Assembly: GCA_965243105.1 (NCBI GenBank)
Contig: CBDEUC010000001.1
Coordinates: 346,093-410,092 of the forward strand
Origin: Gammaproteobacteria bacterium
GTDB lineage: Bacteria > Pseudomonadota > Gammaproteobacteria > Eutrophobiales > Eutrophobiaceae
Direction: 5' to 3'
DNA: 64,000 bases
Shown: positions 1 to 64,000 of the stretch, in pieces
Layout: the number at the start of each line of letters is the position of its first letter
How positions within the stretch are numbered: the stretch's first letter is position 1
The notes under the pieces: generated by a model
Databases searched by the model: none
The model's input: only the letters and a program-made list of their open reading frames with translations
What the model was told of the DNA's origin: nothing
Made by a program: the position numbers and the translations under genes

Positions 1-239
1 TGAAAACAACGCAGCAACAGAAACTGCAGGAAGCCATCAGGACCCGTTTTGGAGACGGTGTAAAGTTAAAGATCAGTGTTGAGCATCCTTCAACGGAAAC
101 CCCGGCACAACAACGTGAGCGGGAAGAAAAAGAAAAGCAACAATCAGCCGAGCAGGCGATACTGAATGATCCAAACATTGAAACACTGGAAAAGGTATTT
201 GATGCCAGGGTGGATCATGATTCGATCAGGCCGGTTTAA
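1..239 (+). CDS. dnaX: DNA polymerase III subunit gamma/tau, C-terminal fragment (partial)
   Basis: Frame from nt 3 reads ...ETPAQQREREEKEKQQSAEQAILNDPNIETLEKVFDARVDHDSIRPV-stop (TAA 237-239), typical tau C-terminus; upstream of ybaB-recR. Confidence 0.88.
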   Translation, partial: KTTQQQKLQEAIRTRFGDGVKLKISVEHPSTETPAQQREREEKEKQQSAEQAILNDPNIETLEKVFDARVDHDSIRPV

Positions 240-254
240 TTCTGGAGATTCATC

Positions 255-578
255 ATGAAAGGTGGAATCGGTGACATAATGAAGCAGGCACAGCAGGTAC
301 AGGAGAACCTGCAAAAGACCCAGAGCGAGATTGCCAACACGGAGGTCACCGGTGAAGCCGGGGCAGGCATGGTTAAAGTCGTGATGACCGGCCGGCATGA
401 CGTGAGACGTGTTGATATTGACCCGGCCCTGTTAAAGGACGACAAGGAAATGCTAGAGGACCTGTTAGCCGCTGCGGTCAACGATGCCAATCGCAAGGTG
501 GAAAAGATGTCGCAGGAGATGATGTCCAACATTGCCGCGGGTCTTGAGCTGCCTCCGGGAATGAAACTACCTTTCTGA
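255..578 (+). CDS. ybaB: YbaB/EbfC nucleoid-associated protein
   Basis: MKQAQQVQE...G.AGAGMVKV...D.EMLEDL..AA.NDA; between dnaX and recR. Confidence 0.96.
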
Positions 579-605
579 TCGCCTGGCCAGCACGGAATCA
601 CCCGC

Positions 606-1199
606 ATGCCTGAATCCCCCCTTCTGCAGGAGTTAATTGAAGCCCTGCGGTGCATGCCGGGTATTGGCAAAAAGTCCGCGCAGCGTATTGCCTATCATCT
701 CCTGCAGAGAAATCGTGATGGTGCGCGCCAGATGTCCCGCCTGCTTGGGGAAGCCATGGATAAAATCGGTCACTGTGAACGTTGCCGCACCTTCAGCGAA
801 ACCCCCTTGTGTGGATTGTGCCAGGGCGAACGCCGCGATCGTTCCCTGCTTTGCGTGGTGGAAAGTCCCGCCGATGTGTACTCGGTAGAAGAGGCTGGCT
901 ACAACGGTCTTTACTTCGTGCTGATGGGGCACCTTTCACCACTGGACGGTATTGGTCCTGCTGAGCTCGGGCTGGATCGCCTTGAGGGATTACTGGGAGA
1001 AGGCGAAATCGAGGAAGTGATCCTGGCTACGGGTACAACCGTTGAGGGTGAAGCCACTTCTCACTTCATCAGCGAAATGGTGCGGAAACATTCGCTCAGG
1101 GTCAGCCGGATTGCGCACGGGGTGCCCCTTGGAGGTGACCTGGAGTATGTTGATTCGAGTACTTTGTCCCATGCCATTGCTGGACGACGACCTGTTTGA
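606..1199 (+). CDS. recR: Recombination mediator RecR
   Basis: [11 protein letters not shown]4 zinc finger CERC...CGLC, Toprim CVVE...[11 protein letters not shown]. Confidence 0.98.
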
Positions 1200-1205
1200 A
1201 ACAAC

Positions 1206-1320
1206 ATGAATCTTTTTTCTTTCATGCAGCGTCAATTACCGTTCTCTATAGCTCATGTACTGACGTGTACACAGCGCATCGTCGAACGATTCACGCCTTC
1301 CCGGAAGAAAAAATTTTCAT
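1206..1320. repeat. Palindromic intergenic element, family B (diverged copy)
   Basis: Ends ATGAATCTTTTTTCTT / AAGAAAAAATTTTCAT are imperfect inverted repeats; core GCTCATGTAC-TGAC-GTGTACACAGCGC resembles the core at 19417 and 46325. Confidence 0.55.
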
Positions 1321-1343
1321 CTTGTGGAAAAAAATTTCTCGGG

Positions 1344-1449
1344 GACGCTTACATGAATAGAACGCGGACACGCTGTAAATACATCCATGTACGCTCCACA
1401 GTGGCATCCCTGCCACTGAGGGTCCGCTTTTCTATACCATGTAAGCGTC
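1344..1449. repeat. Palindromic intergenic element, family A
   Basis: Perfect 12-bp IR GACGCTTACATG (1344-1355)/CATGTAAGCGTC (1438-1449); inner IR; core CGCTGTAAATACATCCATGTACGCTC plus GTGGCATCCCTGCCAC hairpin; related copies near 21345 and 39255. Confidence 0.8.
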
Positions 1450-1510
1450 ATTCGATTTGACTCACTTCCACATTCACTCGACATAAACAATAGTTTAAAA
1501 GGAGAAAATT

Positions 1511-1894
1511 ATGATTGGTTACGTGACACTGGGTACAAATGACCTGGCAAAGGCCGGTGAATATTATGATCAGCTTCTTGGCTCACTGGGTGCAGGTCGT
1601 GCCATGGAATTTGAAGGGCACATGATTGCCTGGGGCAAGTCCATGACCGAGCCCATGCTTTGTGCCATCGTTCCCTTTGATGGTGAACCGGCTACGGTTG
1701 GTAATGGGGTGATGGTTTCTTTGTTCATGGAATCAAAAGAAAAGGTAGATGAGCTGCACAGGAAGGCACTCGAGCTGGGCAGCACGGATGAAGGTGCGCC
1801 GGGGCCTCGCGGCGACGATGGCTTTTACGGTGCCTACTTTCGCGATCTCGACGGTAACAAGCTTTGCGCCTTTACCATGCCCATGGGTGGATAA
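1511..1894 (+). CDS. VOC (glyoxalase/bleomycin resistance) family protein
   Basis: MIGYVTLGTNDL...Y.AYFRDLDGNKLC; AGGAG RBS. Confidence 0.9.
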   Translation: MIGYVTLGTNDLAKAGEYYDQLLGSLGAGRAMEFEGHMIAWGKSMTEPMLCAIVPFDGEPATVGNGVMVSLFMESKEKVDELHRKALELGSTDEGAPGPRGDDGFYGAYFRDLDGNKLCAFTMPMGG

Positions 1895-1903
1895 AGCCAG
1901 CAC

Positions 1904-3364
1904 ATGAGTGAAATCGATGTCATTGTTGGCATCTTTTGCTTTTACCTGCTCATCATAACGGCCCTTGCGATCTGGAGTAGCAAGGGCTCAAGTGATACCG
2001 CCGGCTTTTTTATCGCCGGAAAAAAACTGCCCTTCTGGGTCGTGGCATTCAGCGCCAACGCCACCGGTGAAAGTGGCTGGTTACTGCTGGGTCTCACGGG
2101 CATGGCATACAGCGTGGGTCTGCATGCACTGTGGGTCCTGCTTGGTGAAATGATCGGTATTGCACTTTGCTGGCTGCTGATTGCTCGCAGGCTCAAGGTC
2201 GATGCGGATCGCTATGACGCAATCACCGTTGCGGATTACCTGGAAAGCCGCTTCCAGGATGGCAGGCATATCCTTCGTTTAATCAGTGTAGTGATCATCG
2301 TTGTCATGGTGTTGATTTACGTGGCAGCGCAAATGATTGCCGCGGGCAAGGCCTTTGCAGATTTTATGCAGATTACCTACGTGCATGGTGTGATCCTGGG
2401 CGCAGTGGTGACTTCCCTTTACACGGTTATTGGCGGCTACAAGGCCGTGGCGTATACCGACGTATTGCAGGGAGTATTAATGCTGCTGGCACTGCTTGTT
2501 TTACCGGTGGTCGCTTTCAGTGAAGCTGGCGGGGTTGCTGCAGTGCTACAGGGCCTGGGTGAAGCAGACCCGGTATTGGTGAATTATTTCGGTGAAAAAG
2601 GCTGGTCACTGGCAGGCGTGATAGCCGTGGCCAGTTTCATGGCAATCGGATTGCCATTTCTAGGTGTGCCGCAGGTGCTTGTTCGCTTTATGTCCATTAA
2701 CGATCCTGCTGAAACAAGAAAAGCTGCTGCGATCTCAATCTGTTGCCTGTTTGTTTTTCTTTTTGGCGCAATCCTGATCGGGCTTGCGGGTCGCGTGCTG
2801 TTCCCGGGATTGGCCGACCCCGAGTTGATCATGCCCACGATTAGCCGCGAGTTGTTTCCCCCGGTAATTACCGGCCTGCTCGTCGTTGTCCTGCTGGCTG
2901 CCATCATGTCCACCGTCGATTCACTACTTATTCTTCTTTCCTCGGCGATCACCCGGGACCTGGTGCAAAAAATCCTGAGACCGGGCATTCCGGACAGGCA
3001 GCTGGCGAGAATAGGGCGCGTGACAACTTTTGTGATCGGTGCAGGTGCGCTCGCCATTGCGCTGAGCGAAAACCGGGCGATCTTCTGGCTGGTGCTGTTT
3101 TCATGGTCGGGACTTGGTGCAACATTTGGTCCCGTGGTCGCCTGTTCCCTGCTCTGGCACAGGGTTAACCTGGCCGGTGCCGCGGCAGGTATGCTCGGGG
3201 GATTCCTGATCAGCGTGACCTGGGTCATTTTTATCAAGGAACGTTTTTACGACATGTACGAGGCAATACCCGGCTTTGTAGGAGGAACTGTTCTGCTGGT
3301 AGTGGTGAGCCTTTACAGCGAACGGTGTGCCACGCAAAGGGCGCAAACAAGCGCGGCTACTTGA
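1904..3364 (+). CDS. Sodium:solute symporter, PutP (Na+/proline)-like
   Basis: Multi-TM protein; FFIAGKKLP, SA.ATGESGWLLLGL.G, YT.IGG..AV.YTD, MST.DS signatures. Confidence 0.9.
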   Translation: MSEIDVIVGIFCFYLLIITALAIWSSKGSSDTAGFFIAGKKLPFWVVAFSANATGESGWLLLGLTGMAYSVGLHALWVLLGEMIGIALCWLLIARRLKVDADRYDAITVADYLESRFQDGRHILRLISVVIIVVMVLIYVAAQMIAAGKAFADFMQITYVHGVILGAVVTSLYTVIGGYKAVAYTDVLQGVLMLLALLVLPVVAFSEAGGVAAVLQGLGEADPVLVNYFGEKGWSLAGVIAVASFMAIGLPFLGVPQVLVRFMSINDPAETRKAAAISICCLFVFLFGAILIGLAGRVLFPGLADPELIMPTISRELFPPVITGLLVVVLLAAIMSTVDSLLILLSSAITRDLVQKILRPGIPDRQLARIGRVTTFVIGAGALAIALSENRAIFWLVLFSWSGLGATFGPVVACSLLWHRVNLAGAAAGMLGGFLISVTWVIFIKERFYDMYEAIPGFVGGTVLLVVVSLYSERCATQRAQTSAAT

Positions 3365-3656
3365 CGCCGAATTCGTAGTATTCCCGGTTCAAAAACCCGG
3401 TGACATCGTCGATTTCCTCGTCAAACCAGAGGAGGTTATTGGATAGCTCGCACTGGCTGACACGTTCCCTGAGTGCCGGAAAATTTTCCACGATGCGTTC
3501 TGCACGGGTGTAAACCTCGTCCTGGTGACATCGCTGGCAGTGCTGCTGGTGTAGTTTTTTACCCCGTTGTGTATCTACTGCCTGCACGGTGGAGCAAAGA
3601 CCACCTGCCAGCATTAGCATTGCCAGGCCCGTTCTCATTTTTTCCATGGCGCTCAT
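3357..3656 (-). CDS. Small periplasmic monoheme cytochrome c
   Basis: Signal peptide, GKKLHQQHCQRCH (CxxCH); start uncertain (3647/3656/3686). Confidence 0.85.
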   Translation of the reverse strand: MSAMEKMRTGLAMLMLAGGLCSTVQAVDTQRGKKLHQQHCQRCHQDEVYTRAERIVENFPALRERVSQCELSNNLLWFDEEIDDVTGFLNREYYEFGVK

Positions 3657-3688
3657 ACCGGTATTACTACGGCAAGCGTAGTTCAATG

Positions 3689-4933
3689 TCAGGCAGTCTT
3701 GGCCGACAGGTGAGAAATTCGAATTGGTGCCGGTGGATGGGAGTCATGAAATGCCGAGTAGAGTGGGTCCGGTGTCAGCGTATTGGCATTTTCCCGGTAA
3801 AGTTTCACCAGCGCCTGGATCAGGAATGCCGGCTTGGCCTGGGCCGCGGCAAAATCGTCCGCTTCGAATTCCTGCTTTCGCGACATTTGTGAAAACAGCG
3901 GCTGCAGGAACTGTGTGAATACCGGGGAGACCAGCACGAACAGGGTTAGCGCCATGTAGTCAGAGGGAGTGCTCACGCCAAGCCCGAAATAAAACCACGG
4001 GCTTTCGATCAACCAGCCAAGTAGCGCAAAGCCCAGCAGAAAGATAACGCCGAGCATAACAATACGTTTCTTGATGTGGTTACATTTAAAATGACCAAGC
4101 TCGTGGGCGAGGACTGCTTCCACTTCGTCGGCATCAAGGTCATCAATAAGCGTATCAAAGAAAACGATGCGCTTGTTGGCGCCAAGACCGGTGAAGTAGG
4201 CATTCCCATGTGAAGAACGCGAAGAACCGTCCATGACAAAAATGCCCTGGCTGGTAAAACCGTTGCGCTCAAGCAGGCTCACGATCCTTGTTTTCAGATC
4301 CCCATCTTCAAGCGGACGAAACTCGTTAAACAAGGGAGCGATAAACGCCGGGTAGGCCCACATCATGAACATGCTGAAACCAAACCAGGTCATCCAGACA
4401 TAAAGCCACCAGAGTTCTCCCGCACCCTGCATTATCCAAAGGATCAGGGCAAGCAGGGGCAAGCCTATCAGGGCCATTAGTACCGTGTTCTTGACCAGGT
4501 CGCTGACAAAGGTCTTTACCGTGGTGTTGTTAAAGCCAAAATCCTGTTCAAGCTTGAAGGTACGGTAAACGGAAAACGGTAAATCAATAATGCTGCCAAT
4601 GAGTACCACGCTGAATATGAATCCGACACCGGTCAGCAGTTCAGAAAATCCCAGTCCACGCCACGCCTGGTCGAGGAATTCCAGCACTCCACCCAGCGTC
4701 CAGGCAACCAGGACGAGGGTGGCCAGGAACAGTTCTCCCTGGCTCGTTTTACCCTTGGCACGCGTGTAGTCAGCAGCTTTCTGGTGATCCTCCAGCGGGA
4801 TCGCTTCGCTGAAGGCCTCGGGAACTTTCTCACGATGATTGCCGACATGGGCTATGTGTCGCTGGGTGAGTAGCCATTCAAGCGTGAACCCCGCGACCAG
4901 GGTCGCAAGAAAAATAATAGAAAATGTGTTCAT
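3689..4933 (-). CDS. M48 family Ste24-like integral membrane zinc metalloprotease
   Basis: HELGH zinc motif, SRKQEFEADDFA, HDSHPP; start ATG 4933 (ORF open to 4963). Confidence 0.95.
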   Translation of the reverse strand: MNTFSIIFLATLVAGFTLEWLLTQRHIAHVGNHREKVPEAFSEAIPLEDHQKAADYTRAKGKTSQGELFLATLVLVAWTLGGVLEFLDQAWRGLGFSELLTGVGFIFSVVLIGSIIDLPFSVYRTFKLEQDFGFNNTTVKTFVSDLVKNTVLMALIGLPLLALILWIMQGAGELWWLYVWMTWFGFSMFMMWAYPAFIAPLFNEFRPLEDGDLKTRIVSLLERNGFTSQGIFVMDGSSRSSHGNAYFTGLGANKRIVFFDTLIDDLDADEVEAVLAHELGHFKCNHIKKRIVMLGVIFLLGFALLGWLIESPWFYFGLGVSTPSDYMALTLFVLVSPVFTQFLQPLFSQMSRKQEFEADDFAAAQAKPAFLIQALVKLYRENANTLTPDPLYSAFHDSHPPAPIRISHLSAKTA

Positions 4934-4978
4934 AACAGCAAAAAAACCTGGTTGATTCGTCAATTAATTTCGTTAGAC

Positions 4979-5115
4979 AGGATATTATCAGGAATACTCC
5001 CCACATGCCCCGCTGAATAGGTAATCAAGCGGGGAGTCCATGATGTGCCCCGTAAATTAATTGTTAAGCAGTTCACCGGGGCACTTACTGTGCGAGTATT
5101 TCGTGGAAATATCCT
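4979..5115. other. Nested inverted-repeat structure (candidate structured RNA or palindromic element)
   Basis: AGGATATT/AATATCCT, AATACTC/GAGTATT, and two internal hairpins CCCCGCT/AGCGGGG and GTGCCCCG/CGGGGCAC. Confidence 0.5.
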
Positions 5116-5199
5116 ATATTATCGCGCTTTCATGGAAAGCATTTGAGTTTGCCGCGCCGAAGACATGAGCCAGGAACCTTAACCCAAGGATAAAGCAAT

Positions 5200-5742
5200 A
5201 TGACATTTTCAACGGATAACCTGATCTGGATAGACCTGGAGATGACGGGCCTCGATCCCGACAATGACCAGATTATAGAGATCGCCACCGTGATAACCGA
5301 TAAGCAGCTGAACCCGATAACGGACGGACCGGTCGTCGCGATACACCAGGAGGAATCCATCCTGGAAGGCATGGATGAATGGAACACCACGCAGCACGGC
5401 AAGTCTGGCTTGCTGGAGCGAGTCCGAGCAAGCGAATACACGGTGGAGGATGCCGAGCGCATGACGCTCGAGTTTCTCGAAGGGTATGTACCTGAAAACA
5501 CGTCTCCCATGTGTGGTAACAGTATCTGCCAGGATCGTCGCTTTCTTCATCGGCAAATGCCCATGCTGGAAAAGTATTTTCATTACCGCAACCTGGATGT
5601 TTCAACGGTAAAGGAACTGGTAAAGCGCTGGACCACCGGAGAAGATCAGTTTCGTAAAAACTCCGGTCACCTGGCCCTGGACGACATCCATGATTCTATC
5701 GAAGAGATGCAACACTACCGGGCAAAGTACTTCAACATCTGA
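5200..5742 (+). CDS. orn: Oligoribonuclease
   Basis: [39 protein letters not shown]. Confidence 0.98.
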
Positions 5743-5751
5743 GCAATACCG

Positions 5752-7245
5752 GTGACCTCGACAGGCAAGCTCCTTCCTCAAACTCTATACACCGCTGCCG
5801 GGGTCAGGGAACTCGACCGTATCGCCATTGAAGAGGAAGGCATCCCCGGCATTCAGCTGATGAAGCGAGCCGGCGAAGCGGCTTTCAGCTTGCTCGAAAA
5901 GTGTTGGCCAGGCTCTGCCACGGTCACAGTCATTTGTGGCAATGGTAACAACGGCGGTGATGGCTACGTGCTTGCAAAACTGGCAAGGGAGGCCGGCAGG
6001 CAGGTTCACCTTCTTCATCACGGCAATCTTGAACAGCAAAAAGGAGATGCACTCAGCGCAAGGTTGGAGGCTGAGCAGTCCGGGCTGGTCATCGAACCTT
6101 ACCAGTCAGAAAAAGTACGTGAGGCAGACGTCGTCGTGGATGCGCTGCTGGGCACCGGCCTTGAGCGCCAGCTGGACCAGGAGTGGCAGGAGCTGATTCT
6201 TGATATCAATCAACACGCAGCCCATGTTCTTTCCATCGATATTCCTTCCGGGCTTCATGCGGATACTGGTAGTTGCATGGACATTGCAGTAAGTGCTGAC
6301 GCCACGATCACGTTCATCGGCCTGAAGCAGGGTCTGTTTAGTGGTAGTGGACCTGCGCACAGTGGCGAAGTTTATTTCGATGACCTCGATGTTCCTGCCA
6401 GTGTTCTTGAGAACGTGGCGCCGGGCTGCGAGAGGCTCGATGAACATTACCTTGCGGCGATGCTGAAGCCCCGTCCGGCCAACTTTCACAAGGGTGACTG
6501 TGGCCGCGTTCTGGTGATCGGCGGCGACTACGGTTATGCCGGGGCCGTGCGCATGGCGGGAGAAGCTGCGCTCAGGAGTGGTGCCGGGCTCGTCACCGTG
6601 GCTTCACGCGAGGAACACTGTCTTGCTATTCCACTGGTACGACCTGAATTAATGACGCGTGCCGTGGCTACTGCAAGGGATCTTGAAGGTCTCATTAGCA
6701 CTGTCGATGTGGTCGTAATCGGACCGGGGCTGGGCCAGTCCAGCTGGGCAATGGATCTTTTCGCCAGGGTGCTTGAATTTGAGATACCAACCCTTGTTGA
6801 CGCCGACGGACTGAACCTGCTCGCGCGGGAGCCCGCCCCGGCCCGGCAGCGAATTATCACTCCGCACCCAGGCGAAGCCGCACGCCTGCTGGGCTGCAGC
6901 GTGGCTGACATCCAGCAGGATCGATTCCAGGCCGTTCGCGAACTTCGGCAGCGTTACGGTGGAGTCTGCGTGTTAAAAGGCAGCGGTACTCTTGTCAGCG
7001 ATGAGAACTCCCTGGTCAGTGCCTGTGATGCGGGCAATCCCGGTATGGCCAGCGGCGGCATGGGTGATGTACTCAGTGGTGTGATCGCCGCAATGATAGC
7101 CCAGGGCAATGACCTGCCAAGCGCCGCCAGGCTGGGGGTTGTGCTACATAGCGTAGCGGCAGACCGCGCAGCAGTGGCCGGTGAACGTGGCATGATAGCC
7201 ACGGATTTAATGAAGGAGTTACGCAGCCTTGCAAACCCTGGCTGA
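5752..7245 (+). CDS. nnr: Bifunctional NAD(P)H-hydrate epimerase/dehydratase
   Basis: YjeF_N GNGNNGGDG, DIPSG; carbohydrate kinase HKG..G, TPHPGEAARLL, MASGGMGDVLSG. Confidence 0.96.
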   Translation: MTSTGKLLPQTLYTAAGVRELDRIAIEEEGIPGIQLMKRAGEAAFSLLEKCWPGSATVTVICGNGNNGGDGYVLAKLAREAGRQVHLLHHGNLEQQKGDALSARLEAEQSGLVIEPYQSEKVREADVVVDALLGTGLERQLDQEWQELILDINQHAAHVLSIDIPSGLHADTGSCMDIAVSADATITFIGLKQGLFSGSGPAHSGEVYFDDLDVPASVLENVAPGCERLDEHYLAAMLKPRPANFHKGDCGRVLVIGGDYGYAGAVRMAGEAALRSGAGLVTVASREEHCLAIPLVRPELMTRAVATARDLEGLISTVDVVVIGPGLGQSSWAMDLFARVLEFEIPTLVDADGLNLLAREPAPARQRIITPHPGEAARLLGCSVADIQQDRFQAVRELRQRYGGVCVLKGSGTLVSDENSLVSACDAGNPGMASGGMGDVLSGVIAAMIAQGNDLPSAARLGVVLHSVAADRAAVAGERGMIATDLMKELRSLANPG

Positions 7246-7735
7246 AAATTTGCGCCTCGAGGTGCCGGGGCCCGAAGAGATGGAGGAGCTCGGCCGGCTT
7301 CTGGGCGAGCATTGTCCTGCCGGTCAGCGTATCTACCTGGAAGGAGACCTGGGCGCCGGAAAGACGACGCTGGTGCGTGGCTTTCTTCGCGGCAGGGGAT
7401 ACACGGGCAAGGTGAAAAGTCCCACCTACACGCTGGTGGAACCCTATGAACTGGATAACACACCGATTTTTCACTTCGACCTCTACCGCATGGAGGATGA
7501 AGAGGAGCTGATACACATTGGTTTCCAGGATTACCTGCAGGATAGCTCCATCATCCTGCTGGAGTGGCCAGAAAAGGCGGCTTCACTGCTGCAGGCCCCG
7601 GACCTGCTGCTGCAGATTGAGATCCAGTCGCAGGGGAGAATCCTGACCCTGGCGGCCAATGGCGGCCCTGCCAGCCAGCTGCTTAGCGTTGTTCCCCGCC
7701 AGGACCCGGCAGCACCAGTGCATTCGCCGTTCTGA
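7229..7735 (+). CDS. tsaE: tRNA threonylcarbamoyladenosine biosynthesis ATPase
   Basis: GDLGAGKTT, VKSPTYTLVEPY, HFDLYR, EWPE. Confidence 0.97.
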   Translation: MQTLAENLRLEVPGPEEMEELGRLLGEHCPAGQRIYLEGDLGAGKTTLVRGFLRGRGYTGKVKSPTYTLVEPYELDNTPIFHFDLYRMEDEEELIHIGFQDYLQDSSIILLEWPEKAASLLQAPDLLLQIEIQSQGRILTLAANGGPASQLLSVVPRQDPAAPVHSPF

Positions 7736-7824
7736 AATTGCCCTTACGCACTTGCCTTTGCGATATTAGCAACTATACTTAATTCATATAAAACAATGGA
7801 TTAGGATATTAACCTAATAAAATA

Positions 7825-7854
7825 TTGAATTTATTTGCTTAACAGCAGTATAGT
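7825..7854 (+). promoter_or_regulatory. Putative sigma70 promoter for amiB-mutL-miaA
   Basis: TTGAAT-18 nt-TATAGT in AT-rich spacer. Confidence 0.4.
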
Positions 7855-7885
7855 ACAGCAAAATTTTTAATTTTCTTGGCAAATC

Positions 7886-9187
7886 ATGCGTTTACTTCTC
7901 AGCGCCCTGCTGGTTTTTGCTGCTGCCTCCTTACAGGCGGCTCCCGCTCGTGTTGAGAATGTTCGTATCTGGGCGGCGCCGGACAGCACACGTGTCGTAC
8001 TTGATGTTTCAAAGACCGTCACCTACCAGCTGAACATGCTTGATGATCCTTTTCGAGTCGTCATCGACATTGACGACATGGAAATGAGCTCCGAACTCAG
8101 TCAGCCGGTGGCTGCAGACAAGTACCTGCAGAGAATTCGCAGCGCCCAGAGAGACGAATCAAAATTGCGCCTCGTGCTGGATCTCAAGAAATTCGCCATG
8201 ACGAACAGTTTTCAACTGGAACCCAACAAGCGCTACGGTCACCGTCTTGTTATCGACCTGTATAACAAGGAAGCCGAGGAAAGTTTTTCACCCCTGCGCG
8301 AGGTTGAAGAAAACACCGGCAGCGGCAGCCTGCGCGACGTGGTGATCGCCGTGGATGCCGGGCACGGTGGTGAGGATCCCGGTGCAAGGGGACCCGCTGG
8401 TACTTATGAAAAGGACGTCGTATTACCGCTGGCAAAGGAGCTTGTGAAATTAATCAATGCTGAGAGGGGAATGAAGGCGGTCCTTACCAGGAAAGGAGAC
8501 TATTTTCTGCGTCTTCGCAAACGTATCAGCGAGGCACGAAAGCACAAGGCAGATCTTTTTGTGTCACTGCATGCAGACGCGTTTCGCGATCCACGGGTGA
8601 ATGGCTCGTCGGTATACGTGTTGTCCCAGCGTGGTGCCAGTAGTGAACATGCACGCTGGCTGGCAGAGCAGGAAAATGCTTCCGACCTGATAGGGGGCGT
8701 AAAGCTGGATGACAAGGAAGACGTGCTGGTTTCAGTGTTGCTGGACCTTTCCCAGACCGCCAGCCTTGAAGCCAGTATTGACGTTGCCGACCGCGTGCTG
8801 GGCGGCTTGAAGAAAGTCGGCAAGGTACACAAGCGAAATGTTGAAGCTGCCGCGTTTGCGGTGCTGAAATCTCCGGACATCCCGTCAATCCTCATTGAGA
8901 CTGCCTACATTTCCAATCCCGCGGAAGAGAAAAAGCTGCGCGATGCCAATCATCGAAGAAAGCTGGCCATGGCCATCAGGAACGGGCTGAAGGGTTACTT
9001 CATGGAGCATGCACCCGAAGGTACCATCCTCGCCTCGCGCAGGCACATCATTACCCGCGGCGATACGCTTTCGCTTATCGCCCAGCACTACAAGGTCAGC
9101 CTGAGTAGCCTGAAAAGCGTTAACAACCTGAAAAGTGACCGCATTCGTGTAGGCCAGGTTCTTACCATTCCTTCACTGGTAAATTAG
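7886..9187 (+). CDS. amiB: N-acetylmuramoyl-L-alanine amidase (AMIN + Amidase_3 + LysM)
   Basis: Signal peptide, DAGHGGEDPGA, SLHADA, ILIETAYISN, C-terminal LysM (H...RGDTLS.IA..Y); tsaE-mutL context. Confidence 0.93.
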   Translation: MRLLLSALLVFAAASLQAAPARVENVRIWAAPDSTRVVLDVSKTVTYQLNMLDDPFRVVIDIDDMEMSSELSQPVAADKYLQRIRSAQRDESKLRLVLDLKKFAMTNSFQLEPNKRYGHRLVIDLYNKEAEESFSPLREVEENTGSGSLRDVVIAVDAGHGGEDPGARGPAGTYEKDVVLPLAKELVKLINAERGMKAVLTRKGDYFLRLRKRISEARKHKADLFVSLHADAFRDPRVNGSSVYVLSQRGASSEHARWLAEQENASDLIGGVKLDDKEDVLVSVLLDLSQTASLEASIDVADRVLGGLKKVGKVHKRNVEAAAFAVLKSPDIPSILIETAYISNPAEEKKLRDANHRRKLAMAIRNGLKGYFMEHAPEGTILASRRHIITRGDTLSLIAQHYKVSLSSLKSVNNLKSDRIRVGQVLTIPSLVN

Positions 9188-9233
9188 TCGCGCCACTCGT
9201 AATAACACCGCTTAGGAGCTAACCTATCGCTCC

Positions 9234-10964
9234 ATGAGCCAGGGTGTCCGGATCCCGAGAATAAAGACCATGTCAGCGGTGCTGGCCAACCAGATCGCCG
9301 CCGGTGAAGTGGTGGAGCGACCCGCATCCATCGTCAAGGAACTGCTGGAGAATGCGCTTGATGCCGATGCCACGCGAATCAGCATAGACGTTGAGAAGGC
9401 AGGTACCGCACTGATTCGAATCAGTGACAATGGCCACGGCATTCATCCCGATGACATGGAGCTGGCATTGCGACGCCATGCCACTGCCAAGTTGCAACAG
9501 CAGGCCGATCTTGAATGCATTAATAGCCTGGGATTCAGGGGAGAGGCCCTGCCCAGTATCTCTTCTGTTTCTGATACGGTCATCGTGTCCCGCATTGCCG
9601 ATGAAAGTGAAGGTCGCCGGGTTAGCAGTAATACAGACGGTTCACTGGTGCTTGCACCAGCTGCCCACCCTGTGGGTACCACGGTTGAAGTGGCCGCACT
9701 TTTTCACCGTCTTCCTGCGAGGAAAAAATATCTCAAGAGCGAGAGGACCGAGCTCCTGCACATCCAGGAAATTGCCCGGCGCCTGGCGCTAAGTCGTTTT
9801 GATTTCAACCTGGAGGTGCGCCACAACAACCGCCAGCTGCTGAGCTGCCGCGGTGGCCTGGAAAATCCGCGGCAGAGAATATCGCCGGTGATGGGAAAAA
9901 GTTTTTCAGACAATGCCATCGAGATCGATAGCAGTGCTGATGGCATGCGCCTGTGGGGCTGGCTGGGTCTCGGGCAGCTGTCGCGTAGCAGCACAGATCG
10001 GCAGTATCTCTACCTGAACAGGCGGGTAATCTATGATCGTCGCCTGGCACACGCTATCAGGCTGGCCTGTGAAGAACGCTTACTGCCGGGGCGCTTTCCT
10101 TCGTACGTGCTTTATCTCGAGATCGACAACAACGCCGTTGATGTCAATGTTCATCCTGCAAAGCATGAAGTGAGGTTCAGGCGTGCCCGCGATGTGCATG
10201 ATTTTGTCTATGCCGCTGTACTTGGAGAGTTACAAAGGCAGAAGCCGGGCATCGAACTGCAGCCAGGCGCCACTTCGCTGGAACAGGAAAGCATGGTGAG
10301 GGATGTCATAGATGCAGGCACCTGGCATGGAAAAGGCAGGGATATCAACCGTACTTCAGCAGCTGGTGCCAGCGAGGCAGTCCTTGCAGGCAATCCGGAC
10401 TCGGTCGCATGGGGCAGGATAATTGCCAGTGTCGAAAAGGATATCCTTGTTTGCATTCGAAATGATCGCCTTCTGCTTATCAACCTTCTCGAGGTCAAGC
10501 GTTTCCTTGCACGTGAGCGCCTGGGTAAGCCTGAAAAACTCACAGCCCGGCCGCTGCTGGTCCCGGTCAATATTGAAACCAGGACGCTTGCCGGGACAGA
10601 TTTTGACAGGTACGCATCGCTGCTGTCGCATTACTCGCTGGACCTGGTTTTGAACGGACCGGGGTCCTGCCGTGTCCGTGCTATTCCACACCTTCTTGAA
10701 GATGCTGATATCGCGTCAGTCGTCAGGGCCCTGTTCGAGGTTGACATTGACGGTCGGACTGAAAAAGATATTTGCGCAGACCTTGAAAACGTGATGCTGG
10801 CGCATATTGAAGCACCCACCATGGACCATCCCGCTTGTAGCGAAGTACGCACATTATTAAAACAACTGGAAGCCGCCGTGCCGAATAGTAGCGCAGGGCA
10901 ACACCCACCGCTCTGGCGTTCCATGGACGCATCCGGTCTCAGGAAAATATTGAAAGATGCCTGA
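9234..10964 (+). CDS. mutL: DNA mismatch repair protein MutL
   Basis: LANQIAAGEVVERPAS, GFRGEAL, VDVNVHPAKHEVRF; C-terminal domain lacks the DQHA endonuclease motif. Confidence 0.96.
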   Translation: MSQGVRIPRIKTMSAVLANQIAAGEVVERPASIVKELLENALDADATRISIDVEKAGTALIRISDNGHGIHPDDMELALRRHATAKLQQQADLECINSLGFRGEALPSISSVSDTVIVSRIADESEGRRVSSNTDGSLVLAPAAHPVGTTVEVAALFHRLPARKKYLKSERTELLHIQEIARRLALSRFDFNLEVRHNNRQLLSCRGGLENPRQRISPVMGKSFSDNAIEIDSSADGMRLWGWLGLGQLSRSSTDRQYLYLNRRVIYDRRLAHAIRLACEERLLPGRFPSYVLYLEIDNNAVDVNVHPAKHEVRFRRARDVHDFVYAAVLGELQRQKPGIELQPGATSLEQESMVRDVIDAGTWHGKGRDINRTSAAGASEAVLAGNPDSVAWGRIIASVEKDILVCIRNDRLLLINLLEVKRFLARERLGKPEKLTARPLLVPVNIETRTLAGTDFDRYASLLSHYSLDLVLNGPGSCRVRAIPHLLEDADIASVVRALFEVDIDGRTEKDICADLENVMLAHIEAPTMDHPACSEVRTLLKQLEAAVPNSSAGQHPPLWRSMDASGLRKILKDA

Positions 10965-11916
10965 GCAGGCGGCAAAAAATATGCAGGTTGTTTTTCTCAT
11001 GGGCCCCACTGCGAGTGGTAAAACTGATGTCTCTCTCGAACTCTGTGAGCGCTTTCCCTTTGAGATTATCAGCGTCGACTCTGCCATGGTCTATCGAGGC
11101 CTGGATATCGGCACCGCAAAGCCGGATAGCGAGACACTTGCGCGCTATCCCCACAGGCTCATCGATATTTGTGAACCCACGGAGTCTTACTCGGCAGGTA
11201 ATTTTCGCGAGGATGCGCTTCGTGCCATTGATGAGATCCATGCACAGGGAAAAATTCCATTACTAGTGGGTGGTACCGGCCTGTATTTTCGAGCACTTGA
11301 GCGAGGCATAGCCGAGCTGCCAGCGGCGCACGAGGAAACCAGGAAAGCATTGATCGATGAGGCGGGGCAGCACGGATGGCAGGCCCTGCACGGTGAATTG
11401 GCGAGGGTGGATCCCGAATCCGCAAGACGTATTCATCCCAATGACCCTCAACGTATCCAGCGCGCCCTTGAAGTTTTTCGCGTCAGTGGCAGGACCCTGA
11501 CCTCGTTTTTTGATGAGCATGACCGGCCGATGCCTTTCAATTCAATCAAACTGGTTATTTGTCCGGACAAAAGAGAGGTTTTACACCAGCGAATCGAGCA
11601 ACGATTTCAAAAAATGATGGAATTCGGCCTGTTAAACGAGGTCAAAGGACTGTATCAAAGGGGCGACCTTGGACCGGATTTACCCTCGATGCGCGTAGTG
11701 GGATATCGGCAGGCCTGGCAGTACCTGGATGGTGACCTCGACGAGGCTGAAATGCGCTACCGCGCAGTGGTGGCGACGCGGCAACTGGCCAAGCGGCAGC
11801 TGACGTGGCTGCGCTCCGAGGTCGATACACGCTGGTTTGACTCTGCGAAAGAAAATTTTTCCAGGGAAATAGGTGATTTTCTTGAGACTGACCCCATATT
11901 GTTATCGACAATGTAA
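10957..11916 (+). CDS. miaA: tRNA dimethylallyltransferase
   Basis: GPTASGKT, DSAMVYRGLDIGTAKP, VGGTGLYF, TRQLAKRQLTW. Confidence 0.98.
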   Translation: MPEQAAKNMQVVFLMGPTASGKTDVSLELCERFPFEIISVDSAMVYRGLDIGTAKPDSETLARYPHRLIDICEPTESYSAGNFREDALRAIDEIHAQGKIPLLVGGTGLYFRALERGIAELPAAHEETRKALIDEAGQHGWQALHGELARVDPESARRIHPNDPQRIQRALEVFRVSGRTLTSFFDEHDRPMPFNSIKLVICPDKREVLHQRIEQRFQKMMEFGLLNEVKGLYQRGDLGPDLPSMRVVGYRQAWQYLDGDLDEAEMRYRAVVATRQLAKRQLTWLRSEVDTRWFDSAKENFSREIGDFLETDPILLSTM

Positions 11917-11994
11917 TATACTTTAGAAGGATACCAGGCGGGATTGCCTAAAATTACATAAGAATTACAAGATAGAATAAGAAGGAGATGAGAT

Positions 11995-12237
11995 ATGAGT
12001 AAAGGTCATACATTGCAGGATCCTTTCCTCAATGCTTTACGAAAAGAGAGAGTGCCGGTTTCGATATTTCTTGTTAACGGAATCAAGTTGCAGGGACAGG
12101 TAGAGTCATTTGACCAGTTTGTCGTACTTCTTAAAAACTCTGTCAGCCAGCTTGTGTACAAGCATGCCATATCGACGATTGTCCCCTCGCGAAACGTCAA
12201 GATGCCAAGGACCGACGAAGAGGGCGCTTCATCCTGA
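11995..12237 (+). CDS. hfq: RNA chaperone Hfq
   Basis: [26 protein letters not shown]. Confidence 0.99.
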
Positions 12238-12270
12238 TGCAAGTCGTACACGCTGGGCCAGGTTAACAAT

Positions 12271-13548
12271 TTGAACGACCGCCTTGAACATGGCGCACGC
12301 GCCATACTAGTACACATCGATTTTCGAAATCCCCAGTTCCAGGAAGAGCTCGACGAGTTTGCCGAGCTGGTCAGCTCTGCCGGCATCGAAGCTGAATCCA
12401 TGGTTAGCGGTAGCCGCTCGGCACCCGACGCCCGTTACTTTGTCGGCAGCGGCAAACTCGAAGAGGTGCGACAACTTGTTTCTGACACTGGCGTCGACCT
12501 GGTCATTTTTAATCACGAACTCAGTCCCGGGCAGGAGAGAAATATCGAGAAATTCCTGTCCTGCCGCGTGCTCGATCGTATCGGCCTGATACTGGATATT
12601 TTTGCGCAACGCGCAAGAAGCTACGAGGGTAAATTGCAGGTAGAACTGGCACAGCTGCAGCATCTTTCCACGCGCCTGGTCAGGGGCTGGTCCCATCTTG
12701 AAAGGCAGAAAGGTGGTATCGGGCTGCGTGGTCCGGGCGAAACCCAGCTTGAAACCGACCGCCGCCTGATCGGTCATCGAATCAAGGCTATCAATGCGCG
12801 TCTTGCCAGGGTGAAGAGTCAGCGATCCCAGGGAAGGCGGTTACGCAGAAGCAACGAGACACCCGTGATTTCGCTGGTGGGTTATACCAATGCCGGGAAG
12901 TCGACGCTGTTCTCGCGATTAACCGGTGTCGAGGTGCTGGCCGCTGATCGACTCTTTGCGACCCTGGATACCACGCTTCGAAAAATTCAGGTGGCGCCGG
13001 GAAAGCAGGCCATCCTCGGCGACACCGTAGGCTTTATTCGCCACATTCCCCATGATCTTATTGAATCATTTCACGCCACGCTGGAGGAAGTACGCGAGGC
13101 TGACCTGCTTTTACATGTCATTGATGCCAGTGATGAACAACGTCACCAGAGAATCCAGCAGGTCAATGAAGTTATCGAGGAAATCGGTGCCGACGCTGTA
13201 CCCCAACTGCACGTCTACAACAAGATCGATCGAATCGACGGTATGCAGGCCAGGAGTGAAGTGTCCAGGGAGGGTATAAACAGGGTCTGGTTATCAGCGC
13301 GTGATAATAACGGTGTGGAATCACTGTTAAGGTGCATCGAAAACATGCTGTGGCAGGATAACCAGCTGCATGATCTGCTCATACCAGCCAATGCCGGGCG
13401 ACTTCGCGCCAGCCTCTACCAGCAGGGTGACGTGAGACAAGACGAGCCCAGTGATACGGGTGGCTGGTTGATGAAAGTCAGCCTCGACCCGGTGGTGTTT
13501 CAACGGCTTTGCCACGAGCAGGGGCTTGAAAAAGCCCTGCTTAACTAG
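12271..13548 (+). CDS. hflX: GTPase HflX
   Basis: GPGETQLETDRR, GYTNAGKST, LFATLDTT, DTVGFI, NKID; TTG start. Confidence 0.97.
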   Translation: MNDRLEHGARAILVHIDFRNPQFQEELDEFAELVSSAGIEAESMVSGSRSAPDARYFVGSGKLEEVRQLVSDTGVDLVIFNHELSPGQERNIEKFLSCRVLDRIGLILDIFAQRARSYEGKLQVELAQLQHLSTRLVRGWSHLERQKGGIGLRGPGETQLETDRRLIGHRIKAINARLARVKSQRSQGRRLRRSNETPVISLVGYTNAGKSTLFSRLTGVEVLAADRLFATLDTTLRKIQVAPGKQAILGDTVGFIRHIPHDLIESFHATLEEVREADLLLHVIDASDEQRHQRIQQVNEVIEEIGADAVPQLHVYNKIDRIDGMQARSEVSREGINRVWLSARDNNGVESLLRCIENMLWQDNQLHDLLIPANAGRLRASLYQQGDVRQDEPSDTGGWLMKVSLDPVVFQRLCHEQGLEKALLN

Positions 13549-13718
13549 CATATATTCATACAGGTGCCGATTGAGCGAGGGCTTTGCCGGGGCGCGGCTT
13601 TCGGGTTAGTCATCCGAGGCCGGCTTTATGGTACTATGCCTGACTTGCAGCGATGCCGACAGGCGCTGCTAATGTCCTGTTAATTATGTCTAATATCAAT
13701 GAGATGGGAGTAGTTTGA

Positions 13719-14867
13719 ATGGGCTGGAACGAACCACCCGGTGGTAACAAGGGTAAAGATCCCTGGGGTAATCGTGGAAATGGCGAGGGACCACCCGACC
13801 TCGACGAGATCGTGAAGAAAATGCAGCGCGGATTTGGCGGTATGTTTGGTAACAAGCCCGGCAAAGTCGGTGGTAGCCCATCGTTTCTCAATTTCGTGAT
13901 CATCCTTGTGTTACTACTGGTGTGGCTGGGCTATGACATGTTCCACGCCATTGATGAACAGGAAAGGGGCGTGGTGCTGAGGTTTGGTAAGTACGTCACC
14001 ACCCTGCAGCCCGGTGCGAACATTCGCTTTCCCATGCCGATCGAGTTCGTTGAGCGTGTCAACGTCGGTCAGGTGCGCACCCTGACTCACAAGGCCACGA
14101 TGCTGACCCAGGATGAAAATATCGTTGACGTGGAAGTCGCGGTGCAGTGGCAAATCCGTGATCCCGCTAATTTCAAGTTCAACGTTAACTCTCCCACAGC
14201 GACCCTGCGCCAGGTAGCAGAAAGTGCGGTGCGTCGAGTCATAGGGACCAACAAGCTGGACTTTGTCCTGACCGAGGGTCGCGGACAAATTGCCCAGGAC
14301 CAGAAAGCGGTAATGCAAAGTATCCTGGATCGCTATGAAGTCGGGATCCTGATCGTTACCGTTGAAATGCAGCCGGCCAAGCCACCCGACCAGGTGAAGG
14401 CCGCGTTTGATGATGCCATCAAGGCGCGAGAGGACGAGCAACGAATCGTAAACGAAGCCGAGGCTTATCGTAATGAAATTATTCCCCGTGCCCGCGGTGC
14501 AGCAGCGCGACTCAGGGAGGAAGCCAATGCTTACAAGACCAAGGTGATAGCGAAGGCAGAGGGTGAGGCTTCCCGTTTTGTCCAGCTGCTAACAGAGTAT
14601 GAGCGGGCCCCGGCGATTACCCGTGAACGCCTGTACCTTGATTCCCTGGAGTCGGTGTTTACTGATACCAACAAGATCCTTATCGATTCCGAAGGGTCAA
14701 ACAGTCTCATGTACCTGCCAATAGACCAGCTACTGAAGAATCGCGGTGGCGCTGGAACCAACCTGGGTGACATCATTCCGCGCGAATTCAAGCCGGATAA
14801 CCCGGCTGCACAGTCACTTCAAAATATGCGGGACAGGGCCAGTTCTCGATTAAGGGAGGGCAGATAG
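13719..14867 (+). CDS. hflK: FtsH protease modulator HflK
   Basis: MGWNEPPG...GPPDLDE, SPFH domain. Confidence 0.97.
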   Translation: MGWNEPPGGNKGKDPWGNRGNGEGPPDLDEIVKKMQRGFGGMFGNKPGKVGGSPSFLNFVIILVLLLVWLGYDMFHAIDEQERGVVLRFGKYVTTLQPGANIRFPMPIEFVERVNVGQVRTLTHKATMLTQDENIVDVEVAVQWQIRDPANFKFNVNSPTATLRQVAESAVRRVIGTNKLDFVLTEGRGQIAQDQKAVMQSILDRYEVGILIVTVEMQPAKPPDQVKAAFDDAIKAREDEQRIVNEAEAYRNEIIPRARGAAARLREEANAYKTKVIAKAEGEASRFVQLLTEYERAPAITRERLYLDSLESVFTDTNKILIDSEGSNSLMYLPIDQLLKNRGGAGTNLGDIIPREFKPDNPAAQSLQNMRDRASSRLREGR

Positions 14868-14868
14868 T

Positions 14869-15732
14869 ATGTACGCGAAGATAATTATCGCATTATTGAT
14901 AGCAGCAATCCTTGGATCGTTTTCTGTGTTCAGGGTTCAGCAATGGGAACAGGCGATCGTGTTTCGCTTCAAGGAAGTACACCGGACTGATAATGAACCC
15001 GGACTTCATTTCATGTGGCCATTTGTGGACACGGCGAAGAAATTTTCCACCCAGTTACTGAACGTCGACCAGGATCCCCAGAGGTTTATCACCGTTGAGA
15101 AAAAGGACGTGATTGTTGACTACTATGCCAAGTGGAAAATCACCAACGTTGAGAAATTCTATACCGCAACCCGCGGTGGCGATTTCAACTACGCAAATAC
15201 ACTTCTCGGTCAAAGGATAAACACTGCGCTGCGTGACGAATTTGGTAAGCGAACAGTGCAGGAAGTGGTCGCCAGTGAGCGAGGTGAGATTTTTGATATC
15301 GTCAAGTCTGAAACCGAGCGATTTCCGGATGAGCTGGGTATTACCATAAAAGACGTGCAGACCAAGCGAATCGATTTGCCGGAAGAAGTCAGTCACTCGG
15401 TTTATGAACGAATGAGGGCCGAGCGACTTCGCGTGGCCAAGGACTTTCGTGCCCGTGGCGAAGAAGCCGCGGAAAGAATCCAGGCAAAGGCTGACAGGGA
15501 CCGCGAGGTAATCCTCGCCGAGGCTTACCGGGATGCAGAGACTATCAGGGGTGAAGGTGATGCCCAGGCAACGGAAATATATGCTGCGGCATTTGGTCGT
15601 AACGAAGAATTCTACACCATGTATCGTAGCCTGAATGCGTACAAGAATGTGTTCCAGCGCGGTAATGATGTCCTGTTGTTAAAGCCTGATTCCGAATTTT
15701 TCAAGTACTTCAACCAATCCCGGGGAAAATAG
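14869..15732 (+). CDS. hflC: FtsH protease modulator HflC
   Basis: SPFH domain, VYERMRAER, follows hflK. Confidence 0.96.
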   Translation: MYAKIIIALLIAAILGSFSVFRVQQWEQAIVFRFKEVHRTDNEPGLHFMWPFVDTAKKFSTQLLNVDQDPQRFITVEKKDVIVDYYAKWKITNVEKFYTATRGGDFNYANTLLGQRINTALRDEFGKRTVQEVVASERGEIFDIVKSETERFPDELGITIKDVQTKRIDLPEEVSHSVYERMRAERLRVAKDFRARGEEAAERIQAKADRDREVILAEAYRDAETIRGEGDAQATEIYAAAFGRNEEFYTMYRSLNAYKNVFQRGNDVLLLKPDSEFFKYFNQSRGK

Positions 15733-15828
15733 ACAGGCCTTAAGCAGCGGCTTCGGCGGCTAAACCAGTACTCCTGGTTTGACGCGGGCCACCTCGACCT
15801 GAGCCAATGATGCAGCCAGACACTAGCC

Positions 15829-16014
15829 ATGTGGAGTGAATTTCTCACCGCCCTTGCCCTGGTTTTTATCCTGGAAGGCATCATTCCCTTTCTCAATCCC
15901 GAGGGCATGCGTAAAATGCTGGTCATGGCGATGCAGCTTGACGATAAAACCTTACGCTTTGTCGGTCTGAGCAGTATGATCGCCGGGCTCATACTGCTCT
16001 ATATTGTTAACTGA
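15829..16014 (+). CDS. yjeT: DUF2065 / YjeT small membrane protein
   Basis: ALALVFILEGI.PF..P...R; conserved position after hflC. Confidence 0.9.
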   Translation: MWSEFLTALALVFILEGIIPFLNPEGMRKMLVMAMQLDDKTLRFVGLSSMIAGLILLYIVN

Positions 16015-16027
16015 ACCGCCTGACATC

Positions 16028-17209
16028 ATGACTATCAGAAATCGCTGGCTACTGCCGGAAGGTATCGAGGAGATTTTGCCCCCGCAGGCAGCGGCGGTGG
16101 AACTGCTTTGCCGTGAAATCCTGGACATGTTTGAGACCTGGGGCTATGACCTGGTCATGCCACCGCTCATCGAGTACCTGGATTCCCTGCTTACCGGAAC
16201 CGGCGAAGATCTTGACCTGCAGACTTTCAAGATTACTGACCAGCTGAGCGGACGTAGCATGGGGCTTCGTGCCGATATGACACCCCAGGTAGCACGCATC
16301 GATGCTCATATTCTCAAGAGCGATTTTCCCACACGCCTTTGTTACCTGGGCACCGTTTTGCACACTCGACCGAGCGGTCATGGTGGTACAAGGGCACCGC
16401 TACAGGTCGGCGCAGAGTTACATGGTCATGCCGGGGCAAACAGTGACGCGGAAATTCTCAGCCTGATGCTGCGAACATTAAAACTGGCAGATGTGCGTAA
16501 TGTGCACGTGGATCTCGGGCACGTGGGTATCTATCGAGGCCTGGTGGACAGGTTAAACATCAGCTCAAGCGATGAGGCGCGCCTGTTCGATGCGCTGCAA
16601 AGAAAAGCCTCGGCAGAGATAGAAAGCATGTTTGACGGCTGGGGTAGCGATGGAAGCCTGGCGAAAATGTTCAGGGCACTGATCCAGCTCAATGGTGGGC
16701 CAGAGGTTCTCGCAGATGCAAGAAAGCAGCTGGCCTCCGCCGGTGACGAGGTACTCGCTTGCCTGGATGAACTTGAGAACATCTGTCGTCTCACTGAAAA
16801 CCTGGTCAGGCAGCCACCCCTGTATTTTGACCTGGCCGAGTTGCGTGGTTACGCCTATTACACGGGCTTTACCTTTGCGGCTTACCTGCCGGGTGAAGGG
16901 CAGGGCATCGCCTTTGGCGGCCGCTACGACGATGTGGGAGAAGCGTTTGGTCGAGCAAGACCCGCAACCGGCTTCAGTACCGATGTAAAGAAACTGTTTT
17001 TATTGTCCGAGCAGGATTACACGCAAAGACCAGCTATCTATGCACCTGCATCGGAGGTTCCCGGGCTCACGGAACTGGTAGAAAAATTACGCGCAGACGG
17101 AGAAAGGGTTATTTCTGATTTGCCCGGGCAGGCGGGCACTGCGGGAGACATGGGTTGCGACCGCCAGATCGAATTGAAAGACGGCAAGTGGCAGGTCACG
17201 CAATTATAA
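16028..17209 (+). CDS. hisZ: ATP phosphoribosyltransferase regulatory subunit
   Basis: WLLPEGIEE.LP, LRADMTPQVARID, GGRYD; ATG 16028 (ORF open from 16004). Confidence 0.96.
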   Translation: MTIRNRWLLPEGIEEILPPQAAAVELLCREILDMFETWGYDLVMPPLIEYLDSLLTGTGEDLDLQTFKITDQLSGRSMGLRADMTPQVARIDAHILKSDFPTRLCYLGTVLHTRPSGHGGTRAPLQVGAELHGHAGANSDAEILSLMLRTLKLADVRNVHVDLGHVGIYRGLVDRLNISSSDEARLFDALQRKASAEIESMFDGWGSDGSLAKMFRALIQLNGGPEVLADARKQLASAGDEVLACLDELENICRLTENLVRQPPLYFDLAELRGYAYYTGFTFAAYLPGEGQGIAFGGRYDDVGEAFGRARPATGFSTDVKKLFLLSEQDYTQRPAIYAPASEVPGLTELVEKLRADGERVISDLPGQAGTAGDMGCDRQIELKDGKWQVTQL

Positions 17210-17233
17210 ATACTTGGGTATAACAATAACTAA

Positions 17234-18544
<1,311 letters not shown>

Positions 18545-18567
18545 TCAGCTCGCAGGGAGGTACAACG

Positions 18568-19371
18568 ATGAGTGCTGAAGCTAACGATGTAGTTGAAGAA
18601 AGCATCCTTCTCAAGCATACCGAGAATGGAATCTGTACCCTGACCTTGAACAGGCCCACAAAATACAATGCGCTGTCATCAGACATGCTGGATGCCCTGC
18701 AGGCAGCCCTGGATGACATCGCCAGTGATGACAGCATCAACGTGGTGATTATCGCTGCAAACGGCAAGGCGTTCTGCCCCGGCCATGATTTGAAAGAGAT
18801 GCGCTCCAGCGAAGACAGGGCATTTCACCAGGCCCTGTTTGACAAGTGTGGCAACATGATGCTCAGTATCAACAGGCTGCCACAGCCGGTTATCGCACGG
18901 GTGCATGGCATCGCCACGGCTGCAGGTTGCCAGCTTGTGGCAAACTGCGATCTTGCCGTCGCCAGCGATGATGCGCGTTTTGCCGTTTCCGGGATCAATG
19001 TCGGACTTTTTTGCTCAACACCGGCAGTTCCACTCAGTCGCAACCTGCCACGCAAGCAGGCCATGGAGATGTTACTCACCGGCGAATTTATTTCAGCAGA
19101 GACGGCGCTGCAGTACGGACTGGTAAACAAGGTGGTCAGCATGGATGAACTGGCTTCGGCAACTACGGAACTGGCTGAAAAAATCAGCGCAAAGTCTTCT
19201 CACGCAATACGATTGGGCAAGGAAATGTTTTATCGACAGTTGTCGCTGGATCTTTCCGAGGCTTATGCTTTTGCCAGCGAGAGAATGACCTGCAATATGG
19301 ATAGTGAGGATGCGCGTGAGGGGATTGATGCTTTCATCGAAAAACGCAAACCTGAGTGGAAAAACCGCTGA
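18568..19371 (+). CDS. Enoyl-CoA hydratase/isomerase family protein
   Basis: FCPGHDLKEM, ATAAGCQLVANCDL, GLFCSTP; GGAGG RBS before ATG 18568. Confidence 0.93.
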   Translation: MSAEANDVVEESILLKHTENGICTLTLNRPTKYNALSSDMLDALQAALDDIASDDSINVVIIAANGKAFCPGHDLKEMRSSEDRAFHQALFDKCGNMMLSINRLPQPVIARVHGIATAAGCQLVANCDLAVASDDARFAVSGINVGLFCSTPAVPLSRNLPRKQAMEMLLTGEFISAETALQYGLVNKVVSMDELASATTELAEKISAKSSHAIRLGKEMFYRQLSLDLSEAYAFASERMTCNMDSEDAREGIDAFIEKRKPEWKNR

Positions 19372-19490
19372 GCTGCTTCAGCCGAGGTCATGCTGCCCTG
19401 AAATTGCGCTCAAAATGCTCATGTATTTCTATATACACTCCGCTTTTTCGCCTAATTTCATGTTGCCTGACACGCAGCTGAAATTGCTCA
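19369..19490. repeat. Palindromic intergenic element, family B
   Basis: Core 19417-19450 is a near-exact reverse complement of 46325-46359; outer imperfect IR TGAGC..TTCAGC / GCTGAA..GCTCA. Confidence 0.75.
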
Positions 19491-19649
19491 GTAATTAGTA
19501 ATTGAGATCGCACAATTTTTCAAAATTGCAGTTGGGACAAATTAAGGCTGGCTCCAACAGGAAATCTTAATGAAAGGTGCATGTAGCTTGATGATGAATG
19601 GCAGGTGCTGCTGAAAAGCAAACCTGTTTGAAAATACCTGGAAAGAATT

Positions 19650-21284
19650 ATGGCAGTTAATCCCTACAACAAAGACCTGGATAAAAACGCGGCAAACCAT
19701 ACGCCGATATCCCCGCTGACTTTCATAGAAAGGGCGGCTGCCGTTTATCCCGACTATACTGCGCTTGTTTACGGTGATTTGCGGCGCAGCTGGGCTGAAG
19801 TCTATGCCCGTTCCCGCCAGCTGGCATCGTCACTGTCAAAGCAAGGTATCACGGAAGGTGACACCGTGGCGGTTATGCTGCCTAACACACCTGCCATGTA
19901 CGAAGCGCACTACGGCATTCCCATGACGGGAGCAGTCATCAATGCCCTCAATATCCGTCTCGATGCCGATGCTATTGCCTTCATGCTGAAACATGGCGAG
20001 GCGAAAATTATTCTTACCGACCGGGAGTTCTCGGCTGTCATCAGTGCAGCTATTGACCAGCTTGATGATAAACCCATGGTTATCGATGTGGATGATCCTG
20101 CCTATGAAGGCGGAGAGTTCATCGGCGAGATTGAATATGAAGAATTTATCGCCGGGGGTGATGAGAACTTCGAGTGGCAGCTGCCATCCGACGAGTGGAA
20201 CGCCATTTCCCTGAGCTATACCTCGGGTACTACCGGTGATCCCAAGGGCGTGGTTACCCATCATCGCGGCGCACACCTGAATGCGGTTAACAACATCATG
20301 GCATGGAACATGACAGCGCACCCGGTCTATCTCTGGACCTTGCCGATGTTCCACTGCAATGGCTGGTGTTTCCCCTGGACTATTGCTGCACTTAACGGCA
20401 CCAACATCTGCCTGCGAGCGGTGAGGGAGAAGGATATTTTTACCCTCATTAAAAATGAAAAAATCAGTCACCTTTGCGGTGCTCCCATCGTGCTGAACCT
20501 GATGGCCAATGCCGATGATTCGCTCAAGCAGGGTATAGATCACCAGGTGAACGTGATGACTGCGGCGTCAGCGCCGCCTCCTGCAGTGCTTGAAGCCATG
20601 GAGAAAATGAATTTCAGGGTAACCCATACCTATGGCCTGACCGAGGTGTATGGACCGGCGGTAGTTTGTGCCTGGCATCATGAGTGGGATGATCTGCCTA
20701 TCAATGAACAGGCAGAGCTTAAATCCCGCCAGGGTGTTCGCTACCCCTTGCTGGAAGAGCTCAAGGTGCTTGACCCGGAAACCATGCAGCCCGTGCCACG
20801 GGATGGGGAAACTATCGGGGAAATCATGTTTCGTGGAAACGTTGTCATGAAGGGGTATTTCAAGAACCCGGACGCCACGCAAAAGTCTTTTGAGGGCGGC
20901 TGGTTTCATAGTGGCGACCTGGCTGTATGCCACGAGGACGGCTACGTGGAAATACGGGATCGTTCCAAGGATATTATCATCTCCGGTGGTGAAAATATTT
21001 CCAGTATAGAAATTGAAAAGACGCTTTATCGTCATCCTTCGGTGATGGAAGCGGCGGTTGTTGCGAGACCGGACGAGAAGTGGGGAGAGACGCCCTGCGC
21101 ATTTGTCAGCCTTAAGGATAGTGCCGAAGAGACAAGCGAACAGGACATCATCGATTTTTGCCGTGACAACATGGCCCATTTCAAGGCGCCGAAAACCGTG
21201 ATATTTGGTCCCCTGCCAAAAACATCCACCGGCAAGATACAGAAATTCATACTGCGCCAGCAGGCAGAGTCAATGCAGCCGTGA
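19650..21284 (+). CDS. Acyl-CoA synthetase (AMP-binding; AAE/DmdB1-like subfamily)
   Basis: SYTSGTTGDPKG, LPMFHCNGW, YGLTE, GDLAV, IISGGENI, KTSTGK; N-terminal L.KN.AN..P.SP. Confidence 0.93.
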   Translation: MAVNPYNKDLDKNAANHTPISPLTFIERAAAVYPDYTALVYGDLRRSWAEVYARSRQLASSLSKQGITEGDTVAVMLPNTPAMYEAHYGIPMTGAVINALNIRLDADAIAFMLKHGEAKIILTDREFSAVISAAIDQLDDKPMVIDVDDPAYEGGEFIGEIEYEEFIAGGDENFEWQLPSDEWNAISLSYTSGTTGDPKGVVTHHRGAHLNAVNNIMAWNMTAHPVYLWTLPMFHCNGWCFPWTIAALNGTNICLRAVREKDIFTLIKNEKISHLCGAPIVLNLMANADDSLKQGIDHQVNVMTAASAPPPAVLEAMEKMNFRVTHTYGLTEVYGPAVVCAWHHEWDDLPINEQAELKSRQGVRYPLLEELKVLDPETMQPVPRDGETIGEIMFRGNVVMKGYFKNPDATQKSFEGGWFHSGDLAVCHEDGYVEIRDRSKDIIISGGENISSIEIEKTLYRHPSVMEAAVVARPDEKWGETPCAFVSLKDSAEETSEQDIIDFCRDNMAHFKAPKTVIFGPLPKTSTGKIQKFILRQQAESMQP

Positions 21285-21324
21285 GTGTTTCTATTGTGAG
21301 AATAATAGCCTGGAAAAGCGAACC

Positions 21325-21490
21325 TTCAGCCGCAGGGCCGATAATTGCTCCTGCATTATCGGCATTTCCGCCATCCATGGCGGTCAGACTCGGCTATTCG
21401 AGCGTACGTGGACGACATACATGGACGTATTAGTGTCGAGAGAGGACAGGAGTCCGGAGCGACCGTATTTACAGCGCGTTCGCGTTCCAG
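21325..21490. repeat. Composite palindromic element, family A (reverse orientation, with internal insertions)
   Basis: Reverse complement contains GAACGCG..CGCGCTGTAAATAC and GTCCATGTA/GTACGCTC; CCGCCATCCATGGCGG and GCCGATAAT..ATTATCGGC hairpins. Confidence 0.65.
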
Positions 21491-21536
21491 GGGTATCATT
21501 CTCATACTGTTCTCAATTGATAGTGAGTCCCCAGGA

Positions 21537-22007
21537 ATGACAGACATTAATACCCTGCGTCGCATTCTCAGCCAGTACAAGCGCATTGCCGTGGTCGGCC
21601 TCTCCGCGGACTGGTCACGACCCAGCTATTTCGCCGCCAAGTACCTGCTCGATCACGGATTCGAGGTGATCCCGGTAAACCCAAAGTACGAGGAAATCCT
21701 CGGGCAGAAATGTTACCCGGACCTTGAGTCTATTCCCGGTGAAGTTGACGTGGTCGATCTTTTCCAGAGAACCGAGCGTGTGCCTCCCTTCGTGGACACG
21801 GCAATCGCTATCGGTGCAAAAGTGATCTGGATGCAGCTCGGTGTTGTACATGAAGAGGCGGCGAAAAAGGCCGAAGATGCCGGGCTTGAAGTGGTGATGG
21901 ATCGCTGCATGAAAATTGAATACGCCCGGCTTTTTGGCGGCCTCAACACCATCGGTGTTAACACCGGGATAATTTCGGCAAAGCGTCCGCTATTTGTGAA
22001 CAGATGA
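21537..22007 (+). CDS. CoA-binding protein (YccU-like)
   Basis: IAVVGLS....RPS, IPVNP, W.Q.GV, VVMDRCMKIE; true start ATG 21537. Confidence 0.93.
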   Translation: MTDINTLRRILSQYKRIAVVGLSADWSRPSYFAAKYLLDHGFEVIPVNPKYEEILGQKCYPDLESIPGEVDVVDLFQRTERVPPFVDTAIAIGAKVIWMQLGVVHEEAAKKAEDAGLEVVMDRCMKIEYARLFGGLNTIGVNTGIISAKRPLFVNR

Positions 22008-22044
22008 AACCGGGCCTGGCTTTTCATTCACAAGAACAAGAATC

Positions 22045-23337
22045 ATGACTGATCGAAAATTTGGTATCGAAACACTTTGTCTTCATGCGGGGCATATTCC
22101 GGATGCGCCTACCGGTTCCCGTGCAGTACCAATACACCAGACCACGTCCTACGTGTTTGATGATGCTGACCATGCCGCCAGCCTGTTTAACCTGCAGACC
22201 TTTGGTAATACCTATACCAGGTTGACCAATCCAACCACGGCGGTATTTGAAGAGCGCATGGCGGCACTGGAAAACGGGCGGGCTGCACTGGCGGTAAGTT
22301 CCGGTATGGCAGCACAAATGGTAGCGCTGTTGACACTCATGGAAGAAGGAGATGAACTGGTTTCTGCCAGTACCCTGTACGGCGGCACCTATTCGCAGTT
22401 TGACGTAACCTTCAGGCGTTTCGGTATCAGCACGAAGTTTGTTGATTCCGATGACCCGGAAAACTTTCGTAAGGCCATTGGTCCAAAAACAAAAGCAATC
22501 TATGCCGAGACCATTGGCAACCCGCTTAACAATGTGCTGGACATCGAGGCAGTTGCGGCAATCGCCAATGAGGCCGGCATTCCCCTCGTGATGGACAGCA
22601 CCTTTGCTACTCCCTATCTTTGCCGTCCGATGGATTTCGGCGCCGACATTGTCGTGCATTCAGCCACCAAGTTCATAGGTGGTCATGGCACCACCATGGG
22701 AGGTGTGATCATCGAATCAGGCAAGTTTGACTGGAGCAATGGTAATTTCCCCGGGATGACGGAACCATCAAGGGGTTATCACGGCGTACGCTTCTATGAA
22801 ACCTTTGGTGACTTTGGCTTTACCATGAAAGCCCGTTGTGAAACCCTGCGAACCCTCGGTCCTGCCATGAGTCCGTTCAACGCTTTCATGCTGATACAGG
22901 GGCTCGAGACACTGCCAGTAAGAATGGACCGGCACTGTGAAAATGCCATGGCCGTGGCGAAGTTTCTACAGGGGCACTCGGCAGTGAGCTGGGTTAACTA
23001 CGCTGGGCTTGAAGACAATGACTATGCCGAGCTGGTGAAAAAATATTTACCTGGCGGTGCCGGTTCTATCCTGAGTTTTGGCGTAAAAGGCGGCATGGAG
23101 GCGGGAGCGGCATTCATTGAGAATGCCCAGTTCATGAGTCATCTTGCCAATGTCGGCGATGCCAAGACGTTGATCATACACCCGGCCTCGACCACCCATC
23201 GTCAACTCAGCGAGGAACAACAGCGGGATGCCGGGGTCTCACCTGACATGGTACGAATTTCGGTTGGACTGGAAACGCTGGACGATATTCTATGGGATCT
23301 CGACCAGGCCCTGCTAAAGTCGCAGTCCGCTGCATAA
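22045..23337 (+). CDS. metY: O-acetylhomoserine aminocarboxypropyltransferase/cysteine synthase (MetY-like, PLP)
   Basis: VPIHQTTSYVF, YTRLTNPT, SGMAA, HSATKFIGGHG, HLANVGD.K. Confidence 0.92.
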   Translation: MTDRKFGIETLCLHAGHIPDAPTGSRAVPIHQTTSYVFDDADHAASLFNLQTFGNTYTRLTNPTTAVFEERMAALENGRAALAVSSGMAAQMVALLTLMEEGDELVSASTLYGGTYSQFDVTFRRFGISTKFVDSDDPENFRKAIGPKTKAIYAETIGNPLNNVLDIEAVAAIANEAGIPLVMDSTFATPYLCRPMDFGADIVVHSATKFIGGHGTTMGGVIIESGKFDWSNGNFPGMTEPSRGYHGVRFYETFGDFGFTMKARCETLRTLGPAMSPFNAFMLIQGLETLPVRMDRHCENAMAVAKFLQGHSAVSWVNYAGLEDNDYAELVKKYLPGGAGSILSFGVKGGMEAGAAFIENAQFMSHLANVGDAKTLIIHPASTTHRQLSEEQQRDAGVSPDMVRISVGLETLDDILWDLDQALLKSQSAA

Positions 23338-23400
23338 GAACTTGTTACCGCGCATTTTTTGCGCTTATATTTATTTAAAACACACTAGAGGAATCCTCAA

Positions 23401-24222
23401 ATGACACGACTTCAAAAGCTCGTTTGCACAATTATATTATGTGCGGTTTCGATACCGGGCGTAGCCGACTCTAATACCGACAAGCTACAGGCCGCCGCCA
23501 ACGGCGATCATCGCCAACAGAAGAATATTGATCGAAACAGGTATCGTCACCCGGTGGAAACGCTGGAATTTTTTGGCATCAAGGAAGACATGACCGTGGT
23601 AGAAATGTTTCCAGGTGGTGGTGGCTGGTATACCGAGGTGCTAGCACCGTATTTAAGGGATAACGGCAAATTGTATGCTGCCAGTTTTAATTCCGAATCC
23701 GAGGTGGGGTATTTCAGGAAAAACTCAAAGAAATACCTGGACAAGCTGGCCGCTATTCCTGCGGTCTACGATCGTGTTGAGGTCTTTGAATACGAGCAGG
23801 GAGTGAAGCCCGATCTGAAACCGGAAGGACAGGCAGACATGGTCCTCACGTTTCGAAACACCCATAACTGGATCAGGAATGATATTGCCGAGGAAACTTT
23901 CCGGGCCATGTTCAAGGTGCTCAAACCTGGTGGTGTGCTCGGCCTGGTTCAGCACCGTGGTAATCCAAGTATGCAGGGTAAAGAGTGGGCCAATAAGGGT
24001 TACGTTTCGGAAGCGATGGTCCTTGAACTGGCTACAAAGGCCGGGTTTCAGCTGGCTGGCCGATCAGAGATTAATGGTAATCCCCGCGACATGAAAAATT
24101 ATGAAAAAGGCGTTTGGACCCTGCCTCCGTCGTACCGTGAAGGTGACAAGGATCGTGAGCGTTATACCACTATCGGGGAAAGTGACCGCATGACTCTCAA
24201 GTTCATCAAGCCGGCTTCCTGA
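23401..24222 (+). CDS. Exported SAM-dependent methyltransferase-fold protein
   Basis: Signal peptide; RHPVETLEFFGI, VVEMFPGGGGWYTEVL, LKPGG, IGESDRMTLKF. Confidence 0.85.
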   Translation: MTRLQKLVCTIILCAVSIPGVADSNTDKLQAAANGDHRQQKNIDRNRYRHPVETLEFFGIKEDMTVVEMFPGGGGWYTEVLAPYLRDNGKLYAASFNSESEVGYFRKNSKKYLDKLAAIPAVYDRVEVFEYEQGVKPDLKPEGQADMVLTFRNTHNWIRNDIAEETFRAMFKVLKPGGVLGLVQHRGNPSMQGKEWANKGYVSEAMVLELATKAGFQLAGRSEINGNPRDMKNYEKGVWTLPPSYREGDKDRERYTTIGESDRMTLKFIKPAS

Positions 24223-24238
24223 ACCCGCGATTAATTAG

Positions 24239-24266
24239 CAGGCACCTTGCAGGGGCAAGGTGCCTG
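24239..24266. terminator. Hairpin between convergent genes (likely bidirectional terminator)
   Basis: Perfect 12-bp stem CAGGCACCTTGC-AGGG-GCAAGGTGCCTG; no strong U tract. Confidence 0.6.
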
Positions 24267-24277
24267 GCATTCACTTC

Positions 24278-26158
24278 TTATTGTTGACTGGCTACCCAGT
24301 CGTTGACACGCTGTTCCAGTAGCAGCAGTGGTAATGCACCACCTCCGAGAACGGTGTCATGGAAACCTCGAATATCGAACTTGTCTCCCAGCTGCTCGGT
24401 GGCCTGGGCACGTAACTCGAGGATCTTCAGCATTCCAATTTTATAGCTGGTGGCCTGGCCGGGAAGGACGAGGTAGCGGCGAATCTCAGATCGTACCTGC
24501 GCTTCCGGTGCAGCAGAATTGGCAAGGAAATATTGCACTGCCTCTTCCTGTGACCAGCCCTTGGCATGCAGTCCGGTGTCGACCACGAGTCGAATGGCGC
24601 GCCATATCTCTGAACCGAGTCGGCCGAAGTCAGAATAAGGATCGGCATAGCTACCCGGAATTTCCTTGGCCAGTAGTTCGGAGTAAAGACCCCAGCCTTC
24701 CGCATAGGCGCCAAAGCCGGCCTGCGTGCGAAACATCGGTACGCCTTCCAGTTCCTGCGCGATAGAAATTTGCATGTGGTGACCAGGCAGGCCCTCATGG
24801 TAGGCAATCACCTCCAGTTCACTCTTTGGCATGGCCTTCATATCTGACAGGTGAGCATAGTAGATCCCGGGACGCGAGCCATCCGGGGTGCCTGCAAAGT
24901 AATGCTGTGCGCCGCCATCCTGTTCCCTGAAAGGCTCAACACGTTTTACCACCAGGTCTGCCTTGGGCAGGAGGCCAAAAAAGTTTGGCAGTTCCTTTTT
25001 TATCCTGTCGATTGCTGCAGTTGCCTTATCAATATAGCCCTGCCTGCCTTCATCATTGTTTGGAAAGTAAAAGCGCTCGTCGTCCTTGGAGTCTCTCAGC
25101 AGGGCAAAGAAGGCCTGCAGCTCACCCTCAAATCCTACAGATTCCTTGATGGCTTCCATTTCCTTGCGAAGTCGATCTACTTCAGCAAGGCCGATTTCAT
25201 GGATTTCATCTGCGGTCATGCGAGTGGTTGTCCAGTTGGCCAGCCGCTCGTTGTAAAACGCAGTGCCGTTGGGCAGGCTACCTACACCCTGGGCCTCTTC
25301 CGAGGCATTTTTAATATCTTCTTTTTGCCAGGCAACAAGATCGGCGTAGGCGGGTTTCCAGCTTTCTTCAAGCGCGCTTTTTACCTGGTGCGTGAGATCG
25401 TTCGCACCCTGCATGTTGATCTTTCCATTCTCAAGCAGTTCCTGGATTTTCTGCTTGGCGTTTGCCCAGATGTCGTTATCGGTGTCACTATCATCAAATG
25501 GAACACCGGAAATGAGCTTGGTGGACTCGTCAATCACAAACTCAAAGGCAAACCTGGGTGGCCTGGTACCGTGCGCTGCATTTTCCCTGGAGCGCTCTAT
25601 TAACTGGCCGATGGCACGACCGGTTTCCCTGATGCGCGATATGTAATCCAGCATGTCCTGTTCCGTCTCCACCGGGTGAAAACTGATCAGTACCTGCGGC
25701 AGGAAAGCATGGGCTGACTGCATCTGGTGAAACACGTAGCGGTTTAACCTGAAGTCAAAATTTTCCTCCGCCTGCTCCAGCTGGTATTTCCACAGGTCAT
25801 AGGATGTCCTGGCTTCCGCATCCAGCGCGTCGCGATTAAACATGCGTTCCATGTCGGCGACGGTGTTTTTTCGCCATTCAAGTTGTTCTATTTCAGATTC
25901 AAGCGAGAAATCATCCATCTTGCCGTAGTCTGTTTTACGTCCAAGAAAGGATTGCCAGATAGGGCTGAAGGCCAGCTCTTCCTCGAAACGAGCTTCAAAC
26001 CATTCATTGATACGTTCACTTTCACTTTTTTCCGTTACTACAGTTTCTGTAGCGGGGGCAGCCGTTTCAGTGCTGGTATCGGTGCTAGCGGGTGCAGGTG
26101 CTTTTTCACACCCGGCGCCAAGAAATGCTGTGAGCAGCACAATAAGCAATTGCCGCAT
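24278..26158 (-). CDS. DUF885 family lipoprotein
   Basis: Lipobox LGAGC; YHEG.PGHH.Q, AY.EGWGLYSE, RA.RLVVDTG.H, PGQA.SYK.G. Confidence 0.92.
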   Translation of the reverse strand: MRQLLIVLLTAFLGAGCEKAPAPASTDTSTETAAPATETVVTEKSESERINEWFEARFEEELAFSPIWQSFLGRKTDYGKMDDFSLESEIEQLEWRKNTVADMERMFNRDALDAEARTSYDLWKYQLEQAEENFDFRLNRYVFHQMQSAHAFLPQVLISFHPVETEQDMLDYISRIRETGRAIGQLIERSRENAAHGTRPPRFAFEFVIDESTKLISGVPFDDSDTDNDIWANAKQKIQELLENGKINMQGANDLTHQVKSALEESWKPAYADLVAWQKEDIKNASEEAQGVGSLPNGTAFYNERLANWTTTRMTADEIHEIGLAEVDRLRKEMEAIKESVGFEGELQAFFALLRDSKDDERFYFPNNDEGRQGYIDKATAAIDRIKKELPNFFGLLPKADLVVKRVEPFREQDGGAQHYFAGTPDGSRPGIYYAHLSDMKAMPKSELEVIAYHEGLPGHHMQISIAQELEGVPMFRTQAGFGAYAEGWGLYSELLAKEIPGSYADPYSDFGRLGSEIWRAIRLVVDTGLHAKGWSQEEAVQYFLANSAAPEAQVRSEIRRYLVLPGQATSYKIGMLKILELRAQATEQLGDKFDIRGFHDTVLGGGALPLLLLEQRVNDWVASQQ

Positions 26159-26372
26159 TTTTTATTCTCCCAAATCGATTAATCGGTGGATTGTATTGAA
26201 CTGTCATCCACAATGAAAGTCACTCGGACAGGCGAATAATACTGTTACGGGTCTGCCTCGCAGGCGTTTTTTCGTTAAAGCGAGCCTATTTGGAGATAAA
26301 CCTGTTAGACTAGGATGTGTAAGAGTACTGGATCGAAGTTTTACTGCAGATAGAAGACCCTGTTTATTTAGA

Positions 26373-26395
26373 TGGTGCCCAGGAGAGGACTTGAA
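26373..26395 (-). repeat. att core: 23-bp duplicate of tRNA-Leu 3' end
   Basis: TGGTGCCCAGGAGAGGACTTGAA identical to 28495-28517. Confidence 0.95.
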
Positions 26396-26426
26396 ACTAT
26401 TTCGGGTTCGCAATATACGTCTTAAT

Positions 26427-26439
26427 AATCAATGACATA
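26427..26439 (+). promoter_or_regulatory. IHF-like binding site between att core and arm repeats
   Basis: AATCAATGACATA vs consensus WATCAANNNNTTR (1 mismatch). Confidence 0.45.
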
Positions 26440-26457
26440 TCTGAGTCGCGATATTCC

Positions 26458-26475
26458 GCGGGACCCCAAAGGGAC
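26458..26475 (+). repeat. Arm-type-like repeats, left end
   Basis: GCGGGACCCC-AAAGGGAC; GGGAC cores 11 bp apart. Confidence 0.6.
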
Positions 26476-26550
26476 TGAGATAACAATAAAATCTGTACAA
26501 CTTTTAACGTAAAAAGCATACGGATTTCAGAGTTAGCGGGATATTTGGTA

Positions 26551-27126
26551 TCACGCTAGATGTTCCATAAGAAGGCCCTTCATTTTGTTACTTTTCGTAA
26601 TGAATTGTTCGCAGTGAGTCGTAAATAATTTTACTACTCCGTCTTTGTTGTTTTCTAATTCGTTTGTAAATCGTTTTTCGTCTTCGTTTAGCTCACAGAG
26701 ATAGTATCTGAGCGCCGGTATGGGTGCTGACATGCCGTCCATATCAGATCTTTGATAGAAAGCGGTGATGAAAAGTTCGCTATGGTGATTTGAATTCCTT
26801 AGCTTGGTAATGACTTTGTGTTCAAGAGTTACAGGCTGAATTATGTTAGTTCGGGCATCATCAAGATTTAAATCAAACGCACGGTTAATATTGGTGTAAA
26901 CGCGACGTTGTTTTTCTATGTAGTTGTGAGATTTTTCAAGATAACTCTCGACAAGAGATTCCCACTTTAATTCTTCAGTCATGCCTACGCCGGTATAGCG
27001 ATTAAAAATCTCATATTTCAGGAATAATTCAAAAAACTGAATTATTTCTACGCAACTTCGTTTTAGCATGTAGCCGTAATGCACAAAAGCAATTTGTATT
27101 TTTTCTTCAGCTTCTCTTTTTTTCAT
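26551..27126 (-). CDS. Hypothetical helical protein with HEPN-like RxxxxH motif
   Basis: 191 aa ORF; ITKLRNSNHH at 26782-26805; 28 bp downstream of the upstream ORF. Confidence 0.7.
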   Translation of the reverse strand: MKKREAEEKIQIAFVHYGYMLKRSCVEIIQFFELFLKYEIFNRYTGVGMTEELKWESLVESYLEKSHNYIEKQRRVYTNINRAFDLNLDDARTNIIQPVTLEHKVITKLRNSNHHSELFITAFYQRSDMDGMSAPIPALRYYLCELNEDEKRFTNELENNKDGVVKLFTTHCEQFITKSNKMKGLLMEHLA

Positions 27127-27154
27127 GGATAACTACAAATATAAGATTCCTGAG

Positions 27155-28168
27155 TTAACCTCTGTTAACTGGCTTAGTGAATAATTCAACAGCTTGTTGA
27201 ACCGCGTTTTGCCCAATCATACTATCCTTAGTATACCCAGTCCCCTGCGGTCCAAATATACAGGCAGCTGCGTGAACCAAAATTACTTCACTGTTTGGAG
27301 TATCGCCAGCTGCGTCAACTAGTGCCTTGTAGGTAAGAAGCGCGTTTTGTCGATGTCTATCGACAACCTGGTTGTGTTTGTGCGCATTGTAATTTCGTAT
27401 GCACACGAATAAGTATGTTGAGATGACAACGAAGATTAAAACTTTTGAAATTGCGATATGAAAGGGATCTGCTTCCTGAAGCCAGGGGATCAAGTGAAAA
27501 AATAGACTGCTGACTGCGTAACCCCCCAATATACCGCCAGTGATCAATATTCGAGTATGCCAAGTATCGGCATCTTCCTTGTGTTTTTTTACTGATGAAT
27601 CGAAATGGACAGCTTGTTGTGATACTCCTAACTCGCCAGCCGCTTGGCGAACACTTTCAAGCATGGAGTTTACACTTGATTCAGCCTTTGTAATTCGTTC
27701 AACAATTTCATTCGTATTTGATTCAATTTGCTCGATTGCACCTTTTGCCTCCTTTTCTAGTCGGCCGAAGTCTGTAACACGCTGAGCGGAATATGCAATG
27801 ATTGGCTGAAGAGTATCAAACACAGTTTGATAATGGTCTGTCAGGTTGGCCAGCAATGCTGTACGTGTACCTGCAGCGTTTTCTTGTGTGGATGTAAAAT
27901 CCAGTATGTCAGTAAATAACTTGTAGTGCTGTTCGGCAGTCTGAGTTAGTCGTACTAAATTTCGTTCTGGAAAATCACTTAATGCATCTAATGCAATTTG
28001 GCCATACAAATTAATTATTTTCTCTGCCGGCTCGACAGCTTCACCGAATGATAATGCACGGCCCAAATCAGCTTCTCTGACAAGTGAGTTTGCATCGAAC
28101 TCCTTAATTTTTCTGATTACATCAAGAGCTGTATCTAATTTTGTCTCTGGTGGGTTTTCATCAGCCAT
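27155..28168 (-). CDS. Hypothetical coiled-coil + 2-TM membrane protein
   Basis: 337 aa; AGGAGG RBS; heptad-like segment EKEAKGAIEQIE...; two hydrophobic segments; C-terminal NYNAHKHNQVVDRHRQNALLTY. Confidence 0.85.
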   Translation of the reverse strand: MADENPPETKLDTALDVIRKIKEFDANSLVREADLGRALSFGEAVEPAEKIINLYGQIALDALSDFPERNLVRLTQTAEQHYKLFTDILDFTSTQENAAGTRTALLANLTDHYQTVFDTLQPIIAYSAQRVTDFGRLEKEAKGAIEQIESNTNEIVERITKAESSVNSMLESVRQAAGELGVSQQAVHFDSSVKKHKEDADTWHTRILITGGILGGYAVSSLFFHLIPWLQEADPFHIAISKVLIFVVISTYLFVCIRNYNAHKHNQVVDRHRQNALLTYKALVDAAGDTPNSEVILVHAAACIFGPQGTGYTKDSMIGQNAVQQAVELFTKPVNRG

Positions 28169-28225
28169 TTGAACACCTCCTTCGTTCTCTAGCGTCTAAA
28201 AAGAATCAATACAATAAAGCACAAT

Positions 28226-28262
28226 AACCCGTAGAGGTAGTTATCCTCCACGGGGTTTTTCC
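28226..28262. terminator. Imperfect hairpin with T tract inside islet
   Basis: AACCCGTAGAGG-TAGTTAT-CCTCCACGGGGTT-TTT. Confidence 0.45.
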
Positions 28263-28360
28263 TCGCAAACATCAAATTGTATTGTAAGTCCCCAATTACT
28301 AAAGATAATTAGTTGTTCGTGAGTAAATTAGGGTCGAAGGTAAAAATCTAGCCAAATACT

Positions 28361-28400
28361 GCGGGACCCCAGCGGGACCATAACGGGACCAAAGGGACCA
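28361..28400 (+). repeat. Arm-type-like repeats, right end
   Basis: Four GGGAC cores at 28363, 28374, 28385, 28394; GCGGGACCCC identical to 26458-26467. Confidence 0.65.
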
Positions 28401-28494
28401 AAAACAGATGATTTTGAGAAAATGGAGAATTTCAGAAAAATCTTTGAAACGCAGGTATACTGCGTGTTTTAGAGTTTAGGATCAATTTTTGCAG

Positions 28495-28581
28495 TGGTGC
28501 CCAGGAGAGGACTTGAACCTCCACGGGGTTACCCCCACTAGCACCTGAAGCTAGCGCGTCTACCAATTCCGCCACCTGGGC
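28495..28581 (-). tRNA. tRNA-Leu (anticodon CAG)
   Basis: GCCCAGGTGGCGGAATTGGTAGACGCGCTAGCTT-CAG-GTGCTAG...GTTCAAGTCCTCTCCTGGGCACCA; long variable arm; encoded CCA. Confidence 0.98.
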
Positions 28582-28610
28582 ACAAATACAGGACTTTCAA
28601 AGAACGGCGG

Positions 28611-28639
28611 ACTTTACCTATCCCCCCTTTTAATGTCAA
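28611..28639 (-). promoter_or_regulatory. sigma70 promoter of tRNA-Leu
   Basis: Minus strand TTGACA (28639-28634)-17 nt-TAAAGT (28616-28611) followed by GC-rich CCGCCG discriminator. Confidence 0.75.
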
Positions 28640-30801
28640 CGAATCAACACCGGATGAGAGAAAAAAACAAGAAGAAACAAGCATACACAGTGGTAATACC
28701 CGCGCGGGAAGACATCATGAGTTTTCTGCAGGAGTCGGGTGGTCCCTGCGACCTGGCAACTATCGCCCGAGGCCTGAAAGTCAAAAACCAGGCGCAAAGG
28801 GAAGCACTCAGCAAGAGACTTTCCGCCATGGTCAGGGATGGTCAGCTTATACGAAACCGTCGTGAAGGCTACGGTCTGCTGGACAAGATGGATCTCGTGG
28901 CCGGGAAAGTGATTGGTCACCCGGATGGATATGGATTTGTTGTCCCCGACGCGGAAAAGGGCAACGATCTCTACCTCAGTGCGAAAGAAATGCGTACTGC
29001 CATGCACGGCGACAGGGTCGCGGTGCGGGTCTCGAATATCGACAGGAAAGGCCGCCGGGAAGGGAAGCTCGTCGAAATACTTGAAAGGGCCAATACCCAG
29101 GTCGTTGGTCGCTACTACCAGGAGGGCCCGGTCAGCTTTGTCGTACCGGATAATCGACGTATTAGCCAGGATATCATTATCACCGGACGTAAACGGCCGT
29201 CTATAAAAAAGGGCGACGTGGTGATTGCAGAAATCACCAAGCAACCGGACAAGCATACCCAGCCCCTCGGAAAAATTATCGAGGTGCTTGGCCGGCCGGA
29301 CCAGGCCGGTATGGCTGCTGAAATAGCCATTCGCTCCTTTGACTTGCCACACCTGTGGCCGGATGAAGTGGAATCCGAGATTGCCGGGCTTGATGAAGAC
29401 CAGGCACCGGGTCCCGGTGGCAGGCTTGATCTCAGGGAATTACCCTTTGTCACTATCGATGGCGAAGATGCGCGCGATTTTGACGATGCTGTTTACTGTG
29501 AAAAGCAGGGTTCGGGCTGGCGCCTGATGGTGGCCATCGCGGATGTATCGCACTACGTCAGGCCGGGAACTGCACTGGACCGGGAAGCGGAAAAACGCGG
29601 TACGTCGGTTTACTTCCCCGCGCGTGTCGTCCCGATGCTTCCTGAAATTCTTTCCAATGGCCTGTGTTCCCTCAATCCAAAGGTCGACCGGCTTGTCATG
29701 GTTTGCGAAATGCACATTGGCAAGAAAGGCAAAATCCAGCGTTACAGGTTTCACGAAGGCATAATTTGCTCGGCGGCCAGGCTGACCTACACCGAGATGG
29801 CCAACCTCGTCGTTGATAAAAAGGCGGCTGCAAGGAAAAAACGCAAGGGCCTGGTGAGTGGGCTGGATCGACTGTACCAGCTATACAAGACTATGCATCA
29901 ACAACGGCAGCGTAACGGGTTACTGGAGTTTGATTCAACCGAGCCAAAGATGATTTTCGACAAGCAGGGTCGAATCAGCAAGATCGAAGCCACCGTGAGA
30001 AATGATGCGCATCGTCTTATCGAGGAATTTATGCTCGCCGCAAACGTTTGTGCGGCAGAGTTCCTGCTGGAGAAACAGCTACCGGCCCTGTATCGCAACC
30101 ATGAAACCCCGGCCGAGGAAAAACTGGGCGACCTGCGCGATTTCCTCAAGGAGCTCGGTCTGAATCTTGGCGGAAAGGACAAGCCAAGGGCAAGTCATTA
30201 TTCGAAATTGCTGGAGCAGGTTAATAATCGCAACGACTCACACTTGATAAAAACCGTGCTGCTACGCAGCCTGCCACTGGCGGTATATGAAAGCCGCAAT
30301 GCCGGGCATTTTGGCCTGGCGTTTGAAGCCTACAGCCATTTTACGTCTCCCATTCGCCGTTATCCTGACCTGCTAGTACACCGGGCCATACGTCACCTGG
30401 TGCGAGGTGGAAAAAGAAAGTCATATGCCTACGGTGCGAAGAAAATGCAGGCGCTGGGAGAACACTGCAGCATGACCGAGCGACGGGCCGAGGAAGCCTC
30501 GAGAGACGTTGAACAGCGCCTGAAATGCGAGTTTATGCATGATCGAGTGGGCGAGGTCTTTGAGGGCACGATCACCTCGGTAACTTCCTTTGGCCTGTTT
30601 GTTGAACTTGACCAGGTTTATGTTGAAGGCCTGGTACACGTGACTGCCTTGCCCGGTGACTATTACCACCATGATGAAATCGGTCATCGCCTGCAGGGTG
30701 AAGCGAGTGGCCGAAGCTACCGGCTGGGCGAACGGCTCAAGGTCAGCATTTTGCGTGTCAGTGTTGATGAAAAGAAAGTGGACTTCGAGCTGGCGAGTTA
30801 G
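28633..30801 (+). CDS. rnr: Ribonuclease R
   Basis: GHPDGYGF, TIDGEDARDFDDA, HFTSPIRRYPDL, C-terminal S1; start may be 28654. Confidence 0.98.
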   Translation: MSTNQHRMREKNKKKQAYTVVIPAREDIMSFLQESGGPCDLATIARGLKVKNQAQREALSKRLSAMVRDGQLIRNRREGYGLLDKMDLVAGKVIGHPDGYGFVVPDAEKGNDLYLSAKEMRTAMHGDRVAVRVSNIDRKGRREGKLVEILERANTQVVGRYYQEGPVSFVVPDNRRISQDIIITGRKRPSIKKGDVVIAEITKQPDKHTQPLGKIIEVLGRPDQAGMAAEIAIRSFDLPHLWPDEVESEIAGLDEDQAPGPGGRLDLRELPFVTIDGEDARDFDDAVYCEKQGSGWRLMVAIADVSHYVRPGTALDREAEKRGTSVYFPARVVPMLPEILSNGLCSLNPKVDRLVMVCEMHIGKKGKIQRYRFHEGIICSAARLTYTEMANLVVDKKAAARKKRKGLVSGLDRLYQLYKTMHQQRQRNGLLEFDSTEPKMIFDKQGRISKIEATVRNDAHRLIEEFMLAANVCAAEFLLEKQLPALYRNHETPAEEKLGDLRDFLKELGLNLGGKDKPRASHYSKLLEQVNNRNDSHLIKTVLLRSLPLAVYESRNAGHFGLAFEAYSHFTSPIRRYPDLLVHRAIRHLVRGGKRKSYAYGAKKMQALGEHCSMTERRAEEASRDVEQRLKCEFMHDRVGEVFEGTITSVTSFGLFVELDQVYVEGLVHVTALPGDYYHHDEIGHRLQGEASGRSYRLGERLKVSILRVSVDEKKVDFELAS

Positions 30802-30806
30802 TATCC

Positions 30807-31559
30807 ATGGCGACGGATAACACCAGGGTAATCTACGGGCTGCACACGGTTCGGCACACCCTGCAGAAAAATCCCGGGGAACTGGTCGAGGTCCGCGTGC
30901 AGGCGGGTAAAAAGCGTTCAGCCGAACTTGAGATATTGCTTGGACGGCTGGGAAAAAGTGGCGTGCCAATCCTCGAGTGTTCCCGTGAAGAACTGGACGA
31001 GCTGACTGGTTCCACGCGGCACCAGGGCATAGTTGGAAATATCAGGCGCACTGCACAGGATAAGCAGGAAGATCTTTCCGGGCTCCTGGCAAACGCCGAC
31101 AAAGCCCTGCTTCTGCTGGTGCTGGACGGTATCCAGGACCCGCATAATCTCGGTGCCTGCCTGCGTGCGGCAAACGCGGCCGGTGTGGACGGGGTCATCA
31201 TGGCTCGGGATAACGCCGCCCCGATCAATGCCACGGTGAGCAAGGTAGCCAGCGGAGCTGCTGAGAATACAACGATTTACAGGGTGACCAATATTGCGCG
31301 AACCCTGAGGGAGATGCAGTCTGCCGGTGTCTGGACCGTGGGTACTGACAGCGAGGGGGAAAAGGAGCTTTTCGACCTTGATCTAAGCGTCTCAACGGCC
31401 ATCGTGATGGGGGCAGAGGGCAAGGGGCTACGGCAAAATACTCGCAAGCATTGTGATCACCTGGTGCGACTGCCGATGCACGGGGTGGTTGAGAGCCTGA
31501 ATGTGTCCGTGGCCACCGGGATCTGTCTTTACGAGGTGCTACGCCAGCGAAGACCCTGA
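30807..31559 (+). CDS. rlmB: 23S rRNA (Gm2251) methyltransferase
   Basis: LDGIQDPHNLGACLR, MGAEGKGLR, ESLNVSVA. Confidence 0.97.
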   Translation: MATDNTRVIYGLHTVRHTLQKNPGELVEVRVQAGKKRSAELEILLGRLGKSGVPILECSREELDELTGSTRHQGIVGNIRRTAQDKQEDLSGLLANADKALLLLVLDGIQDPHNLGACLRAANAAGVDGVIMARDNAAPINATVSKVASGAAENTTIYRVTNIARTLREMQSAGVWTVGTDSEGEKELFDLDLSVSTAIVMGAEGKGLRQNTRKHCDHLVRLPMHGVVESLNVSVATGICLYEVLRQRRP

Positions 31560-31586
31560 AAAACCGACATTTTTTAGCAAATATCT

Positions 31587-31615
31587 TTGCAAGAACGGTC
31601 CGAATCCACTAGAAT
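31587..31615 (+). promoter_or_regulatory. sigma70 promoter of rpsF operon
   Basis: TTGCAA-17 nt-TAGAAT followed by GC-rich CCTGCGCCC. Confidence 0.7.
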
Positions 31616-31654
31616 CCTGCGCCCTTACAGCCTGTTTAGCCTGTAATCTTATTA

Positions 31655-31705
31655 ATCCTTGCCTCACCGCTCGCAAACGGGAGGCTTTATCCATGAGGAC
31701 ATACA
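31655..31705 (+). promoter_or_regulatory. rpsF leader (S6:S18 autoregulatory RNA element)
   Basis: TCCTT-GCCTC...GAGGC hairpin just upstream of RBS, same layout as known gammaproteobacterial rpsF leaders. Confidence 0.65.
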
Positions 31706-32197
31706 ATGCGACATTATGAAATTGTGTTCCTGGTCCATCCTGACCAGAGCGAACAGGTCTCCGCCATGATTGAACGCTACCGCGCGATCATCGACACCGG
31801 CGGCGGCGCCATCCACCGACTCGAAGACTGGGGCAGACGCCAGCTGGCTTATCCCATCAACAAGGTTCACAAGGCACACTATGTCCTGATGAACATTGAA
31901 TGTGATGCCGAAGTGCTTGAGCAAATTAACAGTGCCTTCCGTTTTAACGACGCCGTCATACGCAATCTCGTGATCAAGAGAGACAGTGCCGTTACCGAGC
32001 CATCTCCACTGGTGAAAAGTGCAGAGGAAGAGCAGGAAAAAGCCACCTTTGATGCCGACAGTGAAAACTTCTCCGACGAGCATGATGCCGAATCCAACGA
32101 AGATGACAGCATTGATGCCGATGAAGGCAGCGAGGAAGAAACTGCGGAAGTTGCTGCTGCTGAAACTGAAGAAAAGACAGACGGCGAACCGGCCTGA
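31706..32197 (+). CDS. rpsF: 30S ribosomal protein S6 with long acidic tail
   Basis: [30 protein letters not shown]. Confidence 0.99.
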
Positions 32198-32235
32198 TCT
32201 GACACACATACAAGAGAATTCCCTGGAGAAATATT

Positions 32236-32460
32236 ATGTCCCGTTATTTTCGTCGTAAGCGCTATTGCCGTTTTACAGCAGAAGGAGTCGATGAGATCGA
32301 TTACAAGGACCTGTCAACGCTCAAGGCCTATATCACTGAAACCGGCAAGATCGTCCCGAGCCGTATTTCAGGTACAAAAGCCCGTTACCAGCGTCAATTG
32401 TCCACTGCTATCAAGCGTGCCCGATACCTGGCATTAATTCCCTATAGCGACGCACACTAG
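32236..32460 (+). CDS. rpsR: 30S ribosomal protein S18
   Basis: [29 protein letters not shown]. Confidence 0.99.
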
Positions 32461-32518
32461 GTGCTGAAGCGGCCCATCAAGTTACAAGGGCCGGACAATA
32501 CGGGATAGTTATAGCGGT

Positions 32519-33427
32519 ATGCGTGCACTGGGCACATATACACTAAGGGGACACTGGCAGGCTGTCACCGTCGTCAGTGTTCTGTCCCTGCTGTCATTAA
32601 TGATGCCACTTGTTGGCTATTTTGGTTGTGGCGTACCCCTTGCGCTGATTGCCTTGCGCAAGGGCGGAAAGTTTGCCCTGCAGGTGATTGCCGGAAGCGT
32701 AGTGCTTTTTATCCTGCTGAGCCTGGTACTGGGTGTGCCCCTGTATTTTGTCCAGGGGGTACTGCTCATTGTATGGTTGCCGGTTTTTGCCTGTGCCCTG
32801 GTGCACAGGCTGACAGAAAGACCTGCCATGATGGCATTGGCAGCCGCAGCGCTGGCGCTGTTATACATTGTCATGATGTATATCGTCGTCGGTGACGTAC
32901 AGGGCTGGTGGCTGGAGGCCTTGCGAAGCATTGACATGAGTGAGTTGCCGGCGGAACTGCAGGCGCAGTTTGAGCAATTTATCAAGCTGGCGCCGCCGGT
33001 CATCAATGCGGCGATTGCATCAAGCATCGTGGTGAGCCTTGTCATCACCTTGCTACTGGCCCGCTGGTGGCAGTCGGCCCTGTTTAACCCGGGTGGGTTT
33101 CAGCGCGAGTTCCATGAATTCCGCATACCCAGGCAGCTGGTCTTACCAACCCTGGCCCTGATGGGACTGTCGCTGCTGCAGGCGCAGCCATTTACCCCGC
33201 TGGTAAGGGAGGTGTTGGTGGTGTTCGTGGTGCTATACCTTTTTCATGGTATCGCCGCGGTACATCGCACGGTATTGCGCAGAAGCCTGTCGGTTAACTG
33301 GTTGATTGCAATGTATTGTTTGCTTTTTGTGCTACCCCAGCTGATGGTGCTGATGGTGGCCTGGATGGGCCTGACGGATTCCCTTATCGGGCGTGGCCTT
33401 GAAAACAGGCAGGATCCTGAGGAATGA
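32519..33427 (+). CDS. DUF2232 (YybS-like) membrane protein
   Basis: Multi-TM; LLLARWWQS.LFNPGGF..EF; conserved rpsR-rplI position. Confidence 0.88.
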   Translation: MRALGTYTLRGHWQAVTVVSVLSLLSLMMPLVGYFGCGVPLALIALRKGGKFALQVIAGSVVLFILLSLVLGVPLYFVQGVLLIVWLPVFACALVHRLTERPAMMALAAAALALLYIVMMYIVVGDVQGWWLEALRSIDMSELPAELQAQFEQFIKLAPPVINAAIASSIVVSLVITLLLARWWQSALFNPGGFQREFHEFRIPRQLVLPTLALMGLSLLQAQPFTPLVREVLVVFVVLYLFHGIAAVHRTVLRRSLSVNWLIAMYCLLFVLPQLMVLMVAWMGLTDSLIGRGLENRQDPEE

Positions 33428-33494
33428 GGGCAGGGCAGCGACGACCCCTGGCTCTCGTGATATGATTGATAACTGAAAAATATGAGGTCTTAAG

Positions 33495-33947
33495 ATGGAA
33501 GTCATACTACTGGAAAAAATTCAGAAACTGGGTGACCTGGGTCAACAGGTCAGGGTAAAGCCTGGCTATGGACGTAATTACCTGATCCCAAATGGAAAAG
33601 CTGTCCCCGCTACAGCGGATAACGTGGCAAAGTTCGAAGCACGACGCGAGGAACTGGAAAAAGCCCAGGCAGATGCACTGGCAAGCGCCGAAGCGCGTGC
33701 AAAGGGCATGCAGGAACTGACCATCACTGTGAAGAAGAAAGCCGGCGCTGAAGGCAAGCTGTTTGGCTCCGTGGGAACCGCTGATATCTCCGAGGCCGTG
33801 ACGGCGTCGGGTGAAGAACTCAACAAGCATGAAGTAATCCTCGCCGAGGGGCCCCTGCGCATGGTAGGTGAGCACGAAGTGGCCATCCATCTTCATGCTG
33901 ATGTGAACTTCAACATCAAGGTTGTGGTTGAAGCTGAAGACGATTAA
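33495..33947 (+). CDS. rplI: 50S ribosomal protein L9
   Basis: MEVILLE, VKPGYGRNYLIP, GKLFGSV. Confidence 0.99.
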   Translation: MEVILLEKIQKLGDLGQQVRVKPGYGRNYLIPNGKAVPATADNVAKFEARREELEKAQADALASAEARAKGMQELTITVKKKAGAEGKLFGSVGTADISEAVTASGEELNKHEVILAEGPLRMVGEHEVAIHLHADVNFNIKVVVEAEDD

Positions 33948-34009
33948 AACATCATCCAGGTCTATTCGAGGTTTATAACGATAGCTGACTCTATGCACTA
34001 GATCGAAAA

Positions 34010-35431
34010 ATGCCCGACATTGCTCAAACTCCCGGCTCCGCAGACTCTGAAGTCAGTGCACTCAGGGTACCGCCACATTCAATTGAGGCAGAGCAGGCAG
34101 TGCTGGGCGGGCTTTTTCTCGACAAGGATGCCTGGATAAAAATTGTTGAACGTATCAAGGAAGAAGATTTTTATCGTCGTGACCATCGCATCATCTTCCA
34201 GGCCATTACCGAGCTTGAATCCCAGGGGCAACCCTTTGATATCGTCACCACGGCAGAGTGGCTGGAAAATCACCAGCTGCTGGATGATGCCGGGGGCCTG
34301 AGCTACCTCGCGGCACTTGCCGAAAACACACCCAGCGCCAGCAACATAAGCGCCTACGCGGACATCGTTCGCAAGCGTTCCATCCTGAGGCAGTTGATCA
34401 CTGCCACCACCGATATCGGTGAGACGGTTTTTAATCCCATGGGACGCAGCAGTGAAGAAATACTCGATCATGCCGAGCAGTCTATTTTTGAGATCGCGGA
34501 GCAGGAAAATCGCGGTCGAAAAAGCTACCGCCAGATAAAAGATCTCCTCGCCGTTGCCATCGACCGGGTTGATGAGCTGTTTCACAAGGACAACCCCATC
34601 ACCGGTATTGCAACCGGTTTTGATGACTTTGATGAGCGAACTGCGGGTCTGCAAAACTCTGACCTGATTATTGTTGCCGGTCGGCCATCCATGGGGAAGA
34701 CGGCCTTTGCTATCAATATCGCGGAAAACGCTGCCATCAAGGAGAAGAAAACGGTAGCGATCTTCAGCATGGAAATGCCCGGCGAACAGCTTGCCATGCG
34801 TATGATGGCCTCACTGGGTCGCATCGACCAGCAGAAGCTGCGTACCGGTAAACTGCACGATGACGACTGGCCAAGACTGACCTCCACCGTGGCCATGATG
34901 CAGGAGACAAAGTTATTTATCGACGACACGCCAGCCCTGACACCGGCGGAACTGCGTGCCCGCAGTCGACGCATCGCCAGGGAGCACGGTCTTGATTTGA
35001 TTGTGGTGGATTACCTGCAGCTGATGCAGGTAGCCGGCACAACTGAAAACCGCGCAACGGAAATATCGGAAATTTCGCGTTCGCTTAAAGCCATGGCAAA
35101 GGAGCTGAACGTGCCGGTGATTGCCCTGTCCCAGCTTAATCGAAGCCTGGAACAACGACCCAACAAGCGCCCGGTCATGTCAGACCTTCGCGAATCCGGC
35201 GCCATTGAACAGGACGCTGACGTCATTACCTTTATTTATCGTGACGAGGTATACGACGAGGACAGTGTTGATAAAGGTATCGCTGAAATCATTATCGGAA
35301 AGCAGAGAAATGGTCCCATCGGAACCGTGAGGCTGGCTTTCCTGGGCCAGTTCACCCGCTTTGAAAACTATATCGAAGAGCAGCATTACGGTGAACGCCT
35401 GCCGCCATCATTTATGCCGGGTGAGGAATGA
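34010..35431 (+). CDS. dnaB: Replicative DNA helicase
   Basis: PPHSIEAEQAVLGG, GRPSMGKT, DYLQLM, SDLRESGAIEQDAD; no intein. Confidence 0.99.
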   Translation: MPDIAQTPGSADSEVSALRVPPHSIEAEQAVLGGLFLDKDAWIKIVERIKEEDFYRRDHRIIFQAITELESQGQPFDIVTTAEWLENHQLLDDAGGLSYLAALAENTPSASNISAYADIVRKRSILRQLITATTDIGETVFNPMGRSSEEILDHAEQSIFEIAEQENRGRKSYRQIKDLLAVAIDRVDELFHKDNPITGIATGFDDFDERTAGLQNSDLIIVAGRPSMGKTAFAINIAENAAIKEKKTVAIFSMEMPGEQLAMRMMASLGRIDQQKLRTGKLHDDDWPRLTSTVAMMQETKLFIDDTPALTPAELRARSRRIAREHGLDLIVVDYLQLMQVAGTTENRATEISEISRSLKAMAKELNVPVIALSQLNRSLEQRPNKRPVMSDLRESGAIEQDADVITFIYRDEVYDEDSVDKGIAEIIIGKQRNGPIGTVRLAFLGQFTRFENYIEEQHYGERLPPSFMPGEE

Positions 35432-36513
35432 CTCGGCCAGCCAGGGTCATTATCGATCTCGCCGCACTCCGCCATAACTACTCCCGGGTTCAACAATTAG
35501 CCTCCGGTAGCCGTGTCGTTGCCGTCGTCAAGGCTGACGCCTATGGTCACGGTATAGTCAGGGTGGCCAGGGCACTTGAGCAGGCTGATGCTTTTGGTGT
35601 GGCCTGCCTGGAAGAGGCTGCCCAGCTGAGAAACGCGGGTATTAGCCAGCGAATTCTCCTGCTTGAAGGGCCCTATTCGACAGATGAGCTGGCAGCGGTA
35701 GCCGAGCTGGATCTTGACATCGTGGTCCACCACGAAAGCCAGCTGCAAATGTTGCGCCAGGCAAACGTACAGGGTGAGCTGACCGCCTGGTTAAAAGTCG
35801 ATAGTGGCATGCATCGACTGGGTTTTGACCCTGCCGAGGTGCCGGCAGTACTTGATGCCCTGCAGTCTGCCTCCGGGATAAACAAGATCATCATGATGAC
35901 GCACCTCGCCACGGCCAACGAACCTGGTAACGAGATGAACCGGCAGCAGTTAGAAATATTCAAAAATGCTATCGACGGTTTCAAGGGTGAGTGTTCCATT
36001 GCAAACTCTGCCGCCACTATCAGTTTCGCCGAGAGTCACGGCGACTGGGTTCGGCCCGGCCTGATGCTCTACGGGGTATCACCACTGGAAGACGCCCAGG
36101 CCGGGGATCACGATCTCAGGCCGGTAATGACGCTTCGTTCACAGCTTATTTCGGTAAAGAACATCAGCAAGGGAGAAAGTGTCGGCTACGGTGCCAGCTG
36201 GCGCTGTCCATCTGATACCACTATCGGCATCGTTGCCGCCGGCTATGGTGATGGTTTTCCCCGCCATGCACGCTCCGGGACACCAACGCTGGTCAATGGC
36301 CAGCGTGCGACCATCATTGGTAACGCCTCGATGGATATGCTGACGGTTGACCTGTCAGCACAGCCCGGTGCACAGGTGGGTGATGAAGTCGAGTTGTGGG
36401 GCAGTGCATTACCCATCGAGGAAGTTGCCATGTATGCCGATACGGTTCCCTATGAATTACTTTGCGGCGTACACAAGCGCCTGACCTTTGAGGAAATCAA
36501 TGGCCAGGGCTAA
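35428..36513 (+). CDS. alr: Alanine racemase
   Basis: AVVKADAYGHG, KVDSGMHRLG, VRPGLMLYG, GYGDG. Confidence 0.97.
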   Translation: MTRPARVIIDLAALRHNYSRVQQLASGSRVVAVVKADAYGHGIVRVARALEQADAFGVACLEEAAQLRNAGISQRILLLEGPYSTDELAAVAELDLDIVVHHESQLQMLRQANVQGELTAWLKVDSGMHRLGFDPAEVPAVLDALQSASGINKIIMMTHLATANEPGNEMNRQQLEIFKNAIDGFKGECSIANSAATISFAESHGDWVRPGLMLYGVSPLEDAQAGDHDLRPVMTLRSQLISVKNISKGESVGYGASWRCPSDTTIGIVAAGYGDGFPRHARSGTPTLVNGQRATIIGNASMDMLTVDLSAQPGAQVGDEVELWGSALPIEEVAMYADTVPYELLCGVHKRLTFEEINGQG

Positions 36514-37870
36514 GGTGCAATACATATGCAGCGAGTGCGGCACCGTCAGTATCAAGTGGTCGGGCCAGTGCCCTGACTGCCAGAGCTGGAATACCCTAAA
36601 CGAGGAAACCGTCGGTGCCACCGGTGCCGATGCAGCGCGCGTCCGCTCACACCTCGCCGCGCCGGCCGAGGTACGTAGCCTTGATAACCTGGAGTTTTCC
36701 GAGGAACCCCGCCAGGGCACGGGCATGGGAGAGCTTGATCGCGTGATTGGTGGCGGCCTTGTTCCCGGTTCAGTGATCCTTATCGGCGGCGATCCGGGGA
36801 TAGGCAAATCCACGGTCCTGATCCAGGCGCTGTCTTCCATAGCAGCGCAGGGCAAGATGAAGACCCTGTATGTCAGTGGCGAGGAATCCGTGCAACAAAT
36901 CGGCCTGCGCGCGCAGCGGCTCGGCCTGCCGCTCGAGCAACTGCGCATCTACACGGAAAACCATCTCGAAAGTATTCTTGAAACGGCCAGCCGTGAAGAA
37001 CCCTCGGTAATTGTGATTGACTCCATTCAAACCATGTACACCGAGGTCTCCAGCGCAGCCCCCGGGGCTGTCAGCCAGGTGCGTGAAACGGCCGCGCAAC
37101 TGGTGCGTTATGCCAAGCAGAAAAATACCACGGTGTTGCTGGTCGGGCACGTTACCAAGGAGGGTTCACTGGCCGGGCCCCGCGTGCTGGAACACATGGT
37201 TGATACCGTACTGTATTTTGAAGGGGACAGCGGCAGTCGTTTTCGCCTGATACGCGCGGTAAAAAACCGCTTTGGTGCGGTTAATGAAATCGGGGTTTTT
37301 GCCATGACCGACCGCGGACTGAGGGAAGTCAGCAATCCCTCGGCAATCTTCCTGTCAAGGCACGAAGAAGAAGTCCCGGGCAGCGTCATTACGGTGACCC
37401 GTGAAGGTACACGTCCCATGCTTGTTGAAGTACAGGCACTGGTGGATGAATCCCACCTTAACCAGCCCAGGCGAGTCAGCATTGGCCTGGAGCAAAACCG
37501 GCTGGTCATGCTACTGGCGATACTCAATCGTCACGCCGGTATAGCCAGCCACGACCAGGATATCTTTATCAACGTGGTAGGTGGCGTACGTATCAGCGAG
37601 ACGGCTGCAGACCTGCCCATCATCCTTGCAGTGCTGTCGAGCCTGAAAAGCCAGCCACTGCCCTCGGATCTCGTGGTATTTGGTGAACTCGGCCTCGCCG
37701 GTGAAATACGACCCGTGCAAAATGGTCCGGAGCGACTCAATGAAGCCGCTCGACAGGGATTCAAACGCGCTATTGTTCCGCTGGCGAACAAGCCACGCGA
37801 GGCCATAGACAATTTTGAAGTAACGACGGTGAGTCGTTTAAGCGATGTACTCGAGGCAGGAATTTTCTAG
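36500..37870 (+). CDS. radA: DNA repair protein RadA/Sms
   Basis: C..CG...W.GQCP.C..W, GDPGIGKST, KNRFG, Lon-like C-terminus. Confidence 0.98.
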   Translation: MARAKVQYICSECGTVSIKWSGQCPDCQSWNTLNEETVGATGADAARVRSHLAAPAEVRSLDNLEFSEEPRQGTGMGELDRVIGGGLVPGSVILIGGDPGIGKSTVLIQALSSIAAQGKMKTLYVSGEESVQQIGLRAQRLGLPLEQLRIYTENHLESILETASREEPSVIVIDSIQTMYTEVSSAAPGAVSQVRETAAQLVRYAKQKNTTVLLVGHVTKEGSLAGPRVLEHMVDTVLYFEGDSGSRFRLIRAVKNRFGAVNEIGVFAMTDRGLREVSNPSAIFLSRHEEEVPGSVITVTREGTRPMLVEVQALVDESHLNQPRRVSIGLEQNRLVMLLAILNRHAGIASHDQDIFINVVGGVRISETAADLPIILAVLSSLKSQPLPSDLVVFGELGLAGEIRPVQNGPERLNEAARQGFKRAIVPLANKPREAIDNFEVTTVSRLSDVLEAGIF

Positions 37871-37896
37871 GCCATATTCGTCCCTGTTTTCCGCGC

Positions 37897-39192
37897 CTAA
37901 TCCGCCGGGTTTTCCTCCTTCTCTTCGTCCTCGAATTTCTCAAGCCTGACTTTTTTCACGGCGTTGTCCACCGCCTGAGTAATGGTCATAGTCACGCCAC
38001 CCAGCCTGAGACTGGTACCGGGCTCCGGTATGCTTTCAAGATGCTCAAGGATAAGTCCATTGAGGGTCTTGGGCCCGTCAACCGGCAGGGTCCAGCCAAG
38101 CTGCTTGTTGATCTCGCGAAGTGGTGCGGTCCCGTCAACGATAAAGCTGCCGTCCTCCTGTGGGTGTATGTCCTGGTTATAGGTCTGCAGGTCAGTGGTG
38201 AATTCACCTACTATCTCTTCCAGGATATCTTCCAGGGTCACCAGCCCCTGTATGTTGCCGTATTCATCAACCACGAAACCGATGCGTCTTTTTTCTCTTT
38301 GAAAGTTCATCATCTGGGTATGCAGGGCGGTGCCAAGAGGCGCGAAGTAGGGTTCCACCACGTTGTCCTCGAGGATCTCGCGTAGCGCTTCTTCCTTTCT
38401 TGAACCCTTTAACAGCCTGGGTATTTCCCGAACATGCAATACACCGACGATGTTGTCGATGTTGTCGCGATAAAGCGGAAGCCGGGTGTGGTTAACGCGT
38501 GTCAGGGTATCAAAAATTTCCGCGGTAGAATCATTCAGGTCAACACCGTCGATTTCACCTCTTGGTACCATGATTTCATCGATGGTGATGTTTTCAAGGT
38601 CAAGAATACTCAGCAGCATTTTCTGGTGCCGGCGCGGGATCATGCTGCCGGCCTCCAGCACCACGGTGCGCAGCTCTTCACGGCTCAGGGCGGTATCGGA
38701 TGACTCACCGACATTAACCTTGAGAACAGCCAGCAGGGTATTGGAGATACGATTAATGACCCAGACAAAGGGATACAGGATCTTGCCAAGTGGCGTGAGA
38801 ATGTAGGCTGCCGGGAACGCTATTTTCTCCGGGTAAAGTGCCGCAAGGGTTTTTGGCGCGACCTCGGCAAAAATCAGGATGACCGCGGTGAGAATAAAGG
38901 GTGCAACCGCGATACCGATCTCACCCATGAGTCGAATCGCCACTACCGTTGCCAGCGAAGCAGCAAAGATGTTCACCAGGTTGTTGCCAAGCAGGATAAG
39001 ACCGATGAGACGATCGGGTCGTTTCAACAATGCCTCTACCAGCATGGCACTTCGGTTCCTGTCTTCAGAAAGATGCCGCAGTCGATAACGGTTGAGTGCC
39101 ATCATGCCTGTTTCGGAACTGGAAAAGAACGCCGACAGGACGATCAACAGGAACAGGATCATGAAAAGAATTGATATGGGAATATCGTTCAT
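37897..39192 (-). CDS. HlyC/CorC (CNNM + CBS) family transporter, YfjD-like
   Basis: FFSSSETGMM.LNRYRL, GNNLVNI, CBS pair, VVDEYG.IQGLVTLEDILEEIVGE. Confidence 0.93.
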   Translation of the reverse strand: MNDIPISILFMILFLLIVLSAFFSSSETGMMALNRYRLRHLSEDRNRSAMLVEALLKRPDRLIGLILLGNNLVNIFAASLATVVAIRLMGEIGIAVAPFILTAVILIFAEVAPKTLAALYPEKIAFPAAYILTPLGKILYPFVWVINRISNTLLAVLKVNVGESSDTALSREELRTVVLEAGSMIPRRHQKMLLSILDLENITIDEIMVPRGEIDGVDLNDSTAEIFDTLTRVNHTRLPLYRDNIDNIVGVLHVREIPRLLKGSRKEEALREILEDNVVEPYFAPLGTALHTQMMNFQREKRRIGFVVDEYGNIQGLVTLEDILEEIVGEFTTDLQTYNQDIHPQEDGSFIVDGTAPLREINKQLGWTLPVDGPKTLNGLILEHLESIPEPGTSLRLGGVTMTITQAVDNAVKKVRLEKFEDEEKEENPAD

Positions 39193-39254
39193 ATGCTTCC
39201 TCGTGATGAATTAGCAGATAGACAGGATTTCGAAATGCGTTCCAGGTATTACCT

Positions 39255-39360
39255 GGACCTGCATGCACAGAACGCAGACTCGCCACGAGTACTTCCATGT
39301 AGGCTCAACGAAGGCCATCCCTGGCCTTCGAAGGTCTGCTTTTCTATGCACTGCAGGTCC
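39255..39360. repeat. Palindromic intergenic element, family A
   Basis: IR GGACCTGCA/TGCAGGTCC; AGAACGCAGAC...TACTTCCATGTAGGCTC...GGCCATCCCTGGCC...GTCTGCTTTTCTAT aligns with 1356-1437. Confidence 0.8.
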
Positions 39361-39374
39361 ACAATAGATTGGTC

Positions 39375-40181
39375 TTAAACTCGCTGAAGAATAAGTTCCA
39401 GTACAAACTTTGAACCGAAGTAGGCAAGGATTAACAGCGCGAAGCCACCCAGTGTCCAGCGGATCAGGACCTTCCCACGCCAGCCCCAGGCCCATCGACC
39501 AAACAGCACCAGGGCAAACATCAGCCAGGCAAGAATGGAGAAGACAATCTTGTGGGACAGGTGTTGATGCAGGATATCTTCAACAAACATCAGGCCCGAG
39601 GACACGCTCAGGCTGAGAAGGAAAAAACCAAGCGCAATAAGCTGGACCAGCAGGTCCTCCATGGACTGCATGGGTGGCAACATGCGCAGGCTTCCGCGGG
39701 GATGCTTGTTGTGCAACTGGTGCTCCTGGAACGCCAGCACCAGGGACTGCACCGCTGCGATACAAAGCAGGCTGTAGGCACAAACGGATAGAAGAATATG
39801 AAGACGCAGGCCGACACCCATGTCCTGGGGCAGGATGTAGGTGTGTGGCATCAGCGTATCCAGTAACAGGGACAGTGCCGTGGCCGGCAGGAAAATGATA
39901 CAGAGATTATCGACTGGCCTGACCGTGCTTGAAATAAGCACTACCGTGGCAATAACCCAGCTGATAAGCGAAAGGGCACTGTAAAATGCCAGGTTCAGAC
40001 CCTCGCTGGTCACCGTGCTCTGGTAAAGTGCCAGCGCGTGCAGCAGTATTGCGGTGAAACCCAGCAGCAGGACCGGAGTTTTAGCGCTGAGCGCCGAATT
40101 TTCGTTTAATTTGTAGTACTTCAGGCCAATCCATGCAGTGGTAGCCAGGTACGCGACAATCGCAATGTATGCCCAGAGCAA
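39375..40181 (-). CDS. ypjD: Cytochrome c assembly family inner membrane protein YpjD
   Basis: Multi-TM; HILLS..AYS, LPP...ME, HKIVFS, YFGSKFVLE; classical ffh-neighbour. Confidence 0.9.
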   Translation of the reverse strand: MLWAYIAIVAYLATTAWIGLKYYKLNENSALSAKTPVLLLGFTAILLHALALYQSTVTSEGLNLAFYSALSLISWVIATVVLISSTVRPVDNLCIIFLPATALSLLLDTLMPHTYILPQDMGVGLRLHILLSVCAYSLLCIAAVQSLVLAFQEHQLHNKHPRGSLRMLPPMQSMEDLLVQLIALGFFLLSLSVSSGLMFVEDILHQHLSHKIVFSILAWLMFALVLFGRWAWGWRGKVLIRWTLGGFALLILAYFGSKFVLELILQRV

Positions 40182-40415
40182 TTCCTGATTCCTGAAATTA
40201 ACTGCCCGCTAGTGTAACCCTTTCTTTGCAATAATGCCCGCCTGATAAAGTGGGAAGATGACATTTTTAAGCAATAAGAACAGATAGTTATACAGTTCCG
40301 CCGAGGTTTTCTATACAATAGGTGCCTGGTATAAGCCCGTGACCCCGATGTATTTTCCGAGTAAGCAGTTCGTTTTCCAGTCATTTGAAAAATCCCGCAA
40401 GGGCGAGGCTGTTTT

Positions 40416-41219
40416 ATGCGTGTAGGCCTGGTAGGACTGGGTGGTATGGGGAAAGTTGTCGCGGCCGAGCTTCTGCAACAGCCCGACTCCGCCCTGCAGC
40501 TATGCGGCGCTATTGTCGCCAGCGAGGATTTTGACGAGGTGAAGGCCAGCCTTGAGCTCGACATACCCCTGCTAAGTAGTATCGACGAACTGATGCAGGC
40601 AAAACCATCCATCATTGCCGAGGTGGCCGGTCATGGCGCGGTCAATGAATTTGCCGAGATGATCCTGGCCAGCGGTACGGATCTGCTGGTCATCTCCACC
40701 GGGGCACTGGCGAATGATGCACTTTACCAGCGCCTGCAGGATACCGCCCGCGCCAATGGCAGCCGGTTGCTGTTACCTGCTGGCGCCGTGGGCGGTATTG
40801 ATGCACTGGGTGCGGCACGGCTTGCCGGCATCGACAACGTTATCTACAGGGCATTCAAGCCGGCCATGGCCTGGTGGGGAACCAGTGCCGAGGACGATCT
40901 TGATCTTGCGACCTTGAAGGAAAGCACCTGTTTTTACCAGGGCACGGCGCGGGAAGCGGCGCTGGCCTATCCAAAGAACAGTAACGTTGCAGCCACGGTG
41001 GCCCTGGCCGGCGTGGGCTTTGATGAGACCCGCGTCGAGCTTGTGGCAGACCCGCACACCAGCGAAAATACGCACGAAATCGAAGTGACGGCAAAGAGCG
41101 GTTCATTTCGAATCGAGTTGGCCGGCAAGCCACTGCCGGATAGCCCGAAAACATCCGCCCTGGCAGCTTACAGTGTTGCAAGGTGCCTGCTGGGCCTTGA
41201 ACAGCCCGTCGTTATATAG
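40416..41219 (+). CDS. nadX: L-aspartate dehydrogenase
   Basis: GLGGMG Rossmann, EVAGHGAV, STGAL, GAVGG.D, YPKNSNVAATVALAG, NTHEI, NP/SPKTSALAA. Confidence 0.9.
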   Translation: MRVGLVGLGGMGKVVAAELLQQPDSALQLCGAIVASEDFDEVKASLELDIPLLSSIDELMQAKPSIIAEVAGHGAVNEFAEMILASGTDLLVISTGALANDALYQRLQDTARANGSRLLLPAGAVGGIDALGAARLAGIDNVIYRAFKPAMAWWGTSAEDDLDLATLKESTCFYQGTAREAALAYPKNSNVAATVALAGVGFDETRVELVADPHTSENTHEIEVTAKSGSFRIELAGKPLPDSPKTSALAAYSVARCLLGLEQPVVI

Positions 41220-41247
41220 ATAAAAAACCAGGAAAAAGGAAGCAAGC

Positions 41248-42609
41248 ATGTTTGACAACCTGAGTGACAGACTTTCCAGGGTATTAAAGGACCTGCGCGG
41301 CCAGGGACGCCTGACCGAGGAAAATATCAGTGAATCCCTGCGCGAAGTGCGTATGGCCATGCTCGAGGCCGACGTAGCGCTGCCGGTGGTAAAAGATTTT
41401 ATTGAGCATGTTAAGAGCAAGGCCATTTCCCGGGAGGTTATGCTCAGCCTGACGCCGGGACAGGCCCTGATAAAGATCGTTAACGAAGAACTTATCCATC
41501 TCATGGGTGATGCCAATGTCAGCCTGAACCTGGATAAACCGGCGCCCAGTGTCATCCTCATGGCAGGCCTGCAGGGTGCTGGTAAAACAACGACCGTTGC
41601 CAAGCTTGGTCGCATGCTGCAGGAGAAGGAGAAAAAGAAGGTCATGACCGTGAGTTGTGACGTCTATCGACCCGCAGCTATCGAGCAATTAAGAGTCCTT
41701 GCCGAAGAAAACAACCTTGAGTTCCAGGCAAGCAGTGGTGAAGAGCGGCCGCTGGACATCATTCAAAGTGCATTGAAGCAGGCAAAGGCAAAATTCATGG
41801 ATGTACTTATCGTGGATACTGCCGGTCGCCTTCACGTCGACGATGACATGATGAGCGAGGTGCGTGAGCTTCACCAGGTCCTGGATCCTTCCGATACACT
41901 GTTCGTCATCGACAGCATGCTTGGGCAGGACGCGGTAAATTCTGCGAGGGCCTTTGACGAGGCACTTCCGCTGACCGGTGTGGTACTGACGAAAACAGAC
42001 GGTGATGCACGGGGTGGCGCTGCTCTCAGCGTGAGGCACGTCACCGGCAAGCCAATCCTGTTCATGGGTACCGGTGAAAAGTCCGATGAATTGACTGCAT
42101 TTCACCCGGAAAGGGTTGCCTCGCGTATTCTTGGCATGGGTGATGTGCTCAGCCTGATCGAGGAAGTCGAACAGAAAGCTGACAAGAAAAAGGCAGAGAA
42201 ACTTGTCGGCAAGCTGAAAAAAGGCAAGGGCTTTACCCTGGCAGATTTCAGCGATCAGCTTGAACAGATGAAAAACATGGGAGGCATGACCGGCCTGCTT
42301 GACAAGTTACCCGGCGGTAACCAGATCCCGCAGGCGGCCATGAACCAGGTTAATGACAAGCAACTGGGAAAACTGCAGGCCATTATCAGCTCGATGACCC
42401 CGGATGAACGTCGCCGGCCACAGGTGATTAATGGTTCGCGCAAGAAAAGAATTGCCAACGGCTCGGGCACCCAGATACAGGACGTTAATCGCCTGCTGAA
42501 GCAATTTAACCAGATGCAGAAAATGATGAAAAAAATGTCAAAGAAGGGCGGTATGCAAAAAATGATGCGCGGCCTCGGCGGTAACCTGCCACCGGGCTTT
42601 CGCCCCTGA
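41248..42609 (+). CDS. ffh: Signal recognition particle protein
   Basis: GLQGAGKTTT, DTAGR, TKTDGDARGGAALS, Met-rich M domain. Confidence 0.99.
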   Translation: MFDNLSDRLSRVLKDLRGQGRLTEENISESLREVRMAMLEADVALPVVKDFIEHVKSKAISREVMLSLTPGQALIKIVNEELIHLMGDANVSLNLDKPAPSVILMAGLQGAGKTTTVAKLGRMLQEKEKKKVMTVSCDVYRPAAIEQLRVLAEENNLEFQASSGEERPLDIIQSALKQAKAKFMDVLIVDTAGRLHVDDDMMSEVRELHQVLDPSDTLFVIDSMLGQDAVNSARAFDEALPLTGVVLTKTDGDARGGAALSVRHVTGKPILFMGTGEKSDELTAFHPERVASRILGMGDVLSLIEEVEQKADKKKAEKLVGKLKKGKGFTLADFSDQLEQMKNMGGMTGLLDKLPGGNQIPQAAMNQVNDKQLGKLQAIISSMTPDERRRPQVINGSRKKRIANGSGTQIQDVNRLLKQFNQMQKMMKKMSKKGGMQKMMRGLGGNLPPGFRP

Positions 42610-42631
42610 GAGAGTTTTTCTGTGACGAGTG

Positions 42632-42679
42632 CCGGCCAGATATCCGGCCAGATGTCCGGCTAGATATCCAGCCAGCTGC
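42632..42679. repeat. 12-bp tandem repeat x4 (CCGGCCAGATAT consensus)
   Basis: Units at 42632, 42644, 42656, 42668; overlaps dsbB stop codon. Confidence 0.75.
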
Positions 42680-43175
42680 CGGCAGGTAGTAAACGCCCGC
42701 GAATACAGTGCAGCAGTGCAACCACGGCAAAAATAACAAAACAGGCAAGGCTCCACTCGGCGATACTCAGGCCAAGAAAGGTCCAGTCCACTTCTGCGCA
42801 TTCTCCGGAACCGGTAAACACGTTTTTCAGGGTTTCTGAAAAAGTAAACACTTCCATCATGTACTCAAGATCCGGTCCACAGGCAGGTACCTGGTCAGCC
42901 GGAAGATGCTGCAACCAGACCTGGCGCCCGGCGATACCGGCACCGACCAGCGATACCAGGGTGATGAGACCACTGTAGATGCGAATACCCAGCATGCCCG
43001 GGCCTTGAATCGCCCCGGCCAGGGCAACCAGCGCAACACCGATGTAAGCCCAGCGCTGAAATATGCAAAGCGGGCAGGGTTCGAGTCCGTCCACGTGCTG
43101 CAGGTAAAGACCATAGCCCAGCAACAGGGCGCAATCGAGAAAAAACAAAATATAAAATAATCTTGGTGCTTTCAC
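42660..43175 (-). CDS. dsbB: Disulfide bond formation protein B
   Basis: LEPCPLCIFQR, RQVWLQ, PACGP, G.CAEVDW.FLGLSI..W. Confidence 0.95.
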   Translation of the reverse strand: MKAPRLFYILFFLDCALLLGYGLYLQHVDGLEPCPLCIFQRWAYIGVALVALAGAIQGPGMLGIRIYSGLITLVSLVGAGIAGRQVWLQHLPADQVPACGPDLEYMMEVFTFSETLKNVFTGSGECAEVDWTFLGLSIAEWSLACFVIFAVVALLHCIRGRLLPAGSWLDI

Positions 43176-44150
43176 TTATGTTTCCATGTATCCGTCGAGG
43201 TATTCGGGTATTCGCCTGCCCAGCCAGTTGCTGGCAGACCAGGGGTATTTACCCTCAATAAAGCCAACATGTCCACCACCTTTTGACAGCTCAAGGGTGA
43301 CGCCCGGGCCAAGTTCACTTTCAGCCGGAATAGCGCCGGGAGTAAGAAAGGGATCGTCCTCGGCGTGAATCACCAGGGTTGGCGTGGTGATGTGCTTCAT
43401 AAACTGTCTTGAACTGCAGCGCTGGTAATAGTCATCAACACCATCAAAACCATGGATAGGCGCGGTATAGGCATCGTCAAGCAGGCGAAAGGTGCCCATT
43501 TTTTCTATGCCCGAGGTTTGCACGCCGAATTTTTCACCCGCATATTTTTCTTTCATTTTCCTGTGCAGGCGACCGATAAGATAGTGCTGGTAGATTCGGG
43601 AAAATCCTTTTTCAAGACGTCGCGCGCCATTATCAAGCAGGAAGGGTACCGATACACACACTGCGCATGCCAGGTGGTTGGATGGTGATGATTCACCAAG
43701 AAACTTTAACAGCGCATTGCCGCCCAGCGAATAGGCAACCGCCGCCAGTGGTACGCCGGGAAAACGCCGGCGCATTTCTTCGATCACCAGTGCAATGTCA
43801 CCGGTTTCACCGGAGTGGTAGTTCCGCTTCAGGCGATTATATTCACCGCTGCAACCGCGGAAGTGAACAAACACGCCTCGCCAGCCCCGCTGCTGAATGC
43901 AGTTCATCACGTTCATGGCATAGTGCGACTCGATGGAGCCTTCAAGACCATGAAAAACCATCACCAGCGGACCGCTGTCTGCACCAATCCAGCAGAGATC
44001 CAGGAAGTCACCATCCTCGAGTTCCAGTCGTTCCGAAGTAAGAGGTGCAGAAATTCCCGGGGTGGTGAACTTTGGCCAGAGGGTTTGCGCATGGGGATTG
44101 GATAACCACCATGGCGCTTGAAACTCACTCTTCGTGATCCTGCCCTGCAT
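43176..44150 (-). CDS. YheT-like alpha/beta hydrolase
   Basis: H.QT.W, DGDF.DL.W, HGLEGS, YSLGGN, EDDPF, GGHVGF. Confidence 0.92.
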   Translation of the reverse strand: MQGRITKSEFQAPWWLSNPHAQTLWPKFTTPGISAPLTSERLELEDGDFLDLCWIGADSGPLVMVFHGLEGSIESHYAMNVMNCIQQRGWRGVFVHFRGCSGEYNRLKRNYHSGETGDIALVIEEMRRRFPGVPLAAVAYSLGGNALLKFLGESSPSNHLACAVCVSVPFLLDNGARRLEKGFSRIYQHYLIGRLHRKMKEKYAGEKFGVQTSGIEKMGTFRLLDDAYTAPIHGFDGVDDYYQRCSSRQFMKHITTPTLVIHAEDDPFLTPGAIPAESELGPGVTLELSKGGGHVGFIEGKYPWSASNWLGRRIPEYLDGYMET

Positions 44151-44176
44151 GTTTCCCGGCCCGGCTGGGTTGCTGG

Positions 44177-45193
44177 CTATTTTCCAGCAGACACTTCGTA
44201 GGGCAAATCGAGTAACTCGACCTCGGGTCCCTGCTTGTCGCCGAGAAAAATGTCCGGGCTAGCGTCTTCAAAAATGTCCAGGGTGAGTAGCATGAGATAC
44301 TGCTTCTCACCCGTCTCGCAGGCCCTGACTACACTACCACACTGCTTGTCGCTCTCCAGCGTGTAAACGTGCGTGCCAATTTGCGGAAGCGTATCACCAG
44401 CGACGCGGGCCAGCTGCATACGCTGTTTCAGCTTTCCGCGAAAGTGCATGCGAGAAATGATTTCCTGCCCCGGGTAGCAACCCTTGCTGTAACTCAGGCC
44501 ATCCAGCAGATCGAGGTTGAGGCTTTGCGGCAAGAATTCCTCGCTACCCTGTTTACCCGGCCACGGCAGGCCGGCGTGAATGTCCTGCTCCAGCCAGCGA
44601 ACGCTACTCACGGCCTGTGCCCCCTGCGATAACTCCAGCCACAGGGCTTCAGCCTGCGCTGCAGTACAAAGAACAAGGGAACGGGCCGGCTGATCCTCAA
44701 GGTTTAATACGATACCGGGCTCATTGTCCCTGGCCGCCTGCAGCTGCGATTGAAAATCCCGGTGTGCCTCGTCGCCACCGAGGCCCAGTCGCACCAGTTC
44801 ATCGGAGACCAGTTCGATTTTTACATCGGAGCGTAGTACAAACATGCCAAGACGCTTGCTCACCTGCTCGGTCATTTCTCTCTCCAGTAGCAGGTAAAAG
44901 CAGTCACTGGCGCGGTACAGGATAAACACGGCAATCACCCTTCCCTTGATATTGCACCAGCTGCTCAGCTGGTAATGGTCTTGCGCAAGAGCTGCAACAT
45001 CACTGGTAAATTGACCGTGAAGAAAATCACTGGCGTCGCCTCCGGATATTCTCAGCACATCAAGCTGGGAAAGATCGCAGAGATAATTTTCCGCGCCGCT
45101 GTTACCCGTCGCTTCATTGGCAAAGCCGGTGACCAGACCTTCTTCTATCACGGCAGATTGGTTTAACAGGAATGAATACCAGGTTTCATGCAT
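44177..45193 (-). CDS. ygfZ: Folate-binding Fe-S maturation protein YgfZ
   Basis: FLHGQFTSD, KGCYPGQEIISR signature. Confidence 0.94.
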   Translation of the reverse strand: MHETWYSFLLNQSAVIEEGLVTGFANEATGNSGAENYLCDLSQLDVLRISGGDASDFLHGQFTSDVAALAQDHYQLSSWCNIKGRVIAVFILYRASDCFYLLLEREMTEQVSKRLGMFVLRSDVKIELVSDELVRLGLGGDEAHRDFQSQLQAARDNEPGIVLNLEDQPARSLVLCTAAQAEALWLELSQGAQAVSSVRWLEQDIHAGLPWPGKQGSEEFLPQSLNLDLLDGLSYSKGCYPGQEIISRMHFRGKLKQRMQLARVAGDTLPQIGTHVYTLESDKQCGSVVRACETGEKQYLMLLTLDIFEDASPDIFLGDKQGPEVELLDLPYEVSAGK

Positions 45194-45204
45194 GGTCGTA
45201 CTTG

Positions 45205-45447
45205 TTACTCCGGTTTTAGTTCACGAAAGACTTCAATCAGGGCGCGGTATTCTTTGCGCCCGGGTTCAGAACGTCCAAGTATCCAGTCGAGAATGTCCAG
45301 GTCGCTCTCATCGAGGATATCACTGAACAGCGCCTGCTGTTCTTCAGAAAGTGAAGGGTAATGCTGCGCCAGGAAGCGTTGGCATACGATATCCATTTCC
45401 TTGATACCGCGACGGCAGCGCCACTGTAGCCGGGACTGCGTACTCAT
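45205..45447 (-). CDS. sdhE: Succinate dehydrogenase FAD assembly factor SdhE (SDHAF2)
   Basis: RL.WRCRRGIKEMD (RGxxE motif). Confidence 0.95.
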   Translation of the reverse strand: MSTQSRLQWRCRRGIKEMDIVCQRFLAQHYPSLSEEQQALFSDILDESDLDILDWILGRSEPGRKEYRALIEVFRELKPE

Positions 45448-45456
45448 TGACGCCGG

Positions 45457-46239
45457 TTACATGCTCCGCGCGACCAGCAGTTTCTTGATCTCGGCAATCG
45501 ACTTGGCTGGATTCAATCCCTTTGGACAGGTATTGGTGCAGTTCATGATCGTATGACAGCGGTACAGGCGAAAGGGATCTTCAAGTTCATCCAGGCGCTC
45601 GCCGGTGTTTTCATCACGGCTATCAATGATCCACCGATACGCCTGTAACAGGATGGCCGGCCCGAGGTAACGATCGCTGTTCCACCAGTAGCTTGGGCAG
45701 GATGTCGAGCAGCAGGCGCAAAGGATACACTCATAAAGCCCGTCGATTTTCTCGCGGTCCTCTTTTGACTGCAGGCGCTCGCTGTCCGGCGGGGGCGGTG
45801 TCTGGGTTTGCATCCAGGGCTTGATGGAGGCGTACTGCGCGTAAAAATGTGTCAGGTCCGGGACCAGGTCTTTCCTGACCTGCATGTGGGGCAGGGGATA
45901 GACACCGATATCACCCTTGAGCTCGTTAATCCCGCGGGTGCAGGCGAGGGTATTGGTCCCGCCGATGTTCATGGCACAGGAGCCGCAGATTCCTTCACGG
46001 CAGGAGCGGCGAAAAGTCAGGGTCGGGTCGATCTCGTTCTTGATATAAATCAGCGCATCAAGCACCATCGGACCGCACTTATCAAGATCGATCCTGTAAC
46101 TGTCGACCCTCGGATTTTCACCGCTGTCAGGATCCCACCGATAAATATTGAAGGTACGCGTATTGCTGGCGCCTTCAGAGGCATCAACAGTCTTGCCCTT
46201 CTTGATCTTTGAATTTGCGGGGAGTGTGAACTCAGCCAT
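45457..46239 (-). CDS. sdhB: Succinate dehydrogenase iron-sulfur subunit
   Basis: [34 protein letters not shown]; start MAEFTL at 46239. Confidence 0.98.
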
Positions 46240-46304
46240 ATGTCTTACCTGTTTACATTTAGTGTTGCGATAGCAGTCAAGCTCAAAATCGTAGATTTTT
46301 TGCG

Positions 46305-46386
46305 CAGACAAGGCCCGAGCCTTTCGAAAAAAACGGAGTGTATGTAGAAATACATGAGTTTTTTTAGAAAGGTGAGAACGATGTAT
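46305..46386. repeat. Palindromic intergenic element, family B, inside sdh operon
   Basis: IR CCTTTCGAAAAAAAC / GTTTTTTTAGAAAGG flanking GGAGTGTATGTAGAAATACATGA; core matches 19417-19450. Confidence 0.75.
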
Positions 46387-46409
46387 GGGCGAAAAAGATA
46401 CATTTTGAG

Positions 46410-48203
46410 TTAGTAGACGCGTTTCTTCGGTGGAATAGTTTCCACCTCATCAGTCAGCGTATTCATATGCACCGGTCGATAGTCAAAGTTAACCTTGCCG
46501 GAGCCTGTTTCCATCCATGACAGGGTGTGTTTCATCCAGTTTTCATCGTCGCGCTCGGGGTAATCTTCCCTTGCGTGACCACCGCGGCTTTCCTTGCGGT
46601 TCTCTGCTGAATAGATGCTGACCATGGCACACTGCAGCAGGTTCTCAAGCTCCAGTGTCTCGACCAGGTCGGTATTCCATATCATGGAACGATCCACGAC
46701 ATCGACGTTTTTGAAGGAGGCATAAATTTCATCCAGCTCTTTCATACCCTCCTGCATGACATCGCCGGTACGAAAAACCGCTGCATTACTCTGCATGGTT
46801 TTCTGCATTTTCAGGCGAATATCCGCGGTGCGGTGTTCACCGCTGGCATGACGCAGGCGGTCAAAGCGTTGTATCGCTGCTTCCGAGGCTGACTCGGGCA
46901 AGGGTTTCTGCGCGCTGCCCGGCTTGATGGTCTCCGCGGCATAATTTGCCGCTGCCCGGCCAAACACGACGATGTCCAGCAGGCTGTTGGAACCGAGACG
47001 ATTTGCGCCATGGACCGACACACAGGCGGCTTCACCAATGGCCATCAACCCCGGTACAACCGCATCCGGGTCTCCATCTTTCAGGGTGACCACCTGGCCA
47101 TGGTAGTTTGTGGGAATACCACCCATGTTGTAGTGCACTGTGGGGAGTACCGGTATCGGTTCACGCGTCACGTCAACACCGGCAAATACCTTGGCGGATT
47201 CAGCGATACCCGGCAATCGTTCGTTGATCACTTCCGGGCCCAGGTGTTCAAGATGCAGGTGGATGTGATCTTTTTCAGGACCAACACCACGGCCTTCGCG
47301 AATTTCCATGGTCATCGAACGACTGACCACGTCGCGAGATGCAAGGTCCTTTGCTGAAGGGGCATAACGTTCCATGAAACGTTCGCCTTCCGAGTTCGTC
47401 AGGTAACCGCCTTCACCTCGCACACCCTCGGTAATTAATACGCCGGCACCGTACACGCCGGTGGGGTGAAACTGGATAAATTCCATGTCCTGCAGGGGCA
47501 GGCCGGCACGCAATACCATGGCATTACCGTCGCCGGTACAGGTATGCGCCGAGGTGGCAGAAAAGAAACTGCGGCCATAACCACCGGTCGCGAGTACCAC
47601 TGTGTGGGCAGTGAACCTGTGCAGTGCGCCACCTTCAAGATCCCAGGCCAGTACACCTCGGCAGGCACCGTCATCATCCATGATCAGGTCAAGGGCAAAG
47701 TACTCGATAAAAAATTCCGCGTCATGCTTGAGCGATTGCTGGTAAAGGGTATGCAATATGGCATGGCCGGTGCGGTCAGCTGCGGCGCAGGTTCGCTGCG
47801 CAGTGCCTTCACCGAAGTTGGTTGTCATACCTCCGAACGGGCGCTGGTATATTTTTCCCTCTTCGGTTCTTGAAAAGGGCACACCGTAGTGTTCGAGTTC
47901 GATGACGGCCGGTACCGCTTCACGGCACATGTACTCGATAGCATCCTGGTCACCGAGCCAGTCCGAGCCCTTGACCGTGTCATACATGTGCCAGCGCCAG
48001 TCATCTTCACCCATGTTGCCAAGTGCGGCGCTCATGCCGCCCTGGGCAGCTACCGTGTGACTGCGTGTGGGGAACACCTTGGTAATACAAGCGGTGCTCA
48101 GGCCTTTTACAGCCATACCAAAAGTGGCCCGCAAACCGGCACCACCTGCGCCGACAATGACCACGTCATACTGGTGGTCGATGATTTCGTAGGCTTCACT
48201 CAT
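46410..48203 (-). CDS. sdhA: Succinate dehydrogenase flavoprotein subunit
   Basis: [19 protein letters not shown] (FAD His), QFHPTG, LHGANRLG-type [12 protein letters not shown]; start ATG 48203. Confidence 0.99.
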
Positions 48204-48589
48204 GACAGGTTTAATCCCAGGTAAATATTCAGTATTGATAAAACGGATGTCAGCGCGGCGATCACGGCGATAAACTTGATCAATATCAGCCCGGTGACTT
48301 TCTGCCACTCAACGTGCATGTAATCTTCTATTACTACCTGCATGCCCAGCTGTGCATGGTAGAAAAGGGAAAGTACAAAGCTGATCAGCAACACGGCAAC
48401 GTGTGTATGCCCCATCCAGCTCACCACCGAGGCATGGTCAGCACCGTCCATGTTGACCATGGAATACATGAACCACAGTGACAGGGGCACCAGGGCAACG
48501 GCGGTAAGACGCTGGTGCCAGAAGTGATGTGTGCCTTCTTTCGCTGAGCCAAGCCCTTTAACCCGGGCCAGGGGAGTTCGCATATCCAT
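48200..48589 (-). CDS. sdhD: Succinate dehydrogenase hydrophobic anchor subunit
   Basis: [28 protein letters not shown]; TAATG overlap with sdhC. Confidence 0.95.
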
Positions 48590-48969
48590 TACATGCACCC
48601 CAGCAGGAAGGTCGCGGCGGTTAACGCGATTGAAAAGAAAATGACCGCGTAGCCGGAACGGTAGGCTGATTCGATCTCAAGACCCTTGCCGATATCCCAG
48701 AACAGGTGGCGTATACCGTTGCACAGGTGGTAGTAAAGGGAGAAGCTGAAGGCAATCATCAGTACCCAGCCGTACCACGAGGTGACATGTGACATCACGG
48801 CGGCGTAGGCATCTGCTCCGGCGGCGATACTCGCGAGCCAGGCGCAAAAAACGATGGATGCTGCCGACAGTACAACGCCTGTCATGCGATGCGTTATCGA
48901 CAGGACCGAGGTCAGCTGATACTTGTATACCTGTAAATGCGGTGATATCGGGCTTTGCACCGTTGCCAT
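48589..48969 (-). CDS. sdhC: Succinate dehydrogenase cytochrome b556 subunit
   Basis: P.SPHLQVYK, SITHRMTG, HLCNGIRHL.WD. Confidence 0.96.
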   Translation of the reverse strand: MATVQSPISPHLQVYKYQLTSVLSITHRMTGVVLSAASIVFCAWLASIAAGADAYAAVMSHVTSWYGWVLMIAFSFSLYYHLCNGIRHLFWDIGKGLEIESAYRSGYAVIFFSIALTAATFLLGCM

Positions 48970-49054
48970 ATTGTGTCCTCTTTAATCTTACCCAGGAGAA
49001 TAACTGCTAACGAACTTCAGGATTGCGCCCTGCTACGCACTGACCCGGGGGCTA

Positions 49055-49213
49055 CTAAAAATCAGTACAGCGTCCGTTCTTTTCCCAGTCGCCAAATCGC
49101 GTCGGTTCGGGACCGGCCTGGCCGCCAATTTCAACAGGCGAACTGGCTTCATCCTGCTGCTTTTCAGCAGCCTCGTTATGAGACTCGTTTTCGACAGGTT
49201 TGTTTCTATCCAT
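49055..49213 (-). CDS. DUF1674 / SDHAF4-like small protein
   Basis: C-terminal GG..GPEPTRFGDWEKNGRC.DF. Confidence 0.9.
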   Translation of the reverse strand: MDRNKPVENESHNEAAEKQQDEASSPVEIGGQAGPEPTRFGDWEKNGRCTDF

Positions 49214-49355
49214 AGTGTTTTTTTCGCAATTCATATCGAGCCAAGACATTGATTCACAACGTAGTTATCAATGATTCTCATTTATCATGCATTGCATCAT
49301 TTAAAAAGATAGTATGTTGATTCCACAAGGATATTGCAAGCCAAAGGACAAGCAA

Positions 49356-49820
49356 ATGAGGAACACGGATAGTGCCTTATGCCTGCCGATTCGTATCGTT
49401 TATCGGCCACCGCAAAAGCTACTTTACTTCAGCATTTTCAACCACGTGGGCGCCATGCTTTGCGTCAGCATCAGCGCTGTTGTGATAACGATCAAAATGC
49501 CCCTGGCCTGCCTGCTTTTACTTCACTTCATGCATGTCTACCGAGCTATGAACCTTGCCCGTGATCCTGCCCGGGCTCAGGTGCTTTTACTCAGGCAGGA
49601 TGACAGCTGGGTATTGATTGAAAACGGACGCGAAATCGAATTACGTCCGTGCCCCGGGGCGCTGGTGCATCGATTACTGGTGGTCATCTGTTTCAGGTGT
49701 GAGGGAAAGGAAAAATATCGTTTCGTGCTTTGTCGTGACAATGTCGATGAAACCATCCTTCGACGACTTCGCGTACGCCTTCTGCACGGCAAGGCGGCTT
49801 TTGCCACCAAAACAGCCTAG
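49356..49820 (+). CDS. YgfX-like membrane protein
   Basis: Two N-terminal TMs, W.L, LVV..F, D.......RRLRVRL C-terminus; start uncertain (49314/49356). Confidence 0.65.
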   Translation: MRNTDSALCLPIRIVYRPPQKLLYFSIFNHVGAMLCVSISAVVITIKMPLACLLLLHFMHVYRAMNLARDPARAQVLLLRQDDSWVLIENGREIELRPCPGALVHRLLVVICFRCEGKEKYRFVLCRDNVDETILRRLRVRLLHGKAAFATKTA

Positions 49821-50650
49821 CGGTATCTCTTGCTCATGCGCCAGGCAATCCACAGCTTTCCTATGGGCGTGATCCCGGCTTCACCACTGTAAAGAAGCTT
49901 GCCTGTTTTTCGAATGTGCCGCGATCTTTTTAACTCGATACTTCCAAGTACGGCCGCAAAGCGCGCGCCTGCTAATTGACGGGGCAGTGCATCCAGGTTT
50001 TTTTCAAGCCGGGGTGTAAGCTTGTCGAGCGTGAGCTGTTGCAGGCGTATTAGCGGTTCCCGGCTTGTTGCCTGCAGGATTTCATTTTCGGTAATCCCCG
50101 CTTCCTGCAGGATATCCATGGGAAAGGGGCAAATGTCCTGCTTCAGTCGCACGATCGCCTGTTCCACGTGCAGTAACATGTAATAGCAGCTTGCGACAGC
50201 CGACACTGCGTTGATCGCGGCGGTATCATCGCAACCCAGTAGCTGCATCATTACCTGCCAGGAACTGGCGGCGCCCTGTTGCTTTTCCTGTAACAGTTCC
50301 TCGAGTGTTGCATGGGGGTGATAGTGCAACTGCGAGGCAATACCATTGATCATCGCCTGTATCGATTGCGCTTCCACCTGCCCCGGTATTCCCAGCGCAA
50401 GCATTTGTCGCGTTACCGGGTGTCTCGCTTCGTGATTAAAGAGTGCGCTGATTTCATCCTGCCACCATTTCAGTTTCATGGTGGCCACGGAGATATCCTT
50501 GCAATCGACGATGACGTCCTGTAGCTCCACCTGCAGGGCGAACAGCGCGTGTATCAAGTGCTTTTGCGAAGCCGGGTAAAACAGACTGGCGTAATACAGG
50601 CTCGAACCTGCCGGCGCTGATTTTTCACTGCAATACTCGGCGGGTTCCAT
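49817..50650 (-). CDS. Squalene/phytoene synthase family protein (HpnD-like, degenerate)
   Basis: GSSLYYASLF, ALFAL, KL.WW, HPV..., TPIGKLW.AW; start MEPAEYC at 50650. Confidence 0.8.
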   Translation of the reverse strand: MEPAEYCSEKSAPAGSSLYYASLFYPASQKHLIHALFALQVELQDVIVDCKDISVATMKLKWWQDEISALFNHEARHPVTRQMLALGIPGQVEAQSIQAMINGIASQLHYHPHATLEELLQEKQQGAASSWQVMMQLLGCDDTAAINAVSAVASCYYMLLHVEQAIVRLKQDICPFPMDILQEAGITENEILQATSREPLIRLQQLTLDKLTPRLEKNLDALPRQLAGARFAAVLGSIELKRSRHIRKTGKLLYSGEAGITPIGKLWIAWRMSKRYR

Positions 50651-50651
50651 G

Positions 50652-51320
50652 TCAGTGAATGTTGAGCCAGTCCAGGATCTGCATGGGTGTCTCGACACTG
50701 CCATCGGCTTTCCAGCCTGCGGGATCATCGGCATCGTCAAGATAACCATAGGCGGCAACAAGTGTCGCCATGCCCGCCCGTTGACCGGCCTCGATATCAC
50801 GCCTCGCATCGCCCACGTAAAGCGCCTCGTCCGGCTTGCATTGCAGCAGCTCACAGGCATGCAGTAATGGGGCAGGGTGGGGTTTCGGATGTGCCGCAGT
50901 GTCTCCGCTGACAATACAGGGAGTCCGGGTATCCAGTCCAAGCTCGCGCATGAGTGGGTTGGTTAGCCAGCTTACCTTGTTGGTCACGATGCCCCAGGGT
51001 GCGCCATTTTCATCGAGCACGGCGAGTAGTTCTTCCATGCCGTCAAACAGCACGGTGTGCTGCCCGATATTTTCCGAATAGGCCTGTAAAAAACGGTACT
51101 TCAGGTCTTCAAACTTTTCGTCATCGGCATCGATACCAAAAGCGCCGCGTATCATGGCTACCGCACCCAGTGAAACGGTGGGGCGGATTTTTTCAAGTGC
51201 GAGCGGCGAGTGTCCTTCTTCCTGCAGTACCCTGTTCAGGGCCCAGGCAAGATCCGGCGCGGTATCCGCAAGGGTACCATCCAGGTCCAGTAACAGGATG
51301 CCGGGTTTGACTGCACTCAC
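50652..51320 (-). CDS. gph: HAD phosphatase, phosphoglycolate phosphatase-like
   Basis: DLDGTLADT, VTNK, KPHPAP, VGD..RDIEAG; GTG start overlapping ubiG stop. Confidence 0.9.
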   Translation of the reverse strand: MSAVKPGILLLDLDGTLADTAPDLAWALNRVLQEEGHSPLALEKIRPTVSLGAVAMIRGAFGIDADDEKFEDLKYRFLQAYSENIGQHTVLFDGMEELLAVLDENGAPWGIVTNKVSWLTNPLMRELGLDTRTPCIVSGDTAAHPKPHPAPLLHACELLQCKPDEALYVGDARRDIEAGQRAGMATLVAAYGYLDDADDPAGWKADGSVETPMQILDWLNIH

Positions 51321-52033
51321 TCGCCAGTGCCTTTCCGTGCGTGCAAGAGATAATTGATCGAGGGGTCGTCGTTGATATAACAACGATCTGCACCGGGAAC
51401 GTAGTGCATGCCGCTGATATTCACTATCTCAAGATCCAGTTTGCGCAGGCCTTGAGCCAACTCCGATGGCTTGAGAAATTTCCCGTAATCATGGGTACCG
51501 CGCGGCAACAGCCTGAGCAGGTACTCGGCGGCGATTACCGCACCAAGATAGGCGCGTATGTTCCTGTTGAGTGTCGCAAGAAACAGGTCTCCACCGGGCT
51601 TTAGCATGTGACCGCAGGCAGACAACAGGGAATGGGGATCGGGTACGTGCTCCAGCAGTTCCATGCAGGTGATAATGTCAAATTGCTGCGCCTGTGTTTC
51701 GGCAAACTCCTCCGCGGTCACCGCCTGGTAATCAATCTCAAGAGCCTGCTCCGTAGCATGGTCCGTGGCCGTGCGTATTGCACCTTCGCTGGCATCAATG
51801 CCGGTGACGCGGGCCCCGCGACGGGCCATGGCTTCGCTGAGTAGACCACCGCCACAACCGACGTCGAGCACCCGGCTGTCCTGCAGGGATCTGCCGTCGT
51901 CGATGTACTGCAGGCGTACCGGGTTGATGACGTGCAGGGTCCTGAGACTGCCGTTTGGGTCCCACCAGTCCTCCGACAAATGTTCAAACTTGTCGACTTC
52001 TTCTGCGTCAGTGTTCCTGGTGATGTCGTGCAT
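51317..52033 (-). CDS. ubiG: Ubiquinone biosynthesis O-methyltransferase
   Basis: WWDPNG...LH..NP.R, LDVGCGGGLLSE, C.E.LEHVPDP, LPRGTH. Confidence 0.97.
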   Translation of the reverse strand: MHDITRNTDAEEVDKFEHLSEDWWDPNGSLRTLHVINPVRLQYIDDGRSLQDSRVLDVGCGGGLLSEAMARRGARVTGIDASEGAIRTATDHATEQALEIDYQAVTAEEFAETQAQQFDIITCMELLEHVPDPHSLLSACGHMLKPGGDLFLATLNRNIRAYLGAVIAAEYLLRLLPRGTHDYGKFLKPSELAQGLRKLDLEIVNISGMHYVPGADRCYINDDPSINYLLHARKGTGE

Positions 52034-52253
52034 GGGCTTCGCGAAACAAATTATTCAATGAAATCAATAAACAGGCGATATAGCTTTCAAGGGGCGGTAT
52101 TTTATCCCGAATAGCGATGCAAGTATTGCAGTGACAGGCCTGATCGTTAAGAATATGACAATAAATCGATATAAATATGACATGTTTTGTTTTCTCGGCC
52201 TCATATGCCACGTTCATGGTTGCTGAATAATAATAAATAAGGATTATCCATCG

Positions 52254-52994
52254 ATGACAACACGTTTCCTCGAATCTACCCGCACTGTCTTTTGTTTCCT
52301 GCTGATCACGCTTGCCAGTGGCTGTGCCAGCACCGGTGGTATCAGCGAAGGCGATCCCTTTGAAGGCTGGAACAGGGGCGCGTTTAAATTCAACCAGTCC
52401 GTGGACGAGCACTTTTTCAACCCGATTGCTGAAGTCTATGACAAGGTGTTGCCCGAGGTAGTTAACGACGGGGTGACTAACTTTTTCAGCAACATCAACG
52501 ATATCTCCGTCATCATTAACGATGTCCTGCAGGGCAAGTTTAACCAGGCTTTTTCTGACCTGGGGCGTTTCGTGGTCAATTCCACGCTCGGTATTGGCGG
52601 CTTTTTTGATGTGTCCACCGATATGGGTATGCCAAAACACCGTGAAGACTTTGGCCAGACGCTGGGCGTCTGGGGTTTTGATTCCGGGCCGTTTCTCATC
52701 GTGCCTTTTCTTGGACCCACAACAGTCCGTGCCGGGATAGGCCTCGGTGTTGATACTATTGCACTTAACCCCACCACTTACATGGATGACCGCGTGCTTG
52801 CCGGTGGCCTGATGGCGCTGCAGTACATGGATTTCAAGGCGGACCTGCTGAGCACGGGCGAGTTACTGGGTATTGCAGCGGTTGATGAATACGGTTTTCT
52901 CAGGAGCGTGTTCCTGCAATATCGCGACAGGGTGACCCGTGATCTTGATGCAGATGACCTGGAAGACGCGCCGGACTTCGACTCTTTTGACTGA
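52254..52994 (+). CDS. mlaA: MlaA/VacJ family lipoprotein
   Basis: Lipobox LASGC; DPFEGWNR, NST.GIGG.FD, EDFGQTLG.WG, PFLGP.T.R. Confidence 0.92.
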   Translation: MTTRFLESTRTVFCFLLITLASGCASTGGISEGDPFEGWNRGAFKFNQSVDEHFFNPIAEVYDKVLPEVVNDGVTNFFSNINDISVIINDVLQGKFNQAFSDLGRFVVNSTLGIGGFFDVSTDMGMPKHREDFGQTLGVWGFDSGPFLIVPFLGPTTVRAGIGLGVDTIALNPTTYMDDRVLAGGLMALQYMDFKADLLSTGELLGIAAVDEYGFLRSVFLQYRDRVTRDLDADDLEDAPDFDSFD

Positions 52995-53036
52995 TTGACC
53001 GCAGTCGTGATGGCCGTCACGCGGCCAGTGATGTGA

Positions 53037-53828
53037 TTATTCTTCCGGCAGCTTGATCCTGCTGTCAGATATTCCCAGTGAACTGGCAAATTCAACCAGG
53101 CGGCGTTGCTTGCTGAGAGAGGAGTCATCGTCCACCAGCCCGGACAGTGCCTGCTCTTCAAGCAGTTGCCGGTAAATGGCATTGGTCAGTTGTCCCAGTG
53201 CCACGCTCTCATCGGTGGCGGTGATTTCCTCGTTGGACAGTGCGGACCAGTCCTGGCTGAATTGGCCGAGGCTGTCTTCTGACCAGTTGTTGTTTGCCAG
53301 GAATTCCTTGATAAGCTCTTCGGCTTTTCCAGCGGCGGAGGACACACTCTCGCTCGCCGCAGGCTCAGCCCCGGATGACATAGCTTGAGCCATATCGCCT
53401 GTAGAAGAAGCGTCAGCTTTTTCATCCTTGCCGCCCATCATGCCGACAACGGCAACGCCAATGAGAACCACGGCGACGACAAGGCCAATGATGATTCCCT
53501 TGTTGGATGATTTTTCTGCGGCCGCTGCTGTTGCTGGCGCTGTCGGGGCAGGGGCGGCTTCGCTCTTTGCCGCTGCAGCATCATCTGCGCTGGCAGCGCC
53601 ACCCCCCTCTGCGGCAGGCTTGCGTTTTAAATCCTCGCGACGTTCAGTGGTATCCAGGGATTCCGGTTCAGGTGGCTGCACAGGGGGTGGATAATCGATT
53701 TCAGCCAGTGATACGTTGCCGGCAACGATACCCTGCAAAAGCTCCGCCCTGGATTTGCGATAGTCGTCCTTTTCCAGGTTGCCCAGCGAGTATTGCTTGG
53801 CCAGTTGGCGCAGGGTTTGATTTGCCAT
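53037..53828 (-). CDS. Hypothetical bitopic membrane protein with N-terminal SHOCT-like motif
   Basis: TLRQLAKQYSLGNLEKDDYRKSRAELL; Pro/Ala linker; one TM (IIIGLVVAVVLIGVAVV); helical C-domain. Confidence 0.8.
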   Translation of the reverse strand: MANQTLRQLAKQYSLGNLEKDDYRKSRAELLQGIVAGNVSLAEIDYPPPVQPPEPESLDTTERREDLKRKPAAEGGGAASADDAAAAKSEAAPAPTAPATAAAAEKSSNKGIIIGLVVAVVLIGVAVVGMMGGKDEKADASSTGDMAQAMSSGAEPAASESVSSAAGKAEELIKEFLANNNWSEDSLGQFSQDWSALSNEEITATDESVALGQLTNAIYRQLLEEQALSGLVDDDSSLSKQRRLVEFASSLGISDSRIKLPEE

Positions 53829-53848
53829 TTCGTCGATTCCTTTTTGTT

Positions 53849-56800
53849 TTACCCGACTTCTTCCAGTACCAGCCTGAAACCAGTGGTTTCATCTGCGTCA
53901 CCGTCATGAGGTCGTTGCAGCGAGATTTCACACTTGGCATGGGCATCAGAGAATGCACCGCCGGCGGCAATCGTGCTGCCTCCGTCATCAACCCACTCCT
54001 GCACGTTGCCGACGTAGTTTCTTAAACCCCAGCCGTTTGGCGCACCCTGCTTGATGTCGACGATACCGCTGCCTTTTAACATGCTGTCTCCCAGCACCAC
54101 GCGACAGTTAACGTCCTTGGGTGGTTGCTTGCCCGCGGCATTGGCCGCGTGCGTCCATTCTGCCTTGCTGGGTATACGATAGGTTTTCCCGGTTCGCTCC
54201 GACAACCAGGCTGCGTATTCCCTTGCCTGTGCCAGGCTGACACCGCGAACGGGTTCGTTGTGCTTGGCCTTGTCGGTTTCCGGTTTGCATTTACCACTGA
54301 GTGCACAATACTTGCTCCAGTCAGCCACGGAAATCTCGTAGCGACCAATTGCGAAGGGCTTGGCCACTTCGCCACCTGCGGGGATCACTACCATCACCGG
54401 TCCACGCCAGCCGGTAAAGACCAGGTCATAACAGGCTGCCTTGGAACGTTTACCATGACCTGCCATGTTGGGAGCGCATTCACGTCCACTCGGTGTTGGC
54501 GACCATTCCATTTGAGACAGGTCTTTTTCCGCTTTCTTGCCACTGTCATCCGCACCGCCATCACCGGTAGTCGGGGCAGCAAAGCTTATCTCTTCCTCGC
54601 GTTTCATCACGGTGATAACCAGTCCGCTCAGCTGCCTGCTGAGGGCAGCAAAGTCACGATTATTTGCCCACAGCGCCTGGGCATTTTTCAATACGGCCAG
54701 GCCTTCATCCCGTTTTGCGGTTCGTGCATTCTTGTCGCGTTCGTTGATTGCCAGGCCTTCTTCATGAATCTTTTTTGCATTTTCATAAATGGCATTGGCT
54801 TCTCTCATGTCGCTTTCAAGCTGCGCCCTGAGCTGGGCGACTTTTGGATGACCGCTTTGTTCTGCAGGAATCGTCAGCAGGATCCTCTGTGCCTCGCCGA
54901 GGTCGCGGTCTTGATAGGCCGCTGTGGCCGGCGCAAGTTGCTCGGGATCTTCAACCTTGCCGACCTGGGCGGCAAGGTTGGCCAGTACCGTGCTGCCTTC
55001 GAAGACGGCAATGGCGTCGTTGGCAAGTACTGCTGCCGCTGCCTCGTCGGTTGCCAGCAGGTCATTAATACGCTGGCTCAGTGCAGCTTCAGATGAACTC
55101 AGGAATTCCGAGTAGCGTCCTGAGCCATAGGTTTCAATCTGGGTCACACGCGCACTGACGTCATCCACATTCAGTCCAACCGCATTGCTGAACAGGTCAG
55201 AGAGTTCGGCAATGTTGACTTCAACCTCGTATTCATTTTTCTGGCGTGTCAATTCGCTATTATCCGGCGCAAAGTTCAGGCCAGCCTGGGCCAGTTGAAA
55301 AGCGGCGCCGAAGTCTGACTGGTCTCCGCGGCGTTGTGCCAGCCTTGAATAACTGTCTGCCAGTTTTGCCGGTCCCTCGGTAGTGATAAGCGGGTCATCC
55401 GGTACCAGTGACTGTAGCTCGGTAAAGATTCGGCTGGCCTGGGTCACGCGGTCGGCATCCACGTTGAAAGAAAACTGTTCCTTCAAGTCAGCGATACGTG
55501 CCAGTCTCTCGATCTCGTTCTTGGTGCTGGTAATCTTTGTGCGGGCATTGGCCAGCAAGCTTGAGCCGGGTGCAAGTCTTTCGGCGCGGTTAACCAGGGC
55601 GGTTGCCGCATCAAAACGTTCTTCCTCGATAATCGCATCGGCCTGTTCAACATAGAGTTGCGCGATGCTGTCACGATAACCTTGAAGGTCCGCACCGACT
55701 GATTCATCTTCAGACTGGAAACTGTCAAGCTGGCGAATACTGGCCAGCAGTTCGGATTCCCAGGCCGGGTCATCAAGCGCCGGGGCTGCAAGTTTCTCCT
55801 CGATGATGGCCTTGTCGCTGCCTACAAATTCCTGCACCGCTGCAGTTCGTTCCGCACCACTCAGGTGGGCCAGCCGGACCTGTACAAGTTCACGTCCAAG
55901 CTGCAGGGAGGAGAGCAGTCCACCATAATTTTCAGCAAGCGCCACCGCGTCATCGCGGTTACCGTCCTTGAGAATGCTTTTCAGTTCCGTATCAACACTG
56001 CTCTTCAACTGGTCGGTAAGTGTCTGCAGTACCGGTGATTCGCTTGTAGAACTTAAATCAGCCAGCGTGATGATATCGTCCTTGTAGTTTTCAAACGCTG
56101 CCATTGATGTCATCTCGGCCTGTGCAGCCCCCAGTGTTTCATTCAACTGGGCAACGGTGATGGCATTATTCACCTTGGTCTGCAAGTCAGTCAGGCGTAC
56201 ATCATCCGGCGCACTGGCAAGACCAGAGGTCACAAACGCAAGTGCCTGTTCAAAGTTTCCGCTGCTGAAGGCTTCCTCCGCAGCAAGACGGTAAGCGTTA
56301 CTCGGGCGCGGGTCATCCAGTAGCGGATGCGCCGGGTCGATCTTTGTGCGAATAATTTCCAGTATATCCTTCGTGCTGTCGATCACATCCGGGTTTTCCT
56401 GGGCCGCCTTGGGATCAAGTGCAGCAATATAACTCTGGTAGAGTTCACCCACTTTTTGTTTCTTGTTGGTATCAATTTCCTCGGTCTGCTCGGCGAGGAA
56501 CACAGACTCCGGATAAAAATAGGCGACTTCAGTGAGTACTTCGGCGGCTTTTGGAAAATTATAATTGTCACCGCTGGTGTTGATGTGCTGCGCGATTTCT
56601 GCAGCAAAGTAATCCTGGATGGCCTGCTTGGCCTCGGTGGTGATAAATGTCTGGTCAGCCTGGTCCATGCCACGAATTTCATCCAGCTTGGCAACCATGA
56701 GCTGCTTGTTGCCCTGGTTCATCTCGGCAACAATTTCGTCATTCTTGATTCGCTGCATGTAATCAAGTGCCGGATTGATGGCAATCAAGCCAACGACCAG

Positions 56801-58309
56801 CAGGATACCGGCGGCGATAACAAAAGGGTTCTTGTGCCAGGTAGCCTTACCCTGGACTTCATCAATGAAGTGTTCAACGGTAGGGCTTCTGTCTTCGCGT
56901 TTAAAAGCAACTGCACGCCTGAGCGCACGATTTTGTTTCTTGTTTAATCCCTTGACCGGTGCGGGTACAAGACCATTTTCCAGTGCCGTTGTCGCGGGTA
57001 ACTTGTTAAACGGATGTTTTCCTGTGAGCAGCTCGTAGGCCACGCAACCAAGTGCGTAGGTATCATCACGGGTATCAGGTTCTTCACCCTGTAACATCTC
57101 AAGGGAGGCGTAGGCCGGTGTTAGTGCACCGAGCTGGCCCGGATCGAAAAGCGTTTTTTCCACTTCACCGGTAACCGGGTTCTTAACGGCACGTGCGATA
57201 CCAAAGTCGAGGGTTTTTACCGTGCCATCGTTACAGTAAAACGCGTTACCGGGTTTGAAGTCGGAATGCACCAGTCGCAGGTTATGTGCATAGGTAAGGC
57301 CTGCGCCAAGTTGCTCGATAATCTTGAATGCTTCATCAAAGGGGAGGCCGCCCTGTTTCTTTACATGCTTCTTAATGTAGTCCTTGAGCTCCATGCCCTC
57401 CATGAGCTCCATGGTGATATACACCGGAGTACCCGGACCACCGACGCGGTCAAAGTCATAGATGGTTGCAATGTTCGGGTGTGCCAGTTTTTGCTGGCGT
57501 GACGATTCTCGCTGTAGCGAGATAAAGGCTTCAGGGTGATCCTTGAAGTCCTCGTTGAGAAGCTTGATAGCAACGTGGGGTTTCTTGTCCCTGGCTTCTT
57601 CCTTTAGCAGGTCGATGGCCTTGAACACCTTACCCATGCCACCAATACCGAGAACGCTAAGCAGTTTAAAACGCTGCTTGATGATATCGCCTTCACCCAG
57701 TTCCTTGCCGGGCGTGGCGCCACCACCGGCCTGGGGTGGTTCAAAGCCGGTACCTGCAGGCCCCGTACCACCTGTTGTTTCGGCCTGGGTAAAACCGGAG
57801 CTGAGATCGAAATCCACGCCGCTCGTATCGGTTGAACTACCGCCGGTTCTTTCTTCCTCGCTCATCACCTGCGTGGCACCATCGTCCTGCACCACGGTGG
57901 AGTCTTCGCTGCCTACCGCGCCGGCGTTATTGGCTACGGTCTTGTCTTCATCGATGGCGGCGTTGTTGGCAACCGTCTTGTCTTCGTCGATGGCGGCGTT
58001 ATTGGCTACCGTCTTGTCTTCATCACCGGCAGGCATATCTTCCTGTGCGAACACGGTTGCATCACCTTCGGCAGATCCGCCTTCGGTTGCCGCAGCGTTT
58101 TCGCGTCGGAACTGGTTAATCTGTGCCTTGATCCCGGTGTAACTTTCGTCACTGATGCTGCCCTGTTCCCTGGCCTCATCAAGTTGGGTCAGCATCTTTG
58201 TTGCAAACTGGGGATTGGTATTCAGCAGTTTGTCGATTTGTTTCGCCAGTGCATCGGCACTGAGCTTGCCTGAACCCAGTGCCTCCAGGGCAGTTTTAAA
58301 ATCAGCCAC
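53849..58309 (-). CDS. Membrane Hanks-type Ser/Thr kinase with large helical periplasmic region and C-terminal FGE-sulfatase-like domain
   Basis: LGIGGMGKV, VAIK, HSDFKPGN, DFGIA, TPAYAS, D.YALG; TM FVIAAGILLVVGLIAI; C-term HNEPV.GVS..QA.EYA.WLS, RIPS.AEW, NGWGL...GNV.EWV, GFRLV. Confidence 0.93.
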   Translation of the reverse strand: MADFKTALEALGSGKLSADALAKQIDKLLNTNPQFATKMLTQLDEAREQGSISDESYTGIKAQINQFRRENAAATEGGSAEGDATVFAQEDMPAGDEDKTVANNAAIDEDKTVANNAAIDEDKTVANNAGAVGSEDSTVVQDDGATQVMSEEERTGGSSTDTSGVDFDLSSGFTQAETTGGTGPAGTGFEPPQAGGGATPGKELGEGDIIKQRFKLLSVLGIGGMGKVFKAIDLLKEEARDKKPHVAIKLLNEDFKDHPEAFISLQRESSRQQKLAHPNIATIYDFDRVGGPGTPVYITMELMEGMELKDYIKKHVKKQGGLPFDEAFKIIEQLGAGLTYAHNLRLVHSDFKPGNAFYCNDGTVKTLDFGIARAVKNPVTGEVEKTLFDPGQLGALTPAYASLEMLQGEEPDTRDDTYALGCVAYELLTGKHPFNKLPATTALENGLVPAPVKGLNKKQNRALRRAVAFKREDRSPTVEHFIDEVQGKATWHKNPFVIAAGILLVVGLIAINPALDYMQRIKNDEIVAEMNQGNKQLMVAKLDEIRGMDQADQTFITTEAKQAIQDYFAAEIAQHINTSGDNYNFPKAAEVLTEVAYFYPESVFLAEQTEEIDTNKKQKVGELYQSYIAALDPKAAQENPDVIDSTKDILEIIRTKIDPAHPLLDDPRPSNAYRLAAEEAFSSGNFEQALAFVTSGLASAPDDVRLTDLQTKVNNAITVAQLNETLGAAQAEMTSMAAFENYKDDIITLADLSSTSESPVLQTLTDQLKSSVDTELKSILKDGNRDDAVALAENYGGLLSSLQLGRELVQVRLAHLSGAERTAAVQEFVGSDKAIIEEKLAAPALDDPAWESELLASIRQLDSFQSEDESVGADLQGYRDSIAQLYVEQADAIIEEERFDAATALVNRAERLAPGSSLLANARTKITSTKNEIERLARIADLKEQFSFNVDADRVTQASRIFTELQSLVPDDPLITTEGPAKLADSYSRLAQRRGDQSDFGAAFQLAQAGLNFAPDNSELTRQKNEYEVEVNIAELSDLFSNAVGLNVDDVSARVTQIETYGSGRYSEFLSSSEAALSQRINDLLATDEAAAAVLANDAIAVFEGSTVLANLAAQVGKVEDPEQLAPATAAYQDRDLGEAQRILLTIPAEQSGHPKVAQLRAQLESDMREANAIYENAKKIHEEGLAINERDKNARTAKRDEGLAVLKNAQALWANNRDFAALSRQLSGLVITVMKREEEISFAAPTTGDGGADDSGKKAEKDLSQMEWSPTPSGRECAPNMAGHGKRSKAACYDLVFTGWRGPVMVVIPAGGEVAKPFAIGRYEISVADWSKYCALSGKCKPETDKAKHNEPVRGVSLAQAREYAAWLSERTGKTYRIPSKAEWTHAANAAGKQPPKDVNCRVVLGDSMLKGSGIVDIKQGAPNGWGLRNYVGNVQEWVDDGGSTIAAGGAFSDAHAKCEISLQRPHDGDADETTGFRLVLEEVG
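57923..58024 (-). repeat. 36-bp coding tandem repeat x3 (DEDKTVANNA)
   Basis: Units at 57923, 57959, 57995 differ only at synonymous positions. Confidence 0.95.
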
Positions 58310-58342
58310 GGACTCTTACTCCACTTTTGAACTTAAAGATTA

Positions 58343-59077
58343 TTAATCTACGTCAATAATGATCGCAGTCACATTATCACCCGCACCACGGTCGAGTGTT
58401 TGCTGGATCATTTTTTTACAGCATTCTTCCGGAGTTCCTTCTTTCATCATTTCTTCGAACTCAAGGTCGTTCGTATGCTTGGTCAAACCATCACTGCAAA
58501 GCAGGTAGCGGTCACCACTTTTCATCTCCTGGATATCCATATCAAGAAAGAGGTTGTCAGCTGCACCCACGGCGCGGGTTATCATGTTGCCGTGTGGATG
58601 AACTGCGGCTTCCTCGCGCGAGATCAATCCCTGTTCAACGTAAACTTCCACCTGCGAATGATCGGTGGTCATTTGTCTTAATTCGTTATCGCGTAAGCGG
58701 TACAACCTGCTGTCACCTGCCCAGGCATAAAGGCAATACTTTCCAAAGCTCAGCATCAATACCACGGTACTACCGATGGTGACTTTCTTCTCCGCTTCTC
58801 TTGCCTTTGCCACGAGCTTCCTGTTGACATCAAGCAGGCGTTCTTCAATGTCATCGATGTAGCTTTCAAGTTTCACACCCTCGTGAACCTTCTTCATCGC
58901 TTCAACGATCATCTGGCTGGCAACATCGCCCTTGGCGTGTCCGCCCATGCCATCAGCAACAACCCAGAGACCGATTTCCTTGCGATCAAGCATCGCGTCT
59001 TCGTTGTGCTTACGCGCCTTACCAACGTCGGTTATGCCATAGGAGTTGACACTCATGGACTGTACCGAATCATTCAT
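58343..59077 (-). CDS. PP2C/PPM family Ser/Thr phosphatase
   Basis: TDVG..R..NED, VADGMGGH, GDSRLY, DHS, LLCSDGL, DNVT. Confidence 0.96.
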   Translation of the reverse strand: MNDSVQSMSVNSYGITDVGKARKHNEDAMLDRKEIGLWVVADGMGGHAKGDVASQMIVEAMKKVHEGVKLESYIDDIEERLLDVNRKLVAKAREAEKKVTIGSTVVLMLSFGKYCLYAWAGDSRLYRLRDNELRQMTTDHSQVEVYVEQGLISREEAAVHPHGNMITRAVGAADNLFLDMDIQEMKSGDRYLLCSDGLTKHTNDLEFEEMMKEGTPEECCKKMIQQTLDRGAGDNVTAIIIDVD

Positions 59078-59115
59078 TGATTAATTCCCTTTCCAGGCTA
59101 TGCAGTTGCTTGCGA

Positions 59116-60018
59116 TTAAATTTCATGGGCAAAGGTAACGATCTCTGTTGGCGATTCGTTAAACGCTTTCCCCAGGCTTATCTGTCCACGGCCCTGTAGC
59201 GGCATTTCTTCCCGTCTTAAAAATTCCTCGTCGGAATTTTCAATCAGCACGTGCGTTCCGTTAGTGCTCTGGTCAATGATAAAAAACTTGTCCCGGCGTA
59301 GCTCGATACGAACGTGCTGGCGTGATGCCATCTTTTCATTGACAGGCAGGTCACATGCGTTGCTTCGACCCATCATCAGGCCGGATCGTGCTTTGTCCAT
59401 GACAATGTCCTGGCCGTTGTAACTCACGCGCAGTTTTACTTCCGGTTTCATGTCTTCTTCCATGAGACCGGTTGCCATGCGAGTGACGTCTTCTTCCTGC
59501 CAGATAATTTCGTAGATCTCGATCTCTTCCTGCTTACCCTTGATAGGCGCGCGGTCTACAAAGCGGGTGGCAGCGCGCAGCATCGGCGCAAGAAGATCAA
59601 CGCTTGATTGCGTGGTGATAATTTGTCCGCCCTTGGCCTGGGCTGCCATTCGGGCTGCAACGTTTACAGCATCACCAAACACATCGCCGCCTTCCATGAT
59701 GGCCGGACCAAAATGAAAACCGACGCGAATTTGGAGCTTGATGGAATCACTGACACCCTCGGTGATGTCTTCCTCGAGTTCTTCATGCATTTCCATCGCA
59801 GCGTTGGCTGCATCATCGGCGGTGGGGAAGGTGCACATGATTTCGTCACCGATGGTTTTGATCACCGTGCCGCTGTGATTTTTCGTTACCCCGGTCAGCG
59901 TATCGAGACATTCTGATACCTTCACCCTGGCGGTAGCATCACCCAGTGTTTCAAACAGGCGTGTGCTGCCGCTCACATCGGCGAAAAGGATTGCAAGGTT
60001 GGTTGTTTTTGGCGCCAT
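59116..60018 (-). CDS. Class III adenylate/guanylate cyclase with C-terminal FHA domain
   Basis: FADVSGST, IKTIGDEIM, RVGFH.G, DVFGDAVNVAARM; FHA: MGRS..CDL, SRQH, DQSTNGT. Confidence 0.95.
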   Translation of the reverse strand: MAPKTTNLAILFADVSGSTRLFETLGDATARVKVSECLDTLTGVTKNHSGTVIKTIGDEIMCTFPTADDAANAAMEMHEELEEDITEGVSDSIKLQIRVGFHFGPAIMEGGDVFGDAVNVAARMAAQAKGGQIITTQSSVDLLAPMLRAATRFVDRAPIKGKQEEIEIYEIIWQEEDVTRMATGLMEEDMKPEVKLRVSYNGQDIVMDKARSGLMMGRSNACDLPVNEKMASRQHVRIELRRDKFFIIDQSTNGTHVLIENSDEEFLRREEMPLQGRGQISLGKAFNESPTEIVTFAHEI

Positions 60019-60361
60019 TTAAGTACTTGTTTTCCCAGACAAATTTTTCAATTTTTGTAGTATACCGGGATGTTGGAACCCGCTTTTCACCCCGTATGTT
60101 CGCTGTTGCCGCACATGGACGAAATCACTTGTAACGCAGGCTTCGCCCCTCGCACAAACGACGGCTAGGCAATCATAGCTGTTATACTTTCTTTAGTCAT
60201 CATCATATTCCATTATTCTTTAAGGTAAAAACCCTGCTCAGGACGGCCCGAGTGGAGGAAACCGCCCGCCACTTGCAATCACCCTTGCTATGGCTGGTAT
60301 GATACCGGTCCCTGGTGTATAACCCCATGATCATTCATATTTTTTGTGACATTCAACCACT

Positions 60362-61390
60362 ATGAAAAACATTAGCCACGTCGTATTGCTGTCATTTCTC
60401 GCCATCCTGCTTGCCCTGCCAGCGCACGCGGTGTCAATCCGTAGCCTGCTGGGGCTTGATGATGAGGAAGAGGCCGCAGAGGAAACCCAGCAGCAAGCGG
60501 CAAAAAAAGAAGCGGCCGCGGCGCCGTCAAAGACCAGCAACAACTGGGCACAATCAAAACAACCCGGGGTCGACCTGGACCTGGTCAAGCGCCTGCTGCT
60601 CAACCTTGAACCGGGAAAAGGGCGTGAGATCATCGCCAACGAAGAGGCCTTTGCCCAGTTTGTTCGGCAGGAGGTAAATAATTACTCGGTGCTATCTGCT
60701 GCCCGGGCCAACAAGCTTGATGAAGATGCGAACACCAACTTTCTCATGCAACGCGGTGCCGAGAATATCCTGCGCGAGATTTACCTGAATCGCCTTATCC
60801 GTGAAAAGTTGCCAAAAGATTTTCCGAGCCAGGAACAGGTAAAGGAATACTACGACAAGAACAAGGACAAGCTGGTGACACCGGAACGCGTGCATGTGTG
60901 GCAGGTGTTCTGGCCGGTGACTGATGACATGGATGAAAAGGCCGTGGCTGCACTTAACAAGAAAGCCAATGATATTGCCGATCAAATTCGCAAGAACAAG
61001 CTCAGCTTCAGTGATGCTGCGGCAAAGCATTCAAAGCACCGGCAAAGTAATTCCAATGGCGGTTACATGGGCCTGATCAATTCGTCGGATCTGAAACCGG
61101 AGATCAAGAAATCCATTCTTGAACTGGGCGAAGGAAAAATCAGCAAGGCATTGACGACGGAAACGGGTATTCATGTCGTCAAGCGTGGTGCCATTGTTGC
61201 GCCTCGACAGATTAGCCTTGAAGAAGGTGAAGTACAGGTGAGAAACCTGCTTGTGAACCAGGTACGGGCGCAGTTGCGCAAGGCTATCTATGAGCAGGCT
61301 GCAAAAACCTATCCACTTGAAATTTCCGATAACAAGATTGAAGAGTGGCGCCTGCGTTTAAAAACCAACGTTGATGCGCCGAAGAAATAA
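60362..61390 (+). CDS. Exported PpiC/parvulin-type peptidyl-prolyl isomerase
   Basis: Signal peptide; F.DAA.KHS...S..NGG.MG, G.IS....T..G.HVVK. Confidence 0.85.
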   Translation: MKNISHVVLLSFLAILLALPAHAVSIRSLLGLDDEEEAAEETQQQAAKKEAAAAPSKTSNNWAQSKQPGVDLDLVKRLLLNLEPGKGREIIANEEAFAQFVRQEVNNYSVLSAARANKLDEDANTNFLMQRGAENILREIYLNRLIREKLPKDFPSQEQVKEYYDKNKDKLVTPERVHVWQVFWPVTDDMDEKAVAALNKKANDIADQIRKNKLSFSDAAAKHSKHRQSNSNGGYMGLINSSDLKPEIKKSILELGEGKISKALTTETGIHVVKRGAIVAPRQISLEEGEVQVRNLLVNQVRAQLRKAIYEQAAKTYPLEISDNKIEEWRLRLKTNVDAPKK

Positions 61391-61412
61391 CAGCTAAATA
61401 TAAGGCTAAACG

Positions 61413-61469
61413 CGTCCCCGGGTGTTTTGCCCGGGACGAAAAAAAACGGGGCTTGAAGCCCCGTTTTTT
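61413..61469. terminator. Bidirectional rho-independent terminator with an adjacent second hairpin
   Basis: A8-CGGGGC-TTGAA-GCCCCG-T6 at 61439-61469; CGTCCCCGGG/CCCGGGACG hairpin just upstream. Confidence 0.88.
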
Positions 61470-61489
61470 ATTTACCGGATTATGTCCTG

Positions 61490-62242
61490 TTACTTGCCGG
61501 AGATGAGGCGGTTCGCTGCTTCTTCGTCACCGCGATCAAGCAGGCACTGCCCGGTCTTGTCGATGGCAATACTGAACTTGTCCCCGTAAGACTGCATTTC
61601 GTAGGTCTTCAGCTTGGCCTTCATACCGATCGCGTAGGAAGAACCCAGCAGGCCCATGCCATCAGACTTGGCATCACCCATGATCATTTTCATCTTGTGA
61701 CGACGGCCGCGAACCTGGTCATAGGGACCCCACACTCCGGGTGCGGCAAAGGGACCACCTCCGGTCATCACATCAATGAGCATTTCTTTCGGGCTTTGCT
61801 TGTGACCAAGTGCACGAAAGTCATCGCCGCCTTCAAAGAACTGGAAGTTTTCAATGCCACATTCGTCCGTGACCGGGTAGTGATACCTGTCAAGGGAACT
61901 GGCCGAGTAGCTCTGCGGCATTTTCAGTCCGCGTGTAAACACACGTTTTTTCTCGCCACGGTTTTTTAACTCCTGGCCAATGGCGATGATGAAATCCTGG
62001 TTGCCGTAGGGGCCATCAAAAACTCTCTTTCCACCGATTGACCTGTAATCACGCTCAAACACCTGTTTTTCCCTTCTAGCGGAGACCACGACCTCTTCCA
62101 GGGTCTGGGTATTCTTGATTTTCTTGTACTCTTCATCGTCACTCGCCGCGTTGGCGATCAATGCCGGGTAGGAGGAGGAAAGTGTGATTGCTGCTAACGT
62201 TACTGCAAGCTGGATAGGACGTTTACTATTTATTTTTTTCAT
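61490..62242 (-). CDS. Hypothetical exported protein with TonB-box-like motif
   Basis: Signal peptide then LEEVVVSARRE; 250 aa, two Cys. Confidence 0.75.
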   Translation of the reverse strand: MKKINSKRPIQLAVTLAAITLSSSYPALIANAASDDEEYKKIKNTQTLEEVVVSARREKQVFERDYRSIGGKRVFDGPYGNQDFIIAIGQELKNRGEKKRVFTRGLKMPQSYSASSLDRYHYPVTDECGIENFQFFEGGDDFRALGHKQSPKEMLIDVMTGGGPFAAPGVWGPYDQVRGRRHKMKMIMGDAKSDGMGLLGSSYAIGMKAKLKTYEMQSYGDKFSIAIDKTGQCLLDRGDEEAANRLISGK

Positions 62243-62693
62243 CGTTCTAGTCTGACATTCCGTATAGCGATTTGATATTTAAATGCCCGTAGCGCCTCGA
62301 TAATAGCTTTTTTAAGCTGCCGAATGCTATCGGCAAGTTGTTCCAGCGTGCCCACCTTCATGCTCACCCCGGCGGCCGCTCAAACAGGCCCAATATTAGC
62401 GCTTGCTTAGCGCAATGACTACTAGTTACTATAGCGGCGTCTTGCGGGTTTTTTTTAGCGCACAGTCCAGGCTGTTTTTCGAGCGTTACCGGCAGCGATC
62501 CCCCCGAAAAAACTGTTCCGGAAAAACCAGCGAATTCAGGAAATAATCCCAATTTCTTCTGTTTTTACTTCCATATTTTTTCTTTGCCGTAGTATGTCCT
62601 TCCTGTTATAGTCCGACAATCGCCAAAGGTGCGTCTGCGCGTGCGCGTGGGGAAAATTGAATGTTGTGCAAAGCCGATAACTTGGTCAGCATT

Positions 62694-62706
62694 TAAGTTA
62701 TTGATA
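62694..62706 (-). promoter_or_regulatory. IHF consensus site upstream of tpsB
   Basis: Minus strand TATCAATAACTTA = exact WATCAANNNNTTR. Confidence 0.55.
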
Positions 62707-62757
62707 TTAAACGAATATTGATAAATAAAAATCGGGTTGGAAAACGTGAGGAAAATC

Positions 62758-64000
62758 ATGGGGAGGACGCTCAGTAAAGAGTGGCACTGTCTTATCGGGT
62801 CATTTTTGCTGACTTTGACATCATTGCCGGCCCTTTCCGGCCCAATAGGATTGCCCGATTCCGCCCGTCCAGGGGCGGTGCGGCCGGAAGAAGTGGGCAA
62901 GCAAATCGTCCCGCAATCACCGGATACCAAGGTTCTCGAGGTGCCGGCGGTTATCGACAGGCCTTTCGAAGTGGATGAAGGCCCCAAGGTCGCAGTGAAT
63001 TCGTTTCGAGTTCTTGGCGCCAAGGATATGCCACGTTTCGGCATCAAGGTCAGTGAAATCGATGCCATCCTTGCTGAAACCGTCGCCGCCAAGCCCGAGG
63101 GCTTTACCATCGGCCAGATGGAAGAAACCAAGGACCTTGTCACCCAGTACTATCGAGAAAGGGGCCTGATCCTGGCCCAGGCCGTGTTACCCGTTCAAAC
63201 CGTCTCGGGCGGTATCGTTGACCTGCAGGTTTATGAAGGCCTGCTTGGCCGCGTGCTGGCCGAGGGCAACGAGAGTTATTCGCGCGACATGCTCTCCGCG
63301 CCCTTCAAGCATCTCATCGGCAAGCCCGTCACCAAGGAAGAAATCGAGGCGGCGGTACTCAGCCTCACCGATTTCCCCGGCCTTAGCGTGTTTGGTGTGT
63401 TTCAACCTGGTCAGCAGGTGGGCACCGCCGATATCGTACTCAAGGTGCAGGAAGAAGATCGCTTTGACTTTGCCATGCGCACTGATAACCACGGCCTGCA
63501 AAGCACCGGCCGAATCCGTTTTCGAACTACCGTCGACTGGAACAACCCGACCGGCGGTGGCGACCGCGCCAGCGTGACTGTGCAACAGGGTTACCAGCCA
63601 AAGGGTAATACCTTTATCTCGCTCGACTACGAGCGTTACCTTGGGCGAGGCTTCAGGGCCGGCGCCTTTCTCAACAGGAACACCTTTAAGGTTGTCGACG
63701 GCCCGCTGGCTTCCCAGCGTATTACCGGTGAAACCGAGCAGATGGGTGGATGGATAGAAAAGAACTGGTTACGCAGCCGCTCCATGAACATCGGCTCACG
63801 TCTTTCCCTGGCGCGAAAAGAATCCCATGCAAAACGTCGTAACCGTTTTGTAAACCGTGACCGTCTCACGGTGCTGGCCCTTGAAACGACCTTTGACAAC
63901 GTGGATACACGCTTCAAGGGTATTAACTTTGCCACCCTCGAACTCAGTCGCGGTTTTGACGACGTGTTTGGTGCCATGGGCTCAGGCGCAACCGCAAACC
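62758..64000 (+). CDS. ShlB/FhaC/HecB family two-partner secretion transporter (TpsB), partial
   Basis: My translation from ATG 62758: signal-like N-terminus, POTRA-like ...VTQYYRERGLILAQAVLPVQTVSGGIVDLQVYEG, LTDFPGL, DNHGLQSTG; runs off the window end. Confidence 0.88.
   Translation, partial: MGRTLSKEWHCLIGSFLLTLTSLPALSGPIGLPDSARPGAVRPEEVGKQIVPQSPDTKVLEVPAVIDRPFEVDEGPKVAVNSFRVLGAKDMPRFGIKVSEIDAILAETVAAKPEGFTIGQMEETKDLVTQYYRERGLILAQAVLPVQTVSGGIVDLQVYEGLLGRVLAEGNESYSRDMLSAPFKHLIGKPVTKEEIEAAVLSLTDFPGLSVFGVFQPGQQVGTADIVLKVQEEDRFDFAMRTDNHGLQSTGRIRFRTTVDWNNPTGGGDRASVTVQQGYQPKGNTFISLDYERYLGRGFRAGAFLNRNTFKVVDGPLASQRITGETEQMGGWIEKNWLRSRSMNIGSRLSLARKESHAKRRNRFVNRDRLTVLALETTFDNVDTRFKGINFATLELSRGFDDVFGAMGSGATAN

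Follow-up and report, generated by a model that had tools for sequence, protein, structure and literature searches.

A 2.1-kb islet with candidate attachment-site arms and no integrase gene at the 3' end of a tRNA-Leu gene in an uncultured marine gammaproteobacterium

The attP, attL, and attR sites of phage lambda consist of a core plus arm-type Int sites, together with sites for IHF and Xis. Cis-mobilizable elements (CIMEs) have no integration or transfer genes and retain attL and attR (PMC5704250). They are defined as decay products of ICEs or IMEs (PMC5704250), for example, relatives of ICESt1 and ICESt3 in Streptococcus thermophilus. An incoming ICE has been demonstrated to mobilize CIMEs by accretion. 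Marine tRNA-integrated islands and tycheposons are also reported to decay, leaving partial tRNAs and cargo behind (bioRxiv 10.1101/2020.12.28.424599).

We analyzed a stretch of 64,000 nucleotides (the 64-kb window) in which an islet of approximately 2.1 kb lies at the end of a tRNA-Leu gene. At the sequence level, the islet resembles a CIME: an attL and an attR flank it at the target gene's 3' end, and it lacks genes for integration and transfer. However, known CIMEs have ICE or IME parents and a demonstrated mobilization, whereas no parent or tandem element was seen for the islet, and its host is an uncultured marine gammaproteobacterium. As in lambda, the rebuilt site, of approximately 244 bp, would have a longer arm with phased repeats on one side of the core and a shorter repeat-bearing arm on the other. 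In contrast to lambda, the islet has no significant IHF site, int, or xis, its core is a tRNA T-loop rather than the attB of lambda, and one repeat word is present in one orientation on both arms. The islet is also similar to a tycheposon remnant, as foreign cargo beside a tRNA gene that is bounded by a partial tRNA copy, but it is a single unit and not part of a large island, and the integrase and replication modules that define tycheposons are both absent. The likeness to an integron cassette is one of concept only, that of a promoter-poor cargo unit with its own recombination site and a recombinase encoded elsewhere. In contrast to such cassettes, the islet has no attC-type folded site, attI, or IntI, and its site is a double-stranded tRNA-derived core with arms. 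An integron gene cassette was rejected as an identification, since the islet ends in a direct repeat that derives from the tRNA and is accompanied by arms, and no tyrosine recombinase is present in the window.

The features of the islet are as follows, in window positions.

26373-26395, no strand: left core copy, attR-type junction; exact repeat of 28495-28517, supported by the alignment with relative L189
26396-26480, plus strand: P'-arm-like islet end; 64-nt spacer, then two GGGAC sites
26551-27126, minus strand: cargo gene 2, 191 amino acids, very rare family; LR(N/R)xxHH motif kept
27155-28168, minus strand: cargo gene 1, 337 amino acids, all-helical; long helix, C-terminal hydrophobic region, borderline DUF6161 relatives
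28228-28257, no strand: T-arm-like hairpin CCCGTAGAGG-TAGTTAT-CCTCCACGGG; terminator-like on both strands
28361-28399, plus strand: P-arm-like array of four GGGACC sites, the first inside GCGGGACCCCA; phased repeats
28400-28494, no strand: spacer of 95 nt from the right array to the core, read from the sequence
28495-28581, minus strand: tRNA-Leu(CAG) (ARAGORN, Rfam), its last 23 nt being the right core copy, attL-type junction

The sequence-only reading, which preceded this analysis, had described an identical 23-bp duplicate of a tRNA 3' end at the borders of an islet, and this description held; the islet is a discrete foreign insertion at that end. The direct repeat is exact (23 of 23 positions, 26373-26395 and 28495-28517), with 2,099 bp between the two copies. 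The 3' end of tRNA-Leu(CAG) constitutes the right copy; this gene is intact (ARAGORN call; Rfam tRNA score of 54.5 bits) and identical to that of relatives L178 and L190. The left copy comprises the CCA, the 3' strands of the acceptor and T-stem, and the T-loop, and the repeat identity ends at the 5' edge of the T-loop. The islet interior has a G+C content of 0.398, whereas the two flanks have 0.515 and 0.538. The DUF885/tRNA-Leu neighborhood recurs with an empty site in three related contigs (L178, L179, and L189), where the tRNA-Leu gene and DUF885 are 173 to 199 bp apart; these relatives are distant, with DUF885 proteins 71 to 72% identical. The L189 alignment reaches the left repeat, where the 3' end of the L189 tRNA takes the position of the left copy. 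In a closely related population from a coral metagenome (run X12), the flanks were present and the islet sequence was absent; no contig spanned the junction. Relative L190 has different genes at the locus, but not between the same ends. The comparison that had been proposed to reveal empty sites or exchanged cargo yielded, in these relatives, the former and no case of other cargo between the same ends. Foreign DNA, a repeat equal to the 3' part of an intact tRNA, and an empty site in relatives are the marks of a genomic island made at a tRNA site by a tyrosine integrase; the internal integrase of such an island is missing here. The islet at the tRNA-Leu end is real, yet a fairly ordinary kind of integration leftover. 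Two other types of element were dropped: the site is not dif-like, as an Xer-dependent element would require, and a transposon, MITE, or CAST end does not fit end repeats that are direct, a 23-bp duplication that is the tRNA end, and the lack of a terminal inverted repeat.

The search for recombinases used a tyrosine-recombinase HMM built from 14 integrases of the examined loci and applied to ORFs and fragments of at least 30 amino acids, read from stop to stop. No integrase-like ORF or fragment was detected in the islet or the 64-kb window, in agreement with the earlier statement that neither an integrase nor a remnant ORF is visible. The islet also contains no excisionase gene and no regulator gene, and neither cargo ORF resembles a recombinase.

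The inner ends of the islet carry arrays of a short repeat. The sequence GCGGGACCCC is present at both ends (26458-26467 and 28361-28370), and GGGAC starts on the plus strand at 26460 and 26471 on the left (11 bp apart) and at 28363, 28374, 28385, and 28394 on the right (steps of 11, 11, and 9 bp), confirming the shared end sequence and the two left and four right cores, mostly 11 bp apart, of the sequence-only reading. The left sites are GGGACC at 26460-26465, inside GCGGGACCCCA, and GGGACT at 26471-26476, and the two ends share an imperfect repeat of 28 nt with 79% identity. GGGAC is rarer than expected in the window (76 copies, versus 119 expected). Of 1,020 pentamers, only 5 occur at least four times within any 40 bp of the window, and the right array accounts for GGGAC and GGACC among these five. 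The arrays at both inner ends are therefore far from chance. They lie where a lambda-type attP would have its P and P' arms, and the rebuilt attP would measure approximately 240 to 250 bp. However, the IHF-like site that had been placed between the left core and the left arm did not stand. The candidate AATCAATGACATA (26427-26439) is one base off the IHF consensus WATCAANNNNTTR, and such one-mismatch matches occur in the window at chance frequency (47, versus 43 expected), so that a lambda-type bending-protein site between core and arm is represented by a chance-level match only.

We consider it probable (approximately 0.6) that the islet is a CIME-type nonautonomous element, most likely inserted by a heterobivalent (lambda-type) tyrosine integrase. 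The insertion would consist of 2,099 bp of foreign DNA plus the duplicated 23-bp core, with strand exchange by the integrase in the T-loop of tRNA-Leu(CAG). The incoming element would have carried a copy of the last 23 nt of tRNA-Leu, so that the tRNA gene stayed intact, and the original 3' end would have been displaced to 26373-26395. The former attP would survive in both halves, with the four phased GGGACC sites of the P arm approximately 95 to 130 bp from the core and the two sites of the P' arm approximately 65 to 80 bp from it. The GGGAC sites are putative binding sites for the arm-binding domain of the integrase and possibly for an excisionase too. Excision or movement would take place only with a matching integrase, supplied in trans by another element or by one integrating beside the islet. 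Integration is indicated by the exact repeat that runs to the T-loop edge, the intact tRNA, the low G+C content, and the empty sites in relatives. The same word in the same orientation at both inner ends, above chance and absent upstream of the cargo relatives, argues for arms. The lack of integrase and excisionase genes, with only two arms and a two-gene operon present, points to a nonautonomous element of the CIME type.

GGGACC arrays in other genomes bear on this reading in both directions. A scan of genome contigs for the pattern (GGGACC N5)x3 returned at least 120 matches. Among the matches listed, most were 11-bp tandem repeats or lay in high-G+C DNA, and most had no tRNA or integrase nearby, being plain tandem or intergenic arrays (e.g., GGGACCAAGTC, L047, and L058). 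Such matches would suit a reading in which the arrays are a small satellite repeat or serve a regulator as operators, controlling either the cargo operon or the tRNA, with the att-like layout coincidental apart from the 23-bp core; the right array does lie approximately 195 to 230 bp upstream of the cargo start. However, the islet encodes no such regulator, and both inner ends carry the same word in one orientation, with lambda-like spacing from the core. In addition, no GGGAC array is found upstream of the gene in cargo-family relatives, which places the right array with the islet end rather than with the promoter of the cargo. Among the matches listed, phased GGGACC arrays were also enriched 56 to 67 nt downstream of tRNA genes (6 of 174 loci, versus 0.49 expected). 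We therefore regard operators or a satellite repeat as very improbable.

One of these loci, L019 in a Hyphococcus MAG, has a tRNA-Asp gene followed by a GGGACCA x3 array and then by xre, xis, and an int gene with an Arm-DNA-bind_2 domain. As in the islet, a phased GGGACC(A) array lies tens of bases past the tRNA 3' end. L019 differs in having a recombination module, in its target tRNA and phylum, and in its array, which is in the opposite orientation to the tRNA and 56 nt from the tRNA end instead of 95 nt. At further loci, an integrase with an arm-binding domain is found 61 to 212 bp from a GGGACC array. Support for the arm-site reading comes from tRNA-adjacent phased arrays in other genomes, one of them followed by xre, xis, and int. 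Phased GGGACC arrays that mark attachment-site arms beside tRNA genes in several phyla are a lead that follows from these loci. Two aspects count against our preferred reading. The array orientation relative to the tRNA is opposite to that of the islet in five of the six tRNA-adjacent loci (among the matches listed), and the integrases adjoining GGGACC arrays in other genomes carry arm-binding domains from three families, so the hexamer is not a marker of one family. A literature search on a published GGGAC arm-type motif returned nothing relevant.

We additionally searched for sibling elements and for signs of movement. The viral, metagenome, phage, and plasmid collections yielded no sibling sharing the islet ends, which also counts against the CIME-type reading. 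The pattern of arm plus tRNA-Leu end had no match in viral_contigs, and its sole match in metagenome_contigs (L184) was a chance occurrence in coding DNA. A looser tRNA-end pattern gave three matches in viral_contigs, all by chance. The core 23-mer had no match in viral_contigs, and the core 17-mer had one, which is not a tRNA end. With blastn, neither the arm region against the phage collection nor the whole islet against the plasmid collection gave a match. The contexts of cargo relatives L175 to L177, L188, and L193 to L198 contained no tRNA-Leu repeat and no GGGAC arrays. Among assembler contigs, in which the organism is present at approximately 4x depth, none spanned a circle or empty-site junction, and neither arm occurred a second time.

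These searches bear on the proposal that the islet is a cassette minimal by design, an attP plus cargo moved in trans by a tRNA-Leu-specific integrase, with the site serving as a swappable defense slot. Two arms and one operon account for the whole islet with no pseudogene debris, the repeats match at 23 of 23 positions, each of the six GGGAC sites is intact, and the composition shows no drift toward that of the host. The empty sites of the relatives and the coral-metagenome population with flanks and no islet sequence would also be expected of such a cassette, as would a cargo gene 2 homologue in a similar position (see below). However, the collections searched gave no other element in which these ends enclose different cargo, the different genes of L190 are not between those ends, the low-depth contigs held no circle or empty-site junction, and the coral-metagenome flanks came with no junction contig. 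Overall, a cassette built for movement in trans appears rather unlikely.

The two ORFs of the islet form a two-gene operon. Cargo gene 1 has 698 homologues of approximately 340 amino acids, one of which scored 26.4 bits against DUF6161, just under the 27-bit cutoff. Its AF2 model (pLDDT of 80.7) had no fold match in the PDB. Relatives of cargo gene 1 adjoin DUF1156 and helicase genes. The family of cargo gene 2 comprises only 8 clusters among 1.8 billion proteins, and its LR(N/R)xxHH motif resembles the HEPN motif RNxxxH. Cargo gene 2 had no Pfam or PADLOC match. Its homologue P0244 lies within a type I R-M operon, adjoining ParE. The only close homologue of cargo gene 2, P0242, is directly behind a tRNA-Leu gene, starting 19 nt after tRNA-Leu(AAG). 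Cargo gene 2 and the 190-amino-acid neighbor in L175 are not homologous. On cargo function, nothing usable came from searches with Pfam, PADLOC, and NCBIfam or from PDB sequence and fold searches; by their gene neighborhood, the two are probable defense genes. The predicted proteins are one membrane/coiled-coil protein and one HEPN-like protein, both also found away from tRNAs, and a cargo protein acting as the recombinase was dropped as a candidate.

A distant relative of cargo gene 1 (39% identical) is located in L196, a prophage-like contig, between int/xis and tail genes. This is the position that would be spared if the islet were an inert deletion relic, in which a prophage or island with int and xis beside the P arm lost all but a selected accessory operon, leaving att halves that are decaying and functionless. 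Marine genomic islands commonly contain decayed elements and partial tRNAs (bioRxiv 10.1101/2020.12.28.424599), and such decay is thought to be the origin of CIMEs (PMC5704250). However, no integrase fragment is left, and long decay would not be expected to spare the core and the two arms, all of which are intact. An inert relic, which overlaps with the CIME-type reading and differs from it only by the claimed loss of att function, is in our view unlikely.

A single islet cannot decide between a relic and an element moved in trans. Should such islets be no more than relics, this one illustrates, with clean and exact boundaries, how a streamlined marine bacterium retains an accessory operon of use to it while shedding mobility genes. 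Movement in trans would instead make them the tRNA-based equivalent, for defense genes, of integron cassettes and would bear on the exchange of immunity genes among bacteria without plasmids or prophages. The islet is, in practical terms, a well-defined substrate (core, two arms, and six candidate arm sites) for assays of candidate integrases.

Within the T-arm-like hairpin at 28228-28257, the 13 nt at 28245-28257 exactly duplicate the tRNA segment 28518-28530, which is directly next to the core; a match of this length was reached in 0 of 2,000 shuffles. This internal hairpin counts against the CIME-type reading, since simple integration does not predict it. A deletion relic could draw on it, because on the plus strand the terminator-like hairpin aims at the P arm, where no plus-strand gene remains. 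It would be a second integrase-binding site, decoy or regulatory, if the islet were a working cassette of naked attP plus cargo, with marine gammaproteobacteria swapping small defense operons at tRNA-Leu through an integrase that a helper element or phage provides. A further product of such traffic would then be the cargo gene 2 homologue that adjoins tRNA-Leu in L192. We regard this traffic as unlikely. The 95-nt spacer between the right array and the core is rich in alternating A and T tracts. It contains a small hairpin (28449-28465), missed by a simple terminator scan, that is followed by a T-rich run in the tRNA sense and is a possible replacement terminator for tRNA-Leu.

The islet is bounded by two copies of a 23-bp core, one of which forms the 3' end of a tRNA-Leu(CAG) gene. 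This gene was the sole tRNA found by ARAGORN in the window, and Rfam concurred. The features of the locus are as follows:

26373-26395, left copy of the core, an exact match to 28495-28517
26460 and 26471, plus strand, starts of the two GGGAC sites at the left end
26551-27126, minus strand, islet open reading frame (191-aa protein)
27155-28168, minus strand, islet open reading frame (337-aa protein)
28228-28257, hairpin CCCGTAGAGG-TAGTTAT-CCTCCACGGG, between the four-site array and the cargo start
28363, 28374, 28385, and 28394, plus strand, starts of the four GGGAC sites at the right end
28495-28517, right copy of the core, TGGTGCCCAGGAGAGGACTTGAA on the plus strand, the last 23 nt of tRNA-Leu(CAG)
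28495-28581, minus strand, tRNA-Leu(CAG)

The best reading of this locus is an integrase-less islet of the cis-mobilizable element (CIME) type, left by a tyrosine-integrase integration in the T-loop of tRNA-Leu, with both predicted att arms recognizable. We applied the CIME definition of PMC5704250 to the islet, and marine genomes are known to contain decayed elements with partial tRNAs (bioRxiv 10.1101/2020.12.28.424599). The tRNA 3' duplicate claimed from the sequence alone is indeed identical over 23 bp and runs from the CCA end and the discriminator base through the 3' strands of the acceptor and T stems to include the 7-nt T-loop. Identity ends precisely where the T-loop begins on its 5' side, which is the trace expected from a tyrosine integrase crossover in this loop, as deduced from the extent of the repeat and the known behavior of tRNA-targeting integrases. 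The 2,099-bp segment enclosed by the repeats has a G+C content of 0.398, compared with 0.515 and 0.538 in the two flanking 5-kb segments.

Comparison with relatives demonstrated that the islet is an insertion. There was no close strain for comparison, as the nearest relatives from the protein collection share only ~70 to 73% identity in the neighboring DUF885 protein. The uninserted neighborhood is nevertheless kept in three related contigs, with 173 to 199 bp between the tRNA end and DUF885: L178, with the order rnr, tRNA-Leu(CAG), and DUF885, and L179 and L189, which begin within or near the tRNA. In L189, the spacer between the tRNA and DUF885 aligns with the window DNA on the left side of the islet, and the alignment extends as far as the left repeat, indicating that the islet boundaries are the repeats themselves. 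A fourth relative (L190, 6543-9000) carries two further genes, encoding a PEP mutase and a membrane protein of 185 aa, between tRNA-Leu(CAG) and DUF885. Its tRNA is also followed by a tandem duplicate, 124 bp away, in which ~52 bp of the downstream sequence is repeated together with the first 12 nt of the tRNA 3' end. These additions indicate that the locus varies between lineages. The comparison thus revealed empty sites, which the sequence-only reading had proposed to look for. The two L190 genes do not lie between ends like those of the islet.

The GGGAC repeats reported at both inner ends, two on the left and four on the right, are present. An 11-mer, GCGGGACCCCA, is common to both ends and holds the first GGGAC of each group, and the islet ends align over 28 nt with 79% identity. 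GGGAC is under-represented in the window (76 found versus 119 expected), and only 5 of 1,020 pentamers reach four copies within 40 bp there. When the ends are joined on paper, the 23-nt core is separated by 95 nt from the four sites on one side and by 64 nt from the two sites on the other, with all sites in a single orientation over ~244 bp. This matches the size and arm asymmetry of a lambda-type attP. The arrays are absent at relatives of the cargo gene in other contexts, indicating that they do not belong to a cargo promoter. Only the IHF-like site did not hold up among these observations, which are otherwise real: it is a one-mismatch match, and such matches number 47 in the window versus 43 expected.

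The hairpin reproduces the tRNA T-stem pair (AGAGG/CCTCC stem) around a 7-nt loop whose sequence differs, and it resembles a terminator on both strands. Its positions 28245-28257 are an exact 13-nt copy of tRNA-Leu 28518-28530, the segment just beyond the core; a match of this length was reached in 0 of 2,000 shuffles. The copy is unexpected, as a simple integration event would duplicate only sequence 3' of the crossover. The hairpin may serve as an additional binding site for the integrase; otherwise, it may be an older junction or may have terminated a gene since lost.

The two minus-strand open reading frames fill the islet, and the claim that no integrase or remnant is visible was borne out. 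A tyrosine-recombinase HMM derived from 14 integrases of retrieved loci matched no stop-to-stop frame of ≥30 aa in the islet or elsewhere in the 64-kb window. The sequence-only reading further held that the islet is an inherently minimal cassette mobilized in trans, which we consider unlikely. No sibling element with the same ends was found in viral, metagenome, phage, or plasmid collections. In the assembler contigs of the source sample (organism at ~4x depth), a single contig runs from DUF885 through the islet to the tRNA end, and these contigs showed neither joints nor an additional copy of either arm. In a coral metagenome run (X12), both flanks are covered in patches at 94 to 100% identity, with nothing on 26387-28339. 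These matches hint at a related population lacking the islet, although no X12 contig crosses the junction. Separately, one 254-nt contig of a seawater metatranscriptome (X5) is identical to the window at 26054-26307, which covers the 5' region of DUF885 and the spacer upstream of it. This contig and an X12 contig both stop 66 nt short of the left repeat, at 26306/26307, which may be a strain-variable point.

A defense role of the islet cargo is plausible by association. The family of the 191-aa protein is tiny (8 clusters) and conserves an LR(N/R)xxHH motif resembling the HEPN motif RNxxxH. A 202-aa homologue lies inside a type I R-M operon in two loci (L193, 753-1361; L194, 725-1333), in the order hsdS, homologue, ParE toxin, small open reading frame, and hsdM. 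The only close homologue (L192, 464-1157; 45% identity) starts 19 nt past a tRNA-Leu(AAG) and is A+T-rich in a G+C-rich host. It looks like a second tRNA-Leu-associated insertion of this rare gene family, with ends beyond the short contig. The 337-aa protein is all-helical and had no match in a PDB fold search. Its family comprises at least 698 members of ~340 aa, one of which matches DUF6161 just under the curated cut-off. DUF1156 and helicase genes adjoin relatives of this protein. A 340-aa relative (39% identity) of this islet membrane protein lies in a prophage-like contig (L196, 1-3765) between int/xis, at the contig start, and tail genes, which is an accessory-gene position beside an attachment site.

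We additionally scanned other genomes with the pattern (GGGACC N5)x3, which gave 174 loci among the matches listed, many of them unrelated tandem repeats. In six of these loci (L006, L019, L042, L059, L076, and L106) the array lies 56 to 67 nt downstream of the 3' end of a tRNA-Pro, tRNA-Asp, or tRNA-Leu gene, versus 0.49 expected from random placement within the same loci. The hosts include Streptomyces, an alphaproteobacterial MAG, and an actinobacterial MAG. In L019, tRNA-Asp is followed by the array, xre, an excisionase-like gene, and an integrase with an Arm-DNA-bind_2 domain, and further arrays lie 61 to 212 bp from integrases with Arm-DNA-bind_3 or Arm-DNA-bind_4 domains. This enrichment beside tRNAs, together with the integrase neighbors, argues that phased GGGACC arrays are a recurrent att-arm feature. 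The tRNA-adjacent arrays are probably arm sites of several unrelated integrase families; GGGACC arrays do not mark one integrase family. In L042, the array adjoins tRNA-Leu(GAG) and is oriented relative to the tRNA as the window array is, whereas most tRNA-adjacent cases differ from the window in orientation.

Two other types of array were observed. Arrays of the 11-mer GGGACCAAGTC, in 3 to >6 copies, recur across very different bacteria and viral contigs (L003, L011, L020, L022, L045, L094, L099, L100, L137, and others), with no tRNA within 1.5 kb of the array and no integrase-like open reading frame at these loci. In the IMG/VR contigs L125, L136, L150, L151, and L167, three to four GGGACC sites in 11-bp phase immediately precede a start codon (…GGGACCGGAGGCCATATGCC…). 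These look like an operator array overlapping the ribosome-binding site in related viral contigs.

Follow-up and report, generated by a model that had tools for sequence, protein, structure and literature searches.

A candidate phosphothreonine-to-cAMP signalling operon beside a two-partner secretion locus in uncultured Gammaproteobacteria

Introduction

What might an adenylate cyclase fused to an FHA domain do when it is encoded together with a Ser/Thr phosphatase, a giant receptor kinase and a membrane partner? Such a locus occurs in the window, by which we mean the whole 64,000-nucleotide stretch of DNA that was analysed. The original prediction described a writer, an eraser and a reader fused to an output enzyme, and all of these were encoded with conserved catalytic or binding residues. 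Dozens of uncultured Gammaproteobacteria share the module, which probably converts an envelope signal into cAMP. The coordinates of its features and of the neighbouring locus are listed in Table 1.

Table 1. Features of the four-gene locus and its divergent neighbour (nt, window position; aa, residue of the encoded protein)
Feature	Position	Strand	Basis
Membrane partner, single-pass, 263 aa	53037..53828	-	AF2 model
Partner cytoplasmic two-helix hairpin	aa 6-36	-	AF2 model
Partner TM helix	aa 111-131, nt 53436-53498	-	AF2 model
Partner five-helix periplasmic bundle	aa 166-250, nt 53079-53333	-	AF2 model
Receptor Hanks-type Ser/Thr kinase, 1486 aa, GTG start	53849..58309	-	Pfam, NCBIfam
Kinase N-terminal helical domain	aa 1-75	-	kinase architecture
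Kinase disordered Thr-motif region	aa 76-206	-	kinase architecture
Acidic Thr motif array, N-terminal to kinase domain	57692..58084	-	motif counts vs shuffles
Three tandem 36-bp units encoding DEDKTVANNA	57922-58024	-	TRF: period 36, 2.9 copies
Kinase domain proper	aa 207-490	-	Pkinase match, kinase architecture
Kinase TM	about aa 495-520	-	kinase architecture
Kinase periplasmic region, helical/TPR-like, about 770 aa	between TM and FGE domain	-	
Kinase C-terminal FGE-sulfatase-like domain	aa about 1300-1486, nt 53852-54412	-	Pfam
PP2C Ser/Thr phosphatase, cytoplasmic, 244 aa, Stp1/IreP-like	58343..59077	-	PF13672, NF033484
Cyclase-FHA gene, 300 aa	59116..60018	-	PF00211 E=3.8e-20; PF00498 E=1.3e-10 (Pfam)
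Class III adenylate cyclase domain, soluble	aa 1-172, nt 59503-60018	-	Pfam PF00211
Linker motif W173-Q-E-E-D177-V-T179-R-M-A-T-G	59467..59502	-	candidate phospho-acceptor and FHA ligand
FHA domain, C-terminal	aa 195-300, nt 59119-59436	-	Pfam PF00498
Divergent intergenic region, common to both operons	60019..60361	.	alignment of 13 loci
Conserved block, about 40 nt	about 60190-60232	minus	alignment of 13 loci
Periplasmic parvulin-type PPIase, 342 aa, signal peptide	60362..61390	+	PF00639, PF13145, PF13616
TpsB, ShlB/FhaC-type outer-membrane transporter	62737..64000, cut by window end	+	POTRA_2 E=9.8e-12, ShlB E=2e-11

Gene organization and conservation of the operon

The ORF coordinates revealed four adjacent genes, co-oriented on the minus strand in the order cyclase-FHA, PP2C, kinase and partner, with gaps of 38, 33 and 20 bp; coordinates, strand and gaps all agreed with the original prediction. 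The four-gene order was found again in 56 species-level genomes, with cyclase identity down to 46%, and for this reason the arrangement is no chance juxtaposition. PP2C was located directly 3′ of the cyclase-FHA in all 53 testable loci, the kinase occupied the expected place in 50/51 loci of these genomes, and the partner lay immediately 3′ of the kinase in 41/42. The anticipated co-occurrence elsewhere was thus borne out by the neighbourhood survey, with the four genes together in about 50 genomes, but it holds within the clade and is not universal. Among distant family members, only the cyclase-FHA and PP2C could be found in L068-L070, where PP2C again adjoins the cyclase-FHA on its 3′ side and both kinase and partner are absent, while L067, L072 and L074-L076 contained the cyclase-FHA alone, without PP2C or kinase. 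The four-gene operon is therefore clade-specific and the kinase is not an obligatory neighbour; outside the clade, the FHA domain of the cyclase may presumably be served by other kinases.

UbiG was present in the neighbourhood in 37/40 clade loci and the surroundings were syntenic throughout, so that the conservation owes part to vertical inheritance. Inherited synteny could explain still more if the cyclase-FHA and PP2C were an ancient pair working with another kinase, and the giant kinase and partner belonged to the two-partner secretion (TPS) locus and in this clade had simply been inserted between PP2C and UbiG. L068-L070 carry cyclase-FHA, PP2C and UbiG in this order at the corresponding chromosomal position, without kinase, partner or TPS; the kinase-partner pair and TPS were present or absent together in the sample (33/35 versus 0/4), and the housekeeping flanks are syntenic too. 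However, the 20-38 bp gaps and the invariant order over 46-100% identity indicate a single predicted operon, and an FHA reader beside a kinase and a phosphatase is the usual bacterial arrangement. We consider this explanation unlikely, if worth weighing.

The same flank could also be read as a respiratory or quinone link, the module reporting on or controlling ubiquinone or respiratory status. Genes for cyclase-FHA adjoin ubi genes in several proteobacterial settings: besides its frequency in the clade, UbiG lies directly after the cyclase-FHA or PP2C in L067-L070, the solitary copy in L072 is flanked by UbiE and UbiB, and UbiB is found 9 kb from the cyclase-FHA in Usitatibacter. Yet copies in other phyla, and those in L073 and L074, have no ubi neighbours, conservation of the ubiG-HAD-sdh block is ordinary synteny, and no mechanistic connection to ubiquinone or respiration is evident; such a link appears hardly probable at all.

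The receptor kinase, the phosphatase and the membrane partner

The GTG start of the kinase fits the conserved N-terminus MADFKTALEAL of 48 orthologues. Pfam analysis revealed a Pkinase match at residues 215-441 (E=5.6e-35) and an FGE-sulfatase match at residues 1314-1442 (E=5.1e-15). The HSD (non-RD) and DFG motifs and the activation loop E384-x-T386-[LI]-F388 were invariant in the 48 orthologues, and no vWA domain could be detected on the kinase. An FGE-like domain was present on every orthologue; the nearest solved structures were ToxD (7spq, 6.8e-10) and PvdO (5hha, 9.3e-9). By its domain content the kinase can be assigned as a transmembrane receptor, with a long, predicted helical periplasmic half tipped by a PvdO/TagR-like FGE domain, and the transmembrane receptor that had been proposed, with its large periplasmic part, was upheld.

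In the N-terminal region of the 48 orthologues, the motif [DE]xTx[IVLMF] occurred 135 times against 18.9 ± 4.1 in shuffled sequences, a 7-fold enrichment over shuffles and 9-fold over the remainder of the kinase (2.4 per 100 aa in the array versus 0.27 elsewhere). Copy number varied from 0 to 9, and three clade members had no [DE]xTxΦ motif in this region. Within the 10-aa core, the tandem units of the window differed at synonymous sites only; all three read D-K-T-V-A and so lack the +2 hydrophobic residue.

The phosphatase matched PF13672 (E=3.1e-13, 50.2 bits) and the Stp1 model NF033484 (E=1.2e-65), the latter with 221 bits, slightly below the 230-bit equivalog cut-off. No Pfam family could be found for the partner, and a structure search with its model returned no PDB fold relative (best E 1.2). 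Its earlier description as "SHOCT-like" survives as a weak likeness with a score under the Pfam cut-off. The N-terminal motif of the partner aligned to kinase residues 39-68 (hhalign E=1.3e-4, probability 54%) and its disordered linker bears a D-T-T motif. Long-form orthologues of the partner, found in many relatives, have a complete FGE-sulfatase domain in addition (E=1e-39 to 1e-43).

The cyclase and its linker threonine

The catalytic set (D14, K54, D58, D112, N119, R123) and the FHA pocket (G217, R218, S232, R233, H235, N253, G254) were invariant in 41-57 orthologues; across 140 divergent family representatives (39-59% identity) their conservation was 95-100%. The AF2 model of the cyclase-FHA (pLDDT 86) had its best Foldseek match in Ma1120 (TM 0.87, E=1.4e-14). 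Judged by these residues and the predicted fold, the protein combines a minimal, soluble class III cyclase of the ATP type with a canonical FHA domain, which is joined by a flexible linker and forms the sole recognisable regulatory domain on the cyclase.

Within this linker, T179 was kept in 57/57 orthologues and in 96% of the 140 representatives, on a par with the catalytic K54, D112, N119 and R123. Among these representatives, position -2 was D/E/N in 85% and position +2 was M/I/L/V in 84%, and the linker was otherwise unconserved outside the motif. AF2 confidence was low here, consistent with a flexible segment, and the model (pTM 0.58) defined no contact of the linker with the cyclase or FHA domain. 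The consensus [DE]-x-T-x-hydrophobic was shared by the cyclase linker and two sites on the kinase, its activation loop and its N-terminal array; inherited synteny would hardly explain this if the functions were unrelated.

The FHA domain might also serve localisation only: the cyclase would always be active and tethered to the phosphorylated kinase or partner, and the site of cAMP synthesis, not the amount, would change. A minimal cyclase with a lone recognisable regulatory domain, and multicopy docking motifs on a membrane protein, would suit this reading. However, the family-wide conservation of a Thr on the tether makes the cyclase itself a likely phosphorylation target, and solitary family members without an adjacent membrane kinase still carry T179. 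Localisation alone seems distinctly unlikely.

The divergent two-partner secretion locus

A parvulin-TpsB-giant TpsA locus lies divergently upstream of the operon. The parvulin-type PPIase, with a signal peptide visible in its translation, is the first gene of this secretion operon and was divergent from the cyclase-FHA in 40/45 loci. The ShlB-type TpsB with POTRA_2 and ShlB domains establishes that the neighbouring two-partner secretion locus of the original prediction is real. In relatives, the ORF after TpsB encodes a giant TpsA of more than 1750-2877 aa, whose TPS secretion domain matched with E-values between 1e-35 and 1e-31; here the TpsA lies past the window end. The supposed link between module and secretion locus gained support from the divergent adjacency, with TpsB ≤3 kb upstream in 33/35 loci, and from its retention in three loci with a different downstream flank, where UbiG is absent (L030, L049, L053). 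In the intergenic region, the conserved block overlaps a promoter-like match (TTTACC-16-TATGAT at 60229-60202) as well as the beginning of a short ORF upstream. This region showed no Rfam match and no CRP-site enrichment, and neither a cAMP receptor nor a CRP site turned up near the operon. Among RNA runs, none was found to contain the locus. The back-to-back placement suggests that the module may monitor or control adhesin secretion.

A post-translational switch, in which FHA-phosphothreonine contacts assemble or gate the TPS machinery in a T6SS-like manner with cAMP secondary, would accord with the conserved divergent adjacency and the TagR-like FGE domains (PMC13713981). TpsB and TpsA, however, work in the outer membrane and periplasm, beyond a cytoplasmic FHA domain; the catalytic residues of the cyclase are strongly constrained, and many family members lack a TPS locus. 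We regard such a switch as highly unlikely. As had been stated, none of the ORFs scanned in the window was a T6SS structural gene, the rest being housekeeping genes, and none occurred within ±10 kb in 56 related loci; the designation "T6SS-free" applies to this extent.

Proposed mechanism

On balance, the four genes probably constitute a dedicated phosphothreonine-to-cAMP signalling operon. An envelope cue would activate the kinase; its sensing probably involves both the membrane partner and the periplasmic FGE domain, on the model of TagR, which promotes PpkA. The kinase would then phosphorylate its own Thr array, T179 of the cyclase and probably the cytoplasmic D-x-T site of the partner. By docking on these phosphothreonines, the FHA domain could draw cyclase monomers to the membrane and alter their dimerisation. 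The two active sites of a class III cyclase form only in the dimer, and altered dimerisation would therefore change cAMP synthesis. PP2C would remove the phospho-marks and reset the system. Phosphorylation may switch the cyclase on, through scaffolded dimerisation, or off, through GarA-like self-binding of pT179. The phosphothreonine-to-cAMP module is real and apparently new to the literature, where no tests of a receptor-kinase-to-cAMP route were found; its mechanism, including the phosphorylation dependence of the cyclase, we infer from sequence.

Comparison with known systems

The P. aeruginosa H1-T6SS pathway (TagQRST, PpkA, PppA, Fha1) resembles the module in encoding a transmembrane Hanks kinase, a PP2C and an FHA reader together, in a periplasmic FGE-superfamily domain tied to kinase activation, and as a probable sensor of envelope state. 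TagR, an FGE-sulfatase superfamily member over residues 127-359, has been proposed to unite the PpkA periplasmic domains (PMC13713981). In the present module, by contrast, FHA is fused to an adenylate cyclase instead of a T6SS scaffold (32.8 bits against TIGR03354, cut-off 120), the kinase carries its own FGE domain, as does the partner in many relatives, the kinase is non-RD (HSD) with no vWA detected, and the adjoining locus encodes a type Vb rather than a type VI secretion system. A precedent for an Fha protein binding a phosphothreonine of a membrane protein is A. tumefaciens TssL (PMC3953482). Kinases joined to an FGE-sulfatase-superfamily domain have been on record since 2005 (PMC1262709). 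This architecture is shared with Hanks kinases bearing C-terminal FGE/DUF323 (NirV-like) domains, chlamydial kinases for instance, which lack the 770-aa helical periplasmic region, the Thr array and the cyclase-FHA/PP2C/partner operon.

Ma1120 of Mycobacterium avium and other minimal class III cyclases (Rv1900c CHD, CyaB) share the fold (TM 0.87, 28-31% identity) and the ATP-type residues, comprising the Lys/Asp substrate pair, two metal Asp, Asn and Arg. Ma1120 itself has neither an FHA domain nor the linker Thr motif, and the entry titles retrieved make no mention of its control by a kinase.

GarA/OdhI, like the cyclase-FHA, carry a strongly conserved Thr on the same chain, in a flexible segment some 15-35 residues before FHA, a layout that lets the phosphorylated Thr bind the FHA domain of its own chain. 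These actinobacterial FHA regulators are switched through phosphorylation of an N-terminal Thr motif (PMC5448819, PMC8546545). They are free inhibitors of metabolic enzymes, whereas in the present protein an enzyme carries the FHA-Thr unit on its own chain, with D-V-T-R-M as the motif in place of ETTS and with phosphorylation and self-binding as candidate events. Rv1747/PknF of Mycobacterium tuberculosis also combine a kinase and an FHA-bearing effector in one operon. Rv1747 is an ABC transporter with two FHA domains, whose unstructured linker contains the PknF targets T152 and T210, and these phosphothreonines give multivalent FHA-phosphothreonine interactions (PMC8339232, PMC3138270). The output there is a transporter, while here it is a cyclase, and the multivalent Thr array is located on the kinase.

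Organization and conservation of the operon

Four minus-strand ORFs, encoding a cyclase-FHA protein, a PP2C phosphatase, a giant receptor kinase and a membrane partner, were found to be separated by 38, 33 and 20 bp, and the original prediction of four co-oriented genes with gaps of 20-38 bp was borne out. One genome per species was scanned for the locus, which yielded 62 loci, nearly all from uncultured Gammaproteobacteria, and gene order was counted in the 56 loci holding a full-length cyclase-FHA gene (46-90% identity). This neighbourhood survey revealed that the four genes co-occur in the same order: PP2C followed cyclase-FHA in 53/53 testable loci, the kinase came next after PP2C in 50/51 loci, and the partner came next after the kinase in 41/42. 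A promoter and terminator scan of the operon remained at chance level (8 vs 5.4 ± 2.3 and 14 vs 10.7 ± 2.7, respectively). Only DNA-type runs contained the stretch, namely those of the source sample and of coral and biofilm metagenomes; none of the RNA runs searched contained it.

Coordinates of the operon and of surrounding features in the window
Feature	Position	Strand	Remarks
Low-GC stretch	26001-28200		GC 0.41 vs ~0.53 elsewhere
ORF in low-GC stretch	26551-27126	-	no Pfam family
ORF in low-GC stretch	27155-28168	-	no Pfam family
UbiG	51317-52033		
ORF	52008-52640	-	overlaps MlaA (antisense); no family match, probably not a gene
MlaA	52254-52994	+	marks operon end
ORF	52778-53182	-	overlaps 3' end of partner gene; no family match, probably not a gene
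Four-gene operon	53037-60018	-	
Gene 4, partner	53037-53828	-	263 aa; no Pfam family
Gene 3, receptor kinase	53849-58309	-	1486 aa, GTG start; Pkinase + FGE-sulfatase
Kinase motif segment (aa 163-190)	~57740-57823	-	[VI]DFD[IL][ST] and TGPTGT.W..P
Gene 2, PP2C	58343-59077	-	244 aa; cytoplasmic, near Stp1/IreP family
Gene 1, cyclase-FHA	59116-60018	-	300 aa; PF00211 + PF00498
Divergent intergenic region	60019-60361		343 nt
Conserved block	60190-60232	-	~40 nt
Parvulin	60362-61390	+	signal peptide; divergent from cyclase
Exported orphan	61490-62242	-	250 aa, clear signal peptide, no Pfam family; between parvulin and TpsB
ShlB-type TpsB	62737 onward	+	POTRA_2 9.8e-12, ShlB 2e-11; runs past window end

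Cyclase-FHA, phosphatase and receptor kinase

The cyclase domain of gene 1 matched PF00211 with E=3.8e-20 (72.7 bits, cut-off 21.9), and the FHA domain PF00498, located C-terminal to it, was matched with E=1.3e-10 (42 bits, cut-off 20.7). The closest solved relative was Ma1120, the minimal adenylyl cyclase of Mycobacterium avium, both by sequence (phmmer 5.8e-19) and by fold (Foldseek TM 0.87, E=1.4e-14). The metal residues D14 and D58, the ATP-specifying pair K54 and D112, and N119 and R123 were invariant in the clade and 95-99% conserved among 140 family representatives; by residue set and fold, the protein fits a class III adenylate cyclase (CHD) of the ATP type. The phosphothreonine-binding residues of the FHA domain (G217, R218, S232, H235, N253 and G254) were likewise invariant in the clade, with a conservation of 99-100%. 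In the AF2 model (pLDDT 86), residues 1-172 and 195-300 each form a confidently modelled rigid domain, and the linker connecting them is of low confidence. This model, which cannot represent phosphorylation, predicted neither a fixed arrangement between these domains nor an FHA pocket occupied by the linker Thr (pTM 0.58). Public annotations name the protein only 'adenylate/guanylate cyclase domain-containing protein'.

Gene 2 matched Pfam PP2C_2 with 50.2 bits against a cut-off of 24, and scored 221.3 bits (E=1.2e-65) against the NCBIfam Stp1 equivalog NF033484, just below its cut-off of 230. By these family scores it is a PP2C, though not a certified Stp1 equivalog.

From the N-terminus, the kinase begins with a conserved helical domain of ~75 aa, followed by a disordered stretch that is acidic and rich in Thr, and by a Hanks domain (Pkinase, E=5.6e-35, 121.5 bits). 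A single TM segment (about aa 495-520) then leads into ~770 aa that are helical and weakly TPR-like, and the chain ends in an FGE-sulfatase-superfamily domain (E=5e-15). The nearest solved relatives of this last domain were ToxD (7spq) and PvdO (5hha), both non-canonical members of the superfamily. VAIK, HSDFKPGN and DFG were kept in 48 kinase orthologues, and since HSD was invariant in 48/48, the enzyme is a non-RD kinase. The writer, eraser and reader-output enzyme that had been proposed are thus all present by family match as kinase, PP2C and FHA-cyclase, and the key residues of the kinase and of cyclase-FHA are intact. Two further motifs, [VI]DFD[IL][ST] and TGPTGT.W..P, sit just ahead of the kinase domain and are kept in nearly all orthologues.

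A threonine consensus shared by cyclase-FHA and kinase

The main new result, as read from the aligned protein sequences, is that a [DE]-x-T-x-hydrophobic consensus is common to the cyclase-FHA linker, the kinase activation loop and the region preceding the kinase domain. Within the clade the linker was variable save for W173-Q-x-E-D-V-T179-R-M-x-T-G, and T179 was present in 57/57 sequences. An exhaustive family search of 1.84 billion cluster representatives returned the 300-aa cyclase-FHA architecture in 1193 clusters (50% identity) at E <= 1e-30 in several phyla, with >150 full-length representatives at 39-59% identity. Among 140 of these representatives T179 was 96% conserved, level with the catalytic residues K54, D112, N119 and R123; position -2 was D, E or N in 85% and position +2 was M, I, L or V in 84%, while the linker positions adjoining the motif were unconserved.

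The same pattern could be observed in the kinase activation loop as E384-x-T386-[LI]-F388 (47-48/48 sequences), and the disordered region before the kinase domain carried 0-9 copies of it per orthologue. In total, 135 array motifs were counted in 48 orthologues vs 18.9 ± 4.1 in composition-preserving shuffles, a statistic that overstates independence because the orthologue sequences are related; the motif density was nine times that of the rest of the protein. The array motif was absent from the kinase of three clade members. The window kinase contains three 36-bp tandem units encoding DEDKTVANNA, which differ only synonymously within the core, and these repeats carry Ala at +2. In the cytoplasmic linker of the partner, [DE]-x-T was seen in 38/45 orthologues without the hydrophobic residue at +2 (for example GDTTQEI; SLDTTERR in the window).

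The membrane partner and the FGE-sulfatase domain of its long form

In the AF2 model of the partner, residues 6-36 form a cytoplasmic hairpin of two helices, modelled with confidence, and a disordered linker leads from it to a TM helix at 111-131. This is followed by a periplasmic bundle of five helices (166-250) of very high confidence, for which no structural relative was found in the PDB (best E 1.2). Partner orthologues fall into two length classes, the window holding the short form. In about 19 loci the partner is of the long class (560-690 aa) and has a complete FGE-sulfatase domain at its C-terminus (E=1e-39 to 1e-43); the kinase encoded alongside still carries an FGE-like domain of its own. 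By hhalign, the N-terminal hairpin of the partner matches aa 39-68 in the N-domain of the kinase (E=1.3e-4, probability 54%), which is only suggestive of homology between the two.

The original prediction had called the partner SHOCT-like. PF09851 (SHOCT) scored 14.6 bits (E=0.028) on kinase aa 40-64 and 20.6 bits (E=3.7e-4) on the partner of a related locus (L036), and gave no match on the window's own partner. Every score was below the Pfam gathering threshold of 27 bits, and the SHOCT assignment was therefore rejected for both proteins; the label describes a resemblance, not an assignment.

Genomic surroundings and the two-partner secretion locus

The 64-kb window consisted of core housekeeping genes, including RecR, MutL, MiaA, HflXKC, PurA, RNase R, DnaB, Alr, RadA and Ffh, as well as SdhCDAB, UbiG and MlaA. 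A low-GC stretch between DUF885 and RNase R, holding two minus-strand ORFs, could be a small foreign insertion. Family scanning of the window ORFs returned neither a cNMP-binding protein nor a T6SS structural gene, the latter in agreement with what had been claimed, and the flanks of the 56 loci consisted of TPS, parvulin, MlaA and UbiG rather than a T6SS cluster.

A neighbouring two-partner secretion (TPS) locus had also been proposed, and its ShlB-type TpsB could be identified in the window. In relatives, TpsB was followed by a giant ORF of >1750 to 2877 aa, with no stop codon before the locus ends, which carried the N-terminal TPS domain PF05860 with E=1e-31 to 1e-35 (related loci L001, L012, L030 and L053). 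By these domain matches the locus qualifies as a type Vb two-partner secretion system, its TpsA being known from relatives and lying beyond the window end. The divergent TpsB was present in 33/35 testable loci, and the TPS side was retained in three loci (L030, L049 and L053) despite replacement of the downstream UbiG flank. The exported orphan was kept only in the closest relatives (46-78% identity, about 9 loci). A precedent for a parvulin binding a TpsA is Par27 of Bordetella (PMC8151025).

The operon and the TPS locus share a divergent intergenic region, in which a block reading TTTTT(A/C)CCTT(A/T)AAGAATAATGGAGTATGATGATGACT was conserved in 13 loci. A promoter-like TTTACC-16-TATGAT site overlaps this block, which can also be read as GGAG with the ATG of a short upstream ORF that varies among loci, spanning 13 codons in the window and 4 to >25 in relatives. 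The candidate element may act either as a promoter plus operator or as a leader peptide. Rfam gave no match on the region at E <= 1. CRP sites (TGTGA-N6-TCACA, <=2 mismatches) within 400 nt upstream of the cyclase were found in 12/56 loci vs 8.6 ± 2.6 in shuffles and were thus not enriched; none was found in the window.

Distribution of cyclase-FHA outside the clade

Twelve contexts of distant family members were examined. Three Gammaproteobacteria MAGs, at 43-44% identity, carried cyclase-FHA, PP2C, UbiG, HAD, SQS_PSY, CptA and sdh at the same chromosomal spot, and the kinase, the partner and the TPS genes were absent from their cyclase-FHA context. It is beside these MAGs that the main rival explanation has to be weighed, according to which the kinase and the partner belong with the TPS locus and the cyclase-FHA/PP2C pair is served by other kinases. 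On the other side stand the order of PP2C, kinase and partner in the clade and the consensus shared between the cyclase-FHA linker and the kinase, and we consider the rival improbable.

In the remaining contexts cyclase-FHA had varied neighbours. One held UbiG directly after cyclase-FHA, and another an FHA-AAA ATPase gene immediately upstream. In the cultured Usitatibacter palustris (complete genome, CP053073) cyclase-FHA was solitary, with a Pkinase-dCache-HAMP gene 5 kb away; the unannotated gene that follows it was considered as a hidden PP2C and rejected for lack of similarity. The copies of Syntrophaceae and Riflebacteria were also solitary. In a further context (L073), a 430-aa fusion of a Hanks kinase (Pkinase) and a cNMP_binding domain (1978-3270, plus strand) was encoded 7 kb upstream of a solitary cyclase-FHA, which could be a reciprocal cAMP-to-kinase link in another lineage. 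The make-up of these distant contexts indicates that cyclase-FHA is the ancient unit and that, in some of the Gammaproteobacteria, its pairing with PP2C is ancient as well. Specific to the window's clade is the elaboration into a tight operon of four genes that faces a TPS locus.

Ubiquinone biosynthesis (ubi) genes recurred near cyclase-FHA in contexts from proteobacteria: UbiG lay immediately downstream in four distant contexts (L067-L070) and was part of the locus in 37/40 clade members, a solitary cyclase-FHA was flanked by UbiE and UbiB (L072), and UbiB lay 9 kb off in Usitatibacter. Such neighbours were lacking in Syntrophaceae and Riflebacteria, and the recurrence may therefore be plain synteny. 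Among the longer family representatives no Rosetta-stone fusion of cyclase-FHA with PP2C or kinase was found; one (P0125, 609 aa) carries the whole CHD-FHA unit twice in tandem, and in another (P0127, 716 aa) cyclase-FHA is preceded at the N-terminus by a GGDEF-like region.

Proposed mechanism

The observed operon parts, with their intact active sites, topology, shared Thr consensus and conserved gene order, form the basis of the following model. An envelope cue would act on the periplasmic FGE domain(s) and the partner, and the non-RD kinase would be activated, probably via oligomerisation. The kinase may then phosphorylate its own Thr array, the partner and T179 of the cyclase, and the FHA domain would dock on those phosphothreonines. 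Docking would alter either the dimerisation of the cyclase, whose active sites would need a dimer, or its location, and PP2C would reset the system. The response could be positive, through scaffolded dimerisation, or negative, through GarA-like self-inhibition via pT179. On sequence evidence and analogy, it appears fairly probable that the kinase and phosphatase pair controls cAMP synthesis by cyclase-FHA through phosphothreonine.

A more far-reaching proposal, which we put forward only tentatively and regard as rather unlikely in full, is that the kinase array (0-9 motifs), the partner site and pT179 form a multivalent FHA-phosphothreonine network assembling cyclase dimers or clusters at the inner membrane. 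Such a network would turn the giant TpsA adhesin or the outer-membrane state into graded cAMP, sensed by TagR-like FGE domains atop a periplasm-spanning stalk. If true, it would be a previously undescribed direct wire from Hanks-kinase to cyclic-nucleotide signalling in bacteria, and would mean that an envelope sensor of the TagR/PpkA type arose before type VI secretion or exists apart from it.

Comparison with known systems

In bacteria, signalling by Hanks kinases and signalling by cAMP are as a rule regarded as two distinct networks, which a soluble cyclase reading phosphothreonine would join directly. Neither a study of an FHA-regulated bacterial cyclase nor a paper testing any member of the cyclase-FHA family was found in the searchable literature, which omits most subscription journals. 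The locus makes specific predictions: phosphorylation at T179 and within the [DE]xTxΦ array, phosphothreonine reading through R218 and S232, and cAMP as the output. Furthermore, the operon is a candidate regulator of giant adhesins secreted by the two-partner route in abundant, uncultured Gammaproteobacteria of marine and host-associated habitats.

Precedents exist for several of the proposed steps. As in GarA/OdhI, a Thr (T179, 96-100% conserved) lies in a linker of low pLDDT, 16-36 residues upstream of the FHA core, and by analogy, once phosphorylated, it may be bound by the protein's own FHA domain. Docking of an FHA protein is known from Fha binding phospho-TssL (PMC3953482), and linker phosphothreonines with multivalent FHA contacts from Rv1747/PknF (PMC8339232). 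Fusion of a kinase to an FGE domain is an architecture on record since 2005 (PMC1262709).

In its proposed operation the module resembles the T6SS threonine phosphorylation pathway, but it does not belong to it. Judged from the window and the 56 loci, it lies outside any T6SS cluster; no vWA domain was detected on the kinase, and an enzyme serves as the output. Against the Fha1/TagH model TIGR03354, cyclase-FHA scored 32.8 bits (cut-off 120.25), with the similarity confined to the generic FHA core. In the Pseudomonas H1-T6SS, residues 127-359 of TagR belong to the FGE-sulfatase superfamily, and a dimer of TagR has been proposed to draw the periplasmic domains of two PpkA molecules together (PMC13713981). 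Unlike TagR, the FGE-superfamily domain here is fused to the kinase and in many genomes is also membrane-anchored on the partner, the likeness being at superfamily level. The locus offers a T6SS-independent setting for studying how FGE/TagR-like periplasmic domains activate a receptor kinase.

Follow-up and report, generated by a model that had tools for sequence, protein, structure and literature searches.

A candidate phosphothreonine docking array in the disordered linker of a receptor Hanks-type kinase encoded beside an FHA-fused adenylate cyclase

The receptor Hanks-type kinase encoded in the window (the whole 64,000-nucleotide stretch of DNA analysed here) carries a series of acidic-x-Thr-hydrophobic motifs in a disordered cytoplasmic linker, and on balance we regard these motifs as a candidate phosphothreonine (pThr) docking array, written by the kinase itself, for an FHA-bearing adenylate cyclase encoded in the same operon. 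The three 36-bp repeats of this gene would, as part of that somewhat probable explanation, be a lineage-specific triplication of one family-wide short linear motif, built of two acidic residues, any residue and Thr and followed by a hydrophobic residue at +1 or +2. Motif conservation, recurrent arrays, a common motif grammar and the operon order together give the docking array good, indirect support, and its predicted parts are phosphorylation of the motifs, their binding by the FHA domain and an effect on the cyclase.

Results

Architecture of the kinase and its linker

The kinase consists of an N-terminal helical domain, a disordered linker, a kinase domain and one TM helix (~aa 495-515), followed by a helical periplasmic region of ~800 aa and a C-terminal FGE-sulfatase-like domain. 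Pfam Pkinase (PF00069) matched aa 215-441 (E 5.6e-35, 121.5 bits against a cut-off of 31.7) and FGE-sulfatase matched aa 1314-1442 (E 5e-15). The catalytic residues G221-x-G223-G224-M-G226, K249, D350, N355 and D368-F369-G370 are invariant in 64 aligned sequences. RD kinases, which have an Arg before the catalytic Asp, go with control by activation-loop phosphorylation; the catalytic loop here reads H348-S349-D350, with H348 and S349 invariant in the same 64 sequences, and the kinase is thus non-RD. The host is an uncultured marine or sediment gammaproteobacterium, and all organisms carrying orthologs are known as uncultured MAGs.

The N-terminal helical domain is kept in all orthologs, and a Pfam search returned no family for it, also at a relaxed threshold; a SHOCT match (PF09851, aa 40-64) was rejected at 14.5 bits against a cut-off of 27 (E 0.03). 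A, G, T, D, E and S are abundant in the linker, which makes no contact with the kinase domain in the AF2 model of aa 1-510. All features are listed in Table 1.

Table 1 Features of the kinase operon, in window coordinates.
Feature	Position	Strand	Basis
Single-pass membrane protein, 263 aa, fourth gene of the conserved operon	53037..53828	-	Without Pfam family
Receptor Hanks-type Ser/Thr kinase, 1486 aa	53849..58309	-	ORF, Pfam, orthologs at 47-95% identity
Kinase catalytic domain, aa 215-473, non-RD	56891..57667	-	Pfam and invariant residues
Activation-loop segment E382-V-E-K-T386-L-F-D389, acidic-K-T-hydrophobic like the repeat	57143..57166	-	64-sequence alignment
Disordered cytoplasmic linker, aa 79-211, housing all Thr motifs	57677..58075	-	AF2 pLDDT ~30
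Core motif 2, DGAT146QVMSEEE, family-wide Tx[VI][ML]..EE	57851..57883	-	Ortholog alignment
Motif EDST138VVQD	57884..57907	-	Translation, motif scan
Repeat unit 3, DEDKT124VANNAGA, 3' edge of the array	57917..57952	-	Present in the nearest relative (G001) too
Repeat unit 2, DEDKT112VANNAAI	57953..57988	-	Tandem Repeats Finder, translation and codon comparison
Repeat unit 1, DEDKT100VANNAAI	57989..58024	-	Tandem Repeats Finder, translation and codon comparison
Core motif 1, GDAT85VFAQED, family-wide [DE][SA]TVF[AS]Q[DE]	58037..58066	-	Ortholog alignment
N-terminal four-helix domain, aa 1-76	58082..58309	-	AF2 pLDDT 92-97; helices 2-12, 18-31, 33-48, 54-70
PP2C-type Ser/Thr phosphatase, 244 aa, presumed eraser	58343..59077	-	Pfam PP2C_2, E 3e-13
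Cyclase-FHA protein, soluble class III adenylate cyclase with C-terminal FHA, 300 aa, presumed reader and output	59116..60018	-	Pfam
Cyclase-FHA inter-domain linker W173-QEEDVT179RMATG184, candidate phospho-acceptor	59467..59502	-	Ortholog alignment

A 36-bp repeat that keeps its peptide

The kinase ORF encodes a tandem repeat that Tandem Repeats Finder placed at 57922-58024 (period 36, 2.9 copies, 89% matches, score 178). Read in frame on the minus strand, 57917-58024 comprises three 36-bp units corresponding to aa 96-131, with the peptides DEDKTVANNAAI, DEDKTVANNAAI and DEDKTVANNAGA in order. Two plus-strand ORFs across the repeat (57543..58142 and 57832..58119) were rejected as antisense artefacts, given the hundreds of orthologs of the minus-strand frame.

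The 30 nt (10 codons) common to all units, over which they are 89-92% identical, have four variable sites (GAT/GAC, ACG/ACC, GTA/GTT and AAT/AAC), all of them third positions and synonymous. The synonymous share of the possible single changes in these 30 nt is 20% (27% with transitions weighted), which gives P ~0.002-0.005 for four of four. At the edge of the array, unit 3 ends in two codons with non-synonymous differences (GCC ATC to GGC GCG, AI to GA), so that the claim of an earlier note that the units differ only synonymously is true for 10 of 12 codons, including all four variable sites, and wrong for these last two. The contig of the nearest relative (95-98% identical) breaks within the repeat; the two units before its end add three synonymous and no non-synonymous differences. 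A DNA- or RNA-level role of the repeat was rejected, since variation between the units is confined to synonymous sites.

Threonine is conserved in the flanking core motifs

Six acidic-x-Thr-hydrophobic motifs are found within aa 82-149, centred on T85, T100, T112, T124, T138 and T146; GDAT85VF, EDST138VV and DGAT146QV are the flanking motifs that the earlier note had pointed out. We compared about 170 kinase orthologs. Among the 64 aligned, the T85 position is Thr in 63 and Ala in one, with F87 present throughout (64/64), and the T146 position is Thr in 60, with V148 in 54; Ser occurs at neither. Because the differences between units are synonymous and the core Thr is retained to this extent without ever becoming Ser, selection is, judging from these sequences, acting on the motif peptide, in agreement with what had been proposed. 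As FHA domains are pThr-specific, a Thr that is never Ser is what an FHA ligand would require.

Two broader statistics say less. Thr motifs numbered 303 in the linkers compared with 78 +/- 9 after shuffling, a weak result because the Ser control was enriched too (210 vs 86) through other conserved linker motifs (SDFFDIS etc.) and because the sequences share ancestry. A position-specific profile centred on every linker Thr was uninformative, being swamped by the conserved TGPxGT region. The pT+3 residue, which many FHA domains read, varies among the six motifs (N, A, Q, M, A and D); no FHA specificity can therefore be matched to them.

The motif has been amplified repeatedly

An unbiased tandem-repeat scan detected arrays in 28 of 145 distinct linkers, comprising 12 or more unit types whose periods range from 8 to 30 aa, such as EEKTVIGG x7, GDGDATQVMDAAG x5, DSEDATAINQN x8-9 and SEDKTVQSGGDDFD x4. 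Each of the 28 arrays has one Thr-hydrophobic motif per unit, and nearly all unit copies contain the central Thr, the rare exceptions having Ala. Linkers across the family contain 1-11 motifs. Array presence and absence required 16 changes on a linker-free tree, compared with 27-30 in the five label shuffles listed out of 200 run, and we estimate about 16 events of array gain or loss from these sequences.

Repeat number was to be compared across strains according to the earlier note, and it does vary among relatives (1, 1, 1, 2, >=2 and 3 units within the genus). The proposed tunability of copy number is borne out on an evolutionary scale only: the units are ~90% identical rather than perfect, and contingency loci typically show higher repeat-unit identity than the range seen here.

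It is extremely improbable, in our view, that the repeat is a functionless product of neutral slippage or duplication in a permissive low-complexity linker. Disordered linkers do tolerate insertions, ortholog linkers span ~100 to 207 aa, and extra copies are absent in 66 of 106 orthologs, as a neutral origin would allow. Such an origin sits badly with synonymous differences at four of four sites between units and three of three relative to the nearest relative, and with a Thr motif in all 28 independent arrays. In none of the arrays does the repeated part come from the motif-free spacer lying between the core motifs or from the linker's C-terminal half, and the [DE][DE]xT-hydrophobic core is kept as the spacers diverge.

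The kinase lies in a conserved operon with an FHA-bearing cyclase

The cyclase-FHA protein combines Guanylate_cyc (aa 4-169, E 4e-20) with FHA (aa 216-283) according to Pfam, and Ma1120 (4wp8) is its nearest solved structure (E 6e-19). Its metal-binding (D14, D58), ATP-binding (K54, D112) and transition-state (N119, R123) residues are invariant. In 59 sequences, the FHA residues G217-R218, S232-R233-Q-H235 and N253-G254 are invariant as well; these are the GR, SxxH and NG blocks by which FHA domains bind pThr (PMC4238996). Besides FHA, no conserved STPK-interacting domain is known in bacteria (PMC4238996).

The gene order cyclase-FHA, PP2C, kinase was found in all 52 species loci with enough flank, the PP2C gene being directly upstream of the kinase in each, and in 21 of 21 relatives' genomes with both genes on one contig. 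The gene of the 263-aa membrane protein is directly downstream of the kinase in the loci of 19/19 relatives. Our literature search turned up neither an account of a cyclase-FHA/PP2C/FGE-kinase operon nor one of tandem pThr arrays in a bacterial kinase. The idea that cyanobacterial Cya1 has an FHA domain went unconfirmed, none of the papers listed on it containing 'forkhead-associated'.

The same motif grammar occurs in the activation loop, the partner and other FHA proteins

The activation loop of the kinase, modelled by AF2 with low confidence, has the same acidic-Thr-hydrophobic grammar, and G381, E382, E384, K385, T386, L387, F388 and D389 are invariant in the 64 sequences. In the cyclase-FHA protein, WQ[EQ]ED[VMI]T[RK]MA is present in 120/120 orthologs with T179 invariant, in a region (aa 177-191) with AF2 pLDDT <50; in the same single-chain model the protein's own EEDVTRMA motif is undocked from the FHA pocket, an outcome that at this low confidence counts neither for nor against docking. 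A scan of 5795 genome ORFs for clustered motifs ranked the kinase first and a vWA-TM-FHA protein with DDETLVR/EDETLLP/EDETLMR/DDMTIRK second, and an acidic-Thr-hydrophobic motif adjoins the FHA domain in five of the seven FHA proteins of the genome.

The likeness of the linker motifs to EKT386LFD and EEDVT179RMA is also what competing substrates would show. The phosphorylated motifs could then have a role internal to the kinase, as an autoregulatory tail or a multisite substrate sink with no FHA docking on the kinase; in the latter version they would compete with a real substrate (e.g., cyclase T179) and set a threshold, and copy number could equally tune buffering capacity. The variable pT+3 residue would fit as well. 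We consider the two versions jointly unlikely, given that a strict Thr at the core is expected of an FHA ligand and needless for a mere phospho-acceptor, that an FHA-bearing partner is in the operon in 52/52 loci, and that elsewhere in the genome, too, FHA domains have like motifs beside them.

Another FHA protein might read the pThr docking motifs, with the cyclase-FHA a mere substrate, or another kinase might write them, because the genome holds six FHA domains besides that of the cyclase and about 14 Hanks kinases. The acidic-Thr-hydrophobic grammar is common to several FHA proteins and is therefore not private to this operon. Such a swap of reader or writer is nonetheless decidedly unlikely: linkage of the cyclase-FHA gene to the operon is universal, its product is more conserved than the kinase in the same genomes (55-91% vs 47-69% identity), and even distant homologs still pair the linker with a cyclase-FHA in the genome.

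A role free of phosphorylation, for example beta-strand addition to the N-terminal helical domain, the PP2C or the 263-aa membrane protein, appears very unlikely. The motifs are rich in beta-branched T, V and I between acidic residues, other strand-addition motifs likewise have beta-branched residues flanked by acidic ones, and the central Thr, when replaced, becomes Ala and not Ser. The host of the motifs is, however, a kinase, its neighbours are phosphatase and pThr-reader genes, and its activation-loop Thr is set in the same grammar. The acidic cluster before the Thr also fits the preference of mycobacterial Hanks kinases, which, according to Prisic et al. 2010, reportedly favour acidic residues N-terminal to the site.

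Discussion

Proposed mechanism

With the linker motifs as a docking array, a periplasmic cue, sensed by way of the FGE-sulfatase-like domain and the helical stalk, would activate the kinase, which would autophosphorylate the linker Thr. Their sequence context resembles that of the kinase's invariant activation-loop Thr386, an indirect analogy since non-RD kinases are often independent of activation-loop phosphorylation. The soluble adenylate cyclase, whose gene is the second one upstream of the kinase, would bind the pThr motifs through its FHA domain. The array could then gather two or more cyclase chains at the membrane, as every ortholog has about two motifs or more and a class III cyclase is inactive unless it dimerises. 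It could also, or instead, present the invariant EEDVT179RMA linker of the cyclase to the kinase and set off a GarA-like pThr-FHA switch. Either route would alter cAMP output, and the PP2C encoded between the cyclase-FHA and kinase genes would reset the system. More motif copies would mean a higher valency, which evolution would have altered repeatedly.

A more tentative possibility is that the linker is an evolvable valency dial, with one FHA-cyclase chain recruited per acidic pThr motif. The kinase would thus be a scaffold, gated by phosphorylation, on which the soluble adenylate cyclase dimerises or clusters at the membrane, and lineages would independently have re-set the gain from receptor to cAMP by duplicating or deleting motifs.

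Comparison with known systems

The docking proposal resembles the mycobacterial systems of PknB/PknF/PknH with GarA, FhaA, Rv1747 and EmbR, in which the Hanks kinase phosphorylates its own Thr residues in a disordered non-catalytic segment, an FHA partner encoded nearby docks on the pThr and is itself phosphorylated, and a PP2C (PstP) undoes the modification; a PP2C gene is in the operon here too. Kinase and FHA genes cluster in mycobacteria (PMC4238996). The motifs here differ from theirs in being in an N-terminal linker and repeatedly amplified, the FHA partner in being fused to an adenylate cyclase, and the kinase in being non-RD with an FGE-sulfatase-like sensor.

The invariant EEDVT179RMA of the cyclase-FHA protein, flexible and beside the FHA domain, recalls the N-terminal ETTS motif (ETTSVF) of GarA/OdhI, and kinase core motif 1, [DE][SA]TVF[AS]x[DE], resembles ETTSVFRAD of GarA. 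In GarA the motif is at the N terminus and controls metabolic enzymes, whereas EEDVT179RMA is placed between the cyclase domain and FHA, and there is no sequence homology to GarA/OdhI beyond the FHA fold.

The threonine phosphorylation pathway of the P. aeruginosa H1-T6SS (PpkA, PppA, Fha1 and TagR), another Gram-negative system, likewise has its receptor Hanks kinase encoded together with a PP2C and an FHA protein at a single locus. TagR has an FGE-sulfatase-like fold, and this periplasmic part is a separate protein there and the fused C-terminal domain of the kinase here. The operon in the window is without T6SS genes and its output is a cyclase. The pThr ligand of the T6SS sits on Fha1 or TssL (PMC3953482), whereas the candidate ligands here are the repeat array on the kinase.

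Rv1747, also a bacterial membrane protein, offers a parallel for multivalent pThr-FHA contacts: Heinkel et al. 2019 are said to have described in it two FHA domains, the linker sites pT152/pT210 and multivalent contacts leading to higher-order assembly. A single Rv1747 chain thus contains both FHA domains and both pThr; one chain here would carry 2-11 pThr motifs, and its partner one FHA domain and one candidate Thr. In MDC1, the SDT repeats are disordered tandem acidic Thr motifs that, once phosphorylated, are multivalent ligands of the NBS1 FHA domain. The likeness, tandem acidic Thr motifs in a disordered region for one FHA domain, is an analogy of design and not of homology: MDC1 belongs to the eukaryotic DNA-damage response, and its repeats are written by CK2, follow an S-D-T-D consensus and are doubly phosphorylated.

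Implications

To our knowledge, little is known of what lets bacterial Hanks kinases outside actinobacteria and T6SS choose and retain their partners. The family described here has a readable code, [DE][DE]xT followed by a hydrophobic residue, in the kinase tail, in the activation loop, in the operon partner and beside other FHA domains. Should the motifs prove to be pThr ligands, the family would provide a natural valency series (2-11 sites) for multivalent pThr-FHA control of a second-messenger enzyme, a simple sequence rule that predicts FHA ligands in gammaproteobacterial genomes, and a first mechanism for the uncharacterised cyclase-FHA proteins, which have at least 7953 matches at E <= 1e-20 among the 8000 candidates that the search covered. 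If the valency dial also holds true, the linker would be a bacterial counterpart of the MDC1 SDT-repeat or Rv1747-type multivalent pThr-FHA assemblies, in which signalling gain would be visibly tuned by repeat number.

Synonymous variation among the repeat units of the kinase linker

A 36-bp repeat was detected in frame within the N-terminal linker (aa 79-211) of a receptor Hanks kinase. Four sites vary in the 30 nt common to its three units, and all four are synonymous third codon positions. Because only 20% of the possible single changes in these 30 nt are synonymous (27% with transitions weighted), this pattern has P ~0.002-0.005 under neutrality. The claim of the earlier note that the units differ only synonymously holds for the shared 30 nt, but not for the final two codons of unit 3, at the edge of the array, where the differences are non-synonymous. 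In the closest related genome (G001, 95-98% identical), the two units visible before a contig break add three synonymous and no non-synonymous differences. The contig (C113, CAZXDV010000113.1; loci L021/L037) terminates within the array, which hints at an assembly break from the repeat or from copy-number heterogeneity in that metagenome. The flanking motifs that the note had read were also recovered (GDAT85VF, EDST138VV and DGAT146QV), and six acidic-x-Thr-hydrophobic motifs lie within aa 82-149. A separate 9-bp period, encoding MELMEGMEL within the kinase domain, is conserved in the ortholog consensus and is thus not a recent repeat.

Features of the kinase operon and of FHA proteins elsewhere in the genome
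Feature	Location	Strand	Remarks
Kinase ORF, 1486 aa	53849..58309	minus	contains the 36-bp repeat
36-bp period (Tandem Repeats Finder, TRF)	57922-58024		2.9 copies, 89% matches, score 178
Repeat unit 1	58024-57989	minus, in frame	DEDKTVANNAAI; three units = aa 96-131
Repeat unit 2	57988-57953	minus, in frame	DEDKTVANNAAI
Repeat unit 3	57952-57917	minus, in frame	DEDKTVANNAGA
Four-helix domain	58082-58309	minus	kinase aa 1-76
VDFD[IL]S and TGPxGT	57749-57815	minus	kinase aa 165-187
9-bp period (TRF)	57381-57413		3.7 copies
Activation loop	57143-57166	minus	kinase aa 382-389
PP2C phosphatase	58343..59077	minus	upstream of kinase, same strand
Class III cyclase domain then FHA domain, 300 aa	59116..60018	minus	upstream of kinase
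263-aa membrane protein			downstream of kinase; no Pfam family
Start of 263-aa protein	53649-53828	minus	G-N-L-E-K-D-D-Y-R-K-S-R
vWA-TM-FHA protein, 658 aa	contig C3:206961-208934	minus	outside the window
Second vWA-like TM-FHA protein	contig C1, FHA at 543935-544129
FHA-ATPase fusion	contig C3, FHA 2225011-2225205	minus	ATPase part putative
Small N-terminal-FHA protein	contig C3, FHA 2210930-2211118	minus

Recurrent amplification of the Thr motif

Orthologs were collected from 40 related genomes, 107 database proteins and 80 species-representative genome loci, all from uncultured gammaproteobacterial MAGs. Several public operon-bearing MAG records (including loci L037, L049, L083 and L103) bear titles such as 'Klebsiella pneumoniae', 'uncultured Enterobacteriaceae', 'Gemmatimonadota' and 'Planctomycetota'; these titles look unreliable, as the operon and its neighbors match this one uncultured gammaproteobacterial family.

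Two core motifs were nearly universal. The first, [DE][SA]-T-V-F-[AS]-Q-[DE], lies just C-terminal to the helical domain (63/64 sequences have Thr at position 85 and 64/64 have F87), and the second is T-[QVR]-V-[ML]-x-[ED]-[ED]-E (T146 in 60/64); Ser never replaced T85 or T146 in the 64 sequences. By the pattern used here, 66 of 106 linkers had exactly the two core motifs, 32 had 3-11 and four had one. Copies of D[ED]DKT[VI] numbered three in the window as assembled, one each in the related genomes G002, G004 and G005, two in G003 and at least two in G001, bearing out a copy number that is tunable between species, the only level at which this was seen.

An unbiased tandem-repeat search revealed 28 arrays in 145 distinct linkers, with units that vary in sequence and period (8-30 aa), for example EEKTVIGG x7, GDGDATQVMDAAG x5, DSEDATAINQN x8-9, SEDKTVQSGGDDFD x4, ESEEATFVP x4, SEDSTEIND x3-4 and DDATVLASDSTKP x3. 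In 28/28, each unit has a single Thr with a hydrophobic residue after it and mostly two acidic residues before it, and in none was the motif-free spacer or the C-terminal linker half the repeated part. The amplified part is always the Thr motif. Neutral expansion of the repeat is very improbable, being contradicted both by this constancy and by the synonymous-only differences. On a tree built from the N-terminal and kinase domains, with the linker left out, array presence/absence required 16 changes, versus 27-30 in the five listed out of 200 label shuffles, indicating recurrent and independent amplification. In distant kinase homologs (33-40% identity), the helical domain persists together with a linker bearing Thr motifs.

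Two further linker motifs are conserved, VDFD[IL]S (D168 in 61/64) and TGPxGT (T182, G183, P184 and T187 each in at least 60/64), and are absent from every array.

Kinase architecture and the conserved operon

Pfam assigned a protein kinase domain (aa 215-441) and an FGE-sulfatase domain (aa 1314-1442). A hydrophobic helix after the kinase domain (~aa 495-515) places the N-terminal 490 aa in the cytoplasm and the other ~960 aa in the periplasm. In an AlphaFold2 model with a 64-sequence alignment, aa 1-76 formed a confident four-helix domain (pLDDT 92-97) and the kinase fold started after aa 79-211, where pLDDT was ~30, so the six Thr motifs all lie in a cytoplasmic linker that is intrinsically disordered. 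No Pfam family matched the four-helix domain, in which only a stretch reading G-x-I-S-x-E-x-Y-x-x-x-K resembles SHOCT, below threshold (E 0.03); the start of the 263-aa protein is similar to this stretch. The catalytic loop is H-S-D with an invariant Ser, and the kinase is therefore non-RD; a conserved activation-loop Thr is unusual in such a kinase. That loop carries an invariant E-x-E-K-T386-L-F-D, on which the linker motifs may have been patterned.

The one-strand order cyclase-FHA, PP2C, kinase was found in 52/52 species loci with a full upstream flank and in 21/21 relatives' genomes with both genes on one contig; the 263-aa protein directly follows the kinase in 19/19 relatives' loci. The GR, SRxH and NG blocks of the FHA domain are present and invariant. 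The same is true of the cyclase's two metal Asp residues, its Lys/Asp pair for ATP and its Asn/Arg pair; the closest solved cyclase is Ma1120. The operon is fixed, joining a presumed eraser and a presumed reader, the latter fused to an adenylate cyclase that its residues indicate is competent. In the cyclase-FHA protein, the interdomain segment WQEEDVT179RMATG, which shares the grammar of the linker motifs, occurred in 120/120 orthologs with T179 invariant, and had an AlphaFold2 pLDDT <50 between confident domains. Proteins of this cyclase-FHA architecture are very numerous (at least 7953 at E <= 1e-20 among the 8000 candidates to which a protein database search was limited), and no characterized member was found in the literature.

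Similar motifs beside other FHA domains

When all six frames of the genome were scanned for clustered [DE][DE]xT-hydrophobic motifs, the kinase ranked first among 5795 ORFs of at least 100 aa. Second was a vWA-TM-FHA protein with DDETLVR, EDETLLP, EDETLMR and DDMTIRK in its acidic C-terminal tail; a second vWA-like TM-FHA protein ends in LEDDTAMQI. Acidic Thr motifs lie beside the FHA domain in 5/7 FHA proteins of the genome, including FEDMKTVIG just past that of an FHA-ATPase fusion and DDEFEKTMII in a small N-terminal-FHA protein. These last two may be further kinase/FHA modules with a common motif grammar. A Hanks kinase (C3:2212248) adjoins the small protein. From these sequences, acidic-Thr-hydrophobic looks like a general phospho-acceptor/FHA-ligand grammar of the organism, with the kinase linker as its densest instance.

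A proposed phosphothreonine docking array

The analysis establishes a selected, Thr-specific, disordered motif set that was amplified recurrently and resembles both the activation-loop site and the motifs found next to FHA domains. We regard the motifs as very likely functional Thr-centered linear motifs, and as probable phospho-acceptors; phosphorylation-independent strand addition seems improbable. The earlier note proposed that they dock the FHA-cyclase. The kinase would phosphorylate the linker Thr residues on itself and the FHA domain of the cyclase would bind them. Class III cyclases act as dimers, and two or more occupied sites per chain would bring cyclase monomers together; T179 might in addition become exposed on binding, permitting a GarA-like switch, and PP2C would reset the system. 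On balance we lean toward this full chain. Its weak points are the non-RD class of the kinase, the lack of a conserved pT+3 residue among the motifs, the failure of single-chain models to show docking, and the six other FHA domains and ~14 kinases in the genome. It is unlikely that the motifs serve autoregulation or as a substrate sink with no docking, and a different reader or writer for them is somewhat less likely still.

Docking as proposed would work like the mycobacterial STPK-FHA pairs (PknB/GarA/FhaA, PknF/Rv1747, PknH/EmbR) and the Pseudomonas T6SS pathway PpkA/PppA/Fha1/TagR. In contrast to both, the sites here lie N-terminally, in tandem arrays whose copy number varies; the FHA domain is joined to a cyclase, and the kinase itself carries the TagR-like domain, with no T6SS involved. 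In design, the proposed array resembles the MDC1 SDT repeats, which the NBS1 FHA domain reads, and the multivalent module of Rv1747. In the Atlas of bacterial STKs, FGE-sulfatase appears among the architectures of the 'Proteo1' family, and the text is silent on any cyclase. The literature searches turned up no account of this cyclase-FHA/PP2C/kinase operon, or of pThr motifs arranged in repeats within a bacterial kinase.
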